This document shows, piece after piece, positions 1 to 64,000 of a stretch of 64,000 nt of DNA. The notes under the pieces are model-generated. The model was not told where the DNA came from. It saw nothing but the letters and a program-made list of their open reading frames with translations, and did no database searches. Location: contig JASFYR010000008.1 in the NCBI GenBank assembly GCA_045047115.1, forward strand, positions 77,278 through 141,277, in the 5' to 3' direction. The first letter of the stretch is position 1. Each line of letters opens with the position of its first letter. Source of the DNA: Sulfurospirillum sp. GTDB taxonomy: Bacteria; Campylobacterota; Campylobacteria; Campylobacterales; Sulfurospirillaceae. Made by a program: the position numbers and the translations under genes.

Positions 1-278
1 ATCACTCTTTCTTGCCGGCTTTCATCGGCGCAAATCCCTACAAGCAAGCCTATAAGAGAGGTGTTAAAATCATCGGTGCAACTGCACACTTTGTAAACAA
101 CAATCTGGATGAAGGACCTATTATCGCTCAGGATGTTATATCGGTAAATCATGAATTAAATTGGAAAGACATGCAAAAAGCTGGCAGAAATGTAGAAAAA
201 ACTGTGCTTTCAAATGCACTTGATTTGGTTTTTGATGACAAAATCTTTGTTTATCAAAACAAAACGGTGATTTTCTGA
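1..278 (+). CDS. purU: Formyltetrahydrofolate deformylase (5' end outside window)
   Basis: HSFLPAFIGANPYKQAYKRGVKIIGATAHFV...LDEGPIIAQD and C-terminal NKTVIF are typical of PurU. Confidence 0.95.
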   Translation, partial: HSFLPAFIGANPYKQAYKRGVKIIGATAHFVNNNLDEGPIIAQDVISVNHELNWKDMQKAGRNVEKTVLSNALDLVFDDKIFVYQNKTVIF

Positions 279-757
279 TGTTTAATATCGTCTTGGTTCA
301 CCCACAAATCCCACAAAATACTGGAAGCATAGGCAGAATATGCGTAAATACAGACTCACGACTTCACATCATAAAACCGACTTGCTTTGAGATAAATGAC
401 AAAAATGTAAAAAGAGCAGGATTGGACTATTGGCATCTTTTGGATATAACAGTATGGGAAAGCCTAGATGAGTTTATGGATGCAAATTCTAGGTATTTAG
501 ACAGATTTTTCTTCTCCACTACAAAGAGTAAGAAGCCATATTTCCAAGCAGATTTTAGAGATGGAGATTTTATATTTTTTGGTGGAGAATCAACAGGTTT
601 ACCTATGGAGTTGATGAGCAAAAAGTGGGAAAATGCCGTCACGATTCCTATGGGAAAAAACGGAAGAAGTCTAAACCTCTCTGTTGCAGTGGGTATAGTG
701 CTTTATGATGCCATAAGACAAAATTTTAGTTCCCTTGAGGCATTTGTTGATTTTTGA
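278..757 (+). CDS. trmL: tRNA (cytidine(34)-2'-O)-methyltransferase, SpoU family
   Basis: PQIPQNTGSIGR, KRAGLDYW, FGGESTGL, RSLNLS motifs. Confidence 0.93.
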   Translation: MFNIVLVHPQIPQNTGSIGRICVNTDSRLHIIKPTCFEINDKNVKRAGLDYWHLLDITVWESLDEFMDANSRYLDRFFFSTTKSKKPYFQADFRDGDFIFFGGESTGLPMELMSKKWENAVTIPMGKNGRSLNLSVAVGIVLYDAIRQNFSSLEAFVDF

Positions 758-1892
758 TATAGTCTTTATCGGAGCAGGGGCCAGCTCCTTAATGGCTGCT
801 TCATTTTTGCAAAATCTCTCAATTGCTTTGATAGACAGCTCAGCAAAAATTGCACCAAAAATAAAGATTTCAGGCGGTGGTCGATGTAACTTTACAAATG
901 CAAATATCAGTAGCAAAAATTATCTAGGAAACAGTGAGTTTGTAGAGAGGACATTTGAGAGTTTCGGGCAAAAAGAGCTGTTGGAATTTTTCAAATCCAA
1001 TGGGCTTTTGTATGAACGAAGAGATAGCGGAAAATATTTTTGTAAGAAGAGTTCTAGTGATATCATAGATATATTTGCCAAACTAAATAGAAAATCTACT
1101 TTTTTTCTATCTCAAGTAGTGCAAAATGTTGAGCATAAAGAGTGTTTCACGATAAAAACAGATAAAAAGATCATAAAAGCAAAAAAAATAGTAGTTGCTA
1201 GTGGAGGCTTGAGTTACAAGAGTTTGGGTGCAAGCGATATTGGCTATATAATAGCTCAAAAATTTGGTCATAATATAGTAACTCCGATTCCTGCTTTGGT
1301 TGGTTTTACGCTTCAAAAAGAGCAGTTTTGGATGAAAAGCTTAAGTGGTATATCTCTTGAAGTTGCTCTACATGTAGAAGGTAAAAAATTTGTTGATGAT
1401 ATGCTTTTTGCTCACAAAGGAGTGAGCGGACCAGCTGTTTTATCGGCTTCATTATACTGGAAAAAGGGTCTGATAAGTGTTGATTTTGCTCCAAATATAG
1501 ATATATCAAAGCTATTACATCAAAAAAGTAAAAAGCATATAAGCTCTATCCTTCCCTTCCCAAAAAGATTTATCAAAGAGTATTTAAAATCTATCCATTT
1601 GGACGATGTAGCAGTAGATAGATTGAGTGAGTTTCAAATACAGAAGTTGTGCAAACTCAAATCTTACAAATTTGCACCTGCTGGCAACTTTGGATATTCT
1701 AAAGCAGAAGTCACCAAAGGTGGTGTGAGCAGTGATGAGATAAATTATTTAACATTTGAGAGTATAATGAAGAAGAATTTGTACTTTATCGGTGAAGTAC
1801 TTGATATTACGGGCGAGCTTGGTGGCTACAATTTTCAGTGGGCTTTTTCATCAGCAGCTGTGATGGCAAAAAATATGGAGAGAGATTTATGA
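735..1892 (+). CDS. HI0933/BaiN-family flavoprotein oxidoreductase
   Basis: GAGAS, KISGGGRCNFTN, AEVTKGGV, GELGGYNFQWAFSS motifs; exact start uncertain. Confidence 0.9.
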   Translation: MRHLLIFDIVFIGAGASSLMAASFLQNLSIALIDSSAKIAPKIKISGGGRCNFTNANISSKNYLGNSEFVERTFESFGQKELLEFFKSNGLLYERRDSGKYFCKKSSSDIIDIFAKLNRKSTFFLSQVVQNVEHKECFTIKTDKKIIKAKKIVVASGGLSYKSLGASDIGYIIAQKFGHNIVTPIPALVGFTLQKEQFWMKSLSGISLEVALHVEGKKFVDDMLFAHKGVSGPAVLSASLYWKKGLISVDFAPNIDISKLLHQKSKKHISSILPFPKRFIKEYLKSIHLDDVAVDRLSEFQIQKLCKLKSYKFAPAGNFGYSKAEVTKGGVSSDEINYLTFESIMKKNLYFIGEVLDITGELGGYNFQWAFSSAAVMAKNMERDL

Positions 1893-3082
1893 GATATTTT
1901 ATAGTAGTTTTTTTAGTTTTAACTTCGCTTTTTGCAAAAGATTTTAAGATTGCTACCTACAATGTACAAAATCTTTTTGATTTACAAAAAAATGGAGGCG
2001 AGTATAAAGAGTATATACCAAATACAAAATCAAAGTGGAACAAGAAAAATTTCAGTATAAAATTGAAACATATTTCAAAAGTGATAAAAGATTTGAAAGC
2101 GGACATTATAGCTTTGGAAGAAGTTGAAAATCTTAGTGCAGCAAGAGCTTTAAACAGGGCATTGAAAAGTAAAAAATACCCATATATCTATACTTTTTTA
2201 AAAAAATACAAAAATACAATAGACAGCGTGGTTTTTTCAAGATACAAAGTGGCAAATAAATATTCGCTCAAAGTGGATGGATACCCAAGAGCTATACATG
2301 TTTTGAAATTCTACCTTGATCACCATAAACTAACGCTCTATATAAATCACTGGCCGGCATACAAACACGGATATAAGGCTAGAGCTGCTTATGCCACAAA
2401 ATTAAAATCTGCACTAAACAGTAAAGAAGAGAGTGTAATTTTAGGGGATCTAAATACCCCCTTGAGAGTAGAAAAAAATGGCTGGGGAAAGAGCTTGAGA
2501 GATATTTTGGATTCCGGAAATTTTAAAAAACCACTTTATGATTTATGGTATGAAGTACCGCCTACTATAAGATATACTCATGTTTATGGAAGAATTAAAA
2601 ATGCACTTGACCACATCATAGTCACCAAAAATCTTTTTAACGATAGAGGTTTTGAATATAAACCAAACTCTTTTGGAGTTTTTAGACCAAAATATTTAAT
2701 AGACAAGTATGGTTATCCCAAAAGATGGAAGCTTAAAAACGGTAAAGTTCATTTGGGAGTTGGGTATTCGGACCACCTTCCTATATATGCAACTTTTCAG
2801 ACGAAACCATATAGCAAAAAAGTCCTGCAAAGTGTAAGTATAAGCTATCTGAAAGGTATGTTTAATGATATGATGCCTGTTGTTTTAAAAAATGTAGAGG
2901 CCATAAGGGTTGACAAGTATGGAATCACTATAGCAGACGGAAAAGATAGAATAAAAATTTATCTGCCGGATGAAAAATTTGAAAAAGGCAAGAAGTATGA
3001 TATTTTAGTTAAAAGAATAGGAAAATATCATAGAAATATGGAGATAAGACTCTGTAGAATCATAAGAAAGGTTGGTAAATAA
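1889..3082 (+). CDS. Secreted endonuclease/exonuclease/phosphatase-family protein
   Basis: Signal peptide from ATG 1889 (ATGA overlap with upstream stop); ATYNVQNLFD, LEEVEN, GDLN, LDHI, YSDHLP motifs. Confidence 0.88.
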   Translation: MRYFIVVFLVLTSLFAKDFKIATYNVQNLFDLQKNGGEYKEYIPNTKSKWNKKNFSIKLKHISKVIKDLKADIIALEEVENLSAARALNRALKSKKYPYIYTFLKKYKNTIDSVVFSRYKVANKYSLKVDGYPRAIHVLKFYLDHHKLTLYINHWPAYKHGYKARAAYATKLKSALNSKEESVILGDLNTPLRVEKNGWGKSLRDILDSGNFKKPLYDLWYEVPPTIRYTHVYGRIKNALDHIIVTKNLFNDRGFEYKPNSFGVFRPKYLIDKYGYPKRWKLKNGKVHLGVGYSDHLPIYATFQTKPYSKKVLQSVSISYLKGMFNDMMPVVLKNVEAIRVDKYGITIADGKDRIKIYLPDEKFEKGKKYDILVKRIGKYHRNMEIRLCRIIRKVGK

Positions 3083-3207
3083 TGTTTGATAATATAATGC
3101 TAGGCGCATTTGTCCTGTTTATGATTTGGATGATGATAGGGTTCTTTCAACAAATGGAAAGACGAAAAAAAGAGAGAGAAGAAAAAGAAAAAGAGAAAGA
3201 TAAATAA
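3082..3207 (+). CDS. 41-aa single-pass membrane protein, not in the ORF track
   Basis: TAATG overlap with upstream gene; MFDNIMLGAFVLFMIWMMIGFFQQMERRKKEREEKEKEKDK = hydrophobic helix plus charged tail. Confidence 0.65.
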   Translation: MFDNIMLGAFVLFMIWMMIGFFQQMERRKKEREEKEKEKDK

Positions 3208-3262
3208 AAGCACATTTTAGATAGAATATAATCCTTAAATTTATATAATCGAGGTTTTTTAT

Positions 3263-5305
3263 ATGAGCAAACCACTACTTATTGAGATCGGTGTCGAGGA
3301 GCTTCCGGCTATACCCTTTCTTAAAGAATATCCAAATATCGAGAAAAAATACAGTCAAATTTTACAAAATTATTCACTTCTGTGCGAGTTTGAGTTTTAC
3401 TACACACCCAGAAGATTAGTTTTGTGGCATCGTGAGTTTCCACTTCACCAAGCTGATAAGGAGGAGGAGTTTTATGGTGCACCTCTTAGCATAGCATACA
3501 AAGACGGAGCTCCAACACCAGCGGCTTTAGGTTTTGCCAAAAAATGCAAAGTCAGTGTAGATGAGCTACAGACTGCCACAAAAGGCAGCAAAGAGGTATT
3601 GTATTATAAAAAAATCACCAGTGGAGGTGAATCAAAAGAGGCGATAGGTAAAATTGTAGATGAGTTTTTAAAGAGTCTAAGTTTTGGAAAATCTATGAGA
3701 TGGGGATATAATGAAGAGAGTTTTATCAGACCTATTCGCTCTATTGCCTGTCTGCTTGGAGATGAGATTGTAGAGTTTGAGAGTTTTGGCGTGAACTCTT
3801 CAAACAAGGTATACCCGCATAGACACATCTCTTACGAGCCTTTCTCTTTCGATTTTGCCGGTGATTATTTCAAAAAGATAGAAGAGAGCGGAATTACACT
3901 TTTTGCAGATGAGAGAGAGAAGAAGATTTTAGAAGATTTTAGAACTATAGAGGAACAAAATGGTGTAAAGATCGAGATAGACTCTGATTTGCTTGCCGAA
4001 GTTGTGGCGATCACAGAGCATCCCAAAGCCTTGATAGGAAGCTTTGATGAGGAGTTTTTGAGAGTTCCTGCTGAGGTGATTATGACTTCCATGAAAGAGC
4101 ATCAGAGGTATTTTCCTGTATTTAAAAAAGGTACTTTGACAAATAATTTTATTGTCGTAAGCAATGCTATAAGTGATGATTATAGTTTAATTGTCAGTGG
4201 AAACGAGAAGGTTTTGAGAGCAAGACTGAGTGATGCTCTGTTTTTCTATGAAAATGATTTGAAAAACGGTTTGGATTTTTCAGGGCTGAAAGATATACTC
4301 TTTTTGGATAGTCTAGGCTCTGTTTTTGACAAAGAGATGCGAGAAAAAAATATAATAGACTATTTGTATAAAAAGTATGAAAATAGACTTTTGGAAGAGA
4401 GTAGTGACAAAGACAAACTTTTGGATTTGCTACATCGTTCTGTGCTCTTTTCAAAAGCTGATTTGCTTAGTGAAGTTGTTTATGAGTTTACAGAGTTGCA
4501 AGGCTTGATGGGTTACTACTATGCAAAAGCAGCTGGTGATGATGAGTTGGTGGCGCTATCTATAAAAGAGCAGTATCTGCCAAACAGTGAAGAGAGCCTC
4601 TTGCCTAGCACTCTTTTCAGCTCTTTGGTAGCACTCTCAAACAAGCTTGACTCTTTGATAGCTCTATTTAGCATAGGTAGAATTCCAACAGGAACAAAAG
4701 ATCCTTTTGCATTAAGAAGAGCAGCAAATGGTATCATCAAGATAGTGCTTGAATATGGCTTGAAATTTAATATAGCAGAAGATTTGCATGCTATATCAAG
4801 ACAGTACAAGAGTTTTGATATTGGTCTGTTGGAACAGTTTTTCATAGAGAGAATATATCAATTTTTTGATGTAAATCCATCGGTTATAAAGGCTGTGTTA
4901 GACAGTGGTGAGAGAGATATAGTGAAGCTCTCATTGAAGATAGAAGCACTTAGCAAAATAGTAAACAGTGATGGTTTTAAAGAGAGTTTTACCACTTTTA
5001 AAAGGATTGCAAATATCATCAAAAATCTAAATTTTGATGATATAAAGATTGACAAAAAGCTTTTGGAAACCAATGAAGAGAAGAGACTTTATAGAGAGTT
5101 TTTAAAGGTAAAAAACGGAATATTTAAGACTTATGAAGCAAAACTTGATGCTCTTTTTGCGCTAAAACCTGTTATCGATGACTTTTTTGATAATGTTATG
5201 GTGAATGTTAAAAATGAGAAGATAAAAACAAACAGACAAAATCTCATAGCTTCTATTTACCAAGAGTTTAAAGCAATTGCAGATATCAAAGAAATCTCTG
5301 TTTGA
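3263..5305 (+). CDS. glyS: Glycine-tRNA ligase beta subunit
   Basis: LLIEIGVEELP, TPRRL, KSMRWG, HQRYF, GNEKVLRARLSDA, EFTELQG, DPFALRRAA. Confidence 0.97.
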   Translation: MSKPLLIEIGVEELPAIPFLKEYPNIEKKYSQILQNYSLLCEFEFYYTPRRLVLWHREFPLHQADKEEEFYGAPLSIAYKDGAPTPAALGFAKKCKVSVDELQTATKGSKEVLYYKKITSGGESKEAIGKIVDEFLKSLSFGKSMRWGYNEESFIRPIRSIACLLGDEIVEFESFGVNSSNKVYPHRHISYEPFSFDFAGDYFKKIEESGITLFADEREKKILEDFRTIEEQNGVKIEIDSDLLAEVVAITEHPKALIGSFDEEFLRVPAEVIMTSMKEHQRYFPVFKKGTLTNNFIVVSNAISDDYSLIVSGNEKVLRARLSDALFFYENDLKNGLDFSGLKDILFLDSLGSVFDKEMREKNIIDYLYKKYENRLLEESSDKDKLLDLLHRSVLFSKADLLSEVVYEFTELQGLMGYYYAKAAGDDELVALSIKEQYLPNSEESLLPSTLFSSLVALSNKLDSLIALFSIGRIPTGTKDPFALRRAANGIIKIVLEYGLKFNIAEDLHAISRQYKSFDIGLLEQFFIERIYQFFDVNPSVIKAVLDSGERDIVKLSLKIEALSKIVNSDGFKESFTTFKRIANIIKNLNFDDIKIDKKLLETNEEKRLYREFLKVKNGIFKTYEAKLDALFALKPVIDDFFDNVMVNVKNEKIKTNRQNLIASIYQEFKAIADIKEISV

Positions 5306-6413
5306 TTTTGCCATTATAGGTGCAGGTATCAGTGGTGCCAGTTGTGCCTATTTTTTAAAGAAACGGGGCAAAAGAGTAGTTGTTATCGACTCAGATAAGA
5401 TAGCCAACGGAGGAAGTGGAGCTGCTGGGGCTTTCTTGTCTCCTAAAATCTGCTCTCCCTCGGCATATACTGCTTTTATAAATGACTCTTTTGAATTTTC
5501 CATAAAGTTTTACCAAGATAACTTTGAGAAGTTTTTGGATATAACCGGAATTTTAAGAGTATTAAAAAGTAAAAGAGATATGGAACAATGTAGGTTTTAT
5601 GAGGATGTTTTGCCAAAAAAATTCATATATTTAAAACCACAAGATATAAAATATCTTAAAAAGGATGCTTGCAAATTTGGAGCATATTTTTTTGAAGATG
5701 GAGCACTAATAGACAGTGTAGGTGTTGTAGAAGCTATGCTAGAAGATATAGAAGTGATAGAATCTTTACATGTAGAGTCTCTAAACTATGTAGGCGGACA
5801 CTATGAGTTCGGCAACATAAAGGCAAAAGGTGTTGTTTTGTGTGCCGGAAATAGCAAAGATTTTTCTCACTTGGACTTTTTAGGATTGAAAGATATATGT
5901 GGACACAGGATAGATGTAAAAACTCTTACAAATCTTCCTTTTCATATGCACAAATCCTGCTCTATCAGTGCAAATCGTGATGGAGTGGTACATATAGGGG
6001 CTACGCATATACCAAACTATAGATACTCTAAAGATGATTGCTATAAAAAAGAGATAAAAGATATGCAGGAAAAGGCAAAATCATATCTCAATTTTGATTG
6101 TTTTGAAGTGCAAAAGATACACTTTGGAGTAAGAAACTCAACAAATGATTTTTATCCTGTCGCTGGCAGGGTGATAGATGCAAAAGAGACTTTGAAAAAA
6201 TACCCATATATCACAAAAGGCTCCAAAGTTCCAAAAGAGAGTTATGTCTACTATCCTCATATGTTTGTCCACTGTGGTCTTGGTGCTAGAGGATTTGTGT
6301 TGGCTCCGAAAACAGCAGAGATTTTAGCAAAAAATATATGCGATAATGTGCCAATAGATAAAAAATTGGACACTCAAAGGCTTTTTTTAAAATATGCAAA
6401 AAGGAAAGTTTGA
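5277..6413 (+). CDS. FAD-dependent oxidoreductase resembling the MnmC C-terminal (oxidoreductase) domain
   Basis: IIGAGISG, GGSGAAGA, IGATH, GLGARGFVLAP motifs; start uncertain. Confidence 0.75.
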   Translation: MQISKKSLFDFAIIGAGISGASCAYFLKKRGKRVVVIDSDKIANGGSGAAGAFLSPKICSPSAYTAFINDSFEFSIKFYQDNFEKFLDITGILRVLKSKRDMEQCRFYEDVLPKKFIYLKPQDIKYLKKDACKFGAYFFEDGALIDSVGVVEAMLEDIEVIESLHVESLNYVGGHYEFGNIKAKGVVLCAGNSKDFSHLDFLGLKDICGHRIDVKTLTNLPFHMHKSCSISANRDGVVHIGATHIPNYRYSKDDCYKKEIKDMQEKAKSYLNFDCFEVQKIHFGVRNSTNDFYPVAGRVIDAKETLKKYPYITKGSKVPKESYVYYPHMFVHCGLGARGFVLAPKTAEILAKNICDNVPIDKKLDTQRLFLKYAKRKV

Positions 6414-6470
6414 AACTATTTAGATAGATATAGTATAATTATACAAGAAATATAAATAAGGAATTAAAAT

Positions 6471-7271
6471 ATGAGATATTTTATATTGGTTGTTTTAGCG
6501 AGCATCGGACTAAATGCGACCATCTACTATGCAAAAGTTGAACCTGTACAAAAGTACAGCATCAAGTCAGCTGCAAGTGGAAAAGTTTTGAAATCAAAAT
6601 ACAAGATGGAGGGAAGAATCTCCAAAGGTGATGCTATTATCCATCTGGATGATGTTTTAAATAAAGAGGATTTAAAAAATTCTACTGAAAAATTAAAAAC
6701 TATAAGAGATTTGATTTCTATTACAAAAAAGAATCTTAAAAACGCCAAGAGAGTAGCTGGCATAAGAGAGAAAAACTACAATAAGATCAAAAATTTGAAG
6801 ACAAAAGCAAGAGTCGAAAAAGATAACGAACTTATAAACAGTATAAATGCACAAAATCAAGTACTAAGCCTTATGAGCAGTCTTGAAAATCTAAAGAGTC
6901 AATTAAACGATCAAAAGTATAAAATTGCTACACTAAAGGATTTGATAAGCAAAAAGAGCATATCAATCCCAAAAGGATATCTGATATATAAACTCTATCT
7001 TCAAAAAGGCGACTTTGCCGGAGTCGGTACACCTTTGGTAGATGCTTACGATATATCTCATGCAAAACTGACTGTTTATGTCTCAAAAGAGGATTACTAT
7101 TTGGCAAAAAACGGGATAATTTACTTGGATGGCAAGGCGACAAATTATAGAGTAAATAAACTCTGGGATAGTAGCGACACACAAAATATATCATCATATA
7201 AGGCGGAGATACTTATATCTGCACCAAAAGTTTTTTCAAAACTTGTAAAAGTTGAGTTTAGGAAAAGATAG
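6471..7271 (+). CDS. HlyD-like periplasmic adaptor / membrane fusion protein
   Basis: Signal peptide, lipoyl-like halves (AASGKV...KGD...G) flanking a coiled coil. Confidence 0.7.
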   Translation: MRYFILVVLASIGLNATIYYAKVEPVQKYSIKSAASGKVLKSKYKMEGRISKGDAIIHLDDVLNKEDLKNSTEKLKTIRDLISITKKNLKNAKRVAGIREKNYNKIKNLKTKARVEKDNELINSINAQNQVLSLMSSLENLKSQLNDQKYKIATLKDLISKKSISIPKGYLIYKLYLQKGDFAGVGTPLVDAYDISHAKLTVYVSKEDYYLAKNGIIYLDGKATNYRVNKLWDSSDTQNISSYKAEILISAPKVFSKLVKVEFRKR

Positions 7272-9016
7272 TGAATTTATCCACTTGTCCCCTTGATTGT
7301 TTTGACAGTTGTAGTGTTGTTTTGGGAGATGACGGTCGGCTAAAAGGCGATAAAAATCATCCCATCACTCAAGGTTTTTTGTGTCACCATTTAAACAATT
7401 ACCATAAAATCCCAAGAATTTTGAAGCCACTCTATAGAGGCAGAGAAATTGAGCTTGACGAGGCTTTAAATATACTTGTACAAAAGCTAAAACAGAGTAT
7501 GCCAGCAAAAACTCTGTACTATAAAGGCAGTGGAAATCTAGGTGCAATGCAGAGTGTAACAAGGCTTTTCTTTGACAGATATGGTGCAGTTGTCACTAAA
7601 GGTGGACTTTGTGAAGAGGCTGGAATTTATGGTATACAGGAGGGTAGAGGTGCAGCTTTGCCACTCTCTCCAAACATAGTAAAACAAAGTGATGTTGTGA
7701 TAGTTTGGGGACGAAATACAAGCATAACAAACTCTCATATGTTACCCTCTCTAAAAGGTAAAAAACTCATAGTGATAGACCCCCGCAAAACCGATATTGC
7801 CAAAAAAGCAGATATACATGTAGCGATAAAACCAAGAAGTGATCTCTGGCTTGCTATGCTTTTAAGTAGAGCTGCATATATGGAACAGATGGAAGATGTG
7901 GATTTTATAGAAAAGAGATGTGAAAATTTTGACTACTTTTTAGATGAAGTAAATGGAACTCCCATAGTCAAGCTAATGCAAAACAGCGGAGTAGGTCTGG
8001 ATGTCATAGGTGAGATACTCTCTATGATAGATGGTAAGAGAGTTACGATTTTAGTAGGAATTGGTGTGCAAAAATATAGTCACGGAAATAGTGTTTTGAG
8101 AGCTATTGACTCTTTTGCTGCACTTTTGGGGCTTTTTGACAAAGATGGTTGCGGAGTAGGTTTTATAGATGACAGCTCTTATGGTTTTGGCAAACCCTTT
8201 GCATGTAGAGCTAAAAAAAGAGTTCCAATGCCTACGATAAATTTCAGTGATTATGATATAAGCTTTATACAAGGTGGCAATCCTGTGACTCAACTCCCTT
8301 GCACCCCAAAGGTAAAAGAGGGGCTTGAGAAATCAAAATTTATAGTCTATTTTGGTCTTCATCATAATGAAACTTCAAAAATAGCGGATTTGATTATCCC
8401 TGCAAAGACTTTTTTGGAAAAAGAGGATGTTAAGCTCTCGTATGGACATGAGTATGTAGGTTTTATGCCAAAGCTCAAAGAGAGTAAAATCGGCATAAGT
8501 GAGTATGAACTCAGCTCATATCTTATGGGTGCATTTGATTATGGCAAGCTCAAGAGTGAAAAAGAGTATATAGATGAGATTGTTACTAAAAACAGTGTTG
8601 AAAAAGATGGTTTCTTAGCTTCAAAGTATCTTTTAGACTCTCCATATAGCCAAAAATTTTATACCGATAGCCAAAAATTTGAATTTTTTGATGAGTTTGA
8701 GGATGAGTTTGAGGATAAGGGAGAGTTCTTTTTGCTAGCAGTCAAACAGAATAAATCTTTGAATTCACAGTTTTATACAGATGATTTTTTAAGAGTTCCA
8801 TCAACCATTGGGCTTAGTGATGGAGATATGGTCAGGTTGACAAACGGGACATATGAATGTGAGTATGAAATAAGAGTTGACGATACTCTTAGAGATGACT
8901 GTATGGCTCTAAATTCCGGCGGAATTAGCGCAAATATGCTGACACCTCATCTTATGAGTCAAGAGGGTTATGGAGCAGTATATCAAGAATGCAAAGTGAG
9001 TATTGTAAGATGTTAG
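7271..9016 (+). CDS. Molybdopterin-dependent oxidoreductase (DMSO reductase superfamily), cytoplasmic
   Basis: N-terminal CPLDCFDSC...GFLC Fe-S motif, WGRN, VIDPRKT, ADLIIPA; no Tat leader. Confidence 0.85.
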   Translation: MNLSTCPLDCFDSCSVVLGDDGRLKGDKNHPITQGFLCHHLNNYHKIPRILKPLYRGREIELDEALNILVQKLKQSMPAKTLYYKGSGNLGAMQSVTRLFFDRYGAVVTKGGLCEEAGIYGIQEGRGAALPLSPNIVKQSDVVIVWGRNTSITNSHMLPSLKGKKLIVIDPRKTDIAKKADIHVAIKPRSDLWLAMLLSRAAYMEQMEDVDFIEKRCENFDYFLDEVNGTPIVKLMQNSGVGLDVIGEILSMIDGKRVTILVGIGVQKYSHGNSVLRAIDSFAALLGLFDKDGCGVGFIDDSSYGFGKPFACRAKKRVPMPTINFSDYDISFIQGGNPVTQLPCTPKVKEGLEKSKFIVYFGLHHNETSKIADLIIPAKTFLEKEDVKLSYGHEYVGFMPKLKESKIGISEYELSSYLMGAFDYGKLKSEKEYIDEIVTKNSVEKDGFLASKYLLDSPYSQKFYTDSQKFEFFDEFEDEFEDKGEFFLLAVKQNKSLNSQFYTDDFLRVPSTIGLSDGDMVRLTNGTYECEYEIRVDDTLRDDCMALNSGGISANMLTPHLMSQEGYGAVYQECKVSIVRC

Positions 9017-9720
9017 ATGCAGAAGTTTTGCTTGAAGATACACTGCTTTTAGTTGAACAAAATTTCTATTTTCTAAATATGGGTGAATTTTTGGGTATGC
9101 TCTGTAAAACAGAGGATTTGACAGATAGAAGTATGTTTGTAGTAAAAAAGTTTGATGAAGAAAATGCGTACTACTTCAATGCGGATATAACCTATGAGCT
9201 TCTAAAAAACGCAAGAGAATACAAACAAGATGAACTCTCTTTATTTGAGTATTTTGTAGAGTTTAATGCCTTTCGCGGAATCTGCATGGCCATGGTAGAA
9301 GCTTTGAGGCTTGAGAGTTCTTTTAAAAGATATATAGAAGATAGATTTAATGATGAATATGAAAATTTTTATGATATACTCTCTTTTGTGCGAAATGTTC
9401 TGTCGCACAACACGCATGCAGAGATAAGACTAAATGAAAAAGACTTTGCAGGTACACTAAAACGAATAAGAAGAATGAGAAGAGATGAAAAAGTAAAACT
9501 AAATTTCAGATACAGTAATGCTCTGCCCGAAATATCTCCTCCAAACAGTAAATATGGTGTCAATATAGAGATAGATTTTCTCTCCTTGAAGGTTGGAGAT
9601 GAGTTTTTGAAGATTGTTACTTTGTGGGATCTTTTTATGCTAAGCGAGCTATGTTTCAATCTTGTATTATCATTTAGGGCATTGAGCCAGCCAAAAGACC
9701 AACTCAATATTTATGATTAG
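9010..9720 (+). CDS. Hypothetical protein with an RxxxxH (HEPN-like) motif
   Basis: Long ORF overlapping the upstream stop; helical; VRNVLSH. Confidence 0.6.
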   Translation: MLDAEVLLEDTLLLVEQNFYFLNMGEFLGMLCKTEDLTDRSMFVVKKFDEENAYYFNADITYELLKNAREYKQDELSLFEYFVEFNAFRGICMAMVEALRLESSFKRYIEDRFNDEYENFYDILSFVRNVLSHNTHAEIRLNEKDFAGTLKRIRRMRRDEKVKLNFRYSNALPEISPPNSKYGVNIEIDFLSLKVGDEFLKIVTLWDLFMLSELCFNLVLSFRALSQPKDQLNIYD

Positions 9721-9734
9721 GTACTTAGTGCGGG

Positions 9735-10258
<524 letters not shown>

Positions 10259-10263
10259 CCTTA

Positions 10264-11562
10264 TTATAGGTTAAAACCTCTTTCGCCATGTATTGCTTCA
10301 TCAAGTCCTATTGTTTCAGTCTCTTCGTCAACTCTTCCACCACCGGTCAATGCTGAAGCTATATAGTAAACTATGACAGTTCCTATGAGTGTAAATGCTC
10401 CGACTACCAAGATAGACTCTAGCTGAACTAATACTTGTCCCATTCTGTCTCCCGTGGCTTTTAGAGGTCCGTCCCACAAGAGGTCATTGTCTTTGACTGC
10501 AAGGAAACCTGTTGCCAAAGCTCCCCATAATCCAGCCAAGAAGTGTATACCAAAAGCATCCAGTGAATCATCGTATTTTAATTTTTTCTTCAATACGGAA
10601 ACTCCAAAAAATGCTATAACAGAGCCAAATATACCAACTATTAAAGCTCCACTTACATCTACAAATCCAGCAGCAGGAGTGATAGCAACAAGACCGGCTA
10701 CTACACCTGAAACTGCTCCTAAAAGTGTAGTTTTTTTATAAACTATGTACTCTATAGCTATCCATGTAAGGGCGGCTGCTGCAGGTGCCAGCGTGGTTGT
10801 CAGATATGCAAGTCCGGCTATTGCATTTGCTCCAAATGCACTTCCGCCGTTGAATCCAAACCATCCAAACCAAAGCAGAGCTCCACCAAGAGCTGTCAGC
10901 ATGATACTCATAGGCTTCATAGCTACTTTTGGATAGCCTTTTCTTTTACCAATCAAAACAGCAAGAACCAAGCCTGCCAAACCACCATTCATATGTACAA
11001 CGGTACCACCTGCAAAATCAAGTGCTCCGGCATCAAATAAAAATGCGCCATCTCCACCCCAAACCATGTGAGTGATTGGTGCATAGACTACAATAGTCCA
11101 AATGGCAACAAATATAATCCAGGTTGAAAATTTCATCCTCTCTATGACTGAGCCACTTGCTATTGCTACTGTGATCGCTGCAAATGTTCCTTGAAAAACA
11201 ACAAATACATAAGTAGGATATGTGCCGCTTAAGTCATTCCACTTTATACCGTTTAAAAACATATTGTCAAATCCGCCTATAACAGCCTGCATAGAGCCGC
11301 CATTGCCAAATGCAACAGAATATCCGGCAACTATCCACACAACAAATGCAACAGTAAATGCTACAAAAACCATAGCATAAGAGTTGAGTACATTTTTAGC
11401 TCTGGTCATACCGCCATAAAAGAGTGCCAAGCCTGCTGGAGTCATAAGTAAAACCAGTGCAGCTGACATCATCATCCAGGCTGTATCTCCACTGTCTAGC
11501 TTATCTCCGGCAAAGCTAATCGTGGGTAAAAGTAGTAGTGTAGGTAAAAACCATTTTTTCAT
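10264..11562 (-). CDS. amtB: Ammonium transporter
   Basis: GLALFYGG, FQGTFA, DFAGGTVVH, WFGWFGFNGGS, GLVAITPAAG, DDSLDAFGIH. Confidence 0.97.
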   Translation of the reverse strand: MKKWFLPTLLLLPTISFAGDKLDSGDTAWMMMSAALVLLMTPAGLALFYGGMTRAKNVLNSYAMVFVAFTVAFVVWIVAGYSVAFGNGGSMQAVIGGFDNMFLNGIKWNDLSGTYPTYVFVVFQGTFAAITVAIASGSVIERMKFSTWIIFVAIWTIVVYAPITHMVWGGDGAFLFDAGALDFAGGTVVHMNGGLAGLVLAVLIGKRKGYPKVAMKPMSIMLTALGGALLWFGWFGFNGGSAFGANAIAGLAYLTTTLAPAAAALTWIAIEYIVYKKTTLLGAVSGVVAGLVAITPAAGFVDVSGALIVGIFGSVIAFFGVSVLKKKLKYDDSLDAFGIHFLAGLWGALATGFLAVKDNDLLWDGPLKATGDRMGQVLVQLESILVVGAFTLIGTVIVYYIASALTGGGRVDEETETIGLDEAIHGERGFNL

Positions 11563-11694
11563 AATCCATCTCCTTGTTTTTTTGATTGCAACAATTTTAG
11601 CAAAAAAATAGACATAAAATATTAATTTAGTGATTAAAAAATAGGCAATATAGAGTACCCGGTAAAATATGCTATAATATAAATAAATTAAGAT

Positions 11695-14600
11695 ATGGAA
11701 AACAAATTGAAATTAGAAGATTTAATCAAACAAAAAGTAATGATACTAGATGGTGCCATGGGTACCCAGATACAAAATGCAGATGTACCTGATATTGTTT
11801 GGGACGGATTAGAGGGATGCAATGAGATCTTAAACTCTACATATGCAGATTTGATAGGGGGTATCCACAAAGGCTATCTAAAAGCCGGAGCTGATATAAT
11901 AAAAACAAATACCTTTGGAGCGCTTCCTTGGGTGCTTGATGATTATGGTATAGCTTCACGGGCATTTGAACTTGCAAAAGATGGTGCAAAAGTGGCAAAA
12001 GATGCTTGTACTTCTTTTTCAAGTGACAAAAAACCTCGTTTTTGTGCTGGTTCACTAGGGCCAGGAACAAAACTTCCCTCACTGGGTCATATTACTTATG
12101 ATGAGATGTTTGAGGGTTACAAGATGGCTGCTTTGGGGCTGATAGAAGGAGGAGTTGATCTCTTTTTGCTGGAGACTGCCCAAGATCCACTCCAGATAAA
12201 AGCCGCACTTCATGCCATAGAAGATGCCCAGTTGAGTGATGCTGTAAAGCTTCCTGTTATGGTTTCGGTGACGATTGAGCTTAGTGGGACTATGCTCATA
12301 GGAACAGACGCTATGACGATAGCTACTATACTGAAACCGTTTGATGTGCTTAGTCTTGGTTTCAACTGTGGTACAGGACCCCAGCAGGTCAAAAAACATG
12401 TAAAAACTCTAAGTGAGATATGGGATAAACCTATCAGCGTACATGCAAATGCCGGACTTCCTCAAAACAGAGGCGGACACTCGTTTTATCCGATGGGACC
12501 ACGAGAATTTGCTGACTTTCAAGAGGGCTTTTTGGAATTTGACGGAGTCTGTCTGCTTGGTGGTTGTTGTGGTACTACTCCACAACATATATATGAGCTC
12601 TCCAAAAGAGTGGAAGGCAAGATACCGCTTTCCCCAAAAGGAGAACAACCTACCTCTTTGGCATCACTATTTGAGACTAGAACTATCAAACAAGATCCCG
12701 CACCGTTTTTGATAGGAGAGAGAAGCAATGCCACAGGCTCAAAAGCTTTTAGAGAGTTGCTTTTAGCGGAGGATTACGAGGGAACTCTATCGGTTGCCCA
12801 ACAGCAGGTTAGAAGTGGTGCACACGGGATAGATGTGAGTGTAGGCTTTGCCGGCAGAGATGAGAGCAGAGATATGAGAGAGGTTGTGAGTCGTTACAAC
12901 AGCAAAATCTCACTCCCTCTTATGCCTGATACTACACAGATCCATGCCCTTGAAGTTGCACTAAAGCATATAGGTGGGAAACCCATCATAAACTCTGTAA
13001 ATTTAGAAGATGGTATAGAGAAGTTTGATAGAGTTTGTTCTTTGGCTAAGAGATTTGGCTGTGCACTTGTTTGTTTGACGATAGATGAAAAAGGAATGGC
13101 TAAAACAAAAGAACAAAAGATAGAAATTGCACAGAGAATTTATGAATTAGCTACCAAAAAACATAGGATTGATTCAAGAGATTTGGTTTTTGATTTGCTC
13201 ACTTTTACTGTTGGGAGCGGGGATGAGGAGTATTTTACAGCTGCCATTGATGTCATAGAGGCTATAAGAGAGTTTCACAAGATGCACCCGGAAGTCGGTT
13301 TTGTGTTAGGGATTTCAAACATCTCTTTTGGTTTGGCAAAGCATGCCAGGGAGTATCTGAACTCAGTATTTTTACACCATTGTGTAAAAGCAGGTCTTAG
13401 TATGGCGATAGTAAATGTTAAAAATACGATACCGATGCACAAGATAAATGATGAGCAGAGAAAAGTATGTGAAGATCTACTCTTTAACAACCGAAGCGAG
13501 GGAGATCCGCTTTTTAAGTTTATAGACTATTTTGAAGATGTAAAAGAGACAAACCAAGAAGATGAAGATAAAGCTTTTAATGCCTTAAATACGCAAGAAA
13601 AATTAAAAAAATTACTTATAGATGGCGACAAAGAGAGAATGATGCCTCTTTTAGTGGATGCCAAAGATGAGATAGCCCCAGAAGTGATAGTAAATAAAAT
13701 TTTAATAGATGCTATGAAAGTAGTAGGCGAGCTATTTGGAAGCGGCCAGATGCAGCTACCTTTTGTACTTCAAAGTGCAGAGGTAATGAAAGCAAGTGTG
13801 GACTACCTAAATCCATATCTTCCAAAGATAGACAAAGAGAGTGAAACTACGCTCATACTGGGAACCGTCAAAGGCGATGTTCATGATGTAGGCAAAAACT
13901 TAGTTGATATTATTCTTTCAAACAATGGTTTTAAAGTGATAAACATAGGTATAAAAGCCGATATAGATGAGCTTATAAAAGCTTATGATGAGCATAAAGC
14001 CACTGCTATTGGTATGAGCGGATTGTTGGTAAAATCAACAAATGTTATGAAAGAAAATCTTGAAAAACTACAATCTATGGGGCTGAAAGTTCCTATTTTG
14101 CTTGGTGGTGCGGCTTTGACGGATAACTTTATAGAGGATTATTGTCGTCCTATATATGATGGACCTATATTTTATTGCAAAGATGCCTTTGAAGGTATAG
14201 AGGCGATGAGCAGGATAGAAAAAGGTGATTTTAATACTGACTTTGGAAGAAAAAAGATAGTTGAGGGGATAAAAAAAGAGCAAAAAGAGCTGTCTCCTAT
14301 GCCTGAGTTTAAAGATATAAAAATGCCCAGTCGTGATATAGCGATACCGACTCCACCTTTTTGGGGCAGAAGAGTCATAAAAGAGGGAATAAGCGATATA
14401 GCATATGAATGGATAAACCACAAGATGCTCTTCTCTCGTGCTTGGGGATACAGTGGCAAAGGGATGAGCAAAGAGGAGAAACAGAAGCAAAGAGATGATA
14501 CTCTATGGCCATTATATGAGAAGATAAAGTCTGAAATAGAGAAAAAAGGTCTTTTTGATCCGACTGTCATCTACGGATACTATCCTTGCAGGAGCGAGGC

Positions 14601-15174
14601 AAACAAGCTTTTTGTGCTAGATGAAAAGAGAGGCTATTTCAAGCCTGAGGATATAAACAAAGTGCCACTAAAACAGAGCGACATACTTCATACACTGGAT
14701 TTTCCAAGGCAGAAAAAAAAGCCCTATAGATGCTTGAGTGACTTTTTTGCAAATGACAGAGATGATGTGGTAGCATTTACATGTGTGAGTGCCGGCTCAA
14801 AGTTTAGTGAGTATGAAAAAGAGCTTTACAGTGAGGGAAAATTTAAAGAGTATCATTTGATACATGGTATAAGTGTAGAGATAGCAGAAGCTTTAGCAGA
14901 GGTTGCACACAAGCAAATAAGGCTGGATCTTGGTATCGCACAAAATGAAAAGCACTCTTTGAAAGATGTACAGATGAGAGCGTATCAGGGATGCAGGTAC
15001 TCATTTGGCTATCCTGCATGTCCTGATCTTAGTGACTCCAAGGTGATATTTGAGCTTTTGAAGCCTGAAGAGTTTGGTATAGAGCTGAGCGAAACTTTTC
15101 AAATCCACCCGGAGCAGAGCACTACTGCTATAGTGCTTCACCATAGGGAGGCTATGTATTTTAATGTTGGTTGA
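11695..15174 (+). CDS. metH: Cobalamin-dependent methionine synthase
   Basis: LDGAMGT, GGCCGTTP, IGERSNATGSK, GTVKGDVHDVGKN B12-binding motif, RYSFGYPACPD. Confidence 0.97.
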   Translation: MENKLKLEDLIKQKVMILDGAMGTQIQNADVPDIVWDGLEGCNEILNSTYADLIGGIHKGYLKAGADIIKTNTFGALPWVLDDYGIASRAFELAKDGAKVAKDACTSFSSDKKPRFCAGSLGPGTKLPSLGHITYDEMFEGYKMAALGLIEGGVDLFLLETAQDPLQIKAALHAIEDAQLSDAVKLPVMVSVTIELSGTMLIGTDAMTIATILKPFDVLSLGFNCGTGPQQVKKHVKTLSEIWDKPISVHANAGLPQNRGGHSFYPMGPREFADFQEGFLEFDGVCLLGGCCGTTPQHIYELSKRVEGKIPLSPKGEQPTSLASLFETRTIKQDPAPFLIGERSNATGSKAFRELLLAEDYEGTLSVAQQQVRSGAHGIDVSVGFAGRDESRDMREVVSRYNSKISLPLMPDTTQIHALEVALKHIGGKPIINSVNLEDGIEKFDRVCSLAKRFGCALVCLTIDEKGMAKTKEQKIEIAQRIYELATKKHRIDSRDLVFDLLTFTVGSGDEEYFTAAIDVIEAIREFHKMHPEVGFVLGISNISFGLAKHAREYLNSVFLHHCVKAGLSMAIVNVKNTIPMHKINDEQRKVCEDLLFNNRSEGDPLFKFIDYFEDVKETNQEDEDKAFNALNTQEKLKKLLIDGDKERMMPLLVDAKDEIAPEVIVNKILIDAMKVVGELFGSGQMQLPFVLQSAEVMKASVDYLNPYLPKIDKESETTLILGTVKGDVHDVGKNLVDIILSNNGFKVINIGIKADIDELIKAYDEHKATAIGMSGLLVKSTNVMKENLEKLQSMGLKVPILLGGAALTDNFIEDYCRPIYDGPIFYCKDAFEGIEAMSRIEKGDFNTDFGRKKIVEGIKKEQKELSPMPEFKDIKMPSRDIAIPTPPFWGRRVIKEGISDIAYEWINHKMLFSRAWGYSGKGMSKEEKQKQRDDTLWPLYEKIKSEIEKKGLFDPTVIYGYYPCRSEANKLFVLDEKRGYFKPEDINKVPLKQSDILHTLDFPRQKKKPYRCLSDFFANDRDDVVAFTCVSAGSKFSEYEKELYSEGKFKEYHLIHGISVEIAEALAEVAHKQIRLDLGIAQNEKHSLKDVQMRAYQGCRYSFGYPACPDLSDSKVIFELLKPEEFGIELSETFQIHPEQSTTAIVLHHREAMYFNVG

Positions 15175-15180
15175 ATTTAA

Positions 15181-15471
15181 GTGAGAAAATTTGACATTTT
15201 TAAAGCAAATCTGGCAAAACAGCTAAAACCAAAAACAAGCTGGTGGAGTTTGGCAGGTATCATTGTATTTTTCTTCTTCCCCGAAATCATAGCATTTTTT
15301 TGGGGAGATAAAATTATAGCCTATTCAAACCTGATGCAAAAACACAGTGATGACTATCTGATGCAAAAATTATACGAAATTCTAAAGATGTTCGGCGAAA
15401 ACAGCCTTTTTAATATCATCGTGGGGACAGGGTTGGTAATTTGGTTTTTTTATGAAAGAAGAAAGTCTTAG
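15181..15471 (+). CDS. Hypothetical membrane protein
   Basis: GTG start; two hydrophobic segments. Confidence 0.55.
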   Translation: MRKFDIFKANLAKQLKPKTSWWSLAGIIVFFFFPEIIAFFWGDKIIAYSNLMQKHSDDYLMQKLYEILKMFGENSLFNIIVGTGLVIWFFYERRKS

Positions 15472-15563
15472 TTTTAACCAACAAGTCTAATATATATTTG
15501 ACAGTCTTAAATAAGTATAAAGATGATACGATGCTTGCCAATAAATAGTTTGGATACACAAAG

Positions 15564-15890
15564 ATGTCGTTATTAATAAAGAGTTTACTCGGGGCAATTA
15601 CTGTTGTTATTATTGATTTTATGGCGAAAACCAAGAATTTTTATATTGCCGGACTTGCTCCGCTTTTTCCTACTTTTGCTATTATTGCACACTATATAGT
15701 AGGAAAGGAACATAATACTTCAGACTTGCAAAAAACAGTCTTGTTTGGTATTTGTGCACTTATTCCCTATTTTATTTATTTGCTTTCAGTTTATCTTTTG
15801 TGTACAAAATTATCGTTAATTCATACAATTATAGTCTCGACTGTGGCATGGATATTGACCGCCATAGTACTTTTATTATTGTGGAAATAA
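15564..15890 (+). CDS. GlpM/YdgC-family membrane protein
   Basis: KTKNFYIAGLAPLFPTFAIIAHYIVG signature. Confidence 0.85.
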   Translation: MSLLIKSLLGAITVVIIDFMAKTKNFYIAGLAPLFPTFAIIAHYIVGKEHNTSDLQKTVLFGICALIPYFIYLLSVYLLCTKLSLIHTIIVSTVAWILTAIVLLLLWK

Positions 15891-15988
15891 AAAAGCATAA
15901 TATCTCTTGACAAAGTTTTCTTATTGCGTTATCATTTCTTATGTAATTAGCAAAATTACTAAATACTTAATCTACAACGGGGAAACAG

Positions 15989-16345
15989 ATGAAAACATTA
16001 CTGATTTTTAATCATCAACCATATGATGGAAGCGATATAGCATGGAATGCTTTAAGGCTGGCAAAAACATTGTCTGAAAAAGGTGGCGAAGTTAGAATTT
16101 TTTTAATGAATGATAGTGTTGATTTGGCAAGAAATATTACAAAAAAACCAGATTTTTATGAGTATGATTTGGTGGAAATGTTAAAGGAGCTATATCAAAA
16201 TGGTATTAAGCTAAAAGTATGCGGGACTTGTCAGGCAAGATGCGGGATAAATAAAAATCAACCATATTTCAATGATGAGATTAAGGGCACTATGAGCGAT
16301 TTGGCTTTTTGGGTAGTTGAGTGCGATAAGGTATTGACTTTTTAA
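15989..16345 (+). CDS. DsrE/YchN-family sulfur-relay protein
   Basis: PYDGS..WNALRLA, IFLMNDSV, VCGTCQARCG, DKVLTF. Confidence 0.85.
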   Translation: MKTLLIFNHQPYDGSDIAWNALRLAKTLSEKGGEVRIFLMNDSVDLARNITKKPDFYEYDLVEMLKELYQNGIKLKVCGTCQARCGINKNQPYFNDEIKGTMSDLAFWVVECDKVLTF

Positions 16346-16378
16346 GCAACCCCACCAAAAAAGGAGATTTAAACAGAA

Positions 16379-16996
16379 GTGATTACATTGGTTTTTTTAT
16401 TAACATCTACAGTTATCATATTGGTGCCGGGTCAAGATATGATTTTGGTTATGTCTCGATCAATTTCCCAAGGACCAAAGGCGGGGATAATGACTGCTTT
16501 TGGAGTCAGTGTTGGATTGCTGGGGCATACGCTGCTGGCTACATTTGGTTTGGGTGCTCTTTTGTTGGCATCTGAATTTTTATTTGATATTGTAAAATTT
16601 ATCGGTGCAGGGTATTTGGTCTATATCGGATATCAGCTTTTAAAAACCAAAGATGACAGCATAGATACGGAAGATTTGCCAAAAGCATCTTACAAAAAGA
16701 TGTTCATGCAAGGTGTGATATCAAATATAACAAATCCAAAAGTTGCGATATTTTATTTCTCATATTTACCACAGTTCGTTGTTTCAAATGATGAAAGTCA
16801 GACGATGCAACTCTTCATATTGGGATTTACATTTGCTGTTTTAACTTTTAGTATCAAAGCACCTATCGGATTTATATCAGGATTATTGTCCTTTTGGATA
16901 AAAACAAGACCTGTTGTTTTAAAATATATACACAGAACAAGCGGTATTATTTTGATAGGATTGGGTTTTAAACTTGCATTGCAAAATAGAAGCTAG
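16379..16996 (+). CDS. LysE/RhtB-family amino-acid exporter
   Basis: PGQDMILV, GAGYLVYIG, NITNPK motifs. Confidence 0.9.
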   Translation: MITLVFLLTSTVIILVPGQDMILVMSRSISQGPKAGIMTAFGVSVGLLGHTLLATFGLGALLLASEFLFDIVKFIGAGYLVYIGYQLLKTKDDSIDTEDLPKASYKKMFMQGVISNITNPKVAIFYFSYLPQFVVSNDESQTMQLFILGFTFAVLTFSIKAPIGFISGLLSFWIKTRPVVLKYIHRTSGIILIGLGFKLALQNRS

Positions 16997-17032
16997 GGGA
17001 TAAAAACTTCTTTTATGATGATATTTTGGATG

Positions 17033-17058
17033 ACTGACCTTGACCATACAAGGTCAGT
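17033..17058. terminator. Hairpin between convergent lysE and eno (probable bidirectional terminator)
   Basis: ACTGACCTTG-ACCATA-CAAGGTCAGT perfect 10-bp stem. Confidence 0.6.
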
Positions 17059-17065
17059 TTCACTG

Positions 17066-18340
17066 TTATTTCCAGTAGTATCTGGCTCTATCGCCCAGTT
17101 TGTCCTCTATCTCTAAGAGTCTGTTGTATTTTGCTAATCTTTCGCTCCTTGAGGCGGAGCCTGTTTTTAGATGGCCGGTGCCAAGGGCTACTGTAAAGTC
17201 TGCCAAAAATGTATCGCAAGTCTCTCCTGAACGGTGTGATACAAAGGCTCTCCAATTATGTTCATAGCAAAGCCTCACGGCATCTACTGTTTCGCTAACC
17301 GAGCCTATTTGATTTAGTTTGATGAGCGATGCGTTCGCAGTGTGCTCTTTGATACCTCTTTCTATAAATTTTGTGTTAGTAACAAATATATCATCCCCGA
17401 CAACCTCTATCTTGTCGCCCAACTCTTTTGTCAATTTCTTAAATCCATCCCAATCCTCTTCGGCAAGTGGGTCTTCCCAAAGTATGATAGGGTATCTTCT
17501 TACCCACTCTTTTGCCATCTCTATGATTTCATCACTTGTTTTTATGCCGGCACCTGACCATTTGAGGTCATACTGTCCGGATTTTCCCCCTACAAAGGAT
17601 GTTGCAGCACTGTCAAGTGCGATAGATATATCCACACCCGGTTTGTACCCGCTTTTTTCTATCGCTTTTATGATGATCTCTATCGCATCTTCATTGCTGG
17701 CAAGGTTTGGTGCAAATCCTCCCTCATCACCGACTGAAGTAGCTAAATCTTTTTCTTTTAGTAGTTTTTTAAGCGTATGAAAAGTCTCAGATACATATCT
17801 CAAGCCCTCTTTAAACGAAGGTGCTCCAAAAGGTACAGCCATAAACTCTTGTATATCTACGCTATTGTCTGCGTGTTCGCCTCCGTTTAGGATATTCATA
17901 CAGGGGATAGGTATTCTGTTTGCCTCTGTGCCTCCTAGATACTCATATATCTCAAGATTATGACTTGCCGCGGCTGCCTTTGTGGTAGCCATAGATACTC
18001 CTAGAATCGCATTTGCACCTAGTTTGTCTTTGTTTTGTGTACCATCGAGATTTATGAGCAATTCATCTATCTTCATTTGCTCTGTTGCATCGATACCCAT
18101 AAGAGCAGGGGCGATTGCATTATTCACATTTTCAACAGCTCTCAATACCCCTTTTCCTCCATAGCGACTTTTGTCTCCATCTCGAAGTTCACAAGCTTCA
18201 TACTCTCCCGTACTCGCCCCACTTGGAACTGATGATTTTACTTTCGTGCCATCTTCTAACTCCATAAATACTCTCACAGTCGGATTTCCTCTTGAGTCCA
18301 GTATCTCCATTGCTCTTATGTTTTTGATTTTACTGCTCAT
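17066..18340 (-). CDS. eno: Enolase (phosphopyruvate hydratase)
   Basis: EILDSRGNPTV, VPSGASTG, LGANAILGVS, VGDEGGFAP, KLNQIG, SHRSGET; ATG 18340 follows AAGGAAGGA RBS. Confidence 0.96.
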   Translation of the reverse strand: MSSKIKNIRAMEILDSRGNPTVRVFMELEDGTKVKSSVPSGASTGEYEACELRDGDKSRYGGKGVLRAVENVNNAIAPALMGIDATEQMKIDELLINLDGTQNKDKLGANAILGVSMATTKAAAASHNLEIYEYLGGTEANRIPIPCMNILNGGEHADNSVDIQEFMAVPFGAPSFKEGLRYVSETFHTLKKLLKEKDLATSVGDEGGFAPNLASNEDAIEIIIKAIEKSGYKPGVDISIALDSAATSFVGGKSGQYDLKWSGAGIKTSDEIIEMAKEWVRRYPIILWEDPLAEEDWDGFKKLTKELGDKIEVVGDDIFVTNTKFIERGIKEHTANASLIKLNQIGSVSETVDAVRLCYEHNWRAFVSHRSGETCDTFLADFTVALGTGHLKTGSASRSERLAKYNRLLEIEDKLGDRARYYWK

Positions 18341-18371
18341 TTCCTTCCTTTGTTGTTTTTTGTTTATTATA

Positions 18372-18536
18372 TCACTTTTTCTGGTAGAGGGAGCAGGTTG
18401 TACCACTATTTTTCTTGACTATGATTGAAGGAATTAGTTTTGATTTGAAGCCGTAAGCCTTGCATCCATGAGGTCTGGTTTTTTCCCATGTTACATAGTA
18501 GTATTTGCATTTTTGACATATTATCTTTTTTTCCAT
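18372..18536 (-). CDS. 54-aa Cys-rich small protein, not in the ORF track
   Basis: MEKKIICQKCKYYYVTWEKTRPHGCKAYGFKSKLIPSIIVKKNSGTTCSLYQKK; CxxC...C...C; fills the gap co-directionally. Confidence 0.75.
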   Translation of the reverse strand: MEKKIICQKCKYYYVTWEKTRPHGCKAYGFKSKLIPSIIVKKNSGTTCSLYQKK

Positions 18537-18554
18537 AAGAAATTTTACAAAAAA

Positions 18555-18971
18555 TTAGTTGAATTTTAGATTTTTTTTGACACTTTTAAAGGCATTTTTC
18601 AAATCACTTTCTTGAACATTGTCATTTAAGTCTTTGTAGTAGCTAAATATCAAGTCATTCATGTCTTTATTCACTTCCATTCTTAGGTAGCTATTAGGAA
18701 AATTTGATAAAGTTTTTTTTGCTGCATTTTGATTACTGTTACAAACTATATTTGCTTTATATGATACCAATAAAAGATACTCGCATTTTTGTTTGAATGG
18801 ATATGATTTTTCAAGAGTTTTTTGCATCTTTACATTTTTTGGAAAGATAGAAAGTTGCAGGCAAGGTATGGTTTTACTTTTGTATGATTTATCATACAGG
18901 GTAGATACAGATCTGTCATTGCAACCTATGAAAAGAAAGAAAAGGGTAAAAGTAAGATGAAAAAGTTTCAT
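18555..18971 (-). CDS. Hypothetical lipoprotein
   Basis: Lipobox FIGC after a hydrophobic leader. Confidence 0.65.
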   Translation of the reverse strand: MKLFHLTFTLFFLFIGCNDRSVSTLYDKSYKSKTIPCLQLSIFPKNVKMQKTLEKSYPFKQKCEYLLLVSYKANIVCNSNQNAAKKTLSNFPNSYLRMEVNKDMNDLIFSYYKDLNDNVQESDLKNAFKSVKKNLKFN

Positions 18972-19009
18972 AAACCAGTCTGAGGTAAATATCTTATAAG
19001 ATTTCCTGA

Positions 19010-19666
19010 CTATATAAGTTGTGAGCCGTAAATAGCAGTGATTGCCAAAGTATAAGCTCCAAGCAGATAGACATTTCTAGGGTTTCCTGAAAGTTTTGGT
19101 GTTTTTATCTCTGATACATTTAAAACAGCCAATCCAACTCCGCAAATATATAGAATCATAGAAAAAGTAGCTTTATCTAAAAAGCTTTCAAATAAAAATA
19201 CAAAAACTAGAAGCAGACTGTTATTATCAAGAGCAAGCCCCGTATATTTTGTACCCCCTGCCAATCCATAGGTACTAAAATAACTTAGACGAATAGCAGC
19301 AGCAGCTAACATAAAAAATGCTCCTATTAAAAATATTGGCTCAAATTTCCCATAACTTAAAAGTAAAACAGCAGGAGCTACTCCATAACTTACTATATCT
19401 ATCGTAACATCTAATTGTCCACCAAATTTTGCATCTGTGAGTGTCCTACCTTTTAGTTTTCTAGCCACCAATCCATCAGCCCAATCAAAAGCAACAGCCC
19501 AAACCATACCAATCATAGAAGCTGCATAAAGGCCTGTAATACTAAAATAAATAGCCAATACCGTACAGGCTAACCCCGAAAGTGATAAAAGATTTGGAAG
19601 GTCTTTAACATAGGATAAGATTGTTGGTTGTTTTGCTACTAAAACTGTAGAATTTTTATTTGACAT
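19010..19666 (-). CDS. CDP-alcohol phosphatidyltransferase family protein
   Basis: DWADGLVAR...FGGQLDVTID = DxxDGxxAR...GxxxDxxxD motif. Confidence 0.9.
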   Translation of the reverse strand: MSNKNSTVLVAKQPTILSYVKDLPNLLSLSGLACTVLAIYFSITGLYAASMIGMVWAVAFDWADGLVARKLKGRTLTDAKFGGQLDVTIDIVSYGVAPAVLLLSYGKFEPIFLIGAFFMLAAAAIRLSYFSTYGLAGGTKYTGLALDNNSLLLVFVFLFESFLDKATFSMILYICGVGLAVLNVSEIKTPKLSGNPRNVYLLGAYTLAITAIYGSQLI

Positions 19667-19730
19667 AAAACGGAGTCCTTTAAATAAATGGTAAATTTGT
19701 TTGAATGATGCGATATATTTAGCATAAAAG

Positions 19731-19745
19731 TGGTATATTATACCA
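19731..19745. promoter_or_regulatory. Palindromic, overlapping bidirectional extended -10 promoter
   Basis: TGGTATA-T-TATACCA reads TGGTATAAT on - and TGGTATATT on +, between two divergent genes. Confidence 0.5.
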
Positions 19746-19760
19746 TAAATAATAATAGAC

Positions 19761-19923
19761 TTCCTGTATAGCTCCTATTTTGACACTTAGAGAGAGTTTT
19801 GTTGTCGCAAAATGCGGTAACAAACAAGACAGATAGCTAAAAACATAGCAAAAGCTACTATTTATCTTATCCAACTGAAGTTATTTTCTCTGTAAAATGC
19901 TGAGAATAGGTGTTGTGCAAGAA
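19761..19923 (+). ncRNA. Candidate structured leader RNA (unknown family)
   Basis: Long closing stem with many G-U pairs enclosing two hairpins; ends just before the AAGGAG RBS. Confidence 0.45.
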
Positions 19924-19942
19924 TGCTTAAGGAGATTATATT

Positions 19943-20356
19943 ATGCTTGTATATACTGTCGGTACTTTTGATTTGTTGCATGTAGGACATTTGGCTTTGT
20001 TGGAGTTTTGTAAAACTTTGGGGGACACTTTTGTCGTGGGTGTGGCTTCTGATGAAGTGGTAAATTCATATAAACCAAATGTTCCGGTTATCCCGTTAGA
20101 GCAAAGAATGGAGATGCTTAAAGCCCTTAAATGTGTTGATGATGTACGAGCATATCATAAGCTTGAGTATGTGTCGGCCTGTAAAGAGTTGGATGTTGAC
20201 ATTTTTGTAATTGGAGAGGATTGGGGAGATAAACCACACAATAAAGAAGTGGAACAATACCTTAAATCAAAAGGAAAAAAAATAGTTCAAGTTAGCTATG
20301 ACCCAAAAACCTCGTCTACAAAAATAAAACAAAAGGTTGTAAATCAACCCAGGTGA
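19943..20356 (+). CDS. Cytidylyltransferase (TagD/glycerol-3-phosphate CTase-like)
   Basis: GTFDLLHVGH (HxGH), VGVASDE, RMEML, GEDW, SSTKIK. Confidence 0.9.
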   Translation: MLVYTVGTFDLLHVGHLALLEFCKTLGDTFVVGVASDEVVNSYKPNVPVIPLEQRMEMLKALKCVDDVRAYHKLEYVSACKELDVDIFVIGEDWGDKPHNKEVEQYLKSKGKKIVQVSYDPKTSSTKIKQKVVNQPR

Positions 20357-20415
20357 ATACCTTAAGTGGAATTTCACTATAATCTCTTTTAAAAATTTAT
20401 TTTAGGAGAAAACAG

Positions 20416-22437
20416 ATGAAATGTCCAAGAGGATTCCGTGGCAACTACTTTTCGCTTGCTGCTATACTTGCTTTTAGTGCGAGTGCGACTCTGGCTGGCA
20501 CAACTGCTAGCTACAATGATTCGTCATCAAACTTGCAAAAACAAGATGAGTATACTCAAAGCGAAGAGGAGACCCCGCCACAAAACGAACAGCCCATAGT
20601 TGTCATATCTAAGAAGATAAAAGTTGATGAAGCCCGTGCGCCCTTTGCGTCCGAAGTTTATACCCAGGTCAGGATCAAAAAATCTCATGCAAAAAATCTC
20701 TACGAATTTTTAAATACCCAAACATCTATTACAACACTGCCTGGCTTTGGAAACAAATTTTCACAAAAGATTGATTTTCGCGGATATGGAAGTGGAAATG
20801 GATATGAAAATATAGTCATAACGCTTGATGGCAGAAGATTGAACAATATAGATATGATGCCGCAACTTCTCTCATCTATACCAATAGACAGTGTTAAGAG
20901 GATTGAGATTATCAAAGGCTCAGGTTCAGTCGAGTATGGAGACGGAGCAAATGCAGGAGTGATAAATATAATCACAAAAAAGGGATACAACGGAGCAAAA
21001 ATCAAGACATATTTTGGTAGCAATGGAGTAAAATTTGGCTCACTTGGGCTTGGTATCAAAAGAGAGAAGTTTACACTCAGTGGATATGTAGACGGATATC
21101 AGGGTGATGGCGAAAAAGTGATAGCAAGCGACGGCACTAAGGATAACAGCTGGAACAGAAACAGAGCTATAAAAGGGACATTTACTCCCATCAAAAATTT
21201 AACATTTAATTTAGGAAAGACTTTCTCGAAGATGAAGTTAAAGTATGCAAATGCCTTAACTCTCACTCAGTATGAAACAGATGTGTTTACGATACCGAAT
21301 CCATCCTGGGGAGTACCATACAGTGAGCAATACTTCTCCTCAGATATGCTTACTTATGGTGTCAAATATAAGATTTCACCAAAATTTACACTTACTTTAC
21401 AAGGTAGTGATGAGGATAAAACAAGTGATTTTATCACTTATAACTCACGAAATGATTATGATTATAAAAGCTACAATGCAAGATTGAATTACAGCGACAA
21501 AGATTTAAAAGCTGTTTTTGGAGTACAAAAATTTGCCGGACAGAGATATAATTCTACTAAATCCACAGACAAGGACAATCTGGGCTACTATGCAAAATTT
21601 GACTATGCATTTGGTAAAAATCTCGTATCTTTTGGCATAAGAGGAGAGAGTATAAAATATAAATACACAACAGCTTCAACCAATCTGTCTGATAGAGCTT
21701 ATATGGAAGCTTATGATTTGGGGTATAACTACAAACTAAACTCAATATCGTCTCTGTTTTTAAATCTCAATCAATCCTTTCAATCCCCGGATATCGACAG
21801 ATTTTTTAATGCCTTTACAAATACATTCAACGGTTTTATAAAACCTATGCGAGTAAGAACCGTAAATGCAGGATATAATTATCTGGGGTATCCTAATAAG
21901 CTCAAATTTTCCGCTTTTTACAGTTATATTGATAATGAGATATACTACAACTCTCTTACTTGGACAAATACAAACCTGGATAAAACACGAAAATATGGTT
22001 TTGAATTATATGACAGATACAACTTCAGATACAACCTCTTTGCAACACTAAATTATGCCTTTGTAGATACAAATATAAGAGAAAATTCAAGTGATCCAAG
22101 TATCGTTGGTAGAGAAATTCCCGGAGTCTCAAAACACAATGTTAAACTCTCTTTGGGCTATAAGCCGATGTATGGAGTATCTCTGGCTTTAACACACATT
22201 TATAAATCAAAAGCTTATGCTATGAGTGATTTTGATGGTAGTTTTGGTAAAATGGATGCTTACAACTCTACAGATCTTATGGCTAGCTACAAGTATAAAA
22301 AGTTTGATTTTTTTGTGAAAATAAACAATCTTTTTGACAGAAAAAATGCTCTTTTTGCCGATAATGGTTTTAGCATAGGCGTTTATCCGGTCAATTATGA
22401 GAGAAATTTTATGATAGGAGCTAATGCCAAGTTTTGA
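20416..22437 (+). CDS. TonB-dependent outer-membrane receptor
   Basis: Signal peptide, plug motif RIEIIKGSGSVEYGDGANAGVINIITKK, NNLFDR, terminal Phe. Confidence 0.92.
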   Translation: MKCPRGFRGNYFSLAAILAFSASATLAGTTASYNDSSSNLQKQDEYTQSEEETPPQNEQPIVVISKKIKVDEARAPFASEVYTQVRIKKSHAKNLYEFLNTQTSITTLPGFGNKFSQKIDFRGYGSGNGYENIVITLDGRRLNNIDMMPQLLSSIPIDSVKRIEIIKGSGSVEYGDGANAGVINIITKKGYNGAKIKTYFGSNGVKFGSLGLGIKREKFTLSGYVDGYQGDGEKVIASDGTKDNSWNRNRAIKGTFTPIKNLTFNLGKTFSKMKLKYANALTLTQYETDVFTIPNPSWGVPYSEQYFSSDMLTYGVKYKISPKFTLTLQGSDEDKTSDFITYNSRNDYDYKSYNARLNYSDKDLKAVFGVQKFAGQRYNSTKSTDKDNLGYYAKFDYAFGKNLVSFGIRGESIKYKYTTASTNLSDRAYMEAYDLGYNYKLNSISSLFLNLNQSFQSPDIDRFFNAFTNTFNGFIKPMRVRTVNAGYNYLGYPNKLKFSAFYSYIDNEIYYNSLTWTNTNLDKTRKYGFELYDRYNFRYNLFATLNYAFVDTNIRENSSDPSIVGREIPGVSKHNVKLSLGYKPMYGVSLALTHIYKSKAYAMSDFDGSFGKMDAYNSTDLMASYKYKKFDFFVKINNLFDRKNALFADNGFSIGVYPVNYERNFMIGANAKF

Positions 22438-23006
22438 GAACTCTGCATATAAAACCATATCTTTGTTATAAGTTTTTAAATTCTCTTTTTTTGGGGCTTG
22501 GTGTGGGGAGTATATTTGTCTTGTATACTCCACTGCAACCCTCCGTATTTTCTCTCGGTGGAATTTTTCTAGCTGTTTCTATGTTGGTTTTGGCAAAATT
22601 TTACAGTAAGATTATGAATATAGAGGCATTTTTTTATATTACACTTCTTGTTGAAGTGGTGGTTTTGCTCTTTGTCTCGTTTTTTTTGCTCTTTAACTAC
22701 TCTTATGTAACAGCACTTTTAGTCTATTTGGGCTATCAAGTTACTTTTATATTTGGAAGTTATCTGGTGAGAATGGAGACTATCGCTTTGAAAAAAACGA
22801 TCCTTATCTCTGCAGCAGATGTTGTGAAGCAAAAGGGTTATCTGACCGGTTTGGTGTTTTCATATCTCTTTTATAAGATTTTGGACTATATAGGCGTAAG
22901 TGATAAGCAGATACAGGTATATGATCTGCACATCGGACTTTTGCTTTTAGAGATAGTAATCATATTTACTATTTTTCGCTCTTTTAAAAGCTATTTGTGG
23001 GTATGA
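22434..23006 (+). CDS. Hypothetical multi-pass membrane protein
   Basis: TTG start overlapping the receptor stop; about 6 hydrophobic segments. Confidence 0.7.
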   Translation: MRTLHIKPYLCYKFLNSLFLGLGVGSIFVLYTPLQPSVFSLGGIFLAVSMLVLAKFYSKIMNIEAFFYITLLVEVVVLLFVSFFLLFNYSYVTALLVYLGYQVTFIFGSYLVRMETIALKKTILISAADVVKQKGYLTGLVFSYLFYKILDYIGVSDKQIQVYDLHIGLLLLEIVIIFTIFRSFKSYLWV

Positions 23007-23038
23007 AAATCATAAAAATAGTTCTGCAATCTTGTTTG

Positions 23039-23647
23039 TCAGTTAAGTCTGTTCGTCCTTTTTTTGAGTAGATAGTATATGATACCAATGATAGATATAA
23101 AAGAGAAGAGTATGAGTAAAATAATATGCAGATACTCTTTTATCAAAATTTGATTTTCACCTATAAAATAGCCCAAAAGTGTGAGTATTGTCACCCATAA
23201 GCCAGCTCCTAATGCAGTGTAAAAAACGAAAAATTTTAGATTCATTCTACCCAATCCTGCGGGTAGCGAGATGTATTGTCTAACCCCGGGGATTAGTCTT
23301 CCGATAAAGGTGGAGATATTACCGTATTTCTTGAAAAATTGTTCTATTTTATCTAATTTTTGTTCGCTCATAAAGAAGTATTTTCCATATTTTACAATTA
23401 AAGCACGACCAAGTCTAAGTGCTAGGTAGTAATTAAAAAGTGCCCCTAAAACACCACCAAATACCCCTGAAAATATAGCTATATAGATATCCATATCGCC
23501 TTTAGATGCAAGATAACCAGCAGGAATCATAACAACCTCACTTGGAAAAGGGAAAAAAGAGCTTTCTAAAAACATCATAATAATAATGCCTAAATAGCCC
23601 AAGTCGCTTACCATATTTACGATAGTGTTTATAACTTGATTTAACAT
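23039..23647 (-). CDS. DedA family membrane protein
   Basis: [28 protein letters not shown]. Confidence 0.92.
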
Positions 23648-23902
23648 TTAAATTACTCGTTAACTAAAAATTTTTCTGAAATTCTACCATAAAGTCAAAA
23701 AAGTATATTTCAATTTTTGTCGCACTGGTTTTTAGCTGTATTTAGAGTTGAGGTGCTTATGGTTGGAACAATCAATACATAAAAGAATCTTTTTATATAC
23801 TGGCCTTTTTATCATTAGACTTCTTGTACAAGTCTTTTAAAAAAGGCTGTACGAAAAGCCTATTGTACAAAACAAGACCAAATATGTCAATAGATGATTT
23901 AT

Positions 23903-23931
23903 AACAGCAGGGGGTTTATCCCCTGCTTGTT
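23903..23931 (-). terminator. Probable intrinsic terminator of the mbx operon
   Basis: GCAGGGG-GTTTAT-CCCCTGC GC-rich stem about 20 nt downstream of the last operon gene. Confidence 0.6.
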
Positions 23932-23950
23932 GAAGGATGGTTATAAATTG

Positions 23951-24421
23951 TTATAGATTTTTAAGTGTTCGCTCAAAGTCTCCGGCTATCTCTTCGCCTG
24001 CTTTATCTATGTCGCTGGTTGTGACATCTATCCAGTGGATAAAAAGTGTATCATCCCTTATATCCATAGTGATAGTTCCGGGAGTCAAGGTTATACTGTT
24101 TGCAAGCATCAGTTTTTTATAGTTCTCTTTAAGATCTGTTTTTATCGCAACGATACCTGGGTTTATAGGGAGTTTTGGGTCGATTACTCTTTTTGCCACA
24201 TCCCAGTTTGCCAAAATCAAAGCTTTTAAAAATGTTACCAGATATATGATATATGCAATTGGTCTAAATCTAAACTTATCACTACTTTCATAATTTTTTA
24301 CATAGAGCAGGGCGATAATGAAAGAGACAACAAAGCCGGTGATTAGCTCTTGAGAACTAAAGCTCATGGTGAGTCCCATCCAAATTAAAAATAAAAACAC
24401 TGTCCAAAATATAAGTCTCAT
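23951..24421 (-). CDS. mbxA: Mrp-Mbx subunit A (MnhE/MrpE-like)
   Basis: ANWDVAKRV, INPGIV, LANSITLTPGT, LFIHWI; ATG 24421 overlaps the mbxN stop, GGAGG RBS. Confidence 0.88.
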   Translation of the reverse strand: MRLIFWTVFLFLIWMGLTMSFSSQELITGFVVSFIIALLYVKNYESSDKFRFRPIAYIIYLVTFLKALILANWDVAKRVIDPKLPINPGIVAIKTDLKENYKKLMLANSITLTPGTITMDIRDDTLFIHWIDVTTSDIDKAGEEIAGDFERTLKNL

Positions 24422-24828
24422 TTTACCTCCTCTGCGATATTTTTTTGGTTTATAGGCATATACAAAAAATTGTCCGCACAAGAGTCAGCATGTATGCAGA
24501 TATTGTCCAGTTTTAGCGAACCAGGAGGGCATACATCTGTGCAAAGTGAACACCAGCAACATCTTCCATAGTCGATTCTTGGGATACAGCCGCTTGTATT
24601 TTTTATATTGTACTCTTTATCAGGATGTATCATATCTATCGCTTCATTCATACAAACCTCTTGACAGTTTGCACAACCGATGCAGGCTTCAAGGTCGTTT
24701 ATATGAAAACCTCTGTAGCCTTTTGGTATATCTTTTTTTACTGCAGGATAAGTTACGGTCTTAGGATGTTCAAACAGAGTTCCTATCGCACTAAGTGGCG
24801 ATAAAACACCTTTTATATCTATAGCCAT
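24418..24828 (-). CDS. mbxN: Mrp-Mbx 2x[4Fe-4S] subunit N (NuoI-like)
   Basis: YRGFH, CIGCANCQEVC and IDYGRCCWCSLCTDVCP. Confidence 0.88.
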   Translation of the reverse strand: MAIDIKGVLSPLSAIGTLFEHPKTVTYPAVKKDIPKGYRGFHINDLEACIGCANCQEVCMNEAIDMIHPDKEYNIKNTSGCIPRIDYGRCCWCSLCTDVCPPGSLKLDNICIHADSCADNFLYMPINQKNIAEEVK

Positions 24829-24838
24829 TTTATCTCCT

Positions 24839-25951
24839 TTATCTCTCTATCTCAGGTGGACATATGCCAAGTGAGTTCATAGTCATCGCTACATCTGCAA
24901 GTTGTGAATCCACAAGCAGTTTTTCAAGCAAAGTATATGCATGTATCAGTGAAGGGCCCCGTACTTGCATTCTTCTTATTTTTTCACTTCCGTCACCTGC
25001 CATATAGTAGCTCATAGCCCCTCTGGCGCTCTCTGTTTGTACATAGGTGTCATCTTTTGGGAGTTTGAATTTTCTGTGTTTTGGAATTTTTTGTAAAATC
25101 TCTCCCTCTTTTGGCATCTGCTCTATAATCTGTCTTAAGATTCTGATTGATTGGATTATCTCATCTCTTCTTACAAGCGCCCTGGCATAGACATCTCCAT
25201 CGCTCTGTGTCGGTATATCAAATTCTAATTTATCATACATAAGGTAGGGTATATCTCTTCTTACATCTTTTTTGATTCCGCAAGCTCTCATGGTTTGACC
25301 TACATATCCGTTCTTTAAGACTTCATCTTTGTTTACTGCGCCAACACCTATGGCTCTTTGTTTAAAAATAACATTATCAAAAAATGTATTGTTGTAGACT
25401 ATGATTCTTTTTTCATAATAATCAAGCAACTCTGAGAGTCTGTCTAAAAATCCGTCTGGTAAATCTCTTCTGACTCCACCTGGAAATGCGTACATATGAT
25501 ACACTCTTCCTCCTGTGAGTTCTTCAAAAAGATCCAGCATATAGTCTCTGTCGCAAACTGACCATTGAGGTATGAGACCGAGTCCTATGGAGCCTGCTTG
25601 CCCGCCCATCCATAAAAACTGAGTTGCTAGTCTTTGCATCTCCAAAACCATGGTTCTTATGTATTTTGCTTTTTCGCTTATTTCTAATCCTGCGAGATTT
25701 TCAACTGCTCTTGCAAAGTTTTCTTCGTTTGGATCCGGTTCGGGAACGCAGATCCTGCAAACTATCGTAAAAGCCTGTACCACAGTCCTTCTCTCTATCA
25801 GTTTTTCAAAACCCCTATGAAGATAGCCGACATGAGTTTGGGCTTTTTTTATGGTTTCACCAATCAAATCAAGCTCTACACTCATATTTCCCGTGATGCC
25901 AGGGTGTTGAGGTCCGTGAAAGATTTTTACCATTTTTTCATTTTCAGTCAT
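24839..25951 (-). CDS. mbxL: Mrp-Mbx catalytic subunit L (NuoD-like, no NiFe site)
   Basis: GPQHPG, GYLHRGFEKL, RICVPE and C-terminal CPPEIER; lacks the paired CxxC NiFe ligands. Confidence 0.88.
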   Translation of the reverse strand: MTENEKMVKIFHGPQHPGITGNMSVELDLIGETIKKAQTHVGYLHRGFEKLIERRTVVQAFTIVCRICVPEPDPNEENFARAVENLAGLEISEKAKYIRTMVLEMQRLATQFLWMGGQAGSIGLGLIPQWSVCDRDYMLDLFEELTGGRVYHMYAFPGGVRRDLPDGFLDRLSELLDYYEKRIIVYNNTFFDNVIFKQRAIGVGAVNKDEVLKNGYVGQTMRACGIKKDVRRDIPYLMYDKLEFDIPTQSDGDVYARALVRRDEIIQSIRILRQIIEQMPKEGEILQKIPKHRKFKLPKDDTYVQTESARGAMSYYMAGDGSEKIRRMQVRGPSLIHAYTLLEKLLVDSQLADVAMTMNSLGICPPEIER

Positions 25952-26552
25952 TTTTTTCTACCTCATCACTTAGGTTGTTTTCCACTTGCGTATCTACTTT
26001 GACCTTTGCTTCTTGTTCGGCTTTTAGTTTTGCTGCTTTTTTAGCCTCTCTCTTCTTTTTCATCTCCACTTTTGCATCAAGCCCGTCATCTCTTTGTCCA
26101 CGAAACGGATTCATACTGTTTACATACTCAAGCGTATCAAAATCCCTTCTCATAGGCGGTATATTCTCCCAGTGCTCCAGTGCAAAGTCTATGAGGCTTG
26201 GGTGAGTAGGAAAATCAACACCAAACATTTCATGCATCTCTCTCTCCATTATCTCCGCTTGAGGCCAAAAAGTGTGCATTGACGGTAGTGTTGCATTTTC
26301 TCTTTGTATATTAGTTTGTACCATTACTATGTGATCTCTGTTTTGTGTTTGTAAACAGTATGTGATAGTGAAAAACCCGTCTTCTATATCGTCTCGACAA
26401 TTTATGGAGTCAAGTGTTATATATCCATACTCGTTTAAAAATCTCAACAACAGCGACTCTAACTGTTGGGCATCTATATTTACTTTATAGAGATAGTCAT
26501 TTTTTGGTATAAGTTCAAGTGAGAGTTTTTCCAATTTTGAAGCTAAATCCAT
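25944..26552 (-). CDS. mbxK: Mrp-Mbx subunit K (NuoC-like)
   Basis: WPQAEIMEREMHEMFGVDF, LEHW..IPPMRRDFDT; ATG 26552 overlaps the mbxJ stop. Confidence 0.85.
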   Translation of the reverse strand: MDLASKLEKLSLELIPKNDYLYKVNIDAQQLESLLLRFLNEYGYITLDSINCRDDIEDGFFTITYCLQTQNRDHIVMVQTNIQRENATLPSMHTFWPQAEIMEREMHEMFGVDFPTHPSLIDFALEHWENIPPMRRDFDTLEYVNSMNPFRGQRDDGLDAKVEMKKKREAKKAAKLKAEQEAKVKVDTQVENNLSDEVEKND

Positions 26553-27187
26553 TATGCAATTCCTCCGCCGTTTAAATTGTACCAATCAGTCTCATAGGCC
26601 GGGTCGATATGTCCTCCCAAGACTCTTTTTTGGTTGTTTTTATAAAATTCCAAATTTTCATCATATTTTTGCCAACCGGCTTTTTCACCGTTTTTTATCT
26701 TCTCTTGAAGAAGGACAAATCCCTCTATTACTGACTCTGGGCGAGGCATACAGCCTGGTACCAAAACATCTACTGGTAGATAGTCATCCAGTTTTTTAAT
26801 AGTATTGTAAGAGTCCCAGTACATTCCGCCGTTTATCGGACAACTTCCAAGCGTGATGATATACTTTGGTCTTTGCATCTGCTCATATGTTCTTATAACT
26901 CTTCTTAGAGTTTTATATGCAAGATAACCTGAAAGTATGATCAAGTCAGCCTGCCTTGGCGTGGCAACTCCTACTACGCCCATTCTCTCAGCATCATACC
27001 TGCTTGTGAAGGTAGGAGGCATTTCGATAGCTCCACATCCTGTGCCGTAAGCCACTACAAATATGCTTCTGCTTTGAAACCATTTTACAGCCTTTTCCAT
27101 AACAGAGTGAGTGTTTACCACTCCGCTCTCTTCTAATTTACATTTCAAACTTCCATCTAAATCGCAACCGTGAAAACCACTCTCCAT
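26552..27187 (-). CDS. mbxJ: Mrp-Mbx [4Fe-4S] subunit J (NuoB-like)
   Basis: TGCGAIEMPP, RYDAERMG, GSCPINGGMYWDSY, PGCMPRPE; start 27187 or 27205. Confidence 0.88.
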   Translation of the reverse strand: MESGFHGCDLDGSLKCKLEESGVVNTHSVMEKAVKWFQSRSIFVVAYGTGCGAIEMPPTFTSRYDAERMGVVGVATPRQADLIILSGYLAYKTLRRVIRTYEQMQRPKYIITLGSCPINGGMYWDSYNTIKKLDDYLPVDVLVPGCMPRPESVIEGFVLLQEKIKNGEKAGWQKYDENLEFYKNNQKRVLGGHIDPAYETDWYNLNGGGIA

Positions 27188-27197
27188 CTTATCCCCT

Positions 27198-28094
27198 TTA
27201 CCCAAACCAAACTACTCTAATCAGTCCTGTGACTGCGATTAGAGTTGGTATTTTCATCAAAAAATCAACAGCCTGCTCTACCTTGTATCTTCCGTAAACT
27301 ATACCTATGAAGATAATGGATACAAATATAGCAAGAGTTTTTAGCACCAACATATATAAAGAGTCAGCTCCGCCTAAAAACAGATCAACTATCAAAACCA
27401 GCTTTGCAAAAGCAAAGATAGAGCCCTGAGACATCAAAAGTGCTAAAAATTTGCCACTAAATTCCGTCCTTGGACCGGAATACACCTCTTGAGGAGCTCC
27501 TGGTATATCAAAAGGTGACTCTCCAAAAAAACCAACCATTGAAATCATAGCCGCTATAAAAAGAAGAGGGTGGTTTACTATGTTTAAACCCTGGATTCGC
27601 TGCATATCTATGATGTGGACTATATCACTACTGTTTGCTGCGATGATGAGCCCTACTATCGCTATATAAAAAGGCAGTTCCAGGCCTATGAGTCTTGTTA
27701 AGCCTCTAACAACACCCATGACCCCAAAAGGGTTTCCACCGGTTCCAACTGCAAGGGCATTTCCAAGAGGTCCTAAAACCATTAGATATAGAAGCACAAA
27801 GAGATTTCCTTGTGAATTTACAGCTCTTAGAAACCCGCTTTGTGTAAATACGGGTACAAAAAGAAGTGTCAAAACTGCTCCGGTTGCCATGATGATTGGT
27901 CCCAGATAGAACATCCAGCCATAACTTATAGAGTCTTTTTTTGAAAAGAGTTTTATACTGTCATAAAATGACTGGTATATCGTAGGTCCATATCTGCCTT
28001 GAATCCTTGCAGTTATATTTCGGTATAGTCCAAAGTATATGAAGCCGACTACATAAGCTAGCATGATCAGTAAAATTATTTGAAAAATCATCAA
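27198..28094 (-). CDS. mbxM: Mrp-Mbx subunit M (NuoH-like)
   Basis: ARIQGRYGP..YQ...D..KL, PFDIPGAPQEVYSGP.TEFSG. Confidence 0.87.
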   Translation of the reverse strand: MMIFQIILLIMLAYVVGFIYFGLYRNITARIQGRYGPTIYQSFYDSIKLFSKKDSISYGWMFYLGPIIMATGAVLTLLFVPVFTQSGFLRAVNSQGNLFVLLYLMVLGPLGNALAVGTGGNPFGVMGVVRGLTRLIGLELPFYIAIVGLIIAANSSDIVHIIDMQRIQGLNIVNHPLLFIAAMISMVGFFGESPFDIPGAPQEVYSGPRTEFSGKFLALLMSQGSIFAFAKLVLIVDLFLGGADSLYMLVLKTLAIFVSIIFIGIVYGRYKVEQAVDFLMKIPTLIAVTGLIRVVWFG

Positions 28095-29863
28095 TTGACT
28101 CCTGTAAAAAATAGTGCACTAAAGAAGAGCAGGATTATAAGCATTGTATTGTGGATATTTCCATAGTACATTCGGCTAAAGAGCTCAGATGTCCTTTTGG
28201 TTTGTGTTGCTAACGATTCATAAAAGCCTGTTGTGCTTCTTTTTAGTATGGCATTTACAAATTTGATTCTATATAAATCAGTACCAAAACCATACCCGAA
28301 GTGTAGCGGGGTATCACTTGAGGGGACTTCACCACAATAACTTATGTCAAATCTGTTTATATTTTTTTTTGCTTTAGAGTTTACTTTCCAGACAAGAAGC
28401 AAGATAACAATAAATACAATAACAAACGCACTCATGATAAAAAATCCATCAAAATTGCCAACTGCACTGTGTAAAACTCCAATTCCGTCATATGGTATAA
28501 GTGGAAGCATAAATTCCTTTAAGATAGGGTTTATCACCTCTACAAATACTCCCGGGAATGTTCCTGTTCCTATTAAAAGCAGAGCCAAGATAATCTGGGG
28601 AATCAAATAGCTAAGGGGTACCTCTTTTGTGCTTTCCAAATTCTTAGAAGTAGGGTGTCCTAAATAGATACCGTAAACAAGCTTATAACAATACAGAAAT
28701 GATGCAGCACCGGAAAAAAGCATACCTATAAGAATAAGAGCAAATTTTGTGTTGATTGCTGCGTTATAGAGTAGAAATTTTGAAGCAAAACCACCAAGTG
28801 GAGGCATGCCTGCAAGTCCGATGATACCGATAAGCAACATCACAAAAGAGACAGGAGTTCTATATATCAATCCGCCTAACTCACTAAATCTGTTTTTGCC
28901 GGTTTGCGCTACAATAGCAGCTACATTTATAAATAGCAACAACTTAATGATAGTATGAATCAAAGTATGGTACAAGGCTCCTGCAACTCCATAAGTTGTG
29001 CCAAAGCCGATAACGGCTATGATATAACCTAGTTGTGCGATAGATGAGTATGCAAGCAGTCTTTTGACTTCATCTTGTGTGATGGCTTTGAAAGTGGCTA
29101 TGATGGAGGTAGCAACTCCTATCCAGGCCAAAGTGTATCCAAAGTCAGTTCCGTTTAGTATGACCCCAAAGATCTCTTTTAACTGAGTGTATCCTACGAT
29201 ATTTCCATATATCAAAAGTAGTCCGTATATGCCCATTTTCGACATAACGGCAGAGAGGATGGAGCTAAAGAGATCCGGTGATTTGGAGTATGTGTCAACC
29301 ACCCAGTAGTGCAAGCCTATAACGCCGGCTTTTATAAAAAAGCTTAGTGAGAAGAGCACTATGAGGGTTACTTTTATATTCAGAGGCATCGAGCCAAAGG
29401 CGCTTGAGACCGTAGAAAAATCAAATGAGTTTGCAAAAGAGTATGCGATCACCATACCTGCTATCAAAGAGAAAGCCGATGTAAGTGAGAAAAGTATATA
29501 CTTTTGCAAAGTTTTTGTATCTATATTTTTTGATTTTGAGATTAGAAAGTAACTACTCCAAGTCATAATCTCCCAGCCGATAAAAAATGTGATAAAATCA
29601 CCTGCCATCACTATAACAAACATGGCTATCGAGAGTAAAAATTGCAATACATAATAATTGCAGGAGAGTTTTTTACTCTTCTGGGCTATCGTAACAAGTA
29701 AAAATGAGATCAAACTCAAGTATGCAAAGAATGTACCAAGTGGAGTCTGCGTAAGGCTTAGTGTAAAGCCGGGTGCAAAATTTAGCTCTATATGCAGAGC
29801 TCCTCCAAACTGGTACAAAAACAGTATAGGCAGTAAGTTCAAAAGTAAAAAGATCGAATTCAT
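28091..29863 (-). CDS. mbxH': Mrp-Mbx antiporter-like subunit H' (MrpA/D, NuoL/M/N family)
   Basis: FFIGWEIM, KAGVIGLHYW, LAYSSIAQLGY, GMPPLGGFASK. Confidence 0.85.
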   Translation of the reverse strand: MNSIFLLLNLLPILFLYQFGGALHIELNFAPGFTLSLTQTPLGTFFAYLSLISFLLVTIAQKSKKLSCNYYVLQFLLSIAMFVIVMAGDFITFFIGWEIMTWSSYFLISKSKNIDTKTLQKYILFSLTSAFSLIAGMVIAYSFANSFDFSTVSSAFGSMPLNIKVTLIVLFSLSFFIKAGVIGLHYWVVDTYSKSPDLFSSILSAVMSKMGIYGLLLIYGNIVGYTQLKEIFGVILNGTDFGYTLAWIGVATSIIATFKAITQDEVKRLLAYSSIAQLGYIIAVIGFGTTYGVAGALYHTLIHTIIKLLLFINVAAIVAQTGKNRFSELGGLIYRTPVSFVMLLIGIIGLAGMPPLGGFASKFLLYNAAINTKFALILIGMLFSGAASFLYCYKLVYGIYLGHPTSKNLESTKEVPLSYLIPQIILALLLIGTGTFPGVFVEVINPILKEFMLPLIPYDGIGVLHSAVGNFDGFFIMSAFVIVFIVILLLVWKVNSKAKKNINRFDISYCGEVPSSDTPLHFGYGFGTDLYRIKFVNAILKRSTTGFYESLATQTKRTSELFSRMYYGNIHNTMLIILLFFSALFFTGVN

Positions 29864-31308
29864 AGTCCTACTCCTAATGCATAATTGAGATAGCTAGTCG
29901 GATGCAGTAGTGCATTTGCGGCTAAATCCGTATAGTGAAGCAGAAATGACGGATATATGCCAAAAAACACAATGAGTGCTGCTAAAACAGTGAGTATGGC
30001 ATAGTTTACAGCTCCAATATTTATCACTACTTTTGCTCTTTTTTTGTCTGTCATCATAGCGATAATTCTAAAAAAGTATATCGCTTCTACAATCGATACT
30101 AAAAGTATAAATGCAACAGCACCGTAGTTGTGTGAAAGTGCAAAACCTTTTAGTATAAGTATTTTTCCTATAAATCCACTAAACGGTGGAATTCCGAGGA
30201 CCGATAAAAATGATATGATAAGCACAAGAGTCAAAAATGTTGATTTAAAACCGCCTAAGATATCTATTTTCATACTTTTTAGTTTATGTATCAATATACC
30301 CAGAGCCAAAAATATCAACAGTTTTGATATAGAGTGGCTGGTTAGCTGAAATAGCGCACCCGAGACCGTAGTGAGTGAATCTGTACTAAATGCCATAAAC
30401 AAGATACCCAGCTGTCCGAGTGTTGAGTAGGCAAAAAGCCTTTTGACATTTGTTTGATTTAGTGCGGTAAATTCGGAGACAAGAAATGTCACGCCACCTA
30501 TAACAAGTACAAAAAGCATATATTTTGAGTTCAATCCAAATAGATAAAAAAGGTGAAAAAAGACAAAAAGGTAGGCTTTTGCCACAACTGAGCTAAAGAG
30601 TCCGTTCACAGGAGTTATGCTACCTTGGTAGATATCCGGTGCCCAAAAGTTCATGGGAAAAAGCTCCGCTTTTGTGCCAAACCCCATAAAAAGCATCAAG
30701 ACAATAAGAACTGAGATTTTTGGATCTATCAGGTGAAATCTTTGTGCTATGAGACCTAGATTTACAGTACCGATCTGCAGATATATGAGCATGATTGCAA
30801 AAACTATAAATATAGAAGCGATGGAACCGATAATGAGGTACTTGATACCGGATTCCAGCCCCGGCTTGTCTTTGTTGTATGCTGAAAGTGTGTATGAGCA
30901 AATACCTGTAATCTCAAAGAAAATATAGAGGTTAAATATATCGCAGCTCAGTATCATGCCGATACTGCCGGCTATGAGCATATTGAAAAAGACATAAAAT
31001 CTAGCCTCATCTCTCTTTTGGTGCGCTTTAAAAAACCAAGGCATATACAAAGACACCATAAGCCCGGAAAATGTAAAAATCAACAAAAAGAGCAAAGAGT
31101 ACCCATCCAGTATAAACGCGATTCCCAAAGGAGGTTTTATAGAAAACTCAGAAATCTGTGGAAGAGTTACACCTGTGTAAGCTAAAGTTTGTAAAAATAG
31201 AAGTAAATTTAAGACTATAGAACTAGCTCTAAGGACTCCTAGTTTTTTAAAATACGGAGTTAAAAATGAAAAAATTACGGGTAGTAAAAAATAGTAACCT
31301 AAGCTCAT
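29860..31308 (-). CDS. mbxH: Mrp-Mbx antiporter-like subunit H (MnhD-like)
   Basis: DIFNLYIFFE, KAELFPMNFWAPD, AYSTLGQLG, GIPPFSGFIGK. Confidence 0.87.
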   Translation of the reverse strand: MSLGYYFLLPVIFSFLTPYFKKLGVLRASSIVLNLLLFLQTLAYTGVTLPQISEFSIKPPLGIAFILDGYSLLFLLIFTFSGLMVSLYMPWFFKAHQKRDEARFYVFFNMLIAGSIGMILSCDIFNLYIFFEITGICSYTLSAYNKDKPGLESGIKYLIIGSIASIFIVFAIMLIYLQIGTVNLGLIAQRFHLIDPKISVLIVLMLFMGFGTKAELFPMNFWAPDIYQGSITPVNGLFSSVVAKAYLFVFFHLFYLFGLNSKYMLFVLVIGGVTFLVSEFTALNQTNVKRLFAYSTLGQLGILFMAFSTDSLTTVSGALFQLTSHSISKLLIFLALGILIHKLKSMKIDILGGFKSTFLTLVLIISFLSVLGIPPFSGFIGKILILKGFALSHNYGAVAFILLVSIVEAIYFFRIIAMMTDKKRAKVVINIGAVNYAILTVLAALIVFFGIYPSFLLHYTDLAANALLHPTSYLNYALGVGL

Positions 31309-31309
31309 A

Positions 31310-31687
31310 TCAATCCCTTAATTCATTCATTTTAGATATATCATTTCTGCCTGTGAGTTTATAGTACTCTATACCAAACGACAATCCAAGCGCCAAGATC
31401 GCAAGTCCTATAACGATGGTTGTCAAAATCATCGCCTGAGGAACAGGATCCACCATATTTGTAAATGTTTTTAGATTTTTATCAACTATCGGTGCTACCA
31501 AACCAACTTTATAGTGAAGTCCTATAAAAAATAAAAAGAGGGCTGACTCCATGATATCAAAAGAGACGAGAAGTTTTACCAGGTTTTTTTGTGTGGCGAT
31601 TCCGTAAAATCCAACAAAAAAAAGAGACATGGAGCCCACTATGATGATAAAATGTATAGTCTGTGTATCATTAAAAAACTCAAGCAT
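31310..31687 (-). CDS. mbxG: Mrp-Mbx subunit G (MnhC-like)
   Basis: NLVKLL, DPVPQAMILTTIVIG. Confidence 0.88.
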   Translation of the reverse strand: MLEFFNDTQTIHFIIIVGSMSLFFVGFYGIATQKNLVKLLVSFDIMESALFLFFIGLHYKVGLVAPIVDKNLKTFTNMVDPVPQAMILTTIVIGLAILALGLSFGIEYYKLTGRNDISKMNELRD

Positions 31688-32408
31688 CGCACACCTCTTT
31701 ATAGTAATCTTCTTTTATAAAATACTCCACAATCACGCTCATCTCGCTTCCGACTTTTATACCTACTATGATGTAAATCACAGGGATAATACCACCACTT
31801 ATCAACTCTCCTATCTCACTAATCGGGTGAGGCAGGAAGTTTCCAAGCAGGATATTCATCTTGAAGAGTCCGATGATAGCAATCAGGATATATGCTAAAC
31901 CGCTTAAAGATTCACCAAGTGTCAAAATACTATGGCTCAGAGACATATTTGGATTTGCTAAAAACAGCAATAAGAAGGCTGTAGCTATAACAACACCACC
32001 TTGAAATCCTCCACCGGGACTTAAATGTCCATGGATGATGATATATACACCAAAGAGAACAATCACACTCATCAGCAGACGACCCCCGACATTTAGTATG
32101 AAGCTATCTTGTTTTACAACTTTTGCACAAGTTCTCTGGGTAGTGCTAAGCATCAGTGCCACACCGGATGTTGCTAAAAACAACACTGTGACTTCACCGA
32201 CAGTATCAATTCCTCTGAAAAATGTAACAACAGAAGTTACTGCATTTGCTGTGGCTGTTTGCATATTTAGATTTAAAAACAGATCCCCGACTGTTTCAAA
32301 TGTATCTGTTTTGACTTGCATAAGAAGTCCTAGAATTGACAGAAGAAGAGCAGAAGACAGTATGGATAGAACTATATGCTTGAGTCTTAACTCTTTTTTT
32401 AGATTCAT
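31680..32408 (-). CDS. mbxF: Mrp-Mbx subunit F (MnhB-like)
   Basis: ANAVTSVV..FRGIDTVGE, HGHLSPGGGFQGG. Confidence 0.88.
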   Translation of the reverse strand: MNLKKELRLKHIVLSILSSALLLSILGLLMQVKTDTFETVGDLFLNLNMQTATANAVTSVVTFFRGIDTVGEVTVLFLATSGVALMLSTTQRTCAKVVKQDSFILNVGGRLLMSVIVLFGVYIIIHGHLSPGGGFQGGVVIATAFLLLFLANPNMSLSHSILTLGESLSGLAYILIAIIGLFKMNILLGNFLPHPISEIGELISGGIIPVIYIIVGIKVGSEMSVIVEYFIKEDYYKEVCDA

Positions 32409-32653
32409 GACTCCACCTCCTCTTGTGAAGTGTGCCTTATACCGAGTAAAAATACAGCTGCACTGAGCCCGGTACCTATAACAGCTTCAGTAAGTGCAAC
32501 ATCAGGAGCTTGAAATATGAAGAAAAGAACAACGCTTCCAAGACCGACTGCCATAAAAAGCATAACAGACTGCGTAATGTCTTTACTTAAAATTGCTCCT
32601 ACAGCTACTGCGATAATCGACAAAAAGGTAAAAAGTATAAGTAAACCTATCAT
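32405..32653 (-). CDS. mbxD: Mrp-Mbx subunit D (DUF4040/MbhD-like)
   Basis: QAPDVALTEAVIG motif. Confidence 0.85.
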   Translation of the reverse strand: MIGLLILFTFLSIIAVAVGAILSKDITQSVMLFMAVGLGSVVLFFIFQAPDVALTEAVIGTGLSAAVFLLGIRHTSQEEVES

Positions 32654-32985
32654 TCTTCATTCTCCTTCGAAGTCTCTTTGAGTGCATCAGTTCCACTTGT
32701 ATTGTAAACACTTTTATAAAATCTTTTATATGTAGTCATCGCCAACACAGAAGAAGATATAGGATTTGTAATGAGTATAAAAACAGCTAAAACGATGAGT
32801 TTAAATGCCCATTGTGGCTCAAAACAGGCAACTGCCAAAATCACCAGCAAAGAGCCAAGCGTCGAAGCCTTTGTTGCTGCTTGCATCCTTGTTAGGGTGT
32901 CTGGCATACGAAGCAGTCCAAGACCGCTTATTAAAAACAGTACAGCTCCTAAAAGCCCAAGTATGTAACCTAAGAAAACCAGCAT
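32650..32985 (-). CDS. mbxC: Mrp-Mbx subunit C (MnhG-like)
   Basis: GLLRMPD..TRMQAATKASTLG, TNPISS. Confidence 0.88.
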   Translation of the reverse strand: MLVFLGYILGLLGAVLFLISGLGLLRMPDTLTRMQAATKASTLGSLLVILAVACFEPQWAFKLIVLAVFILITNPISSSVLAMTTYKRFYKSVYNTSGTDALKETSKENEE

Positions 32986-33233
32986 TAAAACTCCTTATCC
33001 AAGAATTTGGCAAATACAACAGTACCTACAAATCCAATCAGTCCAAAAACAAATGCCACATCAAGATATAGACTTTTTTGAAAATAAAAAGAGAGTACAA
33101 CCAACAGTGAAGTGGCAATGATACTCATCGAATCAAAGGCTACAACCCGATCAGCGAGAGTTGGACCTCTTAAGAATCTAACCAAGACCAGAAGCAGTGA
33201 TAACGCTATAAGCAAAATCAAAAAATTTAACAT
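32985..33233 (-). CDS. mbxB: Mrp-Mbx subunit B (MnhF-like)
   Basis: RFLRGPTLADRVVAFD, YLDVA; ATG 33233 after GGGGTGA RBS. Confidence 0.88.
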   Translation of the reverse strand: MLNFLILLIALSLLLVLVRFLRGPTLADRVVAFDSMSIIATSLLVVLSFYFQKSLYLDVAFVFGLIGFVGTVVFAKFLDKEF

Positions 33234-33364
33234 AATCACCCCATTAAAATTTACTTTATGCAAGATTATCTTGAATATGCTTTTTGATTGCTAAGCAATT
33301 GTAATTATTTTATTTACTTAATATTAATATTAGAGAGATAACAAACAAATGACAAAAATATATG

Positions 33365-34531
33365 CTATTTTTTATTTTCTAAATAGTTCAGCAGATTAAA
33401 CAATTCTTGATTTTCTTCGTTTAATTTGGATTTGTCAAGGGTCTTGAGGTAGTATCTTAAAAATGTCAAAGAGCTGTATGGATAGGGTATGTTTGATTCT
33501 TCAAAGCGGGCTATTATAGCTTTTGAGTAACTTGCTTTTTTCCACATAAGTCTGTCAAACAAAAATGCCATAGAATCAAGTATCTCTATAAGGCTTTTTA
33601 TATTTTTTTCATATGAGGATTCAAATTTTTCACTAAATTCATTGAAAAAGTGTTCAAAATACTCATCAGTTATGGGTAAAAGCATTTCATTTTCTTCTCT
33701 TAGGGTGCCAATATAGTCAATAGCATCGACATAAAGACTCTTTAGATGCTTGATATTATGCTTAAGAGTTGTGAGTTCCAGATCATCTTTGTTGAGTTCT
33801 CCTAGCTGAGCCATTTTCTGTTTAATTTCACTTTCCATTACGCTTAGACTTGCTTTTAGACTCTTCATGGCGGAGATATTTCTCTCTAAGCGTTTTTTTG
33901 CCTCCTTGTATCTTGTATATCTTAAAAATATATTTGAAAATGCAATTTTTGGGTACATATAGCTTTTTTTGTATATATTGTATATATCATTTATGTTTTG
34001 AATGTTTTGATAGACTTCTGTGAGATTTCCATCAGCAAGTGAACTGTCTATCTCCAAAAGATTGTTATAAGCGGTAAATAAAAATCTTTTTATCCTAAAA
34101 TAATCCAATCTCTCGTCACCTGATTGAAGTTCATAATCTTTGTATTTACTGACAGTATCCCTTAAAGAAGAGAAAAAATTGTTCATTGTGGTATTTATAA
34201 AGTTTTTTGGAACAGTTTTTATAGAGTAAAAATCCGGGTCAATTTTTTTATCAATTGACTCTATATTCTCATCTGGCAAGCTTGTTTGGAGTATAGTCTT
34301 TTTTGCATCTTGTATATCTATGGGATTGTTGGTTTTAGTATCGGCTTTGGACTGCTTCTTGATACTTTTGGCAATCCCGTCTTCCAAGACAAAAGAGACC
34401 TTTAGTCCAATCTGCGGTAAGTTGTCTAAATCATCCCAAGATTCTATATCAAATCTATACTTCTGTTTTTCATTTGAAAGTATCAAACCAGTGCCATTAT
34501 CAGTATTGTAAAATATAATAGTTCCATTCAT
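33365..34531 (-). CDS. Hypothetical protein, N-terminal cold-shock/OB-like segment plus coiled coil
   Basis: MNGTIIFYNTDNGTGLI..GLKVSF N-terminus; heptad-rich middle. Confidence 0.6.
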   Translation of the reverse strand: MNGTIIFYNTDNGTGLILSNEKQKYRFDIESWDDLDNLPQIGLKVSFVLEDGIAKSIKKQSKADTKTNNPIDIQDAKKTILQTSLPDENIESIDKKIDPDFYSIKTVPKNFINTTMNNFFSSLRDTVSKYKDYELQSGDERLDYFRIKRFLFTAYNNLLEIDSSLADGNLTEVYQNIQNINDIYNIYKKSYMYPKIAFSNIFLRYTRYKEAKKRLERNISAMKSLKASLSVMESEIKQKMAQLGELNKDDLELTTLKHNIKHLKSLYVDAIDYIGTLREENEMLLPITDEYFEHFFNEFSEKFESSYEKNIKSLIEILDSMAFLFDRLMWKKASYSKAIIARFEESNIPYPYSSLTFLRYYLKTLDKSKLNEENQELFNLLNYLENKK

Positions 34532-34596
34532 ATAAACACCTTTGACATAAGCATAGCATATTATTTTTTAATATCCTATATGATAGAATTCTACCT

Positions 34597-35220
34597 ATGA
34601 TTAATGAAACTTTTTTACTCGATATCGCAGATTTTATCGGAATAGCATCCTTTGCACTTAGTGGTTTTTATATCGCAACCAAGGATAGACTGGATATATT
34701 GGGTGTATTTATAGCCTCTTTTTTGACGGCACTCGGAGGCGGTATCATAAGAGACATTATAGTAAACCGTGCACCTTTTACATTTTTGCACTCTTATCCC
34801 TCTTTGATTGTTGTTTGCGTGTTGGTTTTAAGTGTTTTGTTGGGACTGCATAAAAGCGATAGGATTTTAAAGAGCAAGCTTTTGATTCTTAGTGACTCTG
34901 TCGGTCTTATCTCTTTTTCTATCTCAGGTTCCCTAGTGGCTTTACAGGCTGGATTTAGTCTCTTTGGGGTCAGTTTGCTGGCGGTTATCACAGCAACGGG
35001 AGGAGGAGTTATGAGAGATATTCTTCTAAATAAAATACCACTTCTTTTGGTAAGTGAACTCTATGGCACCATATCCATAATGGTGGCTGTGATTATTTTT
35101 ATTTTAAGTATCTGTGGTGGTGTAAATTTTTTCACACTGGGCATAGTGTTTGTTGTGGCTCTTGCATTTAGGCTTTTGGCATATTATAAAAAATGGCATT
35201 TACCACATTTGAGCGATTAA
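34597..35220 (+). CDS. TRIC/UPF0126 (YicG-like) membrane protein
   Basis: Duplicated TALGGGIIRD / TATGGGVMRD motifs. Confidence 0.9.
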   Translation: MINETFLLDIADFIGIASFALSGFYIATKDRLDILGVFIASFLTALGGGIIRDIIVNRAPFTFLHSYPSLIVVCVLVLSVLLGLHKSDRILKSKLLILSDSVGLISFSISGSLVALQAGFSLFGVSLLAVITATGGGVMRDILLNKIPLLLVSELYGTISIMVAVIIFILSICGGVNFFTLGIVFVVALAFRLLAYYKKWHLPHLSD

Positions 35221-35257
35221 AGTTAATTTGCTATAATTGTAACAAAAGGAAAAAGAT

Positions 35258-36442
35258 ATGTATGAAGAAATGGACAAAGATTTTGTATTAAATACTTATG
35301 CGAGAAATTGTGTAAATTTTAAGCAGGGTATCAATGCAACACTCTATGATGACAAAGGCAAGGATTATATAGATTTTACAAGTGGCATAGGTGTGAGTAG
35401 TGTGGGGCACGGCAACGCAAGACTTGCAAATGTCATATGTGAGCAGGCAAAAAATCTGATACACACTTCAAATCTATATCTAATCGAACCACAGGCAAAA
35501 CTTGCCAAAAGACTTGTTGAGCTAAGCGGTTTTGATATGGCAGTATTTTTTGGGAACTCGGGTGCTGAGGCAAACGAGGGCGCTATAAAGATAGCCAGAA
35601 AATATGGTGAGAAAAACTTTGATAACAAAAAATATAAAATTATCACATTGGAAAATTCATTTCATGGCAGAACCATCACAACAGTAAAAGCAACAGGGCA
35701 AAAAAGCTTTCACAAATCGGATTTTAGTCCATACCCGGATGGTTTTTCATATGATAAAAATATAAAAAAGATATATGAGTCTATAGATGATGAGACTGTG
35801 GCTGTTATGATTGAATTGGTTCAAGGAGAGGGCGGAGTCCAGCCTTTTGCAAAGAGTGAAATCAAAGAATTAGCAGATTATCTAAAAAAGAGAGGTCTCT
35901 TGCTTATCGTAGATGAGGTGCAGACAGGAGTTTATCGAAGCGGTGAGTTTTTGGCGACAAATCTGTACGATATAGAGCCTGATATCATCACTTTGGCAAA
36001 AGGACTTGCAGGCGGTGTGCCTATCGGAGCTGTGATGACAAAACATAAAGATATATTTGAGCCCGGAGATCACGGAAGTACATTTGGAGGAAATTTTTTA
36101 AGTACAAGAGCTGGATTGGAAGTTATAAGTATATTGGACAGCTATAAAAACAGCGGTTTGCTTGATGAGACATTTTTGTATTTTGAAGAAGAGTTATCAA
36201 AAATTTGTAAAAGTTTTCCAAACTTTTTTACAGAGCATGTAGGTCTGGGACTGATGAGAGGTTTTAGATGCAAAGATGCCGATACCCTCTCTAAAATCAT
36301 AGATGCTTGTTTCAATGAAGGACTTTTAGTTTTAAAAGCCGGTAAAAATACACTCAGAATGTTGCCCCCTGTTACGATAAGTAAAGATGAGATAAATGAA
36401 GGATTTAAAAGGATGACAAGTGCGCTTGATTGGCTGTCTTAG
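35258..36442 (+). CDS. argD: Acetylornithine aminotransferase
   Basis: NSGAEANEGAIK, SFHGRT, QGEGG, DEVQTG, AKGLAGG, HGSTFGGN. Confidence 0.92.
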   Translation: MYEEMDKDFVLNTYARNCVNFKQGINATLYDDKGKDYIDFTSGIGVSSVGHGNARLANVICEQAKNLIHTSNLYLIEPQAKLAKRLVELSGFDMAVFFGNSGAEANEGAIKIARKYGEKNFDNKKYKIITLENSFHGRTITTVKATGQKSFHKSDFSPYPDGFSYDKNIKKIYESIDDETVAVMIELVQGEGGVQPFAKSEIKELADYLKKRGLLLIVDEVQTGVYRSGEFLATNLYDIEPDIITLAKGLAGGVPIGAVMTKHKDIFEPGDHGSTFGGNFLSTRAGLEVISILDSYKNSGLLDETFLYFEEELSKICKSFPNFFTEHVGLGLMRGFRCKDADTLSKIIDACFNEGLLVLKAGKNTLRMLPPVTISKDEINEGFKRMTSALDWLS

Positions 36443-37598
36443 TTTAGGTATTGTTTCAGTTTTTACTATGGTGCAAGCTGGAAATGTAACGCTTTTGTCA
36501 AAATTAAAACAAGATATACTTGCAAATGAAAAAAAGACAAATGAATTAAACAGTGACAATTTAGAAAAGAGCTGGATAAACAGTGTAGTAGGCTCTTTTT
36601 CATATAGCAATAGCGACTCAAGTGGTGAAAGAAGAGAGTCAAATACCCTTTCTGTGTCTATAAATCAGCCGATTTTTAAGAGTGGAGGTATATATTATGC
36701 TATAAAATATGCTGATGCAAACAGGGGTTTTTTAAGAATCAGTACCAAGCTTAATGAACAGACAGAGATAAAGACTGTGCTCTCTTCACTCTATAGCCTA
36801 AAAAAACTAGATTTGCAGATTCAAAAGCAAAAGTATATGATTGACAATGCCAATATAGATATAATCAGAAGAAAAGAGCAATATATAAGCGGTTTTTTGG
36901 ATAGCAGTTATCTAAATCAGGCTATACTTTCGCAGAGTACTCTTCAGAGGTCACTATTGGATATGAAATCAAGCAGGCTTGAGCTTCTAAGAACACTAAA
37001 GTCATATAGTGATGCCGACATAGATACTGTTTCTCTTCCTCATTTTACGCTGATAAATAAAACAGAATTTTTAAATAAATCTCTATTGTTGAGACAAAAA
37101 AACAGTGAAATAATAAAAAACAATTACCTTAAAAAGATGACACTCTCAAGCTATCTGCCAACAGTGACTTTCAGTGCAGGCTACTATGATACACGAGATT
37201 TTGGTACCAGAAAATATACAAGCTTTGGGTTAAGTGTGAGTATGCCTCTTGTGGATATAAACAGAGGCAGAAGCATAGAGATAAAAAGATTGGAGTATCT
37301 TAAATCAAAACTCGAACTTCAAGATACAAAAAGAGCAGAGAGTGAAACTTTTGATTTGGCTGTAAAAAAGATAAAACTTTTGGAGAAGAAAATTGCTTTG
37401 GCAAAAGTTGATTTGAAACTGTATGATTCGCTTTTGCTGTCCACAAGGGACTCATACAAAGCAGGTGAGAAGACTATATATGATGTAGATACTCTGAAAA
37501 ATTCTAAAAACACGATGGCTCTTGATATAAAAATCTTCAAAACAGATATAGAGCTCTCCTTATTAGATTTATATGCGAAGATGAATGGAAAAATTTAG
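36420..37598 (+). CDS. TolC-family outer-membrane efflux protein
   Basis: Signal peptide; INQPIF..GG and YLPTV..GLSVSMPL repeats. Confidence 0.75.
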   Translation: MRLIGCLSLGIVSVFTMVQAGNVTLLSKLKQDILANEKKTNELNSDNLEKSWINSVVGSFSYSNSDSSGERRESNTLSVSINQPIFKSGGIYYAIKYADANRGFLRISTKLNEQTEIKTVLSSLYSLKKLDLQIQKQKYMIDNANIDIIRRKEQYISGFLDSSYLNQAILSQSTLQRSLLDMKSSRLELLRTLKSYSDADIDTVSLPHFTLINKTEFLNKSLLLRQKNSEIIKNNYLKKMTLSSYLPTVTFSAGYYDTRDFGTRKYTSFGLSVSMPLVDINRGRSIEIKRLEYLKSKLELQDTKRAESETFDLAVKKIKLLEKKIALAKVDLKLYDSLLLSTRDSYKAGEKTIYDVDTLKNSKNTMALDIKIFKTDIELSLLDLYAKMNGKI

Positions 37599-38619
37599 CT
37601 CTTATATGCAAGATTGGCTCTATGGCAAAGGCGGATACTATGAGAGCCACAAAGAGATAGGTAAAAAAGGTGATTTTTATACTGCTGTTAGCAGCTCTAT
37701 GTTTTTTGGCGGTTCAATCAGTAAGAGGCTTGTGAGCGTTATAGAGAGTGGTTTTTTAAGTCCAACTTGCAATGTTGTTGAGATAGGAGCTCACAAAGGT
37801 TACCTGCTGGCTGATATAGTTCAGTTTATATATACACTGAAACCTGAGCTTTTAAAGACATTGAATTTTGTGATAATCGAGCCTTTTGAGCAAAATAGAG
37901 ATGCTCAAATTGAGTACTTTAATGAGTCATTTGGAGGTGCTGTAAAACTGAGCCATTTTTCATCGCTTGCAGAGTTAAAGTGTGAAGAGGCTTTTTTTGT
38001 AGCAAATGAAATATTTGATGCATTTACATGTGAAGTGGTAAAAAACGGACAGATGCTGATGCTTGAAAATGGAACTTTAACCTTTGGGCAAATGGATGAC
38101 GCAACCAGGAAACTTTCAAATTATTATGATATACATAAAGGCGAGATACCTTTGGGATATGAAGAGTTTGCGCAAGATATGTTTGGAAGTGCCAAAAAAT
38201 ACGAATTTATAACATTTGACTATGGTGACAGATATGCACGAGAGGACTTTTCTCTCAGGGTTTATGACAAGCACAATGTGTATCCTTTTTTCTCACTTAC
38301 AAGGTTTGTGAAAGATGAAAACAGAGATAAAAACTTCAAAGATTTTTATAAAAAAAGTGACATTACTTATGATGTAAATTTTGACTATCTTATAAAAGCT
38401 TTTGAAAAAAGTGGAGCAAAACTAGAGATGTTTTCCAGTCAATTTTCGGCTTTGATGAAATTTGGCTTGGCTGAACTTTTGGAAATATTACAAAAAAATT
38501 CCACAGAAGCTGTCTATAAAAGAGAGATAGACAAAGTAAAAATTCTCATAGACCCATCTATGATGGGAGAGAGATTTAAGATGGCAGCATTCAGAAAAGA
38601 GTTCGAACCCAGTTTATAA
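37585..38619 (+). CDS. MidA/NDUFAF7-family SAM-dependent methyltransferase
   Basis: FSSYM..WLY...GYY, GDFYTAV, VEIGA, ANEIFDAF, FDYG, DITYDVNF, MGERFK. Confidence 0.88.
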   Translation: MEKFSSYMQDWLYGKGGYYESHKEIGKKGDFYTAVSSSMFFGGSISKRLVSVIESGFLSPTCNVVEIGAHKGYLLADIVQFIYTLKPELLKTLNFVIIEPFEQNRDAQIEYFNESFGGAVKLSHFSSLAELKCEEAFFVANEIFDAFTCEVVKNGQMLMLENGTLTFGQMDDATRKLSNYYDIHKGEIPLGYEEFAQDMFGSAKKYEFITFDYGDRYAREDFSLRVYDKHNVYPFFSLTRFVKDENRDKNFKDFYKKSDITYDVNFDYLIKAFEKSGAKLEMFSSQFSALMKFGLAELLEILQKNSTEAVYKREIDKVKILIDPSMMGERFKMAAFRKEFEPSL

Positions 38620-38702
38620 ACAGATAAAAATTGTCTTATTTAAAAATAAGTATAAATTTGTTATAATATAATTATAATCTAATTAAATTATAAGGAATTA
38701 AA

Positions 38703-39272
38703 ATGAAAAAAAGTATATTGACCATAGGTATTGCTACTGCTTTATTGTCACTTTCAGCCCAGGCTGCTGGTGATAAAGAGATTAAAATGGAAGCAAAGAG
38801 TGCTATTATGAAGCTTGGCAAGACATTAAAAGCTGAAGTTGTTAAAAATATGAAGGCTCACGGACCGCAGAGCACCGCCTATTTTTGTTATAAAAGTGCA
38901 GGAGATCTTACAAAAAGAGTTAATGCTACTTATCCAAAAGGGATAAGCGTGAAGAGGATTTCCCTTAAAAATAGAAACAAAAATGCTTATCCTGTTGCAA
39001 AAGATGAGTTTGCAATGCTTAAAAAACTACAAAAACAGGTAAATAATGGCAAAAAACTTCCAAAGATGATAGTAGAAAAGATCTCTGAAAATCACTACAA
39101 AGTCTATAAGCCGATTTTTGTTGGTAAAAAATGTCTCGTCTGCCATGGAGATGCAAAGCATAGAAACAAAGATGCGTATAAGACTATAAAAGAGAAGTAT
39201 CCGAACGATAAAGCTATAGGCTATAAATTAAATGACTTTAGGGGTGCATTTGTAGCGGAGATAATAAAATAG
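38703..39272 (+). CDS. Periplasmic c-type cytochrome, DUF3365/Tll0287-like
   Basis: Signal peptide, KRISLKNRN, CLVCHG haem motif, YPNDKAIGY...RGAF. Confidence 0.85.
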   Translation: MKKSILTIGIATALLSLSAQAAGDKEIKMEAKSAIMKLGKTLKAEVVKNMKAHGPQSTAYFCYKSAGDLTKRVNATYPKGISVKRISLKNRNKNAYPVAKDEFAMLKKLQKQVNNGKKLPKMIVEKISENHYKVYKPIFVGKKCLVCHGDAKHRNKDAYKTIKEKYPNDKAIGYKLNDFRGAFVAEIIK

Positions 39273-39278
39273 AATGAT

Positions 39279-39303
39279 AAAAGGCTCTGGTGTGGAGCCT
39301 TTT
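39279..39303. terminator. Bidirectional intrinsic terminator
   Basis: AAAAGGCTC-N7-GAGCCTTTT between convergent genes. Confidence 0.7.
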
Positions 39304-39313
39304 ACTGATCGCT

Positions 39314-39694
39314 TTAAAGTTCCAAGTCTGTATTTTTTTGTTTTATTTTTGTATCTATCTGCGCTACAGCGATTGCAAAACCACTGTCATGTGCTATAGA
39401 CAGGTTTAAAGCGATTATATCAAACTCATTTATTAAGTGCTTGGAAAGTTTAAAGTAGGGTTTATTTTTTTCATCTTTAAAAATTTGTATATCAAAGAAG
39501 CTACATTTTTGACTTATTCCTAAACCTAATGCTTTTGAAATTGCCTCTTTTGCAGCCCAAAATCCAGCTATTGTATTTGTTGATTTTGCCAGTTTTATCT
39601 CTTCGATACTAAGAAATTTACTAAGCGCTTTGTCGCCAAAACGCTCTGTAAATCTTTTTATTCTGTCTATTTTTACTAGATCTATGCCTATCAT
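39314..39694 (-). CDS. acpS: Holo-[acyl-carrier-protein] synthase
   Basis: IGIDLV, AGFWAAKEAISKALG, SIAHD. Confidence 0.95.
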   Translation of the reverse strand: MIGIDLVKIDRIKRFTERFGDKALSKFLSIEEIKLAKSTNTIAGFWAAKEAISKALGLGISQKCSFFDIQIFKDEKNKPYFKLSKHLINEFDIIALNLSIAHDSGFAIAVAQIDTKIKQKNTDLEL

Positions 39695-40221
39695 TGAACA
39701 ACAAAGTCGGTAAAAAATATATTTTTTATCTGTCCATCTGCCAAAACATCATTTATTTTACTGACGATCTCATCTTTTAGTCTACTTTTACCTTTCATGG
39801 TGCTCACCTCTTCAAAAGTTTTTGAAGACAATACTCTGATGATGATATCTCTTATAAGAGGTTTTTTCTTATCTAATTCAGCAGAAAGTTCAGGCTTATC
39901 CATCTCCAGGTCGATAGTGGTTTTTAAGAACCTGCTACCATTTTCGCTAAGTAAATTTACTATAAATTGGCTCATAGGATACATAGGTCCTACAGTTAGA
40001 TAATCAGTAGACCTTTTAGTTGCCCGCTTTACCGTCTTGGTTTGTGCTTGTGGTGCAGTAGCATCAACCGCAGCATTATTTGAGCCGCTGAGTAAGAAAT
40101 AAGCAGCCAATCCTCCACCAACCAAAAGTAGAACAAGAAGTACTATCACGATGATAAGCACCATGTTTCCGCCAGATTTTTTTTCTACTACCTCTTCTTC
40201 ATCCGTTTTTTTATCTGCCAT
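39691..40221 (-). CDS. fliL: Flagellar basal-body protein FliL
   Basis: N-terminal TM, FIVNL, IRDIII, IFFTDFVVQ. Confidence 0.93.
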   Translation of the reverse strand: MADKKTDEEEVVEKKSGGNMVLIIVIVLLVLLLVGGGLAAYFLLSGSNNAAVDATAPQAQTKTVKRATKRSTDYLTVGPMYPMSQFIVNLLSENGSRFLKTTIDLEMDKPELSAELDKKKPLIRDIIIRVLSSKTFEEVSTMKGKSRLKDEIVSKINDVLADGQIKNIFFTDFVVQ

Positions 40222-40278
40222 AATTGGCTCCTTGTTTTATATTTTCTATAACTTATATCGTAAAATCTAAAAAAAATT

Positions 40279-41631
40279 TTACATCCACTCTATCAACTTT
40301 GGTACTTCATCGATATTGTAACATTTTATTCCATCTATCTCTTCGATTGGAAGCGTAGGGACTATAGCTTTTGTAAAATGTTGACTCTTTGCCTCTTTAA
40401 GCCTTGCATCAAGGTTAAAAACATCTCTTATGTCTCCTATGAGACTTACTTCGCCCAAAAATACAGTGTCTTTACTGATAGGCCTGTCTCTAAAGCTACT
40501 GATGATAGCAGCTATGATAGCAAGATCTGCTGCAGTTTCATTTATTTTGATACCGCCTGCTATGTTTATAAAGACATCGTATTGATTAAGTGGAAGGTCT
40601 AGTTTCCTCTCTAAGAGAGCCAAAAGCATTGTAAGCCTGTTGAGTTCATAGCCAGTAGCGCTTCTTTTTGGATTTGGATATCCGCTTTCGCTTACAAGTG
40701 CCTGGACTTCAAGTATGATTGGGCGAGAGCCCTCCATGACAACTGTCGTGGCGGAGCCTGATTGGGCATTGCCTCTTGTGAAAAACTTTTTGGAGACATC
40801 TTTTGCACTGAGTAGTCCTCTTTTTGTCATCTCAAAGATTCCAACCTCACTGGTAGAGCCAAATCTATTCTTAAACCCTCTTAAGAGTCTTAGCTCTCTT
40901 GAACTGTCACCTTCAAAATATAAAACAGTATCAACCATATGCTCCAATACTCTGGGTCCGGCGATGGAACCTTCTTTAGTGATATGCCCTATGATAAAAA
41001 CTGCTACACCACTCTCTTTTGCATATCTCATCAAATCAAAAGTTATCTCTCTTACTTGCGAGACACTTCCGGGAGCTGCAGTAAGTTTATCACTAAATAC
41101 TGTCTGTATGGAGTCAATTATCAAGATACTGAAATCTTGTTTGCCTAACTCACCAAATATCGTATCTAGTCTGATTTCCGATAAAAGATAGAGATTGTCA
41201 CTATTGCTTTGTAGCCTGTCTGAGCGAAGTTTTATCTGACTTGCTGACTCTTCCGCACTGACATACAAGACCTTTCTGCCATTTTGTGCAAGGTTTCCGG
41301 CAATTTTCAGTAGAAGTGTTGATTTGCCGACCCCGGGACTCCCGCCTATGAGGACCATACTGCCATTTACTATGCCTCCTCCTAAAACCAGATCCAGCTC
41401 TTTGTCGCCACAGCTGTATCTTTGTATCTTTTCATGCTCGACTTGAGTTATAGGAATTGCTCCAATAGAATCTTTTTTTTGTACTCCTATGTCTTTCAAT
41501 GCCTCTATCTGCGTTGAATTTAACTCTAAAAATTGATCCCAAGCACCACAGTTTGGACACTTTCCCAGCCATTTACTGCTTTGGTGTCCGCAAGCCTGGC
41601 ACTCAAACAGAGTCTTAGCTTTTGCCATCAT
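40279..41631 (-). CDS. radA: DNA repair protein RadA/Sms
   Basis: C4 zinc finger, GSPGVGKS, KNRFG motif. Confidence 0.97.
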   Translation of the reverse strand: MMAKAKTLFECQACGHQSSKWLGKCPNCGAWDQFLELNSTQIEALKDIGVQKKDSIGAIPITQVEHEKIQRYSCGDKELDLVLGGGIVNGSMVLIGGSPGVGKSTLLLKIAGNLAQNGRKVLYVSAEESASQIKLRSDRLQSNSDNLYLLSEIRLDTIFGELGKQDFSILIIDSIQTVFSDKLTAAPGSVSQVREITFDLMRYAKESGVAVFIIGHITKEGSIAGPRVLEHMVDTVLYFEGDSSRELRLLRGFKNRFGSTSEVGIFEMTKRGLLSAKDVSKKFFTRGNAQSGSATTVVMEGSRPIILEVQALVSESGYPNPKRSATGYELNRLTMLLALLERKLDLPLNQYDVFINIAGGIKINETAADLAIIAAIISSFRDRPISKDTVFLGEVSLIGDIRDVFNLDARLKEAKSQHFTKAIVPTLPIEEIDGIKCYNIDEVPKLIEWM

Positions 41632-42505
41632 CTCTTACAAAGATAGACTCTAATATAGTCTCTATATACTCATCGGCATCAAACGCCACAAGGTCATTTT
41701 CACTCTCTCCGACACCAACATATATGATGGGAAGCTTTAACTCCTTTGCTATTGCAAACAGGGATCCGCCTTTTGCAGTGCCATCTAGTTTTGTGATGAT
41801 TATAGCATCAACTCCAACTATCTCATTAAAAGCTTTTGCCTGATTTATAGCAGAAGTTCCCTGTGTACCATCTAGTATCAAAATCTTCCTGTCTGGTGCT
41901 CCTTTTTTTGCTTTATCGCAAATCCTAACTATTTTTTTAAGCTCATTTGAGAGGTTTGTTTGATTGTGCAGTCTGCCTGCGGTGTCGATAATTACATTGT
42001 CCATATTTTTAGCAGTTGCAGAACTTATGGCATCAAATGCAACAGCTGAAGGATCATGTCCCTGTTTTGTAGAGACTATAGGGATATCAAGTTTGCTAGC
42101 CCATCTGCCAAGCTGCTCAATAGCTGCAGCTCTGAAAGTATCTGAGGCTCCCAGTAAAACTCTTTTTCCTTCCTTTTTATAGTTGTGTGCAAGTTTGGCT
42201 ATGGTTGTTGTTTTTCCTGCGCCATTGACACCAATCACCAGGTCAACAAAAGGTTTTTGTACCTCTTTATCCTCTGATTTATCGTATATAAAATATGATT
42301 TTAAAACTCTCTTTATGTCTTTTTCTTCCACTTTTTCTTGTGGAGGCAGATAGTAGATGATCTCTTCTACGAGTTCATAGGGCACATCCGATTCTATAAG
42401 AATCTCTTCAAGAGTATCTTTGTCAATTTTTTCAACTTTTTCTGGCAAAACCTCTTTTATGACATTTATGGTTTTACTGAGCCCTTTCTTTATAAAGCCT
42501 ATCAT
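41615..42505 (-). CDS. ftsY: SRP receptor GTPase FtsY
   Basis: GVNGAGKTTT, DTFRAAA, DTAGR, TKLDGTAKGG. Confidence 0.97.
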   Translation of the reverse strand: MIGFIKKGLSKTINVIKEVLPEKVEKIDKDTLEEILIESDVPYELVEEIIYYLPPQEKVEEKDIKRVLKSYFIYDKSEDKEVQKPFVDLVIGVNGAGKTTTIAKLAHNYKKEGKRVLLGASDTFRAAAIEQLGRWASKLDIPIVSTKQGHDPSAVAFDAISSATAKNMDNVIIDTAGRLHNQTNLSNELKKIVRICDKAKKGAPDRKILILDGTQGTSAINQAKAFNEIVGVDAIIITKLDGTAKGGSLFAIAKELKLPIIYVGVGESENDLVAFDADEYIETILESIFVRDDGKS

Positions 42506-43077
42506 TTTTTTAGTGCCGACGCTATATCGGAATCTATCATCTCTTCAGGAATGGCGCCCAGATAGTGCGTAACATAATCACCTTTTTTATCATACATCAG
42601 CATAAAAGGTATATTTCTGACTCCACCTATTTCGGCTGCAAAAGCTTGATTTGTGGGTGAATTTGTGATTGTGTAATTGATAGCATGGTAGTTTATAAAA
42701 TCTTTTAATTCATTTTCATCTTTATTGGACTCTATCAATACACCTATGATTTTAAGTTTTCCTTTATACTTCTCCTGCAGGTTGTTTAGATGGGGAATTT
42801 CTGCTTTGCAAGGCGGACACCAAGTTGCAAAAAAACTCACCAATACAACCTCATTTTTTGCATTTGAAAAGGTAAAGCCTTTGGCTGTTTTTGTTATCTC
42901 TATTTTTTTACCATCAGTAGTTGTTAAAACTATACTGTTGCTGTTTTTTTGTATGATTTTGGCTTTTTTAATCTCTTTTTTAACATTGGCATTTTTAGTT
43001 TCATTTTTTTCTTTAGAGCATGAAGCGAGGATTAGAGCTAAAACAAGCAACAAAAGATACGAGTATTTTTTCATCAT
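42502..43077 (-). CDS. TlpA-family thioredoxin-like lipoprotein
   Basis: Lipobox LASC; FFATWCPPCKAEIP. Confidence 0.9.
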   Translation of the reverse strand: MMKKYSYLLLLVLALILASCSKEKNETKNANVKKEIKKAKIIQKNSNSIVLTTTDGKKIEITKTAKGFTFSNAKNEVVLVSFFATWCPPCKAEIPHLNNLQEKYKGKLKIIGVLIESNKDENELKDFINYHAINYTITNSPTNQAFAAEIGGVRNIPFMLMYDKKGDYVTHYLGAIPEEMIDSDIASALKK

Positions 43078-43127
43078 AAAAACCTTTTTATAAAAATAAG
43101 GATAATATTGTATAAAAAATTTGCTTA

Positions 43128-43169
43128 AAAGCTAAAACAATGAAAAAAGAAAGCTAAAACAATGAAAAA
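43128..43169 (+). repeat. 20-bp tandem duplication covering the start codon of the cyclo-ligase gene
   Basis: AAAGCTAAAACAATGAAAAA at 43128-43147 and 43150-43169. Confidence 0.85.
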
Positions 43170-43725
43170 TATAGTATTTGAAAACAAACAGGATTTTAGA
43201 AAATTCTGTAAAAACAGACTAAAAAACAGTAGAAACAAAATCAAAAGAGATGTGCTTGTAAACCAAAAATTGCTAAATTATATAGATGAAATAAAAGCTA
43301 AAAACATACTGTTATATTTGCCTTTAAAAGAGGAGGCAAATATAATCAAACTTCTTCAAACAATCAGAAAAAGAGATCGATGCACTGTTTCTGTTCCATT
43401 TATGGAAGGTGTCAGCTTTAAAATGGTAAAATTTAGGTTGCCTCTGTATATAAAGAAATTTAATATAAAAGAGCCTAAAAATTCTTTTGCTATAAGCAAA
43501 AGGATAGATTTAGCTATTGTTCCATCTCTTGGGGTAGATGGAGTATTTAGAAGAATTGGTTTCGGAAAAGGGATGTATGATAGATTTTTTGAATCTCTTC
43601 CTTATAGACCAAAGATAGCATTTGTAGAGTCGGTTGAGTGTTTTACAGCTTCACATGTAGGAGAGTCACACGATATACAAGCAGATATATATATAACCCC
43701 TTATAAAATAATGAGACGAGGGTAA
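43162..43725 (+). CDS. ygfA: 5-formyltetrahydrofolate cyclo-ligase
   Basis: IKEP, DLAIVP, RRIGFGKGMYDRFF, HDI. Confidence 0.9.
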   Translation: MKNIVFENKQDFRKFCKNRLKNSRNKIKRDVLVNQKLLNYIDEIKAKNILLYLPLKEEANIIKLLQTIRKRDRCTVSVPFMEGVSFKMVKFRLPLYIKKFNIKEPKNSFAISKRIDLAIVPSLGVDGVFRRIGFGKGMYDRFFESLPYRPKIAFVESVECFTASHVGESHDIQADIYITPYKIMRRG

Positions 43726-43727
43726 AG

Positions 43728-45284
43728 ATGATATTAGAATCAACCGTAGTTGGTGTAAGCGCCATAGTGGGTGCTGGGATAGGGTTTTTTGCTGCAAAAA
43801 AAATAGAAGCGGCAAATTATGAGGTGCATGTAGAACAGGCAAAAGCAAAGGCAAAAGCGATAGAACATGAAGCTGAGCTCATACTGAAAAATAGCAACAT
43901 AAAAGTAAAAGAGGCTGAACTGGAAGCCAGACAAAAGTATGAAGATAAACTCATAACATACAAGAAAGAGTACTCCGGAAAGATGTTGGATCTTGAGAAA
44001 AAAGAGGAACATTTTAAAGAGGAACTCAAAAAGATAAACAAAGAAAAGAGTGAACTTGGCAATATACAAAAAGAGGCAAAAGAGCTATATGCCGAGGGAG
44101 AAAAACTCAAAAACGAATATACCAGCAAAGTTCAGGAAGCCTTGAATGTACTCGAAAAATCTGCAGGTCTTACTCAAAGTGAAGCAAGAGATATAGTCCT
44201 CAAAAAAGTAGAAGAGCAATCTCGTTCAGAGATAGCCCATATAGTCAGAAAATACGAAGAAGAAGCAAAGCAGGATGTAAGAAGAAGAGTAAACTATATA
44301 CTGGCTCAAGCTACAAGTAGATTTGCCGGTGAATTTGCGGCAGAGAGACTCATAAATGTTGTAAATATAAAAAATGATGAATTAAAAGGCAGGATAATAG
44401 GAAAAGAGGGAAGAAATATAAAAGCTCTAGAGATGCTTTTGGGTGTGGATATCATCATAGATGATACACCAAATGCTATCATTCTGAGCAGTTTTAACCT
44501 CTATAGAAGAGCTGTTGCTACCAAAGTTATAGAGCTTTTGGTGGAAGATGGAAGAATCCAGCCAGCCAGAATTGAAGCGATATATGAAAAAGTAAAAGAG
44601 GAGTTTGACAAAGGCTTGATAGAAGAGGGTGAAAATATCCTTATGGATTTAGGTCTCACAAAAGTACATCCTGAGATAGTTAAGCTCATAGGAAGACTAA
44701 AATTTAGAGCAAGTTATGGACAAAATGCTCTTGGGCACTCACTAGAAGTCGCACATCTTGCAGGCATCATAGCAGCAGAGTGCGGTGGAGACGAGATGCT
44801 AGCTAGAAGAGCTGGAATTCTACACGACATAGGAAAAGCACTTACTCATGATTTTCCTGGAAGCCATGTTGACTTGGGTGCTGATATATGTAAAAGATAC
44901 AAAGAGAAAGATGTTGTTATTAATGCCATCTATGCGCACCACGGACACGAAGAGCCGACAAGTGTAGAATCAGCTGCAGTTTGTGCAGCAGATACACTCT
45001 CAGCTGCCAGACCGGGAGCCAGAAGAGAAGTGCTGGAGGCATTTTTGAAGAGGGTCAAGAGTATAGAAGAGATAGCCACCGATAAAGACGGTATAAAACA
45101 GGCTTATGCTATAAACGCCGGAAGAGAAGTCAGAGTCATAGCAAATGCCAAGCTTGTAAATGATGATGAGGCTGTGCTTTTGGCAAAAGAGATAGCAAAA
45201 GAGATAGAAGAAAAAGTGCAGTATCCGGGTGAAATTAAAGTCAATGTTATAAGAGAAGTTCGTTCTATCGACTTTGCCAGATAG
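43728..45284 (+). CDS. rny: Ribonuclease Y
   Basis: TM anchor, coiled coil, KH (KGRIIGKEGRNI), HD (LHDIGK). Confidence 0.97.
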   Translation: MILESTVVGVSAIVGAGIGFFAAKKIEAANYEVHVEQAKAKAKAIEHEAELILKNSNIKVKEAELEARQKYEDKLITYKKEYSGKMLDLEKKEEHFKEELKKINKEKSELGNIQKEAKELYAEGEKLKNEYTSKVQEALNVLEKSAGLTQSEARDIVLKKVEEQSRSEIAHIVRKYEEEAKQDVRRRVNYILAQATSRFAGEFAAERLINVVNIKNDELKGRIIGKEGRNIKALEMLLGVDIIIDDTPNAIILSSFNLYRRAVATKVIELLVEDGRIQPARIEAIYEKVKEEFDKGLIEEGENILMDLGLTKVHPEIVKLIGRLKFRASYGQNALGHSLEVAHLAGIIAAECGGDEMLARRAGILHDIGKALTHDFPGSHVDLGADICKRYKEKDVVINAIYAHHGHEEPTSVESAAVCAADTLSAARPGARREVLEAFLKRVKSIEEIATDKDGIKQAYAINAGREVRVIANAKLVNDDEAVLLAKEIAKEIEEKVQYPGEIKVNVIREVRSIDFAR

Positions 45285-45311
45285 CTCTATATGTAGAGGT
45301 GAATTTTAGAT

Positions 45312-47075
45312 ATGTACAGCTTCGATAAGTTTTTTGAAGAAGCTAAGAGATATAAAAAAGAGCTGATATATGCAAATGTATTGGCTCTTCTTGCTGTTAT
45401 AGTCAGTACTCCCGCGCCTCTTGTTATGCCTGTTCTTGTAGATGAAGTTTTACTTAAGAAGCCAGGCATCGTTACAAACAGCATAGATGCTTTTTTTGGT
45501 CATCCTTCTACAGCTTATGTTTATGTCGGGATAATGCTTGTTTTGGTTATCTTGCTTCGGGCTTTGTATTTTATTTTGAATTATTATCAAACAAAACTTT
45601 TTACTGTGGTTTCTAAAAATATCTCTTTTAAACTAAGAGAGGATTTATTGAAACATTTAAGCTGTGTTGCTATAAATGAGTTGGAATTTTTTGGCTCAGG
45701 CAAGAGTGCCTCTTTGATGGTGGTTGATGTAGATACTATAGAGAACTTTTTGGGCTCATTTGTGAGTCGTCTCATCATCTCTGTTTTGACCATCATCGGA
45801 GTTGGTATTGTCCTTTTGATGATTCAATGGAAATTAGCACTTTTTATACTCTTTTTAAATCCATTTGTTGTAGTTTTGACAACAAAAATAGCCAAAAAAG
45901 TCTCTGTCTTAAAGAGAGAGCAAAACAGAGCTTTTGAAGTTTTTCAAGAGTCTTTAAGCGAAACATTGGAGCTTTTTTCTCAGGTAAGAGCTGCAAATCA
46001 AGATAAAAATTTTTTCTCAAGAGTGATAACCAGCGCAAAAGAGATAAAAAACAAATCGATAGAGTTTACCTATAAAAGTGACGGCGCAAGCAGACTCTCA
46101 TTTTTGGTATTTTTGTCAGGTTTTGAAGTTTTTAGAGCAGCTAGTATTTTGGTGGTTGCGTATTCGGACCTGACTATCGGTTTAATGTTGGGAATCTTTG
46201 GTTATCTTTGGGTTATGATGAATCCTATCCAGGATATTTTAAATATCCAGTATGCATATCAAAATGCAAGAAAATCTCTACAAAGAATCAACTCTATATT
46301 TGCTCTTAGGTGCGAACCGCAATATAAACACAAATACAATCCTTTTGTAAAAAATCCAACAAATAAAATAGAGGTAAAAAATTTAACATTTGCTTATGAA
46401 GATGAAAAAAATATACTCCAAAATATAAATCTAAAGATTAGAAGAGGTATGAAAATCGCAATAGTCGGCGCAAGTGGGAGTGGCAAGACTACCTTGGCAA
46501 ATCTACTGGTCGGACTGTATGCTTTTGAAAAAGGAGATATACTTTATGATGACTGTTCTATCAAAGATATAGGCTTGGATGTGGTAAGAGACCATGTTTA
46601 TCTTGTTTTGCAAAATCCACAAATGTTCAACGACACTATCAGGGCAAATTTGACATTTGGTGAAAAAGTAGATGATGAAAAGCTGTATAAGGCTTTAGAG
46701 ATAGCGCAATTGGGTGGTTTTATCGAAGAGTTAAAAAATGGACTTGACACACAGATAGGCAGAAATGGTGTCAAACTTTCAGGTGGACAGAGACAGAGGA
46801 TATCTATAGCCAGGATGATAGTTCAAAATCCAAATATAGTCATACTGGACGAGTCCACATCGGCACTTGATGTGCATACGGAAAATAGACTGTTTGAGTC
46901 GTTAAATGATTATTTAAAAGATAAGACTACAATTATAATAGCACATAGACTAAGCACCATAAGAAAAGCTGACTATATCTATGTGTTGGATCACGGAGTT
47001 ATAGAAGAAGAGGGCACTCATGACGAGCTGATGAGCTTGGAAGGTACATTTTACAGTTATACAAAAGGAGTTTAA
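45312..47075 (+). CDS. ABC exporter, fused permease/ATPase
   Basis: TM domain, GASGSGKT, LSGGQRQR, ILDESTSALD, IAHRLST. Confidence 0.93.
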   Translation: MYSFDKFFEEAKRYKKELIYANVLALLAVIVSTPAPLVMPVLVDEVLLKKPGIVTNSIDAFFGHPSTAYVYVGIMLVLVILLRALYFILNYYQTKLFTVVSKNISFKLREDLLKHLSCVAINELEFFGSGKSASLMVVDVDTIENFLGSFVSRLIISVLTIIGVGIVLLMIQWKLALFILFLNPFVVVLTTKIAKKVSVLKREQNRAFEVFQESLSETLELFSQVRAANQDKNFFSRVITSAKEIKNKSIEFTYKSDGASRLSFLVFLSGFEVFRAASILVVAYSDLTIGLMLGIFGYLWVMMNPIQDILNIQYAYQNARKSLQRINSIFALRCEPQYKHKYNPFVKNPTNKIEVKNLTFAYEDEKNILQNINLKIRRGMKIAIVGASGSGKTTLANLLVGLYAFEKGDILYDDCSIKDIGLDVVRDHVYLVLQNPQMFNDTIRANLTFGEKVDDEKLYKALEIAQLGGFIEELKNGLDTQIGRNGVKLSGGQRQRISIARMIVQNPNIVILDESTSALDVHTENRLFESLNDYLKDKTTIIIAHRLSTIRKADYIYVLDHGVIEEEGTHDELMSLEGTFYSYTKGV

Positions 47076-47077
47076 AT

Positions 47078-47734
47078 ATGAAAAGGATTCTGTTTTTATT
47101 TATGTCAGTTTTGCTGTTTTCGAGTAGTTTGTTTGCAGGAGCAAATGAAGAGTTGCTTGATTCAGCAAACAGTTTAAAAGAGATACTAAGAGTAAATAAG
47201 ATACCAACAAAAATACTCTTAAGATCAAAAGCGATAGTAGTAATCCCAAGTGCCACAAAGATAGGCTTTTTTATCGGTGGTGAGTTTGGAAACGGGGTTG
47301 CTAGCATAAGAAAGGGTGATGGATCTTGGAGCAATCCTTTCTTTGTGAAACTTCAAAGTGGCAGTTTGGGCTGGCAGTTTGGATATGAACATAACTCTGT
47401 TTTGCTGATTTTCAATAGTACCAAAAGTGTAAATTCACTATTGAGCAGAAGCATAACTATGGGTGCAGATGCCTCTGTATCAGCAGGTCCTCTTGCTAAG
47501 ACTTTTGAGAAAAACAGCAAGATAAATCTTAGTGCAGAAGTTTATGCTTATAGAAAATCAGAAGGTCTGTTTTTGGGTGTTTCGCTAAAAGGAGCTGTTA
47601 TAAATCAAGATTTGGACAGAGATATAGAGTACTATGGCAATGGCATAAAAGCAGCAGGTATTGTAGCGATGCCTCAAAAACACGACTCTTATGCCATAAA
47701 AGAGTTCTTTAGTTCCATAAATACTATACAATAA
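47078..47734 (+). CDS. Ysc84/SYLF lipid-binding domain protein
   Basis: Signal peptide; KIGFFIGGEFGNG, WSNP, GSLGWQFG, GLFLGVSLKG. Confidence 0.88.
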   Translation: MKRILFLFMSVLLFSSSLFAGANEELLDSANSLKEILRVNKIPTKILLRSKAIVVIPSATKIGFFIGGEFGNGVASIRKGDGSWSNPFFVKLQSGSLGWQFGYEHNSVLLIFNSTKSVNSLLSRSITMGADASVSAGPLAKTFEKNSKINLSAEVYAYRKSEGLFLGVSLKGAVINQDLDRDIEYYGNGIKAAGIVAMPQKHDSYAIKEFFSSINTIQ

Positions 47735-47742
47735 GGAAAAAT

Positions 47743-48315
47743 TTGCAAGATATATTAAATTCACTATCAACCTATGGGTACATAATCTTATTTATATACT
47801 CTCTAGGTGGTGGTATGGTAGCACTTATAGCTGCCGGTGTACTCTCTTACTCTGGACAGATGGATTTGAGTCTCTCTATTTTAGTGGCTTTCGTGGCAAA
47901 TGCCATAGGGGATTCACTGCTTTTTTATATAAGTAGATACAACAAAGCCCAAATGATGCCATATCTGAAAAAACACAGAAGAAAGTTGGCTTTGAGTCAC
48001 CTTTTGATGAAGAAGTATGGAGATAAAATCATCTTTTTTCAAAAATTTGTTTATGGGATAAAGACACTCATTCCTATAGCCATAGGATTCACAAAATACA
48101 GTGCTTTTAAGTTTAATGCTTTAAATATAATCTCAGCAGCACTTTGGAGTCTTATAGTGGCATTTGCAAGCTATAAAGCAGGAGAGACTTTGATGAAAGC
48201 AAGCAAATACATTTCGTCAAATCCTTGGCTCGCACCTTTGATACTCATATCGCTTTTAGGACTGTTGTGGCTCTATATGCAGTTAGCAACAAAGAAGAAG
48301 AAGAGAGTGGTTTAA
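47743..48315 (+). CDS. DedA family membrane protein
   Basis: YGYIILF.YSLGGG, GDSLLFY, QKFVYGIKT. Confidence 0.85.
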   Translation: MQDILNSLSTYGYIILFIYSLGGGMVALIAAGVLSYSGQMDLSLSILVAFVANAIGDSLLFYISRYNKAQMMPYLKKHRRKLALSHLLMKKYGDKIIFFQKFVYGIKTLIPIAIGFTKYSAFKFNALNIISAALWSLIVAFASYKAGETLMKASKYISSNPWLAPLILISLLGLLWLYMQLATKKKKRVV

Positions 48316-48326
48316 ACTCCACTCTC
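48303..48326. terminator. Hairpin between convergent genes
   Basis: GAGAGTGG-N8-CCACTCTC. Confidence 0.5.
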
Positions 48327-48338
48327 AAATATTTTATA

Positions 48339-48830
48339 CTATAGGCTCTCTTTTATCTCTATACTCTCTATCTTGTCACCTTGTTGTATGGCATCAAGGA
48401 CTTTCATACTCTCCTCATCACCATCTTCTATACCGCCAAAGACTGTGTGGACACCATCTAGGTGTGGTAGGTTGTCATAACAGATAAAAAACTGGCTTCC
48501 ACCTGTGTCTCTTCCTGCGTGAGCCATGGAGAGCTTTCCTTTTGAGTGTTTGCTTGTTTGGTTATCGCACTCACAAGCTATACTCCAGCCAGGACCACCT
48601 GTGCCAGTTCCCAAAGGACATCCGCCTTGGGCTACAAAGCCTGGAATCACTCTGTGAAAATTCAATCCATTGTAAAAACCGTCATTTACCAAGCTGGCAA
48701 AGTTTGCAACAGTATTTGGAGTCTCCTGCGGATATAGTTTTACTCTCATTTCACCATCTTTTGTTTTAATGACAGCCCACTGAAACTTGTTTAGTTCCTC
48801 TTGTGTATAGTCGTATTTTTTTAAACTCAT
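48339..48830 (-). CDS. Cyclophilin-type peptidyl-prolyl cis-trans isomerase
   Basis: FYNGLNFHRVIPGFVAQGG, SMAHAGRDTGGSQFFI, HLDGVHTVFG. Confidence 0.95.
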   Translation of the reverse strand: MSLKKYDYTQEELNKFQWAVIKTKDGEMRVKLYPQETPNTVANFASLVNDGFYNGLNFHRVIPGFVAQGGCPLGTGTGGPGWSIACECDNQTSKHSKGKLSMAHAGRDTGGSQFFICYDNLPHLDGVHTVFGGIEDGDEESMKVLDAIQQGDKIESIEIKESL

Positions 48831-48867
48831 TTTTTTGCCTTTGTAAAAATTTTGAAGCTAATTATAT

Positions 48868-49503
48868 CTAAAGTAGAGTTAATTTTCCATTTTTTACTTC
48901 GTAAGTTTTGTCTGCTATTTTTTTGCAGTCATCTAACTCGTGAGTGACCATTATAGTACATATCTGTTTTGTTTTTGTGATATTTTTTACAAGTTTTAGC
49001 ATATGCTCTCTGGTGTTAAAATCAAGTCCGGTAAATGGCTCATCAAGCAGCAGTACAGGTTTGTTTCTTAAAAGCGATCTGGCAAGCGCTACTCTTTGTT
49101 GCTGACCGCCTGAGAGGGTTGAGGCAATTTTTTTTTCAAAGCCTTCGAGTCCTACCTCTTTAAGAATTTCATATACTTTTTTCAATATATTATTTTTACA
49201 AGAGCCACTTATGCCCAAAAGTACATTTCTTTCAACACTCAAATGTTCAAATAAATTGTAATTTTGAAACAGTATCGTGACAGGTCTCTTTTCCGGTGGA
49301 AGATGAGTCAAATCTTTTTCATCAAGAGTTATTTTACCGCCAACTGGCGATAAGAAACCGGCTACCAGATCCAAAAGCGTGGATTTTCCATTGCCGCTTG
49401 CTCCTATGATGCCCACCACTTCCCCTTTTTTTGCATCCAGTGAAAAATCATATCTGTCTTCATCTTTATAATTATAAACAACTCTATCAACTCTTAACAA
49501 CAC
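48868..49503 (-). CDS. thiQ: Thiamine ABC transporter ATPase
   Basis: GASGNGKST, RPVTILFQNYNLF.HL, LSGGQQQR; follows thiP; GTG start inferred. Confidence 0.85.
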   Translation of the reverse strand: MLLRVDRVVYNYKDEDRYDFSLDAKKGEVVGIIGASGNGKSTLLDLVAGFLSPVGGKITLDEKDLTHLPPEKRPVTILFQNYNLFEHLSVERNVLLGISGSCKNNILKKVYEILKEVGLEGFEKKIASTLSGGQQQRVALARSLLRNKPVLLLDEPFTGLDFNTREHMLKLVKNITKTKQICTIMVTHELDDCKKIADKTYEVKNGKLTLL

Positions 49504-51124
49504 TTTTTCCTTTAAACAGTTTTGGTACAAATATAAAAACAGTCAAAACCAAAACAAGCAATATAAGCGCAACACCTGAAGCATCACTGTTTCGATATGA
49601 GCCCATGAGTCCATACAGATACCAAGGCAGGGTTGAAAAGTCTTGACTTCCGAAAAGAGATATGACTCCCAAATCACCCAGTGACAAGCAAAAAGAGAGG
49701 GCTAAAACATAGCCTATAGACTCTTTGAGATATGGCCATTCACAATATCTCCATCTTTCAAAGCCACTGATACCCAGACTGAAACACAGTTTATCATATC
49801 TTTTTGCAGTTTTTAGCATGGATGGATACAAGACAGAGAGAGAAAAAGGCAGAGACATAAGGACATTTGCACTTAAGAGTGCGAAAATTGCCCAAAAAGT
49901 GAGTGGAGCTGAAAATCTCTGAGACAAAAGAAAAAATCCAAGCCCTAAAACCAAAGAGGGTATAGCGAGATACAGAGTTCCCGAAAAAGAGATGACAAAT
50001 GCTAGAAATCTTCCTGTTTTTCCTCCTCGTATGCGATGATTTAGTGCAAAATTTCTTTTAGAACCGGCAAGTGCCAGTGTAAACATAACCGTGATAATGC
50101 AAGATATGGAAGCTATAATGATGCTAGTGAAGAATGATTTGAAAAATATGGCTGATTTTATTATTCTTGTAAAATCAGATGTTATGCCATCAAAAAATAT
50201 AGCGACTAAAGGCAGGATAAAAAATAGACCAAATATAGTTATAGCAGTCTTTTGCAATGCTCTCACTCCAAATGGCTCTCTCCATGGTATGAGAAACTCT
50301 TGTGTTTTTATGTTTGATATACCTGTTTTTAAACTCGAAGAAAAGAGGACCAAAATCACAGATATGCCAAGCTGGACAAATGCCAACTCAAGCGCTAAAG
50401 ATATATCAAAATCAAGCTTAACAGCTTCATATATGGCAACTTCAAGCGTATTGTAACTAGGGTTTCCGCCCAAGATCAAAACTATGGCAAATGAAGTAAA
50501 ACAGAGTAAAAATATAGTAGAAGATGTGCTAAAAAGGGTTGATTTTATAGCTGGAAACTCTATGATTTTAAATCTCTGAAGCGTGGAAAAACCCAAACTT
50601 TTTGCGAGTTTGTATCTCTCTTTTGGTATGGATTCAAAGCTGTGCAAAAGTGCTCTTGCGGCAAATGAGGCATTTAGATATGTGTGAGCTATCAGTATGC
50701 CGCTTAATCCATATAAAAACCCTTCAAAGGAGTGGTTAAAAAGATAGAGGCTTAGATGGTTGAGCCAACCGTTTCGTCCTAATATAGTGATGAGCCCAAA
50801 GACAACGATGATAGTGGGCAAAACCAAAGATGAAGAGAAAAGGGCGATGAGAAGTGAACGCGTGAAAAATCTTGATTGATGAGCCAGACTCCAAGCCAAA
50901 AAAGTCCCCAGCAGAGCAGAAAACAGAGTGGAAAGTGCAGCTTGAAAAAGAGTAAATTTTAAAAGCCCTATAACTCTTTCATTGAGTACTTCAAAAAGAG
51001 ATGTGTTGCTGTTGGCTACCGTATAAAGGGTGAAAAAAAGTGCAAAAGCAAGAGAGAGCAAGAAAAAGGAGATAAGAAGCCCAGGTATGAGTGAGCCTCT
51101 AAATCTCAAATACTCTTTTATCAT
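49487..51124 (-). CDS. thiP: Thiamine ABC transporter permease
   Basis: FTLFQAALST, GRNGW, FLLCFTSFA, TLEVAIY, SLGDLGVI..FGS, TLPWYLY..MGSYR. Confidence 0.9.
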   Translation of the reverse strand: MIKEYLRFRGSLIPGLLISFFLLSLAFALFFTLYTVANSNTSLFEVLNERVIGLLKFTLFQAALSTLFSALLGTFLAWSLAHQSRFFTRSLLIALFSSSLVLPTIIVVFGLITILGRNGWLNHLSLYLFNHSFEGFLYGLSGILIAHTYLNASFAARALLHSFESIPKERYKLAKSLGFSTLQRFKIIEFPAIKSTLFSTSSTIFLLCFTSFAIVLILGGNPSYNTLEVAIYEAVKLDFDISLALELAFVQLGISVILVLFSSSLKTGISNIKTQEFLIPWREPFGVRALQKTAITIFGLFFILPLVAIFFDGITSDFTRIIKSAIFFKSFFTSIIIASISCIITVMFTLALAGSKRNFALNHRIRGGKTGRFLAFVISFSGTLYLAIPSLVLGLGFFLLSQRFSAPLTFWAIFALLSANVLMSLPFSLSVLYPSMLKTAKRYDKLCFSLGISGFERWRYCEWPYLKESIGYVLALSFCLSLGDLGVISLFGSQDFSTLPWYLYGLMGSYRNSDASGVALILLVLVLTVFIFVPKLFKGKSVVKS

Positions 51125-52111
51125 CTATCTTGCTAATGCTTTTAGCCACTCGTTTATATATGCTTTTCTGTTTTTTTCTACTGTTTTTCCATTTATCAAA
51201 ATCATTTTTGAAGGAACATACAGGAGACTGAAAGCTTTCGGAAGACCTTTTTTGGTTTTTACCACAGGGTATGCCCAATTGGTAGTTGGTATGATATCGG
51301 CAAACTCATCGCTTAACATAAAATCGAGAAATTTACCTGCTAGTTTTTTATGCTTTGAGGATTTTAGCATTCCGGCTATCTCTATTTGGGCGTAGTGACC
51401 TGCTTTGAAATCTGCAGTTTTATAGTTGTATTTTTTCTCTTCGATGATGTGATAAGCAGGAGAAGTGGTGTATGAAAGCACCATATCAGCTTCACCTTTT
51501 AGAAAAAGATTGTAAGCCTCAGACCAGCCTTTTGTGATGGTGAGTATATGAGGAGCCAGCTTTTTCCAGTACGCACCAGCCTTGTTTCCATAAGTAGCTT
51601 TTACCCACAAAAGAAGTCCAAGTCCGGGAGTGGAACTACGAGGATCTTCTATGATGATTTTGAAGTTTTTTGGCATATTTGCCAACTCGTCAAATGATGA
51701 TGGAGCGTGTTTTGTTTTGTTTGAGTCATAAACAAAAGCAAAATAACTATAATCAAACGGTACAAATGTATCGTCATTCCACTTTATAGGTAAACTAAGC
51801 TTGGAAGTATCAGTATGGTGCTTTGCAAAAAGTCCGGTTCTTCTAGCGAGTTCTGCGGTGTTTGTATCGAGTCCCAGCACGATGTCCGCTTTGGTATTTT
51901 TGCCCTCAATCTGTACTTTTCTAAGAGCTCCTATAGCGCTATCGGTCGCGACAAACTTTAGAGTGCAGTTGTACTTTTTCTCAAAAGCCTTCTTTATAAG
52001 TGGAGCAGGACCCCACGAAGCAGCAAATGAATCATAGGTATAGACAGTAAGAGTCTCTTTGGCGATCAAAGAACCAAGCATCAAAACAGCGATAAATAAA
52101 ATTTTAAACAT
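51125..52111 (-). CDS. thiB: Thiamine ABC transporter substrate-binding protein
   Basis: LTVYTYDSF..SWG, ADIVLGLD, DPRSSTPG, GWSEAY, SYTTSPAYH. Confidence 0.93.
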   Translation of the reverse strand: MFKILFIAVLMLGSLIAKETLTVYTYDSFAASWGPAPLIKKAFEKKYNCTLKFVATDSAIGALRKVQIEGKNTKADIVLGLDTNTAELARRTGLFAKHHTDTSKLSLPIKWNDDTFVPFDYSYFAFVYDSNKTKHAPSSFDELANMPKNFKIIIEDPRSSTPGLGLLLWVKATYGNKAGAYWKKLAPHILTITKGWSEAYNLFLKGEADMVLSYTTSPAYHIIEEKKYNYKTADFKAGHYAQIEIAGMLKSSKHKKLAGKFLDFMLSDEFADIIPTTNWAYPVVKTKKGLPKAFSLLYVPSKMILINGKTVEKNRKAYINEWLKALAR

Positions 52112-52246
52112 TTTTTTCCTTTTCTAAGCATATAAACAGTAGATATTTTACACTAAAAACTCTTAAAAGATGCTCTAAAAGAGTGATGATAAAAATTATT
52201 GCCATTAGTTGTGCTATACTTTTAAGAAAGAAACTAGGAAGATGAT

Positions 52247-53863
52247 ATGGAGATAAATATTATAAATTTTGTTATGTTATTATTGCCGATTTTGGTGATT
52301 TTTACACTTGTTTGGTTTGGTTTTACGATAAGAAACAAGAGTAAAGATGAACTATTGCAGAGCATAAAACAACTCCAGGATGAGAAAAATGAGATGAGTG
52401 ACGCTTTGGAAATTCAAAAGAAAATGGTTTCACAAAGAGATATACTTATAGCTCAAAAACAAAAAGACTTGGACAATATCTTGTCTGCAAAAGCTAATCT
52501 TGAAGAAAATTATATGCAGATTTTGCAACAGTACGAGAAGCAAAAAGGGGACAACAATGATCTCCAGATGCAAAATCATTCACTTGTGATAAATCTAAAA
52601 GCACTTGAAGAAGATATCAAAAAATCAAAGCAAGATTATGAAAAGTGGCTAAAAGAGAAGAGTTTGAGCCTCAATGAAGCAAACGCAAAGATAGAGAATA
52701 TGCACGATGAAATCTACTCTCTCAAGGAGGAAAACTCAAGACACAAAGCTCAGCTTGAAGCCCAGCTTGAGGGGAATAAAAAATTAAAAGCCGATCTTGA
52801 AGAGCAGGGCAGGAAACTTGAGTTAAAGATCAATGAAATCATGCAAAATCTATTGGATACAAAAATGAAAAAATTTGATGACAGCTCTATGAAGTCGCTG
52901 AAAAATCTACTCAAGCCTTTCAAGGACAATCTTGAGGAATTTAAACATAAAGTCGAGTACTCTCAAGAGCACAGTACCAAAAAATTTGCCGAACTCTCAA
53001 AAGAGATAGAGCAGATCACAAAGATGAGTGTCGATATAGGCAAGGAAGCCAGAAGCTTGACAGAAGCCCTCAAAGGAAAGAAGCAGACTCAAGGGCGATG
53101 GGGTGAGATGATCTTGGAGAGTGTGTTGGAGTTTTCCGGACTTATCAAGGGTAAGCATTATGAAACCCAAGAGAGTTATAGAGATGAGCAGGGTGCCACA
53201 AAACGACCAGATGTCGTCGTCAAACTACCACAGGAGAGGACTATCATCATAGACTCAAAAGTCTCTTTAAATGACTATGACAGCTATATAAAAGCCGATA
53301 GTGACAAGCAGAGACATATATGCGCAAAAGCAGTGGTCAATTCATTTAAAAATCATATAAATACACTTGACTCCAAAGACTACTCACAGTACAAAACCGG
53401 GACTTTGCAGTATATATTTATGTTTGTGCCTATCGAGGGTGCTTTTGCTTTGGCGGTACAGGAGGATCAAAGTCTCTATGAGTATGCACTTGACAGGCAT
53501 ATTGCCATCGTGACTCCATCTACACTGACAGTCTCTTTGCGCACTATATATCTGTATTGGCAGAGTGAACAATCAAGCTCAAATGCTCTGAAGATGTTTA
53601 ATGTAGCGGGAAAACTTTATGATAAGATGTTGATATTTGCGGAGAGTTTTGGCAAACTAGGAAACCAAATCCAAACTGTAAACAATACTTACGAGAGTGC
53701 CAAAACTCAGTTTGCAAGCGGTAGCGGCAACCTCATGAAACGAACAGAGACTTTAAAAGCACTTGGTGCAAAAACAACAAAATCCCTAAGAAACAGCAAG
53801 GTTGCATACAGCGACTTTGATGATGAAGAGGCAGAAGTGGAGCTTTTGGAGGGAAAAGAGTGA
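52247..53863 (+). CDS. rmuC: DNA recombination protein RmuC
   Basis: TM plus coiled coil, QGRWGE, RPDVVVKLP, IDSKVSL, MFVPIEGA. Confidence 0.92.
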   Translation: MEINIINFVMLLLPILVIFTLVWFGFTIRNKSKDELLQSIKQLQDEKNEMSDALEIQKKMVSQRDILIAQKQKDLDNILSAKANLEENYMQILQQYEKQKGDNNDLQMQNHSLVINLKALEEDIKKSKQDYEKWLKEKSLSLNEANAKIENMHDEIYSLKEENSRHKAQLEAQLEGNKKLKADLEEQGRKLELKINEIMQNLLDTKMKKFDDSSMKSLKNLLKPFKDNLEEFKHKVEYSQEHSTKKFAELSKEIEQITKMSVDIGKEARSLTEALKGKKQTQGRWGEMILESVLEFSGLIKGKHYETQESYRDEQGATKRPDVVVKLPQERTIIIDSKVSLNDYDSYIKADSDKQRHICAKAVVNSFKNHINTLDSKDYSQYKTGTLQYIFMFVPIEGAFALAVQEDQSLYEYALDRHIAIVTPSTLTVSLRTIYLYWQSEQSSSNALKMFNVAGKLYDKMLIFAESFGKLGNQIQTVNNTYESAKTQFASGSGNLMKRTETLKALGAKTTKSLRNSKVAYSDFDDEEAEVELLEGKE

Positions 53864-54777
53864 ATTACCAAGCTGTTTTAGAGGAGATAAGAGAAGAGGT
53901 GAGAGGGTTTTTTGGAAAAGGCAGAGTAGCAGACTATATCCCGGCTCTCAAAAGAGTGGATTCTGCCCATTTTGCTATGAGTTTACAGCTTTTTGACGGC
54001 TCTTTCTATGGGGTCGGTGAGGTTGATTGTAGATTTTCCATTCAGAGTATATCGAAAGTTTTTACTTATGCTATGGTTCTGCCTCTATATCAAAAAGATC
54101 TCTACAAGAGGATAAGCCACGAACCATCAGGAAACCCTTTTAATTCGCTGGTTCAGTTGGAGTATGAAAAAGGCATACCGAGAAATCCTTTTATAAATGC
54201 AGGAGCTATCGTAGTTACAGATATGTTAAAATCTACATACGGAGGCGAAACATTTTCAAAAATTCTTGATTTTATCAAAGAAGTAAGCGACAATGACAGC
54301 ATAGGCTACGATAAAGAAGTGGCGCTTTCTGAGCTAAATTTTGGTTTTAGAAACGCAGCATTGGTCAACATGATGAAAAGTTTCAAAAATATTTCAAATG
54401 ACACAAATTGTGTGATGGATACATATTTTAAACAGTGCTCCATCTCTATGAGTGCGAAAGAGCTCAGCAGGGCAGTTCTTTTTTTTGCAAACCATGGTGT
54501 TGATCCGATCACCAAGAAAAGGTTTTTAAGTGAGTCTCAGGCGAAAAGATTAAACTCTTTGATGCTGACATGTGGGCACTATGATGCCTCAGGAGATTTT
54601 GCTTTTAGAGTGGGCTTACCAGGTAAAAGTGGTGTAGGAGGCGGTATAGTAGCACTTGTTCCAAATCTTATGTCGATCTGTGTTTGGTCGCCGGAGCTAA
54701 ATGAAAAAGGTAATTCGCTTGTGGGCACCAAAGCACTGGAGCTGTTTACAACAAAAACAGGACTCTCTATATTTTAG
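53860..54777 (+). CDS. glsA: Glutaminase
   Basis: VADYIPAL, FSIQSISKVF, EPSGNPFN, NPFINAGA, GLPGKSGVGGG. Confidence 0.95.
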   Translation: MNYQAVLEEIREEVRGFFGKGRVADYIPALKRVDSAHFAMSLQLFDGSFYGVGEVDCRFSIQSISKVFTYAMVLPLYQKDLYKRISHEPSGNPFNSLVQLEYEKGIPRNPFINAGAIVVTDMLKSTYGGETFSKILDFIKEVSDNDSIGYDKEVALSELNFGFRNAALVNMMKSFKNISNDTNCVMDTYFKQCSISMSAKELSRAVLFFANHGVDPITKKRFLSESQAKRLNSLMLTCGHYDASGDFAFRVGLPGKSGVGGGIVALVPNLMSICVWSPELNEKGNSLVGTKALELFTTKTGLSIF

Positions 54778-54799
54778 TTAAAAGTAAAGCTCTGACCCT
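54773..54799 (-). repeat. GGGTCAG-motif repeat copy 1 (type A)
   Basis: TTTAGTTAAAAGTAAAGCTCTGACCCT, identical to 55945-55971. Confidence 0.9.
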
Positions 54800-54835
54800 A
54801 TCATTTTGAATGAATTTTATGCTATAATATTTTTT

Positions 54836-55207
54836 ATGAAAACAATCGAGATCAAAAATGCTTTACCATTATCAGTATTTTCCCATGAGATGCTTTATGC
54901 ATTGATAGAAAAAACTGTAAGTAATGTCAATGATAAAATCTCAAATCTTGTAAAAAGTGGTGAATTGATAAGACTCAAAAAAGGTTTTTACACTTTTTCA
55001 AAACCATACCTTACAAAACCTATAGATCTAATCAGCGTCGCAAATATACTCTATACCCCATCTTATGTATCATTTGACTATGCACTTAGTTTTTATGGGA
55101 TGATACCTGAGAGAGTAAGAGAGATTGCATCAGCCACAAGCAAAAACAAAAAGATTTTTGACACTCCAATTGGTTATCAATTTGTTCTATCTTTTAATGC
55201 ATTATAA
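54836..55207 (+). pseudogene. 3'-truncated AbiEi-type (type IV TA) antitoxin
   Basis: LIRLKKGFY, ANILYTPSYVSFDYALSFYGMIPERV, FDTPIG, then runs into the relE 3' end; no AbiEii partner. Confidence 0.75.
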
Positions 55208-55464
55208 ACTTTATTATTTTCTCGTTTACCTACACTTATCACATAAACAGTAATCTTAGTATCTTGCACTTCGTAAGTTAAACGATAACCGATATTTCTT
55301 AATTTAATTTTATATATATTTTCATGACCACTTAATTTATCTTTAGTAATTCGTGGATTTGTCAGTCTCTTTTTAAGTTTTTTATGAAACTGTAATTTTA
55401 TAGTAGAGCTTAATTTATCCCACTCTTTTAAGGCTTTAGGATGAAAATCAAGTAAGTAAGTCAT
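55177..55464 (-). CDS. relE: RelE/StbE-family toxin
   Basis: ALKEWDKL, KLSG, YKIKLR..GYRL.YEV, VISVGKRE. Confidence 0.9.
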   Translation of the reverse strand: MTYLLDFHPKALKEWDKLSSTIKLQFHKKLKKRLTNPRITKDKLSGHENIYKIKLRNIGYRLTYEVQDTKITVYVISVGKRENNKVYNALKDRTN

Positions 55465-55705
55465 CTATATCTACTCTTATAGATTCTAGCCCATCATTTA
55501 ATCTCTCATCAACAACTTTACTTAAATAATAGTCATCTACTATATCTATCATTTTTTCGTATAATGTACTAGGTACAAGATATGCTGAAGCTACATTGTG
55601 ATTTAAAATTGCAACTGCTTCATCACCTGCATTTTTTAGTAATTGTGTTGGCGATTTTTTAAGTTCCGTTATACTAGCTGTGTAGTTCGCTAAAATTGGT
55701 TGCAT
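55448..55705 (-). CDS. Phd/YefM (StbD-like) antitoxin
   Basis: ASITELKKSP, AVAILNHN...AYLVP; overlaps the toxin. Confidence 0.88.
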   Translation of the reverse strand: MQPILANYTASITELKKSPTQLLKNAGDEAVAILNHNVASAYLVPSTLYEKMIDIVDDYYLSKVVDERLNDGLESIRVDIDDLLT

Positions 55706-55784
55706 ATTTAGTCCTTTATTTAGTATCTTTTATAACTCATTATATCATATTTTCAATTAGATTTCATGCCTAATCGTTCAAATA

Positions 55785-55826
55785 AAAAATTTACTATTCA
55801 CCATCCACAATTATCCATTTTCAATT
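55785..55826 (-). repeat. Degenerate heptamer tandem array
   Basis: + strand AAAAATT TACTATT CACCATC CACAATT ATCCATT TTCAATT. Confidence 0.7.
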
Positions 55827-55922
55827 ATTTTCAGCAACTTCCCCTCAAACTCTTCTCGTCCACTTTCAAAATATGAAAATGATAATGGGAAAAAACAGTT
55901 CAAGAATGGTTATATACATTAT

Positions 55923-55992
55923 AAGTTTATTTCCAATACTTCTCTTTAGTTAAAAGTAAAGCTCTGACCCTGCTCTTTCTAATTCTGACCCC
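55923..55992 (-). repeat. GGGTCAG-motif copies 2 and 3, plus a partial type B leader
   Basis: AAGTTTATTTCCAATAC at 55923-55939; 27-bp copy at 55945-55971; CTGACCCC at 55985-55992 next to the yoeB stop. Confidence 0.85.
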
Positions 55993-55993
55993 A

Positions 55994-56254
55994 CTATCCT
56001 CCGTAATGATATTTACATGATACGATATTTATATCAAAATCATTAACTTCATAAACCAATCTATGCTCATCTGCAATTCTTCGTGACCAACAGCCTGCTA
56101 ATTCATATTTTAAAGGTTCAGGTTTACCAATCCCTTCATAAGGATCTCTTTTTATATCTTTCAATAAACTATTTATCTTTTTTAATACTTTTTTATCTTT
56201 ATTTTGCCAATCAACATATTCATCCCAAGACCTATCACTCCAAATCAATCTCAT
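55994..56254 (-). CDS. yoeB: Txe/YoeB-family toxin
   Basis: GIGKPEPLKY, WSRRI..EHRLVY, CKYHY. Confidence 0.93.
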   Translation of the reverse strand: MRLIWSDRSWDEYVDWQNKDKKVLKKINSLLKDIKRDPYEGIGKPEPLKYELAGCWSRRIADEHRLVYEVNDFDINIVSCKYHYGG

Positions 56255-56502
56255 TCTAAAATATCTTTTTCAAATCCTTTGCCATTTCTTAATTGATTTA
56301 AAGATGCTAATAAATTTTTTTTATTTGCGGGTGAACTAAGTAAATAGTTTGTCTCTTTCATAGAATTATATTCATCAAAAGGGATAACTACAACATTTTC
56401 TTTCCCTTTTCTATGGATAATCACTTCATCATTATCATGATACACAGCATCAAAGATATATTTAAAATTATTCCTAGCTTCTGTCATACTTACAACTTGC
56501 AT
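56251..56502 (-). CDS. yefM: YefM antitoxin
   Basis: SMTEARNN, EYNSMKET.YLLSSPAN. Confidence 0.9.
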   Translation of the reverse strand: MQVVSMTEARNNFKYIFDAVYHDNDEVIIHRKGKENVVVIPFDEYNSMKETNYLLSSPANKKNLLASLNQLRNGKGFEKDILE

Positions 56503-56523
56503 AATTATATCCTTACATTATAT

Positions 56524-56540
56524 TGTACAGTATTATATCA
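56524..56540 (-). promoter_or_regulatory. yefM-yoeB promoter with probable autorepression operator
   Basis: TGATATAAT extended -10 immediately followed by a TGTACA palindrome, the core of the E. coli YefM operator. Confidence 0.55.
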
Positions 56541-56589
56541 TAAATTTTATAAAAGCATTAACACTTTGCTAAATCTACTCGTTACCCAA

Positions 56590-56624
56590 AATAATTCTCC
56601 ATTATTCATTATTCATTTTTAATT
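56590..56624 (-). repeat. Degenerate heptamer tandem array
   Basis: + strand AATAATT CTCCATT ATTCATT ATTCATT TTTAATT. Confidence 0.7.
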
Positions 56625-56632
56625 AAATAATG

Positions 56633-56659
56633 GTTTATTTCCAATACCTGACCCCGCTA
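56633..56659 (-). repeat. GGGTCAG-motif copy 4 (type B)
   Basis: GTTTATTTCCAATACCTGACCCCGCTA; its CTA is the PIN toxin stop. Confidence 0.85.
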
Positions 56660-57073
56660 TTTTCCGCTTAAAAATTCTTCACAATTCATTATCTCAATAC
56701 CGCAGTTACAAAACTTTTTATCATTTGTTATTAGTATATTGCATCCATTTTCTTTTGCACATAAGCATTGAAGCAAATCTTCTAAGTCTAAATCTTCTTT
56801 TAGAGATAAGTTTGTAGCTTTTGAGAGTAGATCTATCCCAAACATAGATACATTCCAATCAACATATACCAATCCTCTTAAAAACTCTAGTACTACTTTT
56901 TTATCTCTTGAAATATAATACAAAGTTGTTATCATATCCTCACTGATGTATATATTATAATCTTCTAATGTTAAATTTTTCAACAGTTCTAATGATTGTA
57001 AATGTTGTATCCGAGCAGGGTCAATAATATCTACGACAATATTTGTATCCAAAAATATATTTCTATTGTCCAT
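56657..57073 (-). CDS. PIN-domain (VapC-like) toxin
   Basis: IFLDTNIVVD, DLEDLLQ, ITNDKKF acidic PIN residues. Confidence 0.88.
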   Translation of the reverse strand: MDNRNIFLDTNIVVDIIDPARIQHLQSLELLKNLTLEDYNIYISEDMITTLYYISRDKKVVLEFLRGLVYVDWNVSMFGIDLLSKATNLSLKEDLDLEDLLQCLCAKENGCNILITNDKKFCNCGIEIMNCEEFLSGK

Positions 57074-57356
57074 ATTTTTCCAATGCTACTTTTTCCTTGA
57101 TTTGACTTGATGTTAAGTTATCGAATCTTTTATATATTTTGACTTTCCCTGTATATTTTTCAATTCTATCGAGTTTTTTTTGCATCTCCTTAGATATTTT
57201 ATTATCCAAAAAAGCCTTAAATTCATCGGCATATCTAGGATGTATAAACAACCCTTTATATTCATGAGTTTTTTTATCCTTAACCTCAACATAATCATAA
57301 CCATCTAAGATATTTGAATTTCTAGCTAGTTCTCTCACGCCTACTATCCTTGTCAT
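57063..57356 (-). CDS. Putative antitoxin of the PIN toxin
   Basis: Small upstream gene overlapping the toxin; Phd-like VGVREL N-terminus. Confidence 0.7.
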   Translation of the reverse strand: MTRIVGVRELARNSNILDGYDYVEVKDKKTHEYKGLFIHPRYADEFKAFLDNKISKEMQKKLDRIEKYTGKVKIYKRFDNLTSSQIKEKVALEKYGQ

Positions 57357-57395
57357 TTTATATCCTTTGTTGTCTTTTGATATATTGTATCATAT

Positions 57396-57430
57396 TTTCA
57401 TTCAAAATTAAACATTCATCATTCACAATT
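57396..57430 (-). repeat. Degenerate heptamer tandem array
   Basis: + strand TTTCATT CAAAATT AAACATT CATCATT CACAATT. Confidence 0.75.
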
Positions 57431-57476
57431 ATTGATTAGCTCAACATTTTTAGCTTTTTGAACAACATCGTTAGGG

Positions 57477-57501
57477 TAAAAGTAAAGCTCTGACCCCGCT
57501 A
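57477..57501 (-). repeat. GGGTCAG-motif copy 5 (type A)
   Basis: TAAAAGTAAAGCTCTGACCCCGCTA. Confidence 0.88.
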
Positions 57502-57567
57502 ATTGCTATTTTTTAATGCTTTTGACACAGTAGTCCTTGAGAACTTCAAAAAATCAGCTATTTTAGT
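57499..57567 (-). pseudogene. C-terminal HTH fragment (possible Y1/RAYT-like transposase remnant)
   Basis: TKIADFLKFSRTTVSKALKNSN-TAG, ending on the repeat motif. Confidence 0.45.
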
Positions 57568-57823
57568 AATGAAATCTGCATTGTGCAATTATTATCAAAT
57601 CATCCAAGATTTTACACACGAGCCTATGCTCAGCTGTAATTCGTCGTGAGTAATAACTACTGAAATTTTCTTTTAATCTTTCTGGTCTTCCTAATCCATC
57701 TTTGTTATATGGATTTCTTTTAATATCCTTTATCAAAAGATTAACTCTTTTTAAAATCTTCTTATCATTCTCTTGCCAGTAATTATAATCTTCCCAACCT
57801 CAGTCTGCAAAGCCTAAAATCAT
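57563..57823 (-). pseudogene. yoeB: YoeB toxin with an in-frame TGA at codon 8
   Basis: MILGFAD*GWEDYNYWQENDKKILKRVNLLIKDIKRNPY...GLGRPERLK..YSRRITAEHRLV...QCRFHY; ATGA overlap with yefM. Confidence 0.88.
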
Positions 57824-58071
57824 ACATCAATTTCTTTTTGTAAAAATTTTGAATTTTCTATCTGTTCAACCGCTTCTGTCAATCTATCCCTGTTGTTTTT
57901 AGAAGAGAGCAAGTAGATTGTTTCTTTCATAGAGTTATATTCTTCTTGTGATATCAAAACAACCGACTGTTTTTCTTTTGTTGTAATAATAAACTCTTCA
58001 AAATTCTCACATACTTGGTTTATGATACTTCTTAGATTATTTCTAGCTTGAGAATATAATACTGCCTGCAT
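57820..58071 (-). CDS. yefM: YefM antitoxin
   Basis: YSQARNNL, SVVLISQEEYNSMKETIYLL; ATG 58071 after AAGGA RBS. Confidence 0.88.
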   Translation of the reverse strand: MQAVLYSQARNNLRSIINQVCENFEEFIITTKEKQSVVLISQEEYNSMKETIYLLSSKNNRDRLTEAVEQIENSKFLQKEIDV

Positions 58072-58175
58072 TGTAAATCCTTTTTTTGTCAATATATTGT
58101 CATTATAACACATTTTTCTATTGACTGAAGTCAAACTCCCCCGTAACGCCGGCTTCTGAGTATAAAATCATCTTC

Positions 58176-58376
58176 TTAATTCCCATACCCATCTGGATTT
58201 TTTAACTGCCAATTCCAGCTATCTTCACACATCTTATCTATACCAAACTTAGCTTCCCAGCCAAGTTCCTCTTTAGCTTTTGCAGCATTGGCATAACATG
58301 CGGCAATATCTCCAGCTCTTCGTTTTTGTATAGTATACGGTATACTTTTTTGACTGGCTTTTTCACAACCCTCTTT
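58176..58376 (-). pseudogene. galE: C-terminal fragment of UDP-glucose 4-epimerase
   Basis: EKASQKSIPY...RRAGDIAACYA..AKAKEELGWEAK..IDKMCEDSWNWQLKNPDGY. Confidence 0.85.
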
Positions 58377-58392
58377 AAGAAAACTAATTCTA

Positions 58393-58668
58393 TCAATAAA
58401 CTTCGTCATGCGTACCTATATCTATAGGTATTATCTCATTATTTTGTATTATAAAATCAATCACTACTCTATACTTCATTGTTATAGAAACACTATAATA
58501 TACATTTAACTTTCCTTGTAATTTATGAAGTCTCAAAGATGGATGATATGGATCATTTTCTAGTATTTCAACAGCTTTAATGTATCTATCCAATACTTCA
58601 GGATGTTTTTTGATAAACTTTTTTAGTTTTTTAAAGTATTCATCAGTTCTTACAATTTTATATTTCAC
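58393..58668 (-). CDS. RelE/ParE-superfamily toxin
   Basis: PYHPSLRLHKLQG, SVSITMKYR, DIGTHDEVY. Confidence 0.87.
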   Translation of the reverse strand: MKYKIVRTDEYFKKLKKFIKKHPEVLDRYIKAVEILENDPYHPSLRLHKLQGKLNVYYSVSITMKYRVVIDFIIQNNEIIPIDIGTHDEVY

Positions 58669-58912
58669 TAACCAATTCTTCTATATGTTCAGATGCAGTT
58701 TGTATTTTATAGTTACCTTGCTTTATGTCATTCATGGCTTTCATATGTGCGATATCAAGTTCACCTTCTCTAAATGCTTGATATCGCTCTATATCAAGCA
58801 CCACATACTTATTTTTACCTCTTACATTTATGATTAACTCATCAGCTTTATTTAATATGTTATCAAATACCGATACTCCATTTGTCTTGACTTCATTTGC
58901 AGTTATTGTCAT
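58658..58912 (-). CDS. Phd-like antitoxin
   Basis: ITANEVKTNGVS, INVRGKNKYVV; overlaps the toxin. Confidence 0.8.
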   Translation of the reverse strand: MTITANEVKTNGVSVFDNILNKADELIINVRGKNKYVVLDIERYQAFREGELDIAHMKAMNDIKQGNYKIQTASEHIEELVSEI

Positions 58913-58996
58913 AATCGTATCCTTAATAATACTTTTAATAGTATTATATCATCTTAATAGTTAAAGATTTACTTATCTAAAGCAATTTGTCGCTTT

Positions 58997-59125
58997 TTAA
59001 TCCCTTTTAAAATCATCCTCAATGCGAATAATATCATCTTCACCTATAAGCCCACTCTCATGTGAACCAACTGGATTAAAATATCTTAAAATATCTTCTA
59101 TCATAAGTTTTGTAGTCCCATAAGG
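58997..59125 (-). pseudogene. In-frame chimera of two galE fragments and a manC 3' end
   Basis: [14 protein letters not shown] / [16 protein letters not shown] / [12 protein letters not shown]. Confidence 0.8.
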
Positions 59126-59141
59126 ATGAATATTTTTTATA

Positions 59142-59165
59142 AAAAGTGAAGCTCTGACCCTGCTA
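59142..59165 (-). repeat. GGGTCAG-motif copy 6 (type A)
   Basis: AAAAGTGAAGCTCTGACCCTGCTA directly after the ATPase stop. Confidence 0.88.
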
Positions 59166-59166
59166 T

Positions 59167-60357
59167 TTAATAAAGGAACCCAAACAACCAAAGAGGAATC
59201 TTGCTGCCAAAACCTACTTCGATATCATCTGCTACAACAAAGCTATTTTCAATATCTTTTATCTGCTTAAAGCCCTTATTCTTACCTCCTATTTCGAATA
59301 AATAGGTATCATCTATAAGAAAATCCCCATCTTTTGGAATTTTAACATTATGCACAACACTTAAAAGTACAGCAAACACTGTCTCTCTAATAGTTCCAAT
59401 ATTTGCATCTTGACAATAGCTGAAATTTAAATTAGGATTATTTAAAAATATCTTATCAGGCTTAGAAAAAATATTATCACCCTTTGTTTTCGCCCTTATA
59501 ACATTAAAAATTTTACCCTTATGCAAATAATCTAGGTAAAGATATAAAGTATCTCTGTCTATACCAACTTTGGAACTTAACTCTTTTATATTTAGCTTAA
59601 ACGGGTTGGAATTACAAATAAGCGTAACCAACTTTTTTAAATTTATAATATACTCATATTTTATTTGAAAAATCGAAGGTATATCCACCTCTATAACCGT
59701 ATTCACAGTTTCATTTAACTTCAACTTATATCTATCTGGATTTTCAAAATAAAAGGGGTAATATCCAAAATCAAGGTATTCGCTCCAATACTCATAAGGC
59801 TTAATTTTTTGCGTTATCTCAAATGCAATGTCAGTATGTTTTTCTAAAATCTCTTTTAATGAGTAGCTTTTAAAAGATACACCTGTTTTAAATTCTAAAA
59901 ACTCCCTAAAGCTAAGCCCACTCACTCTATAAATTACTGCTCTTCTGCTAAGGTCTGCTTTAGAATGCTCTAACTCTATTGCTGACGAACCAGAAAAGAT
60001 AACCTTTAAATCCAGCATATCGTGTATCTGTTTTAGCTCTATTTCAAAATTTTTATACTTATGTATCTCATCAATAGCTAAAACTTCTCCACCAATTTTA
60101 TAAAACTCTTTTGCGATATCCAACAAAGAGATATTGGCAAGCTCCACACTATCAGCACTAATGTATAATTTTTTGTTAAGAGCAATATCTAAACTTTTAA
60201 GATAATTCAGGATATAAGTAGTCTTACCAACACCTCTTGCACCAATAATACCAATAAGTTTATCTTTATGCTCTATAGTTTCATAAAAATATCTTTTATG
60301 AATACTTTTTAACGAGTTCAAATAAAGCACAGAATTTTCTAATAATCTTTCAATCAT
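59167..60357 (-). CDS. AAA_14/DUF4143-type ATPase
   Basis: GARGVGKT Walker A, IDEIHKY Walker B, SGSS, DLSRR, GYYPF, C-terminal GDF...FEIGGKNK. Confidence 0.87.
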
Positions 60358-60462
60358 AGCATAACCTAAATTTTTGTATATTATAACACAATTAGGATTA
60401 CACTCCAACTTTTTTTAGATTTTTTTGGATTATAGTAGAAATAAAGAATAGTAAATATAAAT

Positions 60463-60535
60463 CTCTGACCCTGCTATCTTTTAGATTGTTTTAACTCTAT
60501 CATTAACAACAAGTTTATTCCCAATACCTGACCCC
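60463..60535 (-). repeat. GGGTCAG-motif copies 7 and 8
   Basis: CTCTGACCCTGCTA at 60463-60476; AAGTTTATTCCCAATACCTGACCCC at 60511-60535, just after the manC stop. Confidence 0.85.
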
Positions 60536-60544
60536 CTTTTCCTT

Positions 60545-61969
60545 TTAAATTCTCTTAAAATCATCTTCTATTCTTACAATATCATCTTCACCGGTATACT
60601 CGCCGACTTGAACTTCTATTAGAATTACTGGTATTTTACCTTCATTTTCTAAGCGATGGACTTCTCCCATTTTTATGTAGGTTGATTCATTAGGTCTTAT
60701 TAGTCTAGTTGTATCTCCTACTGTTACTGTTGCAGTGCCACTGACGACTATCCAGTGCTCATTTCTGTGAAAGTGTTTTTGCAAGCTGAGTCTTTTCCCC
60801 GGTTGTACAACTATTCGTTTTATCTTATATCCTGGTGTATCTTCAAGGATTGTATATGTTCCCCATGGTCTGTATCCTGTTAAGTGGATGTTGTGCAGGT
60901 CAGAGACTTTTTTTATCTCTTTTACGACCTCTTTTACTTTTTGAGAACTGCCTTTTTTACTCACAAGCAAAGCATCGCCAGTATCTACTATGATCAGATC
61001 ATCTACATCTATAGTTGCTATATACTTATCTATTCCATGTACTAGATTGTTTTTACTATCTATAGCTATGTGTTTAGCATTTAAAGTATTGTTATTTTCA
61101 TCTTTTGGCAACTCTTCATAAAGAGCATCAAAACTTCCAACATCAGACCAGTCAATGTTTGATGGTACAACTTTAACTATGTTTGATTGTTCCATAACAG
61201 CATAGTCGATAGACTCATCTGGAATCGCTTCCATATGAGAATGTTGAATTCTTAATGTTAAATTATCAATTTTTTTATTTTCAAATGCTTTCTTACTTGC
61301 ATCATAAATTTCAGGAGAGTACTTTTTAAGCTCATCTAAAAACACTTCTGCTTTAAAACAGAACATCCCGCTATTCCAATAGTATTTTAATGGTAAATTT
61401 TGAATGTTTAATTTTGAATTTTCTTCTAAATATTGTTCTGCTATTTCTAAGTCTGGTTTTTCTTTAAATAATTCAACATTCAAAATTGAACATTTATCAT
61501 TATATTCAGGCTTTGCCTGAATATACCCAAATCCAGTTTCGGCAAAGTTTGGTTTTATACCAAATGTTACAAGATTATCCAACTCTGCCAGATCTTTTGC
61601 TCTTTTTAAAACTTTTGCATACTCTGTCTCATTTTTGATTAGATGGTCAGATGGAGTAACCAGAACTATCTCTTCACTCTCGAGTGCCATACATGCAAGA
61701 GCGATTGCCGGGGCGGTATTTCTACCTACAGGCTCTAGCAAATATCTATTGTTTTTCTGTTTTAGTTCTTCAAGCTGATCAAGTGCCAAAAAGTATTGTT
61801 CACTATTTGAAACTATAAAGTTTTTATCACACACTTTAGAGTTTCGCTCTACTGTTAGTTGAAAAAGTGACTTGTCATCAAAGAGTTTTACAAACTGTTT
61901 AGGCATCAAAGTTCTACTTATCGGCCAGAGTCTTGTACCGTTTCCACCGCATAGTATTATATTGGTCAT
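60545..61969 (-). CDS. manC: Mannose-1-phosphate guanylyltransferase/mannose-6-phosphate isomerase
   Basis: ILCGGNGTRLWP, EPVGRNTAPA, WNSGMF, SIDYAVME, WSDVGS, RPWG, LSLQKH, GEDDIVR. Confidence 0.96.
   Translation of the reverse strand: MTNIILCGGNGTRLWPISRTLMPKQFVKLFDDKSLFQLTVERNSKVCDKNFIVSNSEQYFLALDQLEELKQKNNRYLLEPVGRNTAPAIALACMALESEEIVLVTPSDHLIKNETEYAKVLKRAKDLAELDNLVTFGIKPNFAETGFGYIQAKPEYNDKCSILNVELFKEKPDLEIAEQYLEENSKLNIQNLPLKYYWNSGMFCFKAEVFLDELKKYSPEIYDASKKAFENKKIDNLTLRIQHSHMEAIPDESIDYAVMEQSNIVKVVPSNIDWSDVGSFDALYEELPKDENNNTLNAKHIAIDSKNNLVHGIDKYIATIDVDDLIIVDTGDALLVSKKGSSQKVKEVVKEIKKVSDLHNIHLTGYRPWGTYTILEDTPGYKIKRIVVQPGKRLSLQKHFHRNEHWIVVSGTATVTVGDTTRLIRPNESTYIKMGEVHRLENEGKIPVILIEVQVGEYTGEDDIVRIEDDFKRI
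61240..61501. repeat. Three heptamer arrays embedded in manC
   Basis: 61240-61274 and 61389-61423 (AATNNNN on +), 61467-61501 (NNNNATT on +); 5 units each. Confidence 0.75.
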
Positions 61970-61982
61970 TTTTTCCCTCTGT

Positions 61983-62255
61983 TTAATTTTTAAATAACTC
62001 AGAATGACTTCCAACTCTAGTCAATGCAAGTTTCAAAATATTATTATTAATCTTATATATTAATAGTAAATCAGGTTTGATATGGCATTCTCTACAACCT
62101 AAAAAGTCACCACTTAATTTATGGTCTTTATATTTTTCATCAAGTTTAATCTTATTTGCAAGCTTCACAATTACTATTTTTAATAATTCTTTATTTTCTG
62201 ATGATAGCTTTTTGTAATCTTTCTTAAAACGGTTAGTTCTAAAAACAGAATACAC
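61983..62255 (-). CDS. yafQ: YafQ-family toxin
   Basis: FKKDYK, KDHKLSG, RECHIKPDLLLIY, RVGSHSELF. Confidence 0.92.
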   Translation of the reverse strand: MYSVFRTNRFKKDYKKLSSENKELLKIVIVKLANKIKLDEKYKDHKLSGDFLGCRECHIKPDLLLIYKINNNILKLALTRVGSHSELFKN

Positions 62256-62257
62256 TA

Positions 62258-62509
62258 TTATTTATCCAATTCTTCAAATAATTCATCTACATTTTGAAAG
62301 CTTTTACCTTTTTTTGATTCTAATTCTTCCAAAGCCTTTTGAGTATCTTTTGTAGGTATTTTTACTTCAAATGGCAATCCTTTATTTAATACAATCATAC
62401 TGTTAAATACACCTATAGCCTGAGAATATGTTAATCCAATCTTACTTAATATATCTTTTGCCTGAAAATAATTACTTTCTTCTATTCTTATTGTAGTCTG
62501 TGTTTTCAA
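62258..62509 (-). CDS. RelB/DinJ-family antitoxin
   Basis: TTIRI, GLTYSQAI, GLPFEVKIP, DELFEEL. Confidence 0.88.
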   Translation of the reverse strand: MKTQTTIRIEESNYFQAKDILSKIGLTYSQAIGVFNSMIVLNKGLPFEVKIPTKDTQKALEELESKKGKSFQNVDELFEELDK

Positions 62510-62577
62510 AATAATTTCTCCTAATAAATCTTTTATGCAATATTATATCCCAAATTGAATATAATATCAATAATTCT

Positions 62578-62612
62578 ACTCATTAAAAATTCAACATTCA
62601 CAATTTAACATT
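62578..62612 (-). repeat. Heptamer array overlapping the fcl stop codon
   Basis: + strand ACTCATT AAAAATT CAACATT CACAATT TAACATT. Confidence 0.75.
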
Positions 62613-63605
62613 AGAAAGATACCACTCATACATCATTTTTATCCCCTCTTCAAGTTCAACCTTATGTCTCCATCCAAGAGCATGTAGTTTACTTGGGTCT
62701 GTAAGTTTTACCATAGTGCCATCTGGTTTAGTGTCATTAAAGTAGAGTTCACCCTCATATCCAACTATCTTTTTGATAGTCTCTGCTAACTCTCGTATGC
62801 TTATGTCTACTCCAGTGCCTATATTTATATGGGTGTTTCTTATCTCTTTAGTTTTCACACTATTTGGAGTACAGCTATCATTACTTCCATCTGTACTTTC
62901 ATATGTATCTTTAAAATCACGATTCTCTAGTAAAAATACACAGGCATCAGCCATATCTTCTGAGTAGAGAAACTCACGTCTAGGTTTACCACTTCCCCAT
63001 ATCTCTACTTTAGGCTCATGATTTAATTTTGCTTCATGCATCTTTCTAAGAAGTGCTGGAAGTACGTGAGAAGTCTCTAGGTCAAAGTTATCATTTGGAC
63101 CATAAAGATTTGTAGGCATTACCGATATAAAGTTTGTGCCATATTGTAAATTGTAAGACTCGCACATCTTTATACCTGCAATTTTAGCTATAGCATAAGG
63201 TTCGTTTGTGTATTCTAGCTCACTTGTAAGCAGACTATCTTCACGCATTGGTTGTGGAGCATTTTTTGGATATATACATGTACTTCCTAAAAATAGTAAC
63301 TTTATAACTCCATTTAGATATGACTGATGGATTACATTGTTTTGGATTTGAAGGTTCTCATATATAAAGTCTGCTCTGTAAGTGTTGTTAGCTACTATGC
63401 CACCAACTTTTGCGGCTGCAAGTATGACATACTCTGGTTTTTCCTCTTTAAAGAAGTTTGCTACTGCTTCTTGATTCATAAGGTCTAACTCTTTATGAGT
63501 ACGATAAACTAAATTTGTATAACCTTTTGATTTAAGATTTTTCACTATTGCAGAACCTACTAAGCCTCTGTGCCCTGCTATGTATATTTTACTACTTTTG
63601 TTCAT
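62598..63605 (-). CDS. fcl: GDP-L-fucose synthase
   Basis: [61 protein letters not shown]. Confidence 0.96.
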
Positions 63606-63918
63606 CTATCTTCTCTTTATTGAATTTATTAGAATAATCAACTGAAGTGTGATATATTCTTATTATAAATATTTCATTTAATACTTTATTTACTTTGTAG
63701 ATAACAATATGACTTTCATATACCAGTACTCTACAATCTCTTTTAATGAGTTTATTTTTACATTCTGTACCCATAAATGGATTCAATTTAAGAAGTTCAA
63801 TTTTATCTTCATAGTTTGCTAAATAATTTAAAGCATTTGTTTGACTCTCTTTTGCTATATGCGATATAGCATCTTCCAAATCTATTTGTGCTTGTTTAGA
63901 GTATTTTATATTATACAT
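63592..63918 (-). CDS. RelE/ParE-family toxin
   Basis: [28 protein letters not shown]. Confidence 0.85.
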
Positions 63919-64000
63919 ATTTTCTTTTTATATCACTTATAATCTCATCATGTGATTTTTCACTTACTCCAGAGTGTAATCCTTTGTCAATTTCAGACTC
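63911..64000 (-). CDS. Antitoxin 3' end (ParD-like; start outside window)
   Basis: [29 protein letters not shown], overlapping the toxin start. Confidence 0.65.
   Translation of the reverse strand, partial: ESEIDKGLHSGVSEKSHDEIISDIKRKYV

Follow-up and report, generated by a model that had tools for sequence, protein, structure and literature searches.

We identified 13 tightly packed minus-strand ORFs, running from 33233 to 23951, in the analysed window (the whole 64,000-nt stretch of Sulfurospirillum sp. DNA); adjacent ORFs share 1-8 nt or are separated by 1-10 nt, and their order is B-C-D-E(F)-G-H-H'-M-J-K-L-N-A (Table 1). Searches with Pfam and NCBIfam profiles assigned them, in turn, to MrpF, MnhG, MbhD, MnhB+MbhE, Oxidored_q2, two Proton_antipo_M, NuoH, NuoB, NuoC, NuoD, NuoI-like and MnhE families, which bears out a preliminary description of this DNA as a 13-gene operon with a full Mrp module and NuoH/B/C/D/I homologues. 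The best PDB match was Pyrococcus MBS (6U8Y) for all ten subunits searched (B, C, D, E, H, H', M, J, L, and N), and subunits G, K, and A were assigned from family profiles only. We examined 14 loci: after removal of two duplicate contigs, ten distinct complete loci had the identical gene order, as did two partial ones, so the operon is not a chance arrangement. The promoter scan of the upstream region returned 45 sites against 41.8 expected, which is chance level, an Rfam search of the window gave no match, and a search for expression runs listed none.

Table 1. Genes and flanking features of the operon (positions in the window).
Feature	Position	Strand	Evidence
mbsB, MrpF-like, 82 aa	32985..33233	-	6u8y_B 60.7 bits, Mrp F 60.5, nearly tied
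mbsC, MrpG-like, 111 aa	32650..32985	-	6u8y_C best
mbsD, 82 aa	32405..32653	-	PDB best match 6U8Y
mbsE, fused MbhE+MbhF/MrpB type, 242 aa ("F" in the preliminary description)	31680..32408	-	6u8y_E, E=2.5e-46
mbsG, MrpC-like, 125 aa	31310..31687	-	family profiles
mbsH, antiporter-like proton pump, 482 aa	29860..31308	-	6u8y_H, E=3e-67
mbsH', second antiporter-like pump, 590 aa	28091..29863	-	6u8y_X, E=3e-66
mbsM, NuoH-like anchor, 297-298 aa	27198..28094	-	6u8y_M, E=1e-42
mbsJ, 211 aa from ATG 27187	26552..27187	-	6u8y_J 212.7 bits vs next 124.9
mbsK, NuoC-like, 202 aa	25944..26552	-	family profiles
mbsL, NuoD-like, 370 aa	24839..25951	-	6u8y_L 301 bits, Nqo4 209, MbhL 135
mbsN, 136 aa	24418..24828	-	PRK13984, positions 6-131 of 611
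mbsA, MrpE-like, 156 aa; at the end of the operon rather than its start	23951..24421	-	profiles, locus comparison
GC-rich hairpin directly after mbsA stop, possible terminator	23906..23927	-	by eye; not among the calls of the scan
AT-rich upstream region, 131 nt, four weak sigma-70-like matches	33234..33364	-	promoter scan

The J subunit aligns with 6u8y_J without a gap across 163 residues. Its C51, C116, and C146, equivalent to C28, C93, and C123 of P. furiosus, are kept, and this three-Cys site is the predicted catalytic [4Fe-4S] site; in the short loop YGTGCG, G48 takes the position of the dispensable Cys25. In P. furiosus MBS both the C25A and the C85A/C385A mutants stay active and the three-Cys cluster is catalytic, as described in PMC7684303, so the glycine removes nothing essential. 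The GTGCG motif is found in 119 of the 120 closest J homologues, and such a natural Cys25→Gly replacement agrees with an open-iron mechanism. An N-terminal Cys of J was rejected as a fourth ligand because it is absent in 91 of the 120 homologues.

The L subunit contains the two single-Cys motifs reported earlier, RICVPE (C68) and the terminal CPPEIER (C364), both vestigial. They had been taken as marks of MBX/MBS, which we do not uphold, since they are dispensable in P. furiosus and such vestigial cysteines are known also from Fpo and Nautiliales Nuo (as discussed in PMC4758237). The stated lack of NiFe CxxC pairs is correct in that the second Cys of each pair is missing, but an extra, out-of-register C65-R-I-C68 is present, and is kept in all 120 closest homologues. 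In 80 metagenome loci, among which both motifs were readable in 63 (the rows are kin), a J-Gly was paired with an L-Cys in 52 of 54 cases and a J-Cys with an L-Cys in six of nine. The latter cases speak against Cys65 compensating for Cys25 as a strict rule; Cys65, which adjoins the old NiFe site, may be a stand-in for the lost J Cys25.

Databases label the operon complex I plus antiporter. They name L as subunit D and J as subunit B of NADH-quinone oxidoreductase, probably because L reaches 385 bits, with a cut-off of 360 bits for PRK06075, and J exceeds the cut-offs of two NuoB subfamilies. The NuoB/C/D/H/I subunits are indeed homologous, but the tandem Cys-Cys of NuoB, the quinone-binding His38 and Tyr87 (Thr and Val here, in the alignment with Nqo4), the NuoA/J/K/L/M/N set, and NuoEFG are absent, and MrpE/F/G homologues are included.

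Most of the residues of the pumps and the Na+ path are retained in the membrane module. The mbsB product keeps all four Na+-path residues of MbsB (D30, R31, D36, and D60), mbsC keeps D31, R35, and the TMH3 proline, and mbsD keeps the E58 equivalent. Five of five residues are identical in mbsH' (E128, K217, K248, H336, and K399) and three of five in mbsH (E138, K250, and K393 kept; E219→K; H330→Q with the next His kept) and in mbsM (D196, E203, and E211 kept; E104 not kept; E193 shifted by one). The 82-aa mbsD product contains no Trp and has no Trp-rich C-terminal dimer tail, unlike the 94-aa P. furiosus MbsD (as described in PMC7684303); according to a review (PMC8165549) each MBS monomer is expected to be functional, and the dimer tail is not known as needed for function.

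The careful J tree places the subunit in an Mbs/Mbx clade with Thermococci, Thermotoga, and Halanaerobium "mbxJ", apart from NuoB (support 100/100), and the quick L tree, which includes no archaeal L, sets it apart from host NuoD and Ehr subunits (SH 96); the family assignment made earlier thus withstands the refutation test proposed with it. The closest relatives outside the group are purple sulfur bacteria (Chromatiaceae) and spirochaetes. A sister-group relation with Thermococcales, a grouping taken from the preliminary description and picked after viewing a J tree, was rejected (AU p=0.0013). The clade of the present complex is also seen in Chromatium, Thiocystis, Allochromatium, and Thiorhodococcus.

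The operon occurs in 15 of the 401 sampled genomes of the Campylobacterales and is absent from all 22 sampled genomes of genus g3. It is syntenic across its own genus, where three relatives (G001, G007, and G010) have empty sites and at least two independent presence/absence changes are seen; L is 85-93% identical among relatives, above most membrane subunits. A match of 85% identity comes from Sulfurospirillum sp. 1612, in which close homologues of both L and J are encoded. The operon is old in the genus. A recent transfer is not supported (pooled GC3 of 0.345 vs 0.312 in a host nuo cluster and 0.299±0.041 in long ORFs, at a syntenic site), and a plasmid search gave only NuoD-type matches of ~36% identity. 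The horizontal acquisition proposed earlier is therefore tenable as an old event, given the patchy distribution and the outside kin in Chromatiaceae and spirochaetes, but not as a link to the Thermococci clade.

A search of the host genome found four Psr/Phs-like and two Ttr-like enzymes, so the earlier phrase of a second sulfur route beside Psr is fair. Two pyruvate:ferredoxin oxidoreductases and OorA were found above curated cut-offs, alongside two loci of the Nfn type and small ORFs that resemble ferredoxins; there was no PF00258 flavodoxin match. In relatives the operon adjoins glycogen/glycolysis genes or ackA-pta, and glgA is present in nine of the nine operon-bearing genomes of the genus versus two of the five without the operon. 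The glycogen link is not obligate, since three genomes with the operon (G018, G030, and G036), none of them from this genus, gave no glgA match.

By analogy with P. furiosus MBS, we think it probable that the complex is a ferredoxin:polysulfide reductase that pumps ions, working beside the Psr/Phs-like enzymes. Reduced ferredoxin, supplied by pyruvate/2-oxoglutarate oxidoreductases, by Nfn, or by a cytoplasmic hydrogenase, would dock on the short N subunit and pass electrons to the J cluster, whose three conserved cysteines would leave an open Fe, as in the P. furiosus structure. The polysulfide S-S bond would then be cleaved in a hydrophobic L/J/M chamber that lacks the quinone His/Tyr, while H and H' would pump protons and the A/B/C/E module would swap protons for Na+. 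Such a complex would provide an energy-conserving, ferredoxin-level electron sink in anoxic, sulfur-rich spells, parallel to quinone-fed Psr/Phs, with glycogen or organic acid breakdown as one likely electron source. Consistent with this reading, S0 upregulates the bacterial homologues in T. maritima and strain 3DAC, according to the reports on them. Against it, L matches the sole characterised enzyme, from a hyperthermophile, at only ~300 bits, and growth on S0 needs no MBS, since the host has its Psr/Phs-like and Ttr-like enzymes; the absence of the operon from genus g3 and the change at M E104 also count against it. We found no assay of a bacterial MBS in the papers examined, in which MBS has been assayed only in a hyperthermophilic archaeon.

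The alternative that survives best, which we still regard as unlikely, is that the complex runs mainly in reverse, an ion gradient driving electrons from sulfide or polysulfide uphill to ferredoxin for the rTCA cycle. An ATP-citrate lyase match is present in the host, which also has soxY, and in all 13 other genomes of the genus; a short N fits ferredoxin as the partner, sulfur oxidisers are the closest relatives, and Mrp-Mbx of Endoriftia is described as a co-expression neighbour of rTCA rather than CBB genes (PMC11636981), its function and direction being listed there as unknown. However, G030 and G036 (95% and 98% complete) carry the operon and have no citrate-lyase match, G001, G007, and G010 retain citrate lyase yet have empty sites, and most Campylobacterales with citrate lyase are without the operon. 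A combined scenario comes next and is likewise speculative: a lineage of Campylobacterota would have shed the NAD(P)H module from a bacterial Mbx and rebuilt a ferredoxin-type complex that is reversible. During fermentation of stored glycogen under anoxia it would serve as a sink to polysulfide, and at high sulfide as an ion-driven route from sulfide to ferredoxin for rTCA; in purple sulfur bacteria, the sister clade would then supply the missing enzyme of dark stored-sulfur reduction.

Behind these, and doubtful in our view, stands a ferredoxin:(methyl)menaquinone oxidoreductase that would act as a third pump of the complex I kind and feed a low-potential quinone pool and then Psr. The chambers of MBS and complex I are described as equally wide (PMC7684303), and the quinones of strain 1612 are reported to be 95% MMK-6 (PMC13209400). 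The missing His38 and Tyr87 do not exclude a quinone, since some quinone-linked NuoD, such as that of Sulfolobus, are described as lacking both (Degli Esposti, 2015). On the other side, J has no tandem Cys-Cys and L neither His38 nor Tyr87, and the host already has two canonical Nuo clusters whose NuoB and NuoD possess these residues.

The N subunit bears on a link to NAD(P)H. It carries two cluster motifs but lacks a flavin module, whereas in 32 of the 40 scorable related loci N is fused to a GltD-type NAD(P)H flavoprotein (589-618 aa, with one form of 402 aa); the N-terminal domain of N is 34-51% identical to the same domain of the fused proteins, and its ESM Atlas matches are generic 4Fe-4S clusters, the top one commonest in Campylobacterota. 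Fused N is present with both J-loop types. In short-N loci mbsA follows N in eight of eight cases, whereas in long-N loci it comes first in 17 and after N in none. Although the quick L tree places its root, weakly supported (86/87), between the fused group and a group of short-N and Chromatiaceae sequences, and the base of the careful J tree is open, the short N is likely a secondary loss of the flavoprotein module. The older "Mbx" model, set out in PMC4758237, would link ferredoxin or polysulfide to NAD(P)H, here via a separately encoded GltD/Nfn-type flavoprotein. The fused loci and the GltD/NfnB-like genes of the host favour it, but these genes share no more than 33-36% identity with the fused domain and are part of Nfn or glutamate-synthase loci, and no GltD-like gene adjoins the operon in any locus listed; we consider this model improbable.

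It is still more improbable that the complex is mainly an Mrp Na+/H+ antiporter for marine life with a redox arm of minor use. The Na+-path residues are kept, the operon holds the host's only MnhB match, and Table S10 of a pangenome study (2026) lists MnhB/C/E/F/G as an Na+/H+ antiporter specific to vent Sulfurospirillum (PMC13209400), but most membrane subunits are less conserved than L, and all ten complete loci have their redox genes intact. A group 4 NiFe hydrogenase (MBH/Ech/Hyf-like) is very hard to sustain: apart from the out-of-register CxxC, only a weak NiFeSe_Hases match at the L N-terminus (20 bits, below cut-off) suggests it, the two in-register CxxC are missing, MbhL scores far below MbsL (Table 1), and there are no maturation genes within the operon.

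The family and its bacterial occurrence are already known, as the preliminary description had noted, Mbx having been published for Thermotoga, strain 3DAC, Endoriftia, and proteobacteria; the points that set the present variant apart, missed in that description, are the short N without flavoprotein, mbsA in last position, Cys25→Gly, and the missing dimer tail. The complex shares with P. furiosus MBS its 13 subunits, fused E, two antiporter-like pumps, three-Cys J cluster, two vestigial L cysteines, lack of His38/Tyr87, N without flavin module, and most pump and Na+ residues. It differs in J Gly48, L Cys65, the tail of D, the length of N (136 vs 208 aa), M E104, the lack of a sister relation to the Thermococci, and its host, which is Gram-negative and has quinones, Psr/Phs, and two complex I clusters. 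Bacterial mbx-like operons (Thermotoga, proteobacteria; PMC4758237, PMC9431562) have the same core subunits and in many cases the J loop GTGCG, but those with a GltD-type flavoprotein differ from ours in that module and in the position of mbsA. Compared by description rather than sequence, the putative Mrp-Mbx of Ca. Endoriftia (PMC11636981) and the S0-linked, 13-gene-type MBS of strain 3DAC (PMC10356935) are likewise found in bacterial vent hosts, of different phyla.

We found no report of MBS/Mbx from Campylobacterota in the literature searched; subscription papers and the supplements of PMC7684303 and PMC4758237 may list homologues. The terms "Mbx" and "Mrp" are absent from the main text of PMC13209400 and PMC9948710, "Mrp" and "antiporter" from PMC11406935, and "MBS" and "Mbx" from PMC10045233; one hit (PMC13197434) was a false match, "mbsl" denoting depth. 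Sulfur reduction by vent Campylobacterota is currently ascribed to Psr-type molybdoenzymes, as in PMC10045233. PsrABC (Wolinella, Sulfurovum indicum) has polysulfide as its proposed acceptor too, and four Psr/Phs-like genes co-occur in the host, but it is unrelated to the MBS-type complex, draws its electrons from quinol, frees sulfide at the end of the chain, and lacks a pump of the Mrp type. With an MBS-type complex there would be a further sulfur route, at the ferredoxin level and coupled to ion pumping, that annotation has hidden. Strain 1612, a cultured mesophile (optimum 28 °C) for which growth with S0 on either H2 or organic acids is described, has homologues of both L and J, which makes the substrate, the direction, and the ion stoichiometry of the complex testable. 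In Chromatium, Thiocystis, Allochromatium, and Thiorhodococcus, the MBS clade is a candidate for dark sulfur reduction.

The 13-gene cluster on the minus strand of the window is a real, intact member of the MBS/Mbx family, which includes MBS, the ferredoxin-driven sulfane reductase of Pyrococcus furiosus (structure 6U8Y). Family scans identified a full Mrp-type set plus homologues of NuoH/B/C/D/I, in the order mbsB-C-D-E-G-H-H'-M-J-K-L-N-A (single letters hereafter denote Mbs subunits), in agreement with the gene order and content proposed in the preliminary description. We searched ten of the 13 proteins (L, J, H', H, M, B, C, N, E, and D) against PDB, and P. furiosus MBS was the top match for all ten, for B only narrowly; L scored 301 bits against MBS, 209 against Nqo4 and 135 against MbhL (the complex I and MBH large subunits), and J scored 213 bits against 6U8Y vs. 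125 for the next match. G, K, and A were assigned by family profiles alone.

Coordinates of the operon and of other features in the window and on further contigs (C14, C21, C25) of the host genome (G000)
Feature	Location	Strand	Remarks
MBS/Mbx operon, 13 ORFs	33233 to 23951	minus	neighbouring ORFs overlap or lie ≤10 nt apart
388-aa protein	33365-34531	minus	upstream of operon; no Pfam or NCBIfam match
Strong sigma-70-like promoter (11/12)	23890-23648		just downstream of operon, 240 nt before dedA
Hairpin	23861-23844		with the promoter
Low-GC stretch (0.28-0.32)	54773-63918		six toxin-antitoxin-type toxins within a sugar-nucleotide gene cluster
Nuo cluster	G000:C14:5798-19595		complete-looking; labels partly by eye
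Nuo cluster	G000:C25:14658-27920		complete-looking; labels partly by eye
Two tandem Ehr/Hyf-like modules	G000:C14:108512-122909		several antiporter-like subunits, two small subunits, and two large ones that lack NiFe CxxC motifs
Formate dehydrogenase alpha	G000:C21:41008-42345		single in-frame TGA, presumably selenocysteine

The 388-aa protein adjoins the operon in three examined genomes (host included) and is absent in others. The promoter and hairpin downstream of the operon, a region without an Rfam match, could represent a small RNA or a leader. The toxins farther along the window are two ParE, YoeB, PIN, a HigB/YafQ-like protein, and YafQ, most of them beside a small partner ORF; with five copies of a 34-nt repeat between them, spaced 1.2-1.7 kb, the stretch looks like a cassette array.

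In P. furiosus MBS, the catalytic [4Fe-4S] cluster is held by three MbsJ cysteines only (C28, C93, and C123), while MbsJ C25 and both MbsL cysteines are dispensable (PMC7684303). The window J aligns with 6U8Y J without gaps and keeps the three ligands as C51, C116, and C146; the C25 position is occupied by Gly, in a loop common to 119 of the 120 closest homologues. L keeps C68 and C364, the cysteines of the RICVPE and CPPEIER motifs that had been taken as MBS markers; the motifs are real but vestigial, since the MbsL cysteines are dispensable in P. furiosus, and they fail as markers; comparable cysteines are mentioned for Fpo and Nautiliales Nuo (PMC4758237). An extra C65 in L, forming an out-of-register CxxC with C68, is present in all 120 close homologues. 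Alignments to 6U8Y revealed that most of the pump and Na+-path residues are retained, at five of five positions in H', three of five in H (plus E→K and H→Q changes), four of four in B, E58 in D, and three of five in M; the Trp-rich dimer tail of P. furiosus MbsD is lacking in the window D. The subunit set and residues of the complex are established.

Three traits distinguish this variant: a short N, mbsA in last place, and Gly instead of Cys25. A metagenome scan with the J alignment yielded 561 confirmed loci, and our sample leans towards the query because only the best 80 were retained. Among these 80, 40 loci had complete L and N: N is long in 32 (589-618 aa, one 402 aa; a GltD-type flavoprotein domain was found in all four long N proteins scanned) and 130-136 aa in eight; mbsA is last in all eight short-N loci, first in 17 long-N loci, and after N in no long-N locus. 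The form published for Thermotoga and proteobacteria mbx also has N fused to a flavoprotein (PMC4758237), unlike the short N of the window. Set against the long N of 32 of the 40 loci, the short N makes the window complex a ferredoxin-type variant. In a quick L tree, the eight short-N loci join the window and Campylobacterota-named proteins (SH 95), with Chromatium, Thiocystis, Thioflavicoccus, and Allochromatium as the sister group (SH 97). The short N probably arose through flavoprotein loss. Three operons of the short-N clade (loci L080, L086, and L096) are split by unrelated genes lying between M, J, K or L and N, and that of L096, which ends after J, may be a decay intermediate. Four divergent J-like proteins (P0253-P0256; loops FTGCC, FNSCG, FTACG, and CSACG) branch between NuoB and Mbx, and possibly represent further undescribed complexes.

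The operon is patchily distributed. Close L orthologues (85-93%) occur in eight of 13 other genomes of the host genus, two of nine of genus g5, and none of nine of genus g3; L is found in 15 of 401 sampled genomes of the order (four families) and J in four of 401 of the phylum, host included in both. Gene order is identical across ten distinct complete loci, and in genome G018 a contig end carries the operon's first eight genes. In a careful J tree (29 rows), the five Campylobacterota rows are monophyletic (98/96) and joined to Chromatiaceae (89/83), apart from a Thermococci/Thermotoga/Halanaerobium clade (97/95); a tree constrained to unite Campylobacterota J with Thermococci was rejected (p-AU 0.0013). 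In five loci of the genus, the host's among them, the operon lies close to argD, and the corresponding neighbourhood is contiguous without it in three relatives (G007, G010, and G001). In the argD tree of these eight loci, a 100/99 branch separates two groups that each contain carriers and non-carriers, a pattern that requires at least two presence/absence changes. GC3 of the operon is only slightly above that of the host genome. We infer an old acquisition from, or sharing with, other sulfur bacteria and repeated loss thereafter; the horizontal acquisition first suggested is retained as such an old event.

The host genome (100% complete) has 11 molybdopterin genes: four have PhsA/PsrA as their best match, none of them reaching the curated cut-off and one accompanied by an NrfD-type anchor, and the others include two TtrA-like genes, NapA, two Tor/Bis-type genes, and Fdh. 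Ferredoxin-linked genes comprise two pyruvate:ferredoxin oxidoreductases, OorA, an IorA-like gene, and two Nfn-like loci; flavodoxin (PF00258) had no match in the genome, and small ferredoxin-like ORFs are present. The host also has two NiFe hydrogenase large subunits, citrate lyase, soxY, two glgA, and, besides a tandem Ehr-like cluster, two Nuo clusters, one with fused NuoCD and NuoE/F-sized ORFs (labels partly by eye).

Homology suggests the electron donor, acceptor, direction, and pumping of the complex, and we consider it rather probable that electrons flow from ferredoxin to polysulfide. Reduced ferredoxin would feed the N clusters, and these the open-iron J cluster, where polysulfide would be cleaved; H/H' would couple cleavage to H+ pumping, with Na+ exchange. 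About 41 kJ/mol per 2e- is available to P. furiosus MBS (PMC7684303). A reverse run, reducing ferredoxin for rTCA, seems improbable: Endoriftia Mrp-Mbx is reported as co-expressed with rTCA genes (PMC11636981), but the operon is also present in two genomes with no citrate lyase match (G030 and G036). Menaquinone reduction is slightly more doubtful; the quinone-binding His38 and Tyr87 are missing from P. furiosus MBS (PMC7684303), and the window L aligns Thr and Val there. An NAD(P)H link via a separate, free flavoprotein is unlikely, the host flavoprotein homologues being only 33-36% identical; an antiporter role is very unlikely, and a hydrogenase scarcely credible.

Ferredoxin-driven polysulfide reduction, the reading we prefer, can be set beside the genomic neighbourhood. 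Two family f6 genomes have GH57, pfk, and pgi genes next to the operon, and two loci have ackA-pta there; glgA occurs in nine of nine carriers vs. two of five non-carriers within the genus, and in none of three carriers outside it. For C. okenii, stored sulfur is described as a possible electron sink while glycogen is oxidised (PMC6374484).

The MBS/Mbx family is already known in bacteria: mbxA of T. maritima is reported up 4.4-fold with S0 (PMC9431562), and MBS or Mrp-Mbx is mentioned for strain 3DAC (PMC10356935), Endoriftia (PMC11636981), and proteobacteria (PMC4758237). For Campylobacterota, the open-access literature searched gave no MBS/Mbx description. In Sulfurospirillum sp. 1612, a strain able to grow with S0, homologues of L (85%) and J (72%) are annotated as NuoD and NuoB; the accessible text of the strain's description names Psr and nuoA-N only (PMC11406935). 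MnhB/C/E/F/G appear as vent-specific antiporter genes in Table S10 of PMC13209400, and the sulfur-reduction models outlined in PMC10045233 and PMC9948710 centre on Psr. What is new here, in a host group for which we found no description, is the short-N, mbsA-last, Cys25→Gly variant.

Follow-up and report, generated by a model that had tools for sequence, protein, structure and literature searches.

The window, a stretch of 64,000 nucleotides running to the end of a Sulfurospirillum contig (C8), carries at the margin of a polysaccharide gene cluster, between a glutaminase gene and the polysaccharide gene manC, an array of toxin-antitoxin pairs, an ATPase gene and gene remnants, punctuated by the heptamer CTGACCC (Table). 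The earlier note placed eight co-oriented copies in 5.8 kb; its positions proved exact, and all eight lie on the + strand. Its remark that the motif had not been noticed in the first 54 kb holds for the cluster, which is unique in the window, but not for a sole further match on the - strand at 34967. Across the genome the motif is unevenly distributed: 78 sites in 2.14 Mb correspond to 0.21 expected per 5,763 bp (Poisson P 8e-11 for the eight seen), simulated sequence (first-order Markov, n=2,000) gave a mean of 0.10 sites and a maximum of 2, and the array is the densest 6 kb, the next clusters holding four. GGGTCAG is present at all eight sites, the fourth G being found at four and replaced by an A at the other four, and TAGCR is found at four sites only; both extended motif types previously described are real. 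GGG[TA]CAG occurs at 55 intergenic sites genome-wide, about 35 of which are ends or stutters as defined below. Searches for the literal motif in the literature, for the locus in Rfam and for the type-A pattern in viral contigs returned nothing relevant, no match and 0 matches, respectively.

The motif is intergenic throughout the array, and its reported relationship to gene ends was borne out. A TAG two bases outside the motif serves as the stop codon of yoeB (55994-55996), of the gene for the PIN toxin (56657-56659) and of a short reading frame with an HTH (57499-57501); the stops of the ATPase gene and manC lie 6 and 10 nt outside the motif. The last of the three frames does end at the motif's TAG, but what was called an 'HTH fragment' is what remains of a TIRYT transposase gene at its 3' end. 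An extended -10 box (TGnTAYAAT) was found upstream of seven of the eight modules checked, as claimed, but the segments between motifs also contain gene remnants and a second repeat family, and their edges are ragged. Some include pieces from other polysaccharide loci, and the debris shows short-homology fusions. A four-helix-bundle gene, which we presume to be linked to the second repeats as their possible source, is absent from this assembly, and no paper on it was found.

Table. Features of the array and its borders, in window coordinates.
Feature	Position	Strand	Basis or remark
M1, type-A TIRYT end	54780..54798	-	inner side joined to glutaminase stop; array's left border
Truncated AbiEi-type antitoxin gene, own extended -10 box	54806..55207	+	NF047376 positions 19-123 of 172; PF13338 weak
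Phd-type antitoxin and RelE/ParE toxin pair	55177..55705	-	PF02604, PF05016
Second-family short AT-rich repeat, upstream of antitoxin promoter	55786..55821	-	repeat comparison
Type-B end, inner part, GGGTCAG lost, fused behind M2	55923..55939	-	family D10
M2, type-A TIRYT end	55952..55970	-	motif match
M3, terminal heptamer alone, stutter-like, lying 21 bp outside M2	55985..55991	-	adjoining TAG ends yoeB
YefM-YoeB pair	55994..56502	-	PF06769, PF02604
Second-family short repeat, upstream of yefM promoter	56589..56628	-	repeat comparison
M4, type-B TIRYT-like end	56633..56654	-	adjoining TAG ends PIN gene
Unnamed antitoxin and PIN toxin pair	56657..57356	-	PF01850
Second-family short repeat, upstream of antitoxin promoter	57400..57439	-	89% over 47 nt to copy on contig C22
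M5, type-A TIRYT end	57478..57496	-	motif match
TIRYT Y1 transposase 3' remnant, ~17 codons, HTH, in cis	57499..57561	-	83% over 54 nt to L106/L187 Y1 gene
Second YefM-YoeB pair, yoeB with premature stop	57563..58074	-	profile matches
Sugar epimerase gene 3' remnant, presumably galE-like	58176..58364	-	62% to intact gene on contig C28; PF16363 tail
Phd-type antitoxin and HigB/YafQ-like toxin pair	58393..58912	-	profile matches
Chimeric debris: second manC 3' end joined to epimerase fragment with internal deletion	58997..59135	-	D3
M6, type-A TIRYT end, 6 nt behind ATPase stop	59142..59160	-	motif match
AAA_14 ATPase gene	59167..60360	-	PF13173
M7, diverged type-A-like end	60447..60471	-	motif match
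M8, type-B end, 10 nt behind manC stop, array's right border	60513..60534	-	motif match
manC, host polysaccharide gene	60545..61969	-	PF00483 and PF01050
Two second-family repeats, in frame inside manC	61385-61419, 61466-61505		repeat comparison
RelB-YafQ pair and second-family repeat between epimerase gene and manC	61983..62614	-	no TIRYT end; internal control

That the array might be part of an integron, or dependent on the genome's IntI, is very improbable. The genome does encode an IntI (TIGR02249; 419 bits, cut-off 265), and its attC arrays contain toxin-antitoxin cassettes. However, attC matches, sought across the genome's contigs with a crude scan and an iterated nhmmer profile, fall only on C3, C24 and C27, with none on C8; the IntI gene lies at the end of C2, and manC and the epimerase gene lie between the array and the C8 end. 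No array site folds into a hairpin better than its shuffles, and the modules carry promoters of their own and are not uniformly oriented. Integron identity was rejected. The claim of 'no attC or IntI' was correct for the window, but both exist on other contigs.

The array motif fits GGGGWSAS, the end consensus given for TIRYT/TIRtron elements and their Y1/HUH transposases by Di Nocera et al. 2013 (PMC3733652), and the motif thus cannot be called undescribed. These elements correspond to TnpA-Y1 subclass 2.1 (Quentin et al. 2018, PMC6006769) and to RAYT group 1 (Bertels et al. 2017, PMC5581495). In relatives, a type-A end lies directly upstream of a Y1 gene (PF01797, NF047646) at 38 of 119 distinct sites, the others being 24 inverted doublets and 57 solo ends in this rough, automatic classification; the suggestion that a HUH/Y1 RAYT-like enzyme is involved was right. 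The end-linked proteins are Y1_Tnp of 215-365 aa. The type-B link is weaker, with a Y1 gene within 0.7 kb in 3/15 non-own loci and never an end abutting the Y1 start. Outside the window, this genome has two intact two-ended TIRYT genes, on C7 and C3, whose proteins carry NHYH, W[QE] and Y..NP; the subclass 2.1 motifs are NH[YF]H, W[EQ] and Y..NP (Table 1 of PMC6006769). HTH_23/HTH_28 match the tails of the C7 and type-A proteins below cut-off.

The window itself holds solo ends and a Y1 remnant (E 1e-9 to the L106/L187 Y1 gene, 14/17 residues identical), with no pair of inverted ends around a transposase gene, and this assembly lacks the type-A enzyme (best match 43%). In the type-A clade, 13 of 14 copies with at least 300 bp of downstream DNA have no inverted right end, and the elements carry an AbiEii passenger gene. 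Of five copies of the 347-aa fusion protein examined, only two show a clear right-end remnant where the parts join, and such a remnant is therefore not claimed; the fused domain matched neither a Pfam family nor the AbiEii partner on C5. In plasmids, the type-A transposase had no match at 1e-30 and the C7 protein only partial matches below 40%. The literature searched yielded no assay of any TIRYT or subclass 2.1 enzyme, and the name TIRYT is itself scarce there. The ends thus belong to elements with Y1 transposases, and the motifs are best read as solo TIRYT ends from two or more families.

Comparison of the ends and their flanks shows that TIRYT elements move. Near-identical ends sit in unrelated flanks in 16 of 19 pairs, and BLAST matches between copies stop 5-10 nt outside GGGTCAG, so that the same end meets different flanks at a junction about that far out. 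At the array's left border, a convergent MFS gene adjoins the glutaminase stop without a motif in four relatives; no match to that gene was found in this assembly, and element and host have 9 nt in common at the glutaminase/M1 junction. That the motif marks real breakpoints is supported by this junction and by identical ends in different flanks, but toxin-antitoxin modules also enter comparable sites motif-free.

Intact left ends lie behind a same-strand gene in 40 of 49 cases, and we attribute the co-orientation of the array motifs to intact elements landing sense-oriented just behind stop codons. The rule is weak for solo ends (52/86, P 0.07) and may not explain all co-orientation. Judged by eye, the window and a cluster on C5 point opposite ways relative to GC skew, but skew in this draft tracks gene strand and is therefore uninformative on a replication-strand cause. 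The likeness of solo ends to the element fades between nt 20 and 28 and is lost by about nt 27; a sharp inner C^T boundary was looked for in solo ends and not seen. A terminal duplication across the end is found in 15 of 196 ends, 13 of them finishing 5-8 nt inside GGGTCAG. Furthermore, cargo-free solo footprints occur beside conserved host genes at two other sites of this genome, where relatives are empty.

We consider the array probably to be the footprints of repeated TIRYT visits to a shared landing zone, with occasional one-ended copying. Elements settle just behind the stop codon of a same-strand gene, and most leave only 19-27 nt of end; repeated visits to a one-directional polysaccharide operon would therefore mark gene ends with footprints that all point the same way. 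Bases brought along on the outer side, in many cases TAG, can become the stop codon. Toxin-antitoxin pairs, the ATPase gene and debris would gather in the same permissive spot, mostly via other routes, and microhomology deletions would compact the DNA between footprints. At C^TGACCC or close to it, the transposase may nick single-stranded DNA; extension of the nick by host polymerase and rejoining by the enzyme would leave terminal stutters and, at times, one-ended copies of an end and neighbouring genes that stop at variable points. Addictive pairs might persist by resisting deletion. For a related E. coli enzyme, C^T cleavage and nick-primed amplification are established (PMC3333891). Against this reading stand the trimming of the element to 19-27 nt, for which it does not account, the weak same-strand preference of solo ends and the missing type-A enzyme.

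On a second reading, the ends would actively carry genes: nicking at one of them would be followed by strand displacement to the next co-oriented end or an earlier stop, and the product would be joined at or beside an existing end, such that toxin-antitoxin and ATPase arrays grow end by end, like those of ISCR elements and integrons. We regard this as possible, at clearly lower probability than footprints. At the porin-livK site, cargo tracks ends closely, with ends and inserted DNA in nine of 12 genomes and neither in the other three. Four genomes have one and the same toxin-antitoxin module with ends of different families meeting it at identical bases, and in G008 this module is triplicated from a fixed end. 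These observations count against the footprint reading. Local duplications from a fixed end recur at L032, L141, L126 and L144. Suggestively, at a single orthologous site G000 and G006 each have a different toxin-antitoxin pair flanked by two type-C ends. Of 49 end pairs with a spacing above 200 bp, 35 are direct, many of these joining different families, and eight of the ten inward pairs are intact transposase genes. Arrays resembling the window's recur in L020, L112, L188, L025 and L038, and in L187 a PIN pair occurs in a single run with a type-B end and a Y1 gene; the one-ended type-A elements with their AbiEii gene point the same way.

Other observations speak against carriage. No module with the motif at both ends was found in two unrelated contexts, nor, among the 119 sites, any pair of loci sharing an outer flank with differing inner cargo. 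The G008 copies cut the antitoxin gene at different points. A near-identical empty/filled pair (G004/G009) shows a 24-bp host duplication, with the junction lying 24 nt beyond the end; in G013 an insert that lacks the motif is flanked by a similar duplication. Of the genome's 19 toxin-antitoxin modules, 10 have no motif within 300 bp. At the priA-ispG control site, such modules lack any end in five of 11 genomes, and the two genomes whose site bears end doublets are free of cargo. Homology searches with the window's modules retrieved mostly homologues without ends: this holds for the Phd-RelE/ParE pair (L201), the second YefM-YoeB pair (intact in L068), the Phd-HigB/YafQ-like pair (L203) and five of seven ATPase genes. 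PIN pair homologues occur in L027, L043 and L181, the last directly followed by a type-B end, and ATPase-stop/end junctions followed by an intact Y1 gene occur in L027 and L122. No motif lies behind manC in L062, L063 or L064, and in L063 the epimerase gene and manC are contiguous, without the RelB-YafQ pair. The earlier picture of an integron-like cassette array is accordingly retained in part: one-ended copying of neighbours is indicated, but defined cassettes are not supported, copies being ragged and modules also arriving motif-free.

Finally, the ends could be wholly passive, having come attached to donor DNA from relatives by homologous and illegitimate recombination, with the transposase inactive here. 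Homology-facilitated illegitimate recombination is a described route, the G009 insert appears anchored by homology in the livK promoter, and the pieces of other polysaccharide loci in the segments and the missing type-A enzyme fit. Nonetheless, terminal stutters and the cargo-free footprints at conserved host genes, together with the transposase remnant and two intact TIRYT genes indicating activity in the lineage, make this unlikely.

Among Y1 transposases, subclass 2.1 ranks second in size and is present in 14.9% of strains (PMC6006769). For it, this locus and its relatives yield specifics: a defined end with its cognate enzyme, a junction that lies 5-10 nt beyond this end, C^TGACCC as the candidate nick site, a gene-end preference and a clade of one-ended elements that carry a passenger gene. 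Should the ends carry genes, surface-polysaccharide and toxin-antitoxin loci would be reshuffled by a route that has been overlooked; otherwise the ends are footprints liable to be misread as cassette systems. Tentatively, the Campylobacterota might possess a promiscuous, integrase-free form of gene-stacking in which a one-ended Y1 element nicks at its end, copies it with the following DNA and joins the product to existing TIRYT ends of any family. Toxin-antitoxin, ATPase and polysaccharide genes would then be stacked and swapped at fixed chromosomal sites by a Y1 counterpart of ISCR elements and functional analogue of integrons.

Among known systems, TIRtrons share a Y1 HUH transposase with a C-terminal HTH, non-hairpin GGGGWSAS ends that are single, dimeric or grouped, and a subclass prevalent in epsilonproteobacteria; unlike an intact element, the window contains ends and a remnant. 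Their descriptions, in the portions available, mention no co-oriented arrays, landing behind stop codons, terminal stutters, passenger genes or one-ended clade with a transposase fused to an extra domain. IS91/ISCR elements move by one-ended rolling-circle transposition with a Y2 enzyme, oriIS and terIS. HUH chemistry is common to both, and a fixed end, a variable far end and the copying of neighbours may be, but the enzyme here is a short Y1 protein, and only local copies were seen. Integron arrays likewise place a repeated site between tandem small accessory genes rich in toxin-antitoxin pairs; the present array differs in lacking attC/attI and an adjacent IntI and in its ragged module ends and debris, and a true integron lies elsewhere in the genome. 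In REP/RAYT systems (TnpA-REP) and BIME amplification, a related enzyme spreads solo and doublet repeats in trans (PMC3333891, PMC8266576), and single-strand C^T cleavage with nick-primed amplification would yield the stutters seen. A REP nature (groups 2 and 3) was nevertheless rejected, the array ends having no GTAG-tagged hairpin, low copy number and no Rfam match, and the TIRYT elements themselves move. A comparable setting is that of TnpA-REP subclass 2.1 with prochlorosin genes, where subclass 2.1 genes and C-terminal fragments lie among clusters of small variable genes (bioRxiv 10.1101/2020.03.09.984088).

An earlier note had described eight co-oriented copies of CTGACCC (GGGTCAG on the coding strand) within 5.8 kb of the window as candidate sites of an undescribed, integron-like gene-cassette array. 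Their coordinates and orientation are confirmed: the window holds nine copies, eight of them on the + strand of the array (M1 to M8). With 78 copies in the source genome (G000; 2.14 Mb, 34.8% GC), a stretch of 5,763 bp should contain 0.21 by chance (P 8e-11); other 6-kb stretches of this genome hold at most four each. By end family, the sites comprise four of type A, which reads GGGTCAGAGCTTYACTTTT on the coding strand, one diverged A, two of type B and one bare motif; the window, G000:C8:77278-141277, reaches the end of its contig on the right. The proposed cargo was also recovered: an AAA_14 ATPase, a fragment of AbiEi, and five toxin-antitoxin pairs, of which four are intact and the fifth has a broken toxin gene. 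An extended -10 box (TGnTAYAAT) does lie upstream of seven of the eight modules checked.

The motif itself turns out to be a described one. It is the end of elements that Di Nocera et al. named TIRtrons, with enzymes called TIRYT, an end consensus of GGGGWSAS, and ends recorded as single, dimeric and grouped (PMC3733652). Quentin et al. equate these elements with subclass 2.1, prevalent in epsilonproteobacteria (PMC6006769), and Bertels et al. regard group 1 RAYTs as the most insertion-sequence-like of the true RAYTs (PMC5581495). The guess of a HUH/Y1 RAYT-like enzyme was right. G000 has three Y1_Tnp genes: one is an IS200/IS605 TnpA, and those on contigs C7 and C3 carry subclass 2.1 motifs and are flanked by inverted ends starting GGGGTCAG and GGGGACAG. 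Extended-motif records found in our search came chiefly from Campylobacterota. Exact type-A matches were collected from 51 genomic and 67 metagenomic loci. An automatic classing of 119 distinct sites (a few assignments possibly wrong) puts 38 immediately before a Y1 gene and 24 in the arms of inverted doublets, and leaves 57 as solo ends. The cognate type-A enzyme, absent from the G000 assembly (best match 43%), is a Y1 protein of 345-365 aa that combines an HTH with an additional domain; an AbiEii gene comes after its gene. Type B ends occur in 10 of 401 genomes searched, and their link to Y1 is weaker because a Y1 gene lies nearby in only 3 of 15 loci outside our genome. One of those three fetched loci, L187, has the order B end, 73-aa gene, PIN gene, Y1. 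What had been taken for an HTH fragment within the array matches the 3' end of the L187 Y1 gene (83% identity over 54 nt, E 1e-9) and is corrected to a transposase remnant, a resemblance which indicates that the array once contained a TIRYT transposase.

TIRYT ends move. Of 19 pairs of ends that share 90% or more of their 100 inner bases, 16 lie in flanks that are unrelated, and alignments of ends break off 5-10 nt outside GGGTCAG. ATAGCA or TAGAG is frequent in these outer bases, and 21 of 115 sites have TAG at positions -5 to -3, which is how the motif comes to look like a source of stop codons; the TAG reported outside the sites is real, and we read it as the outer bases of the end. Where an intact left end has a gene within 600 bp, it follows a same-strand gene in 40 of 49 cases (loci not independent), typically about 30 nt or less from the stop. 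Solo ends, which retain only ~19-27 nt of the element, show a weaker bias (52 of 86). At two housekeeping sites of G000 a solo end with stutters has been inserted without cargo, and relatives are empty. Tandem duplications cross the terminus in 15 of 196 ends, 13 of them ending 5-8 nt inside GGGTCAG and extending 7-19 nt outside. The E. coli TnpA-REP makes its single-strand cut at C^T, and nick, extension and rejoining have been proposed for it (PMC3333891; PMC8266576). By analogy, TIRYT would nick near C^TGACCC, with extension and rejoining giving the terminal duplications, whose boundaries fit such a step.

On balance, and with some reserve, we favour reading the array as a set of footprints left where TIRYT elements came back repeatedly to a shared landing zone behind stop codons; deletions would have compacted it, and neighbours would occasionally have been copied from one end. 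The segments between motifs are not clean cassettes. M2 is a type A end fused to the inner portion of a type B end. Behind M6, uninterrupted by any motif, the order is an epimerase fragment with an internal deletion joined to a second copy of the manC 3' end, one toxin-antitoxin pair, the 3' end of another epimerase gene, one more pair and the Y1 remnant; galE, fcl and livK serve as gene labels, with Pfam support. Ends are also missing from two other toxin-antitoxin loci of this operon. In four relatives, glutaminase and an MFS gene converge, the MFS gene abutting the glutaminase stop, and no motif lies there. In G000 this stop abuts M1, 9 nt at the junction being common to element and host. 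No match to the MFS gene was found in the G000 assembly. The genes on either side of it in those relatives, glutaminase and a small membrane gene, are here on separate contigs; M1 therefore marks a rearrangement joining the polysaccharide locus to glutaminase. A second short AT-rich repeat family lies upstream of four antitoxin promoters and in frame within manC. Behind manC in a relative (L062) is a four-helix-bundle gene (TIGR02436), a family that may be linked to such repeats and that is absent from the G000 genome.

That TIRYT ends form an active gene-stacking system is a less likely possibility. The porin-livK intergenic site, a genus-wide hot spot with five end families and varied cargo, is a better test bed for gene carriage than the window. 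Nine of the 12 genomes with sequence there have ends, nearly all co-oriented, together with inserted DNA, and the three without ends also lack an insert. G000 and G006 each carry a different pair (PemK-type, RelE-type) between two type-C ends, and a Phd-YafQ module has the same border bases with different end families in four genomes (G005, G007, G008, G009). G008 has this module in triplicate, copied inward from the end, and the additional copies break off at differing points within the antitoxin gene; fixed-end duplications of a like kind were seen in L032, L126, L141 and L144. At spacings above 200 bp, 49 end pairs were counted, a set that takes in those of the window itself, related genomes and tandem copies: 35 are direct, 10 inward (8 being intact transposase genes) and 4 outward.

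Other observations speak against a cassette system. At priA-ispG, toxin-antitoxin-type pairs occur without an end in 5 of 11 genomes, and cargo is absent from the two genomes that do have end doublets there. Among 19 toxin-antitoxin modules in G000 (four Pfam families plus neighbours), nine have an end within 300 bp, five of them in the window. By DNA homology, among the part of the matches that was fetched, five of seven ATPase homologues and the RelE, YefM, HigB and YafQ module homologues have no end nearby. The most similar empty and filled sites, those of G004 and G009 (flanks 93-95% identical), differ by an end plus module and a 24-bp host duplication, the junction lying 24 nt outside the end; G013 has a comparable duplication around an insert that lacks the motif. 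These ragged copies and end-free modules, with no shared outer flank bearing different cargo among the 119 type-A sites, do not bear out an integron-like cassette array as stated, and we retain the reading of repeated visits to a landing zone. The supposed lack of attC and IntI holds for attC on C8, where none was found, but not for the genome, with IntI on C2 and attC on C3, C24 and C27. The integrase is a genuine one at a contig end, and the attC arrays carry toxin-antitoxin cassettes; the C3 TIRYT gene adjoins two of these attC sites.

Several further features were observed (table below). The priA-ispG site also holds an inverted-repeat element unrelated to TIRYT ends, whose orientation in G008 is opposite to that in G009. 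Between conserved host genes, units of 8-30 nt form long telomere-like runs, up to ~130 bp, that extend outward from TIRYT ends. Another end that contains GGGGACAG has four scattered copies with a common outer sequence; it probably belongs to an insertion sequence of a different family. In the type-A clade, Y1-HTH is fused to a ~100-aa domain without Pfam match, which may be the partner antitoxin of the AbiEii nucleotidyltransferase whose gene overlaps downstream; only a left end is present, and polysaccharide loci are a frequent location. The element appears one-ended: of 18 AbiEii ends, 14 have at least 300 bp of downstream DNA, and the inverted end is missing in 13 of these. The 19-nt type-A end also occurs in GC-rich non-Campylobacterota DNA, in 67-bp inverted doublets and at the 3' end of a 321-aa Y1 gene, and is thus common to distant groups.

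Locations of features in the window, in other contigs (C) of G000 and in fetched loci (L)
Feature	Location	Further locations
Array M1-M8	window 54773..60535
TIRYT transposase 3' remnant	window 57511-57561
Toxin-antitoxin loci without end	window 61983-62509, 63592-63918
Second-family AT-rich tandem repeats	window 55786-55821, 56589-56628, 57400-57439, 61385-61419, 61466-61505, 62582-62614	C22, C32, C9, C6
Rearranged glutaminase neighbours	window 54769-54798	G000:C11:38565-39270
Porin-livK site	G000:C5:26108-28672 (L186)	orthologues L190, L206-L216
Integron integrase	G000:C2:58977-59972
Telomere-like runs	G000:C21:32531-32666, C34:27040-27160, C3:14190-14310 and 15020-15100, C7:19690-19720
Dispersed ends, another family	G000:C10:59917, C21:3680, C23:108, C32:10074
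~130-bp imperfect inverted-repeat element	L294:330-470, L295:1020-1160	L283
Type-A clade	L013:2501-3602, L027:1869-3603, L155:1-1688	others
Type-A ends, GC-rich DNA	L009, L011, L014, L015, L019, L029, L040, L127, L137, L140, L143

Neither co-oriented TIRYT arrays nor TIRYT cargo turned up as described in our literature searches. The nearest account, a preprint, places subclass 2.1 genes among prochlorosin clusters, with an added note by its authors that softens the causal claim (10.1101/2020.03.09.984088).
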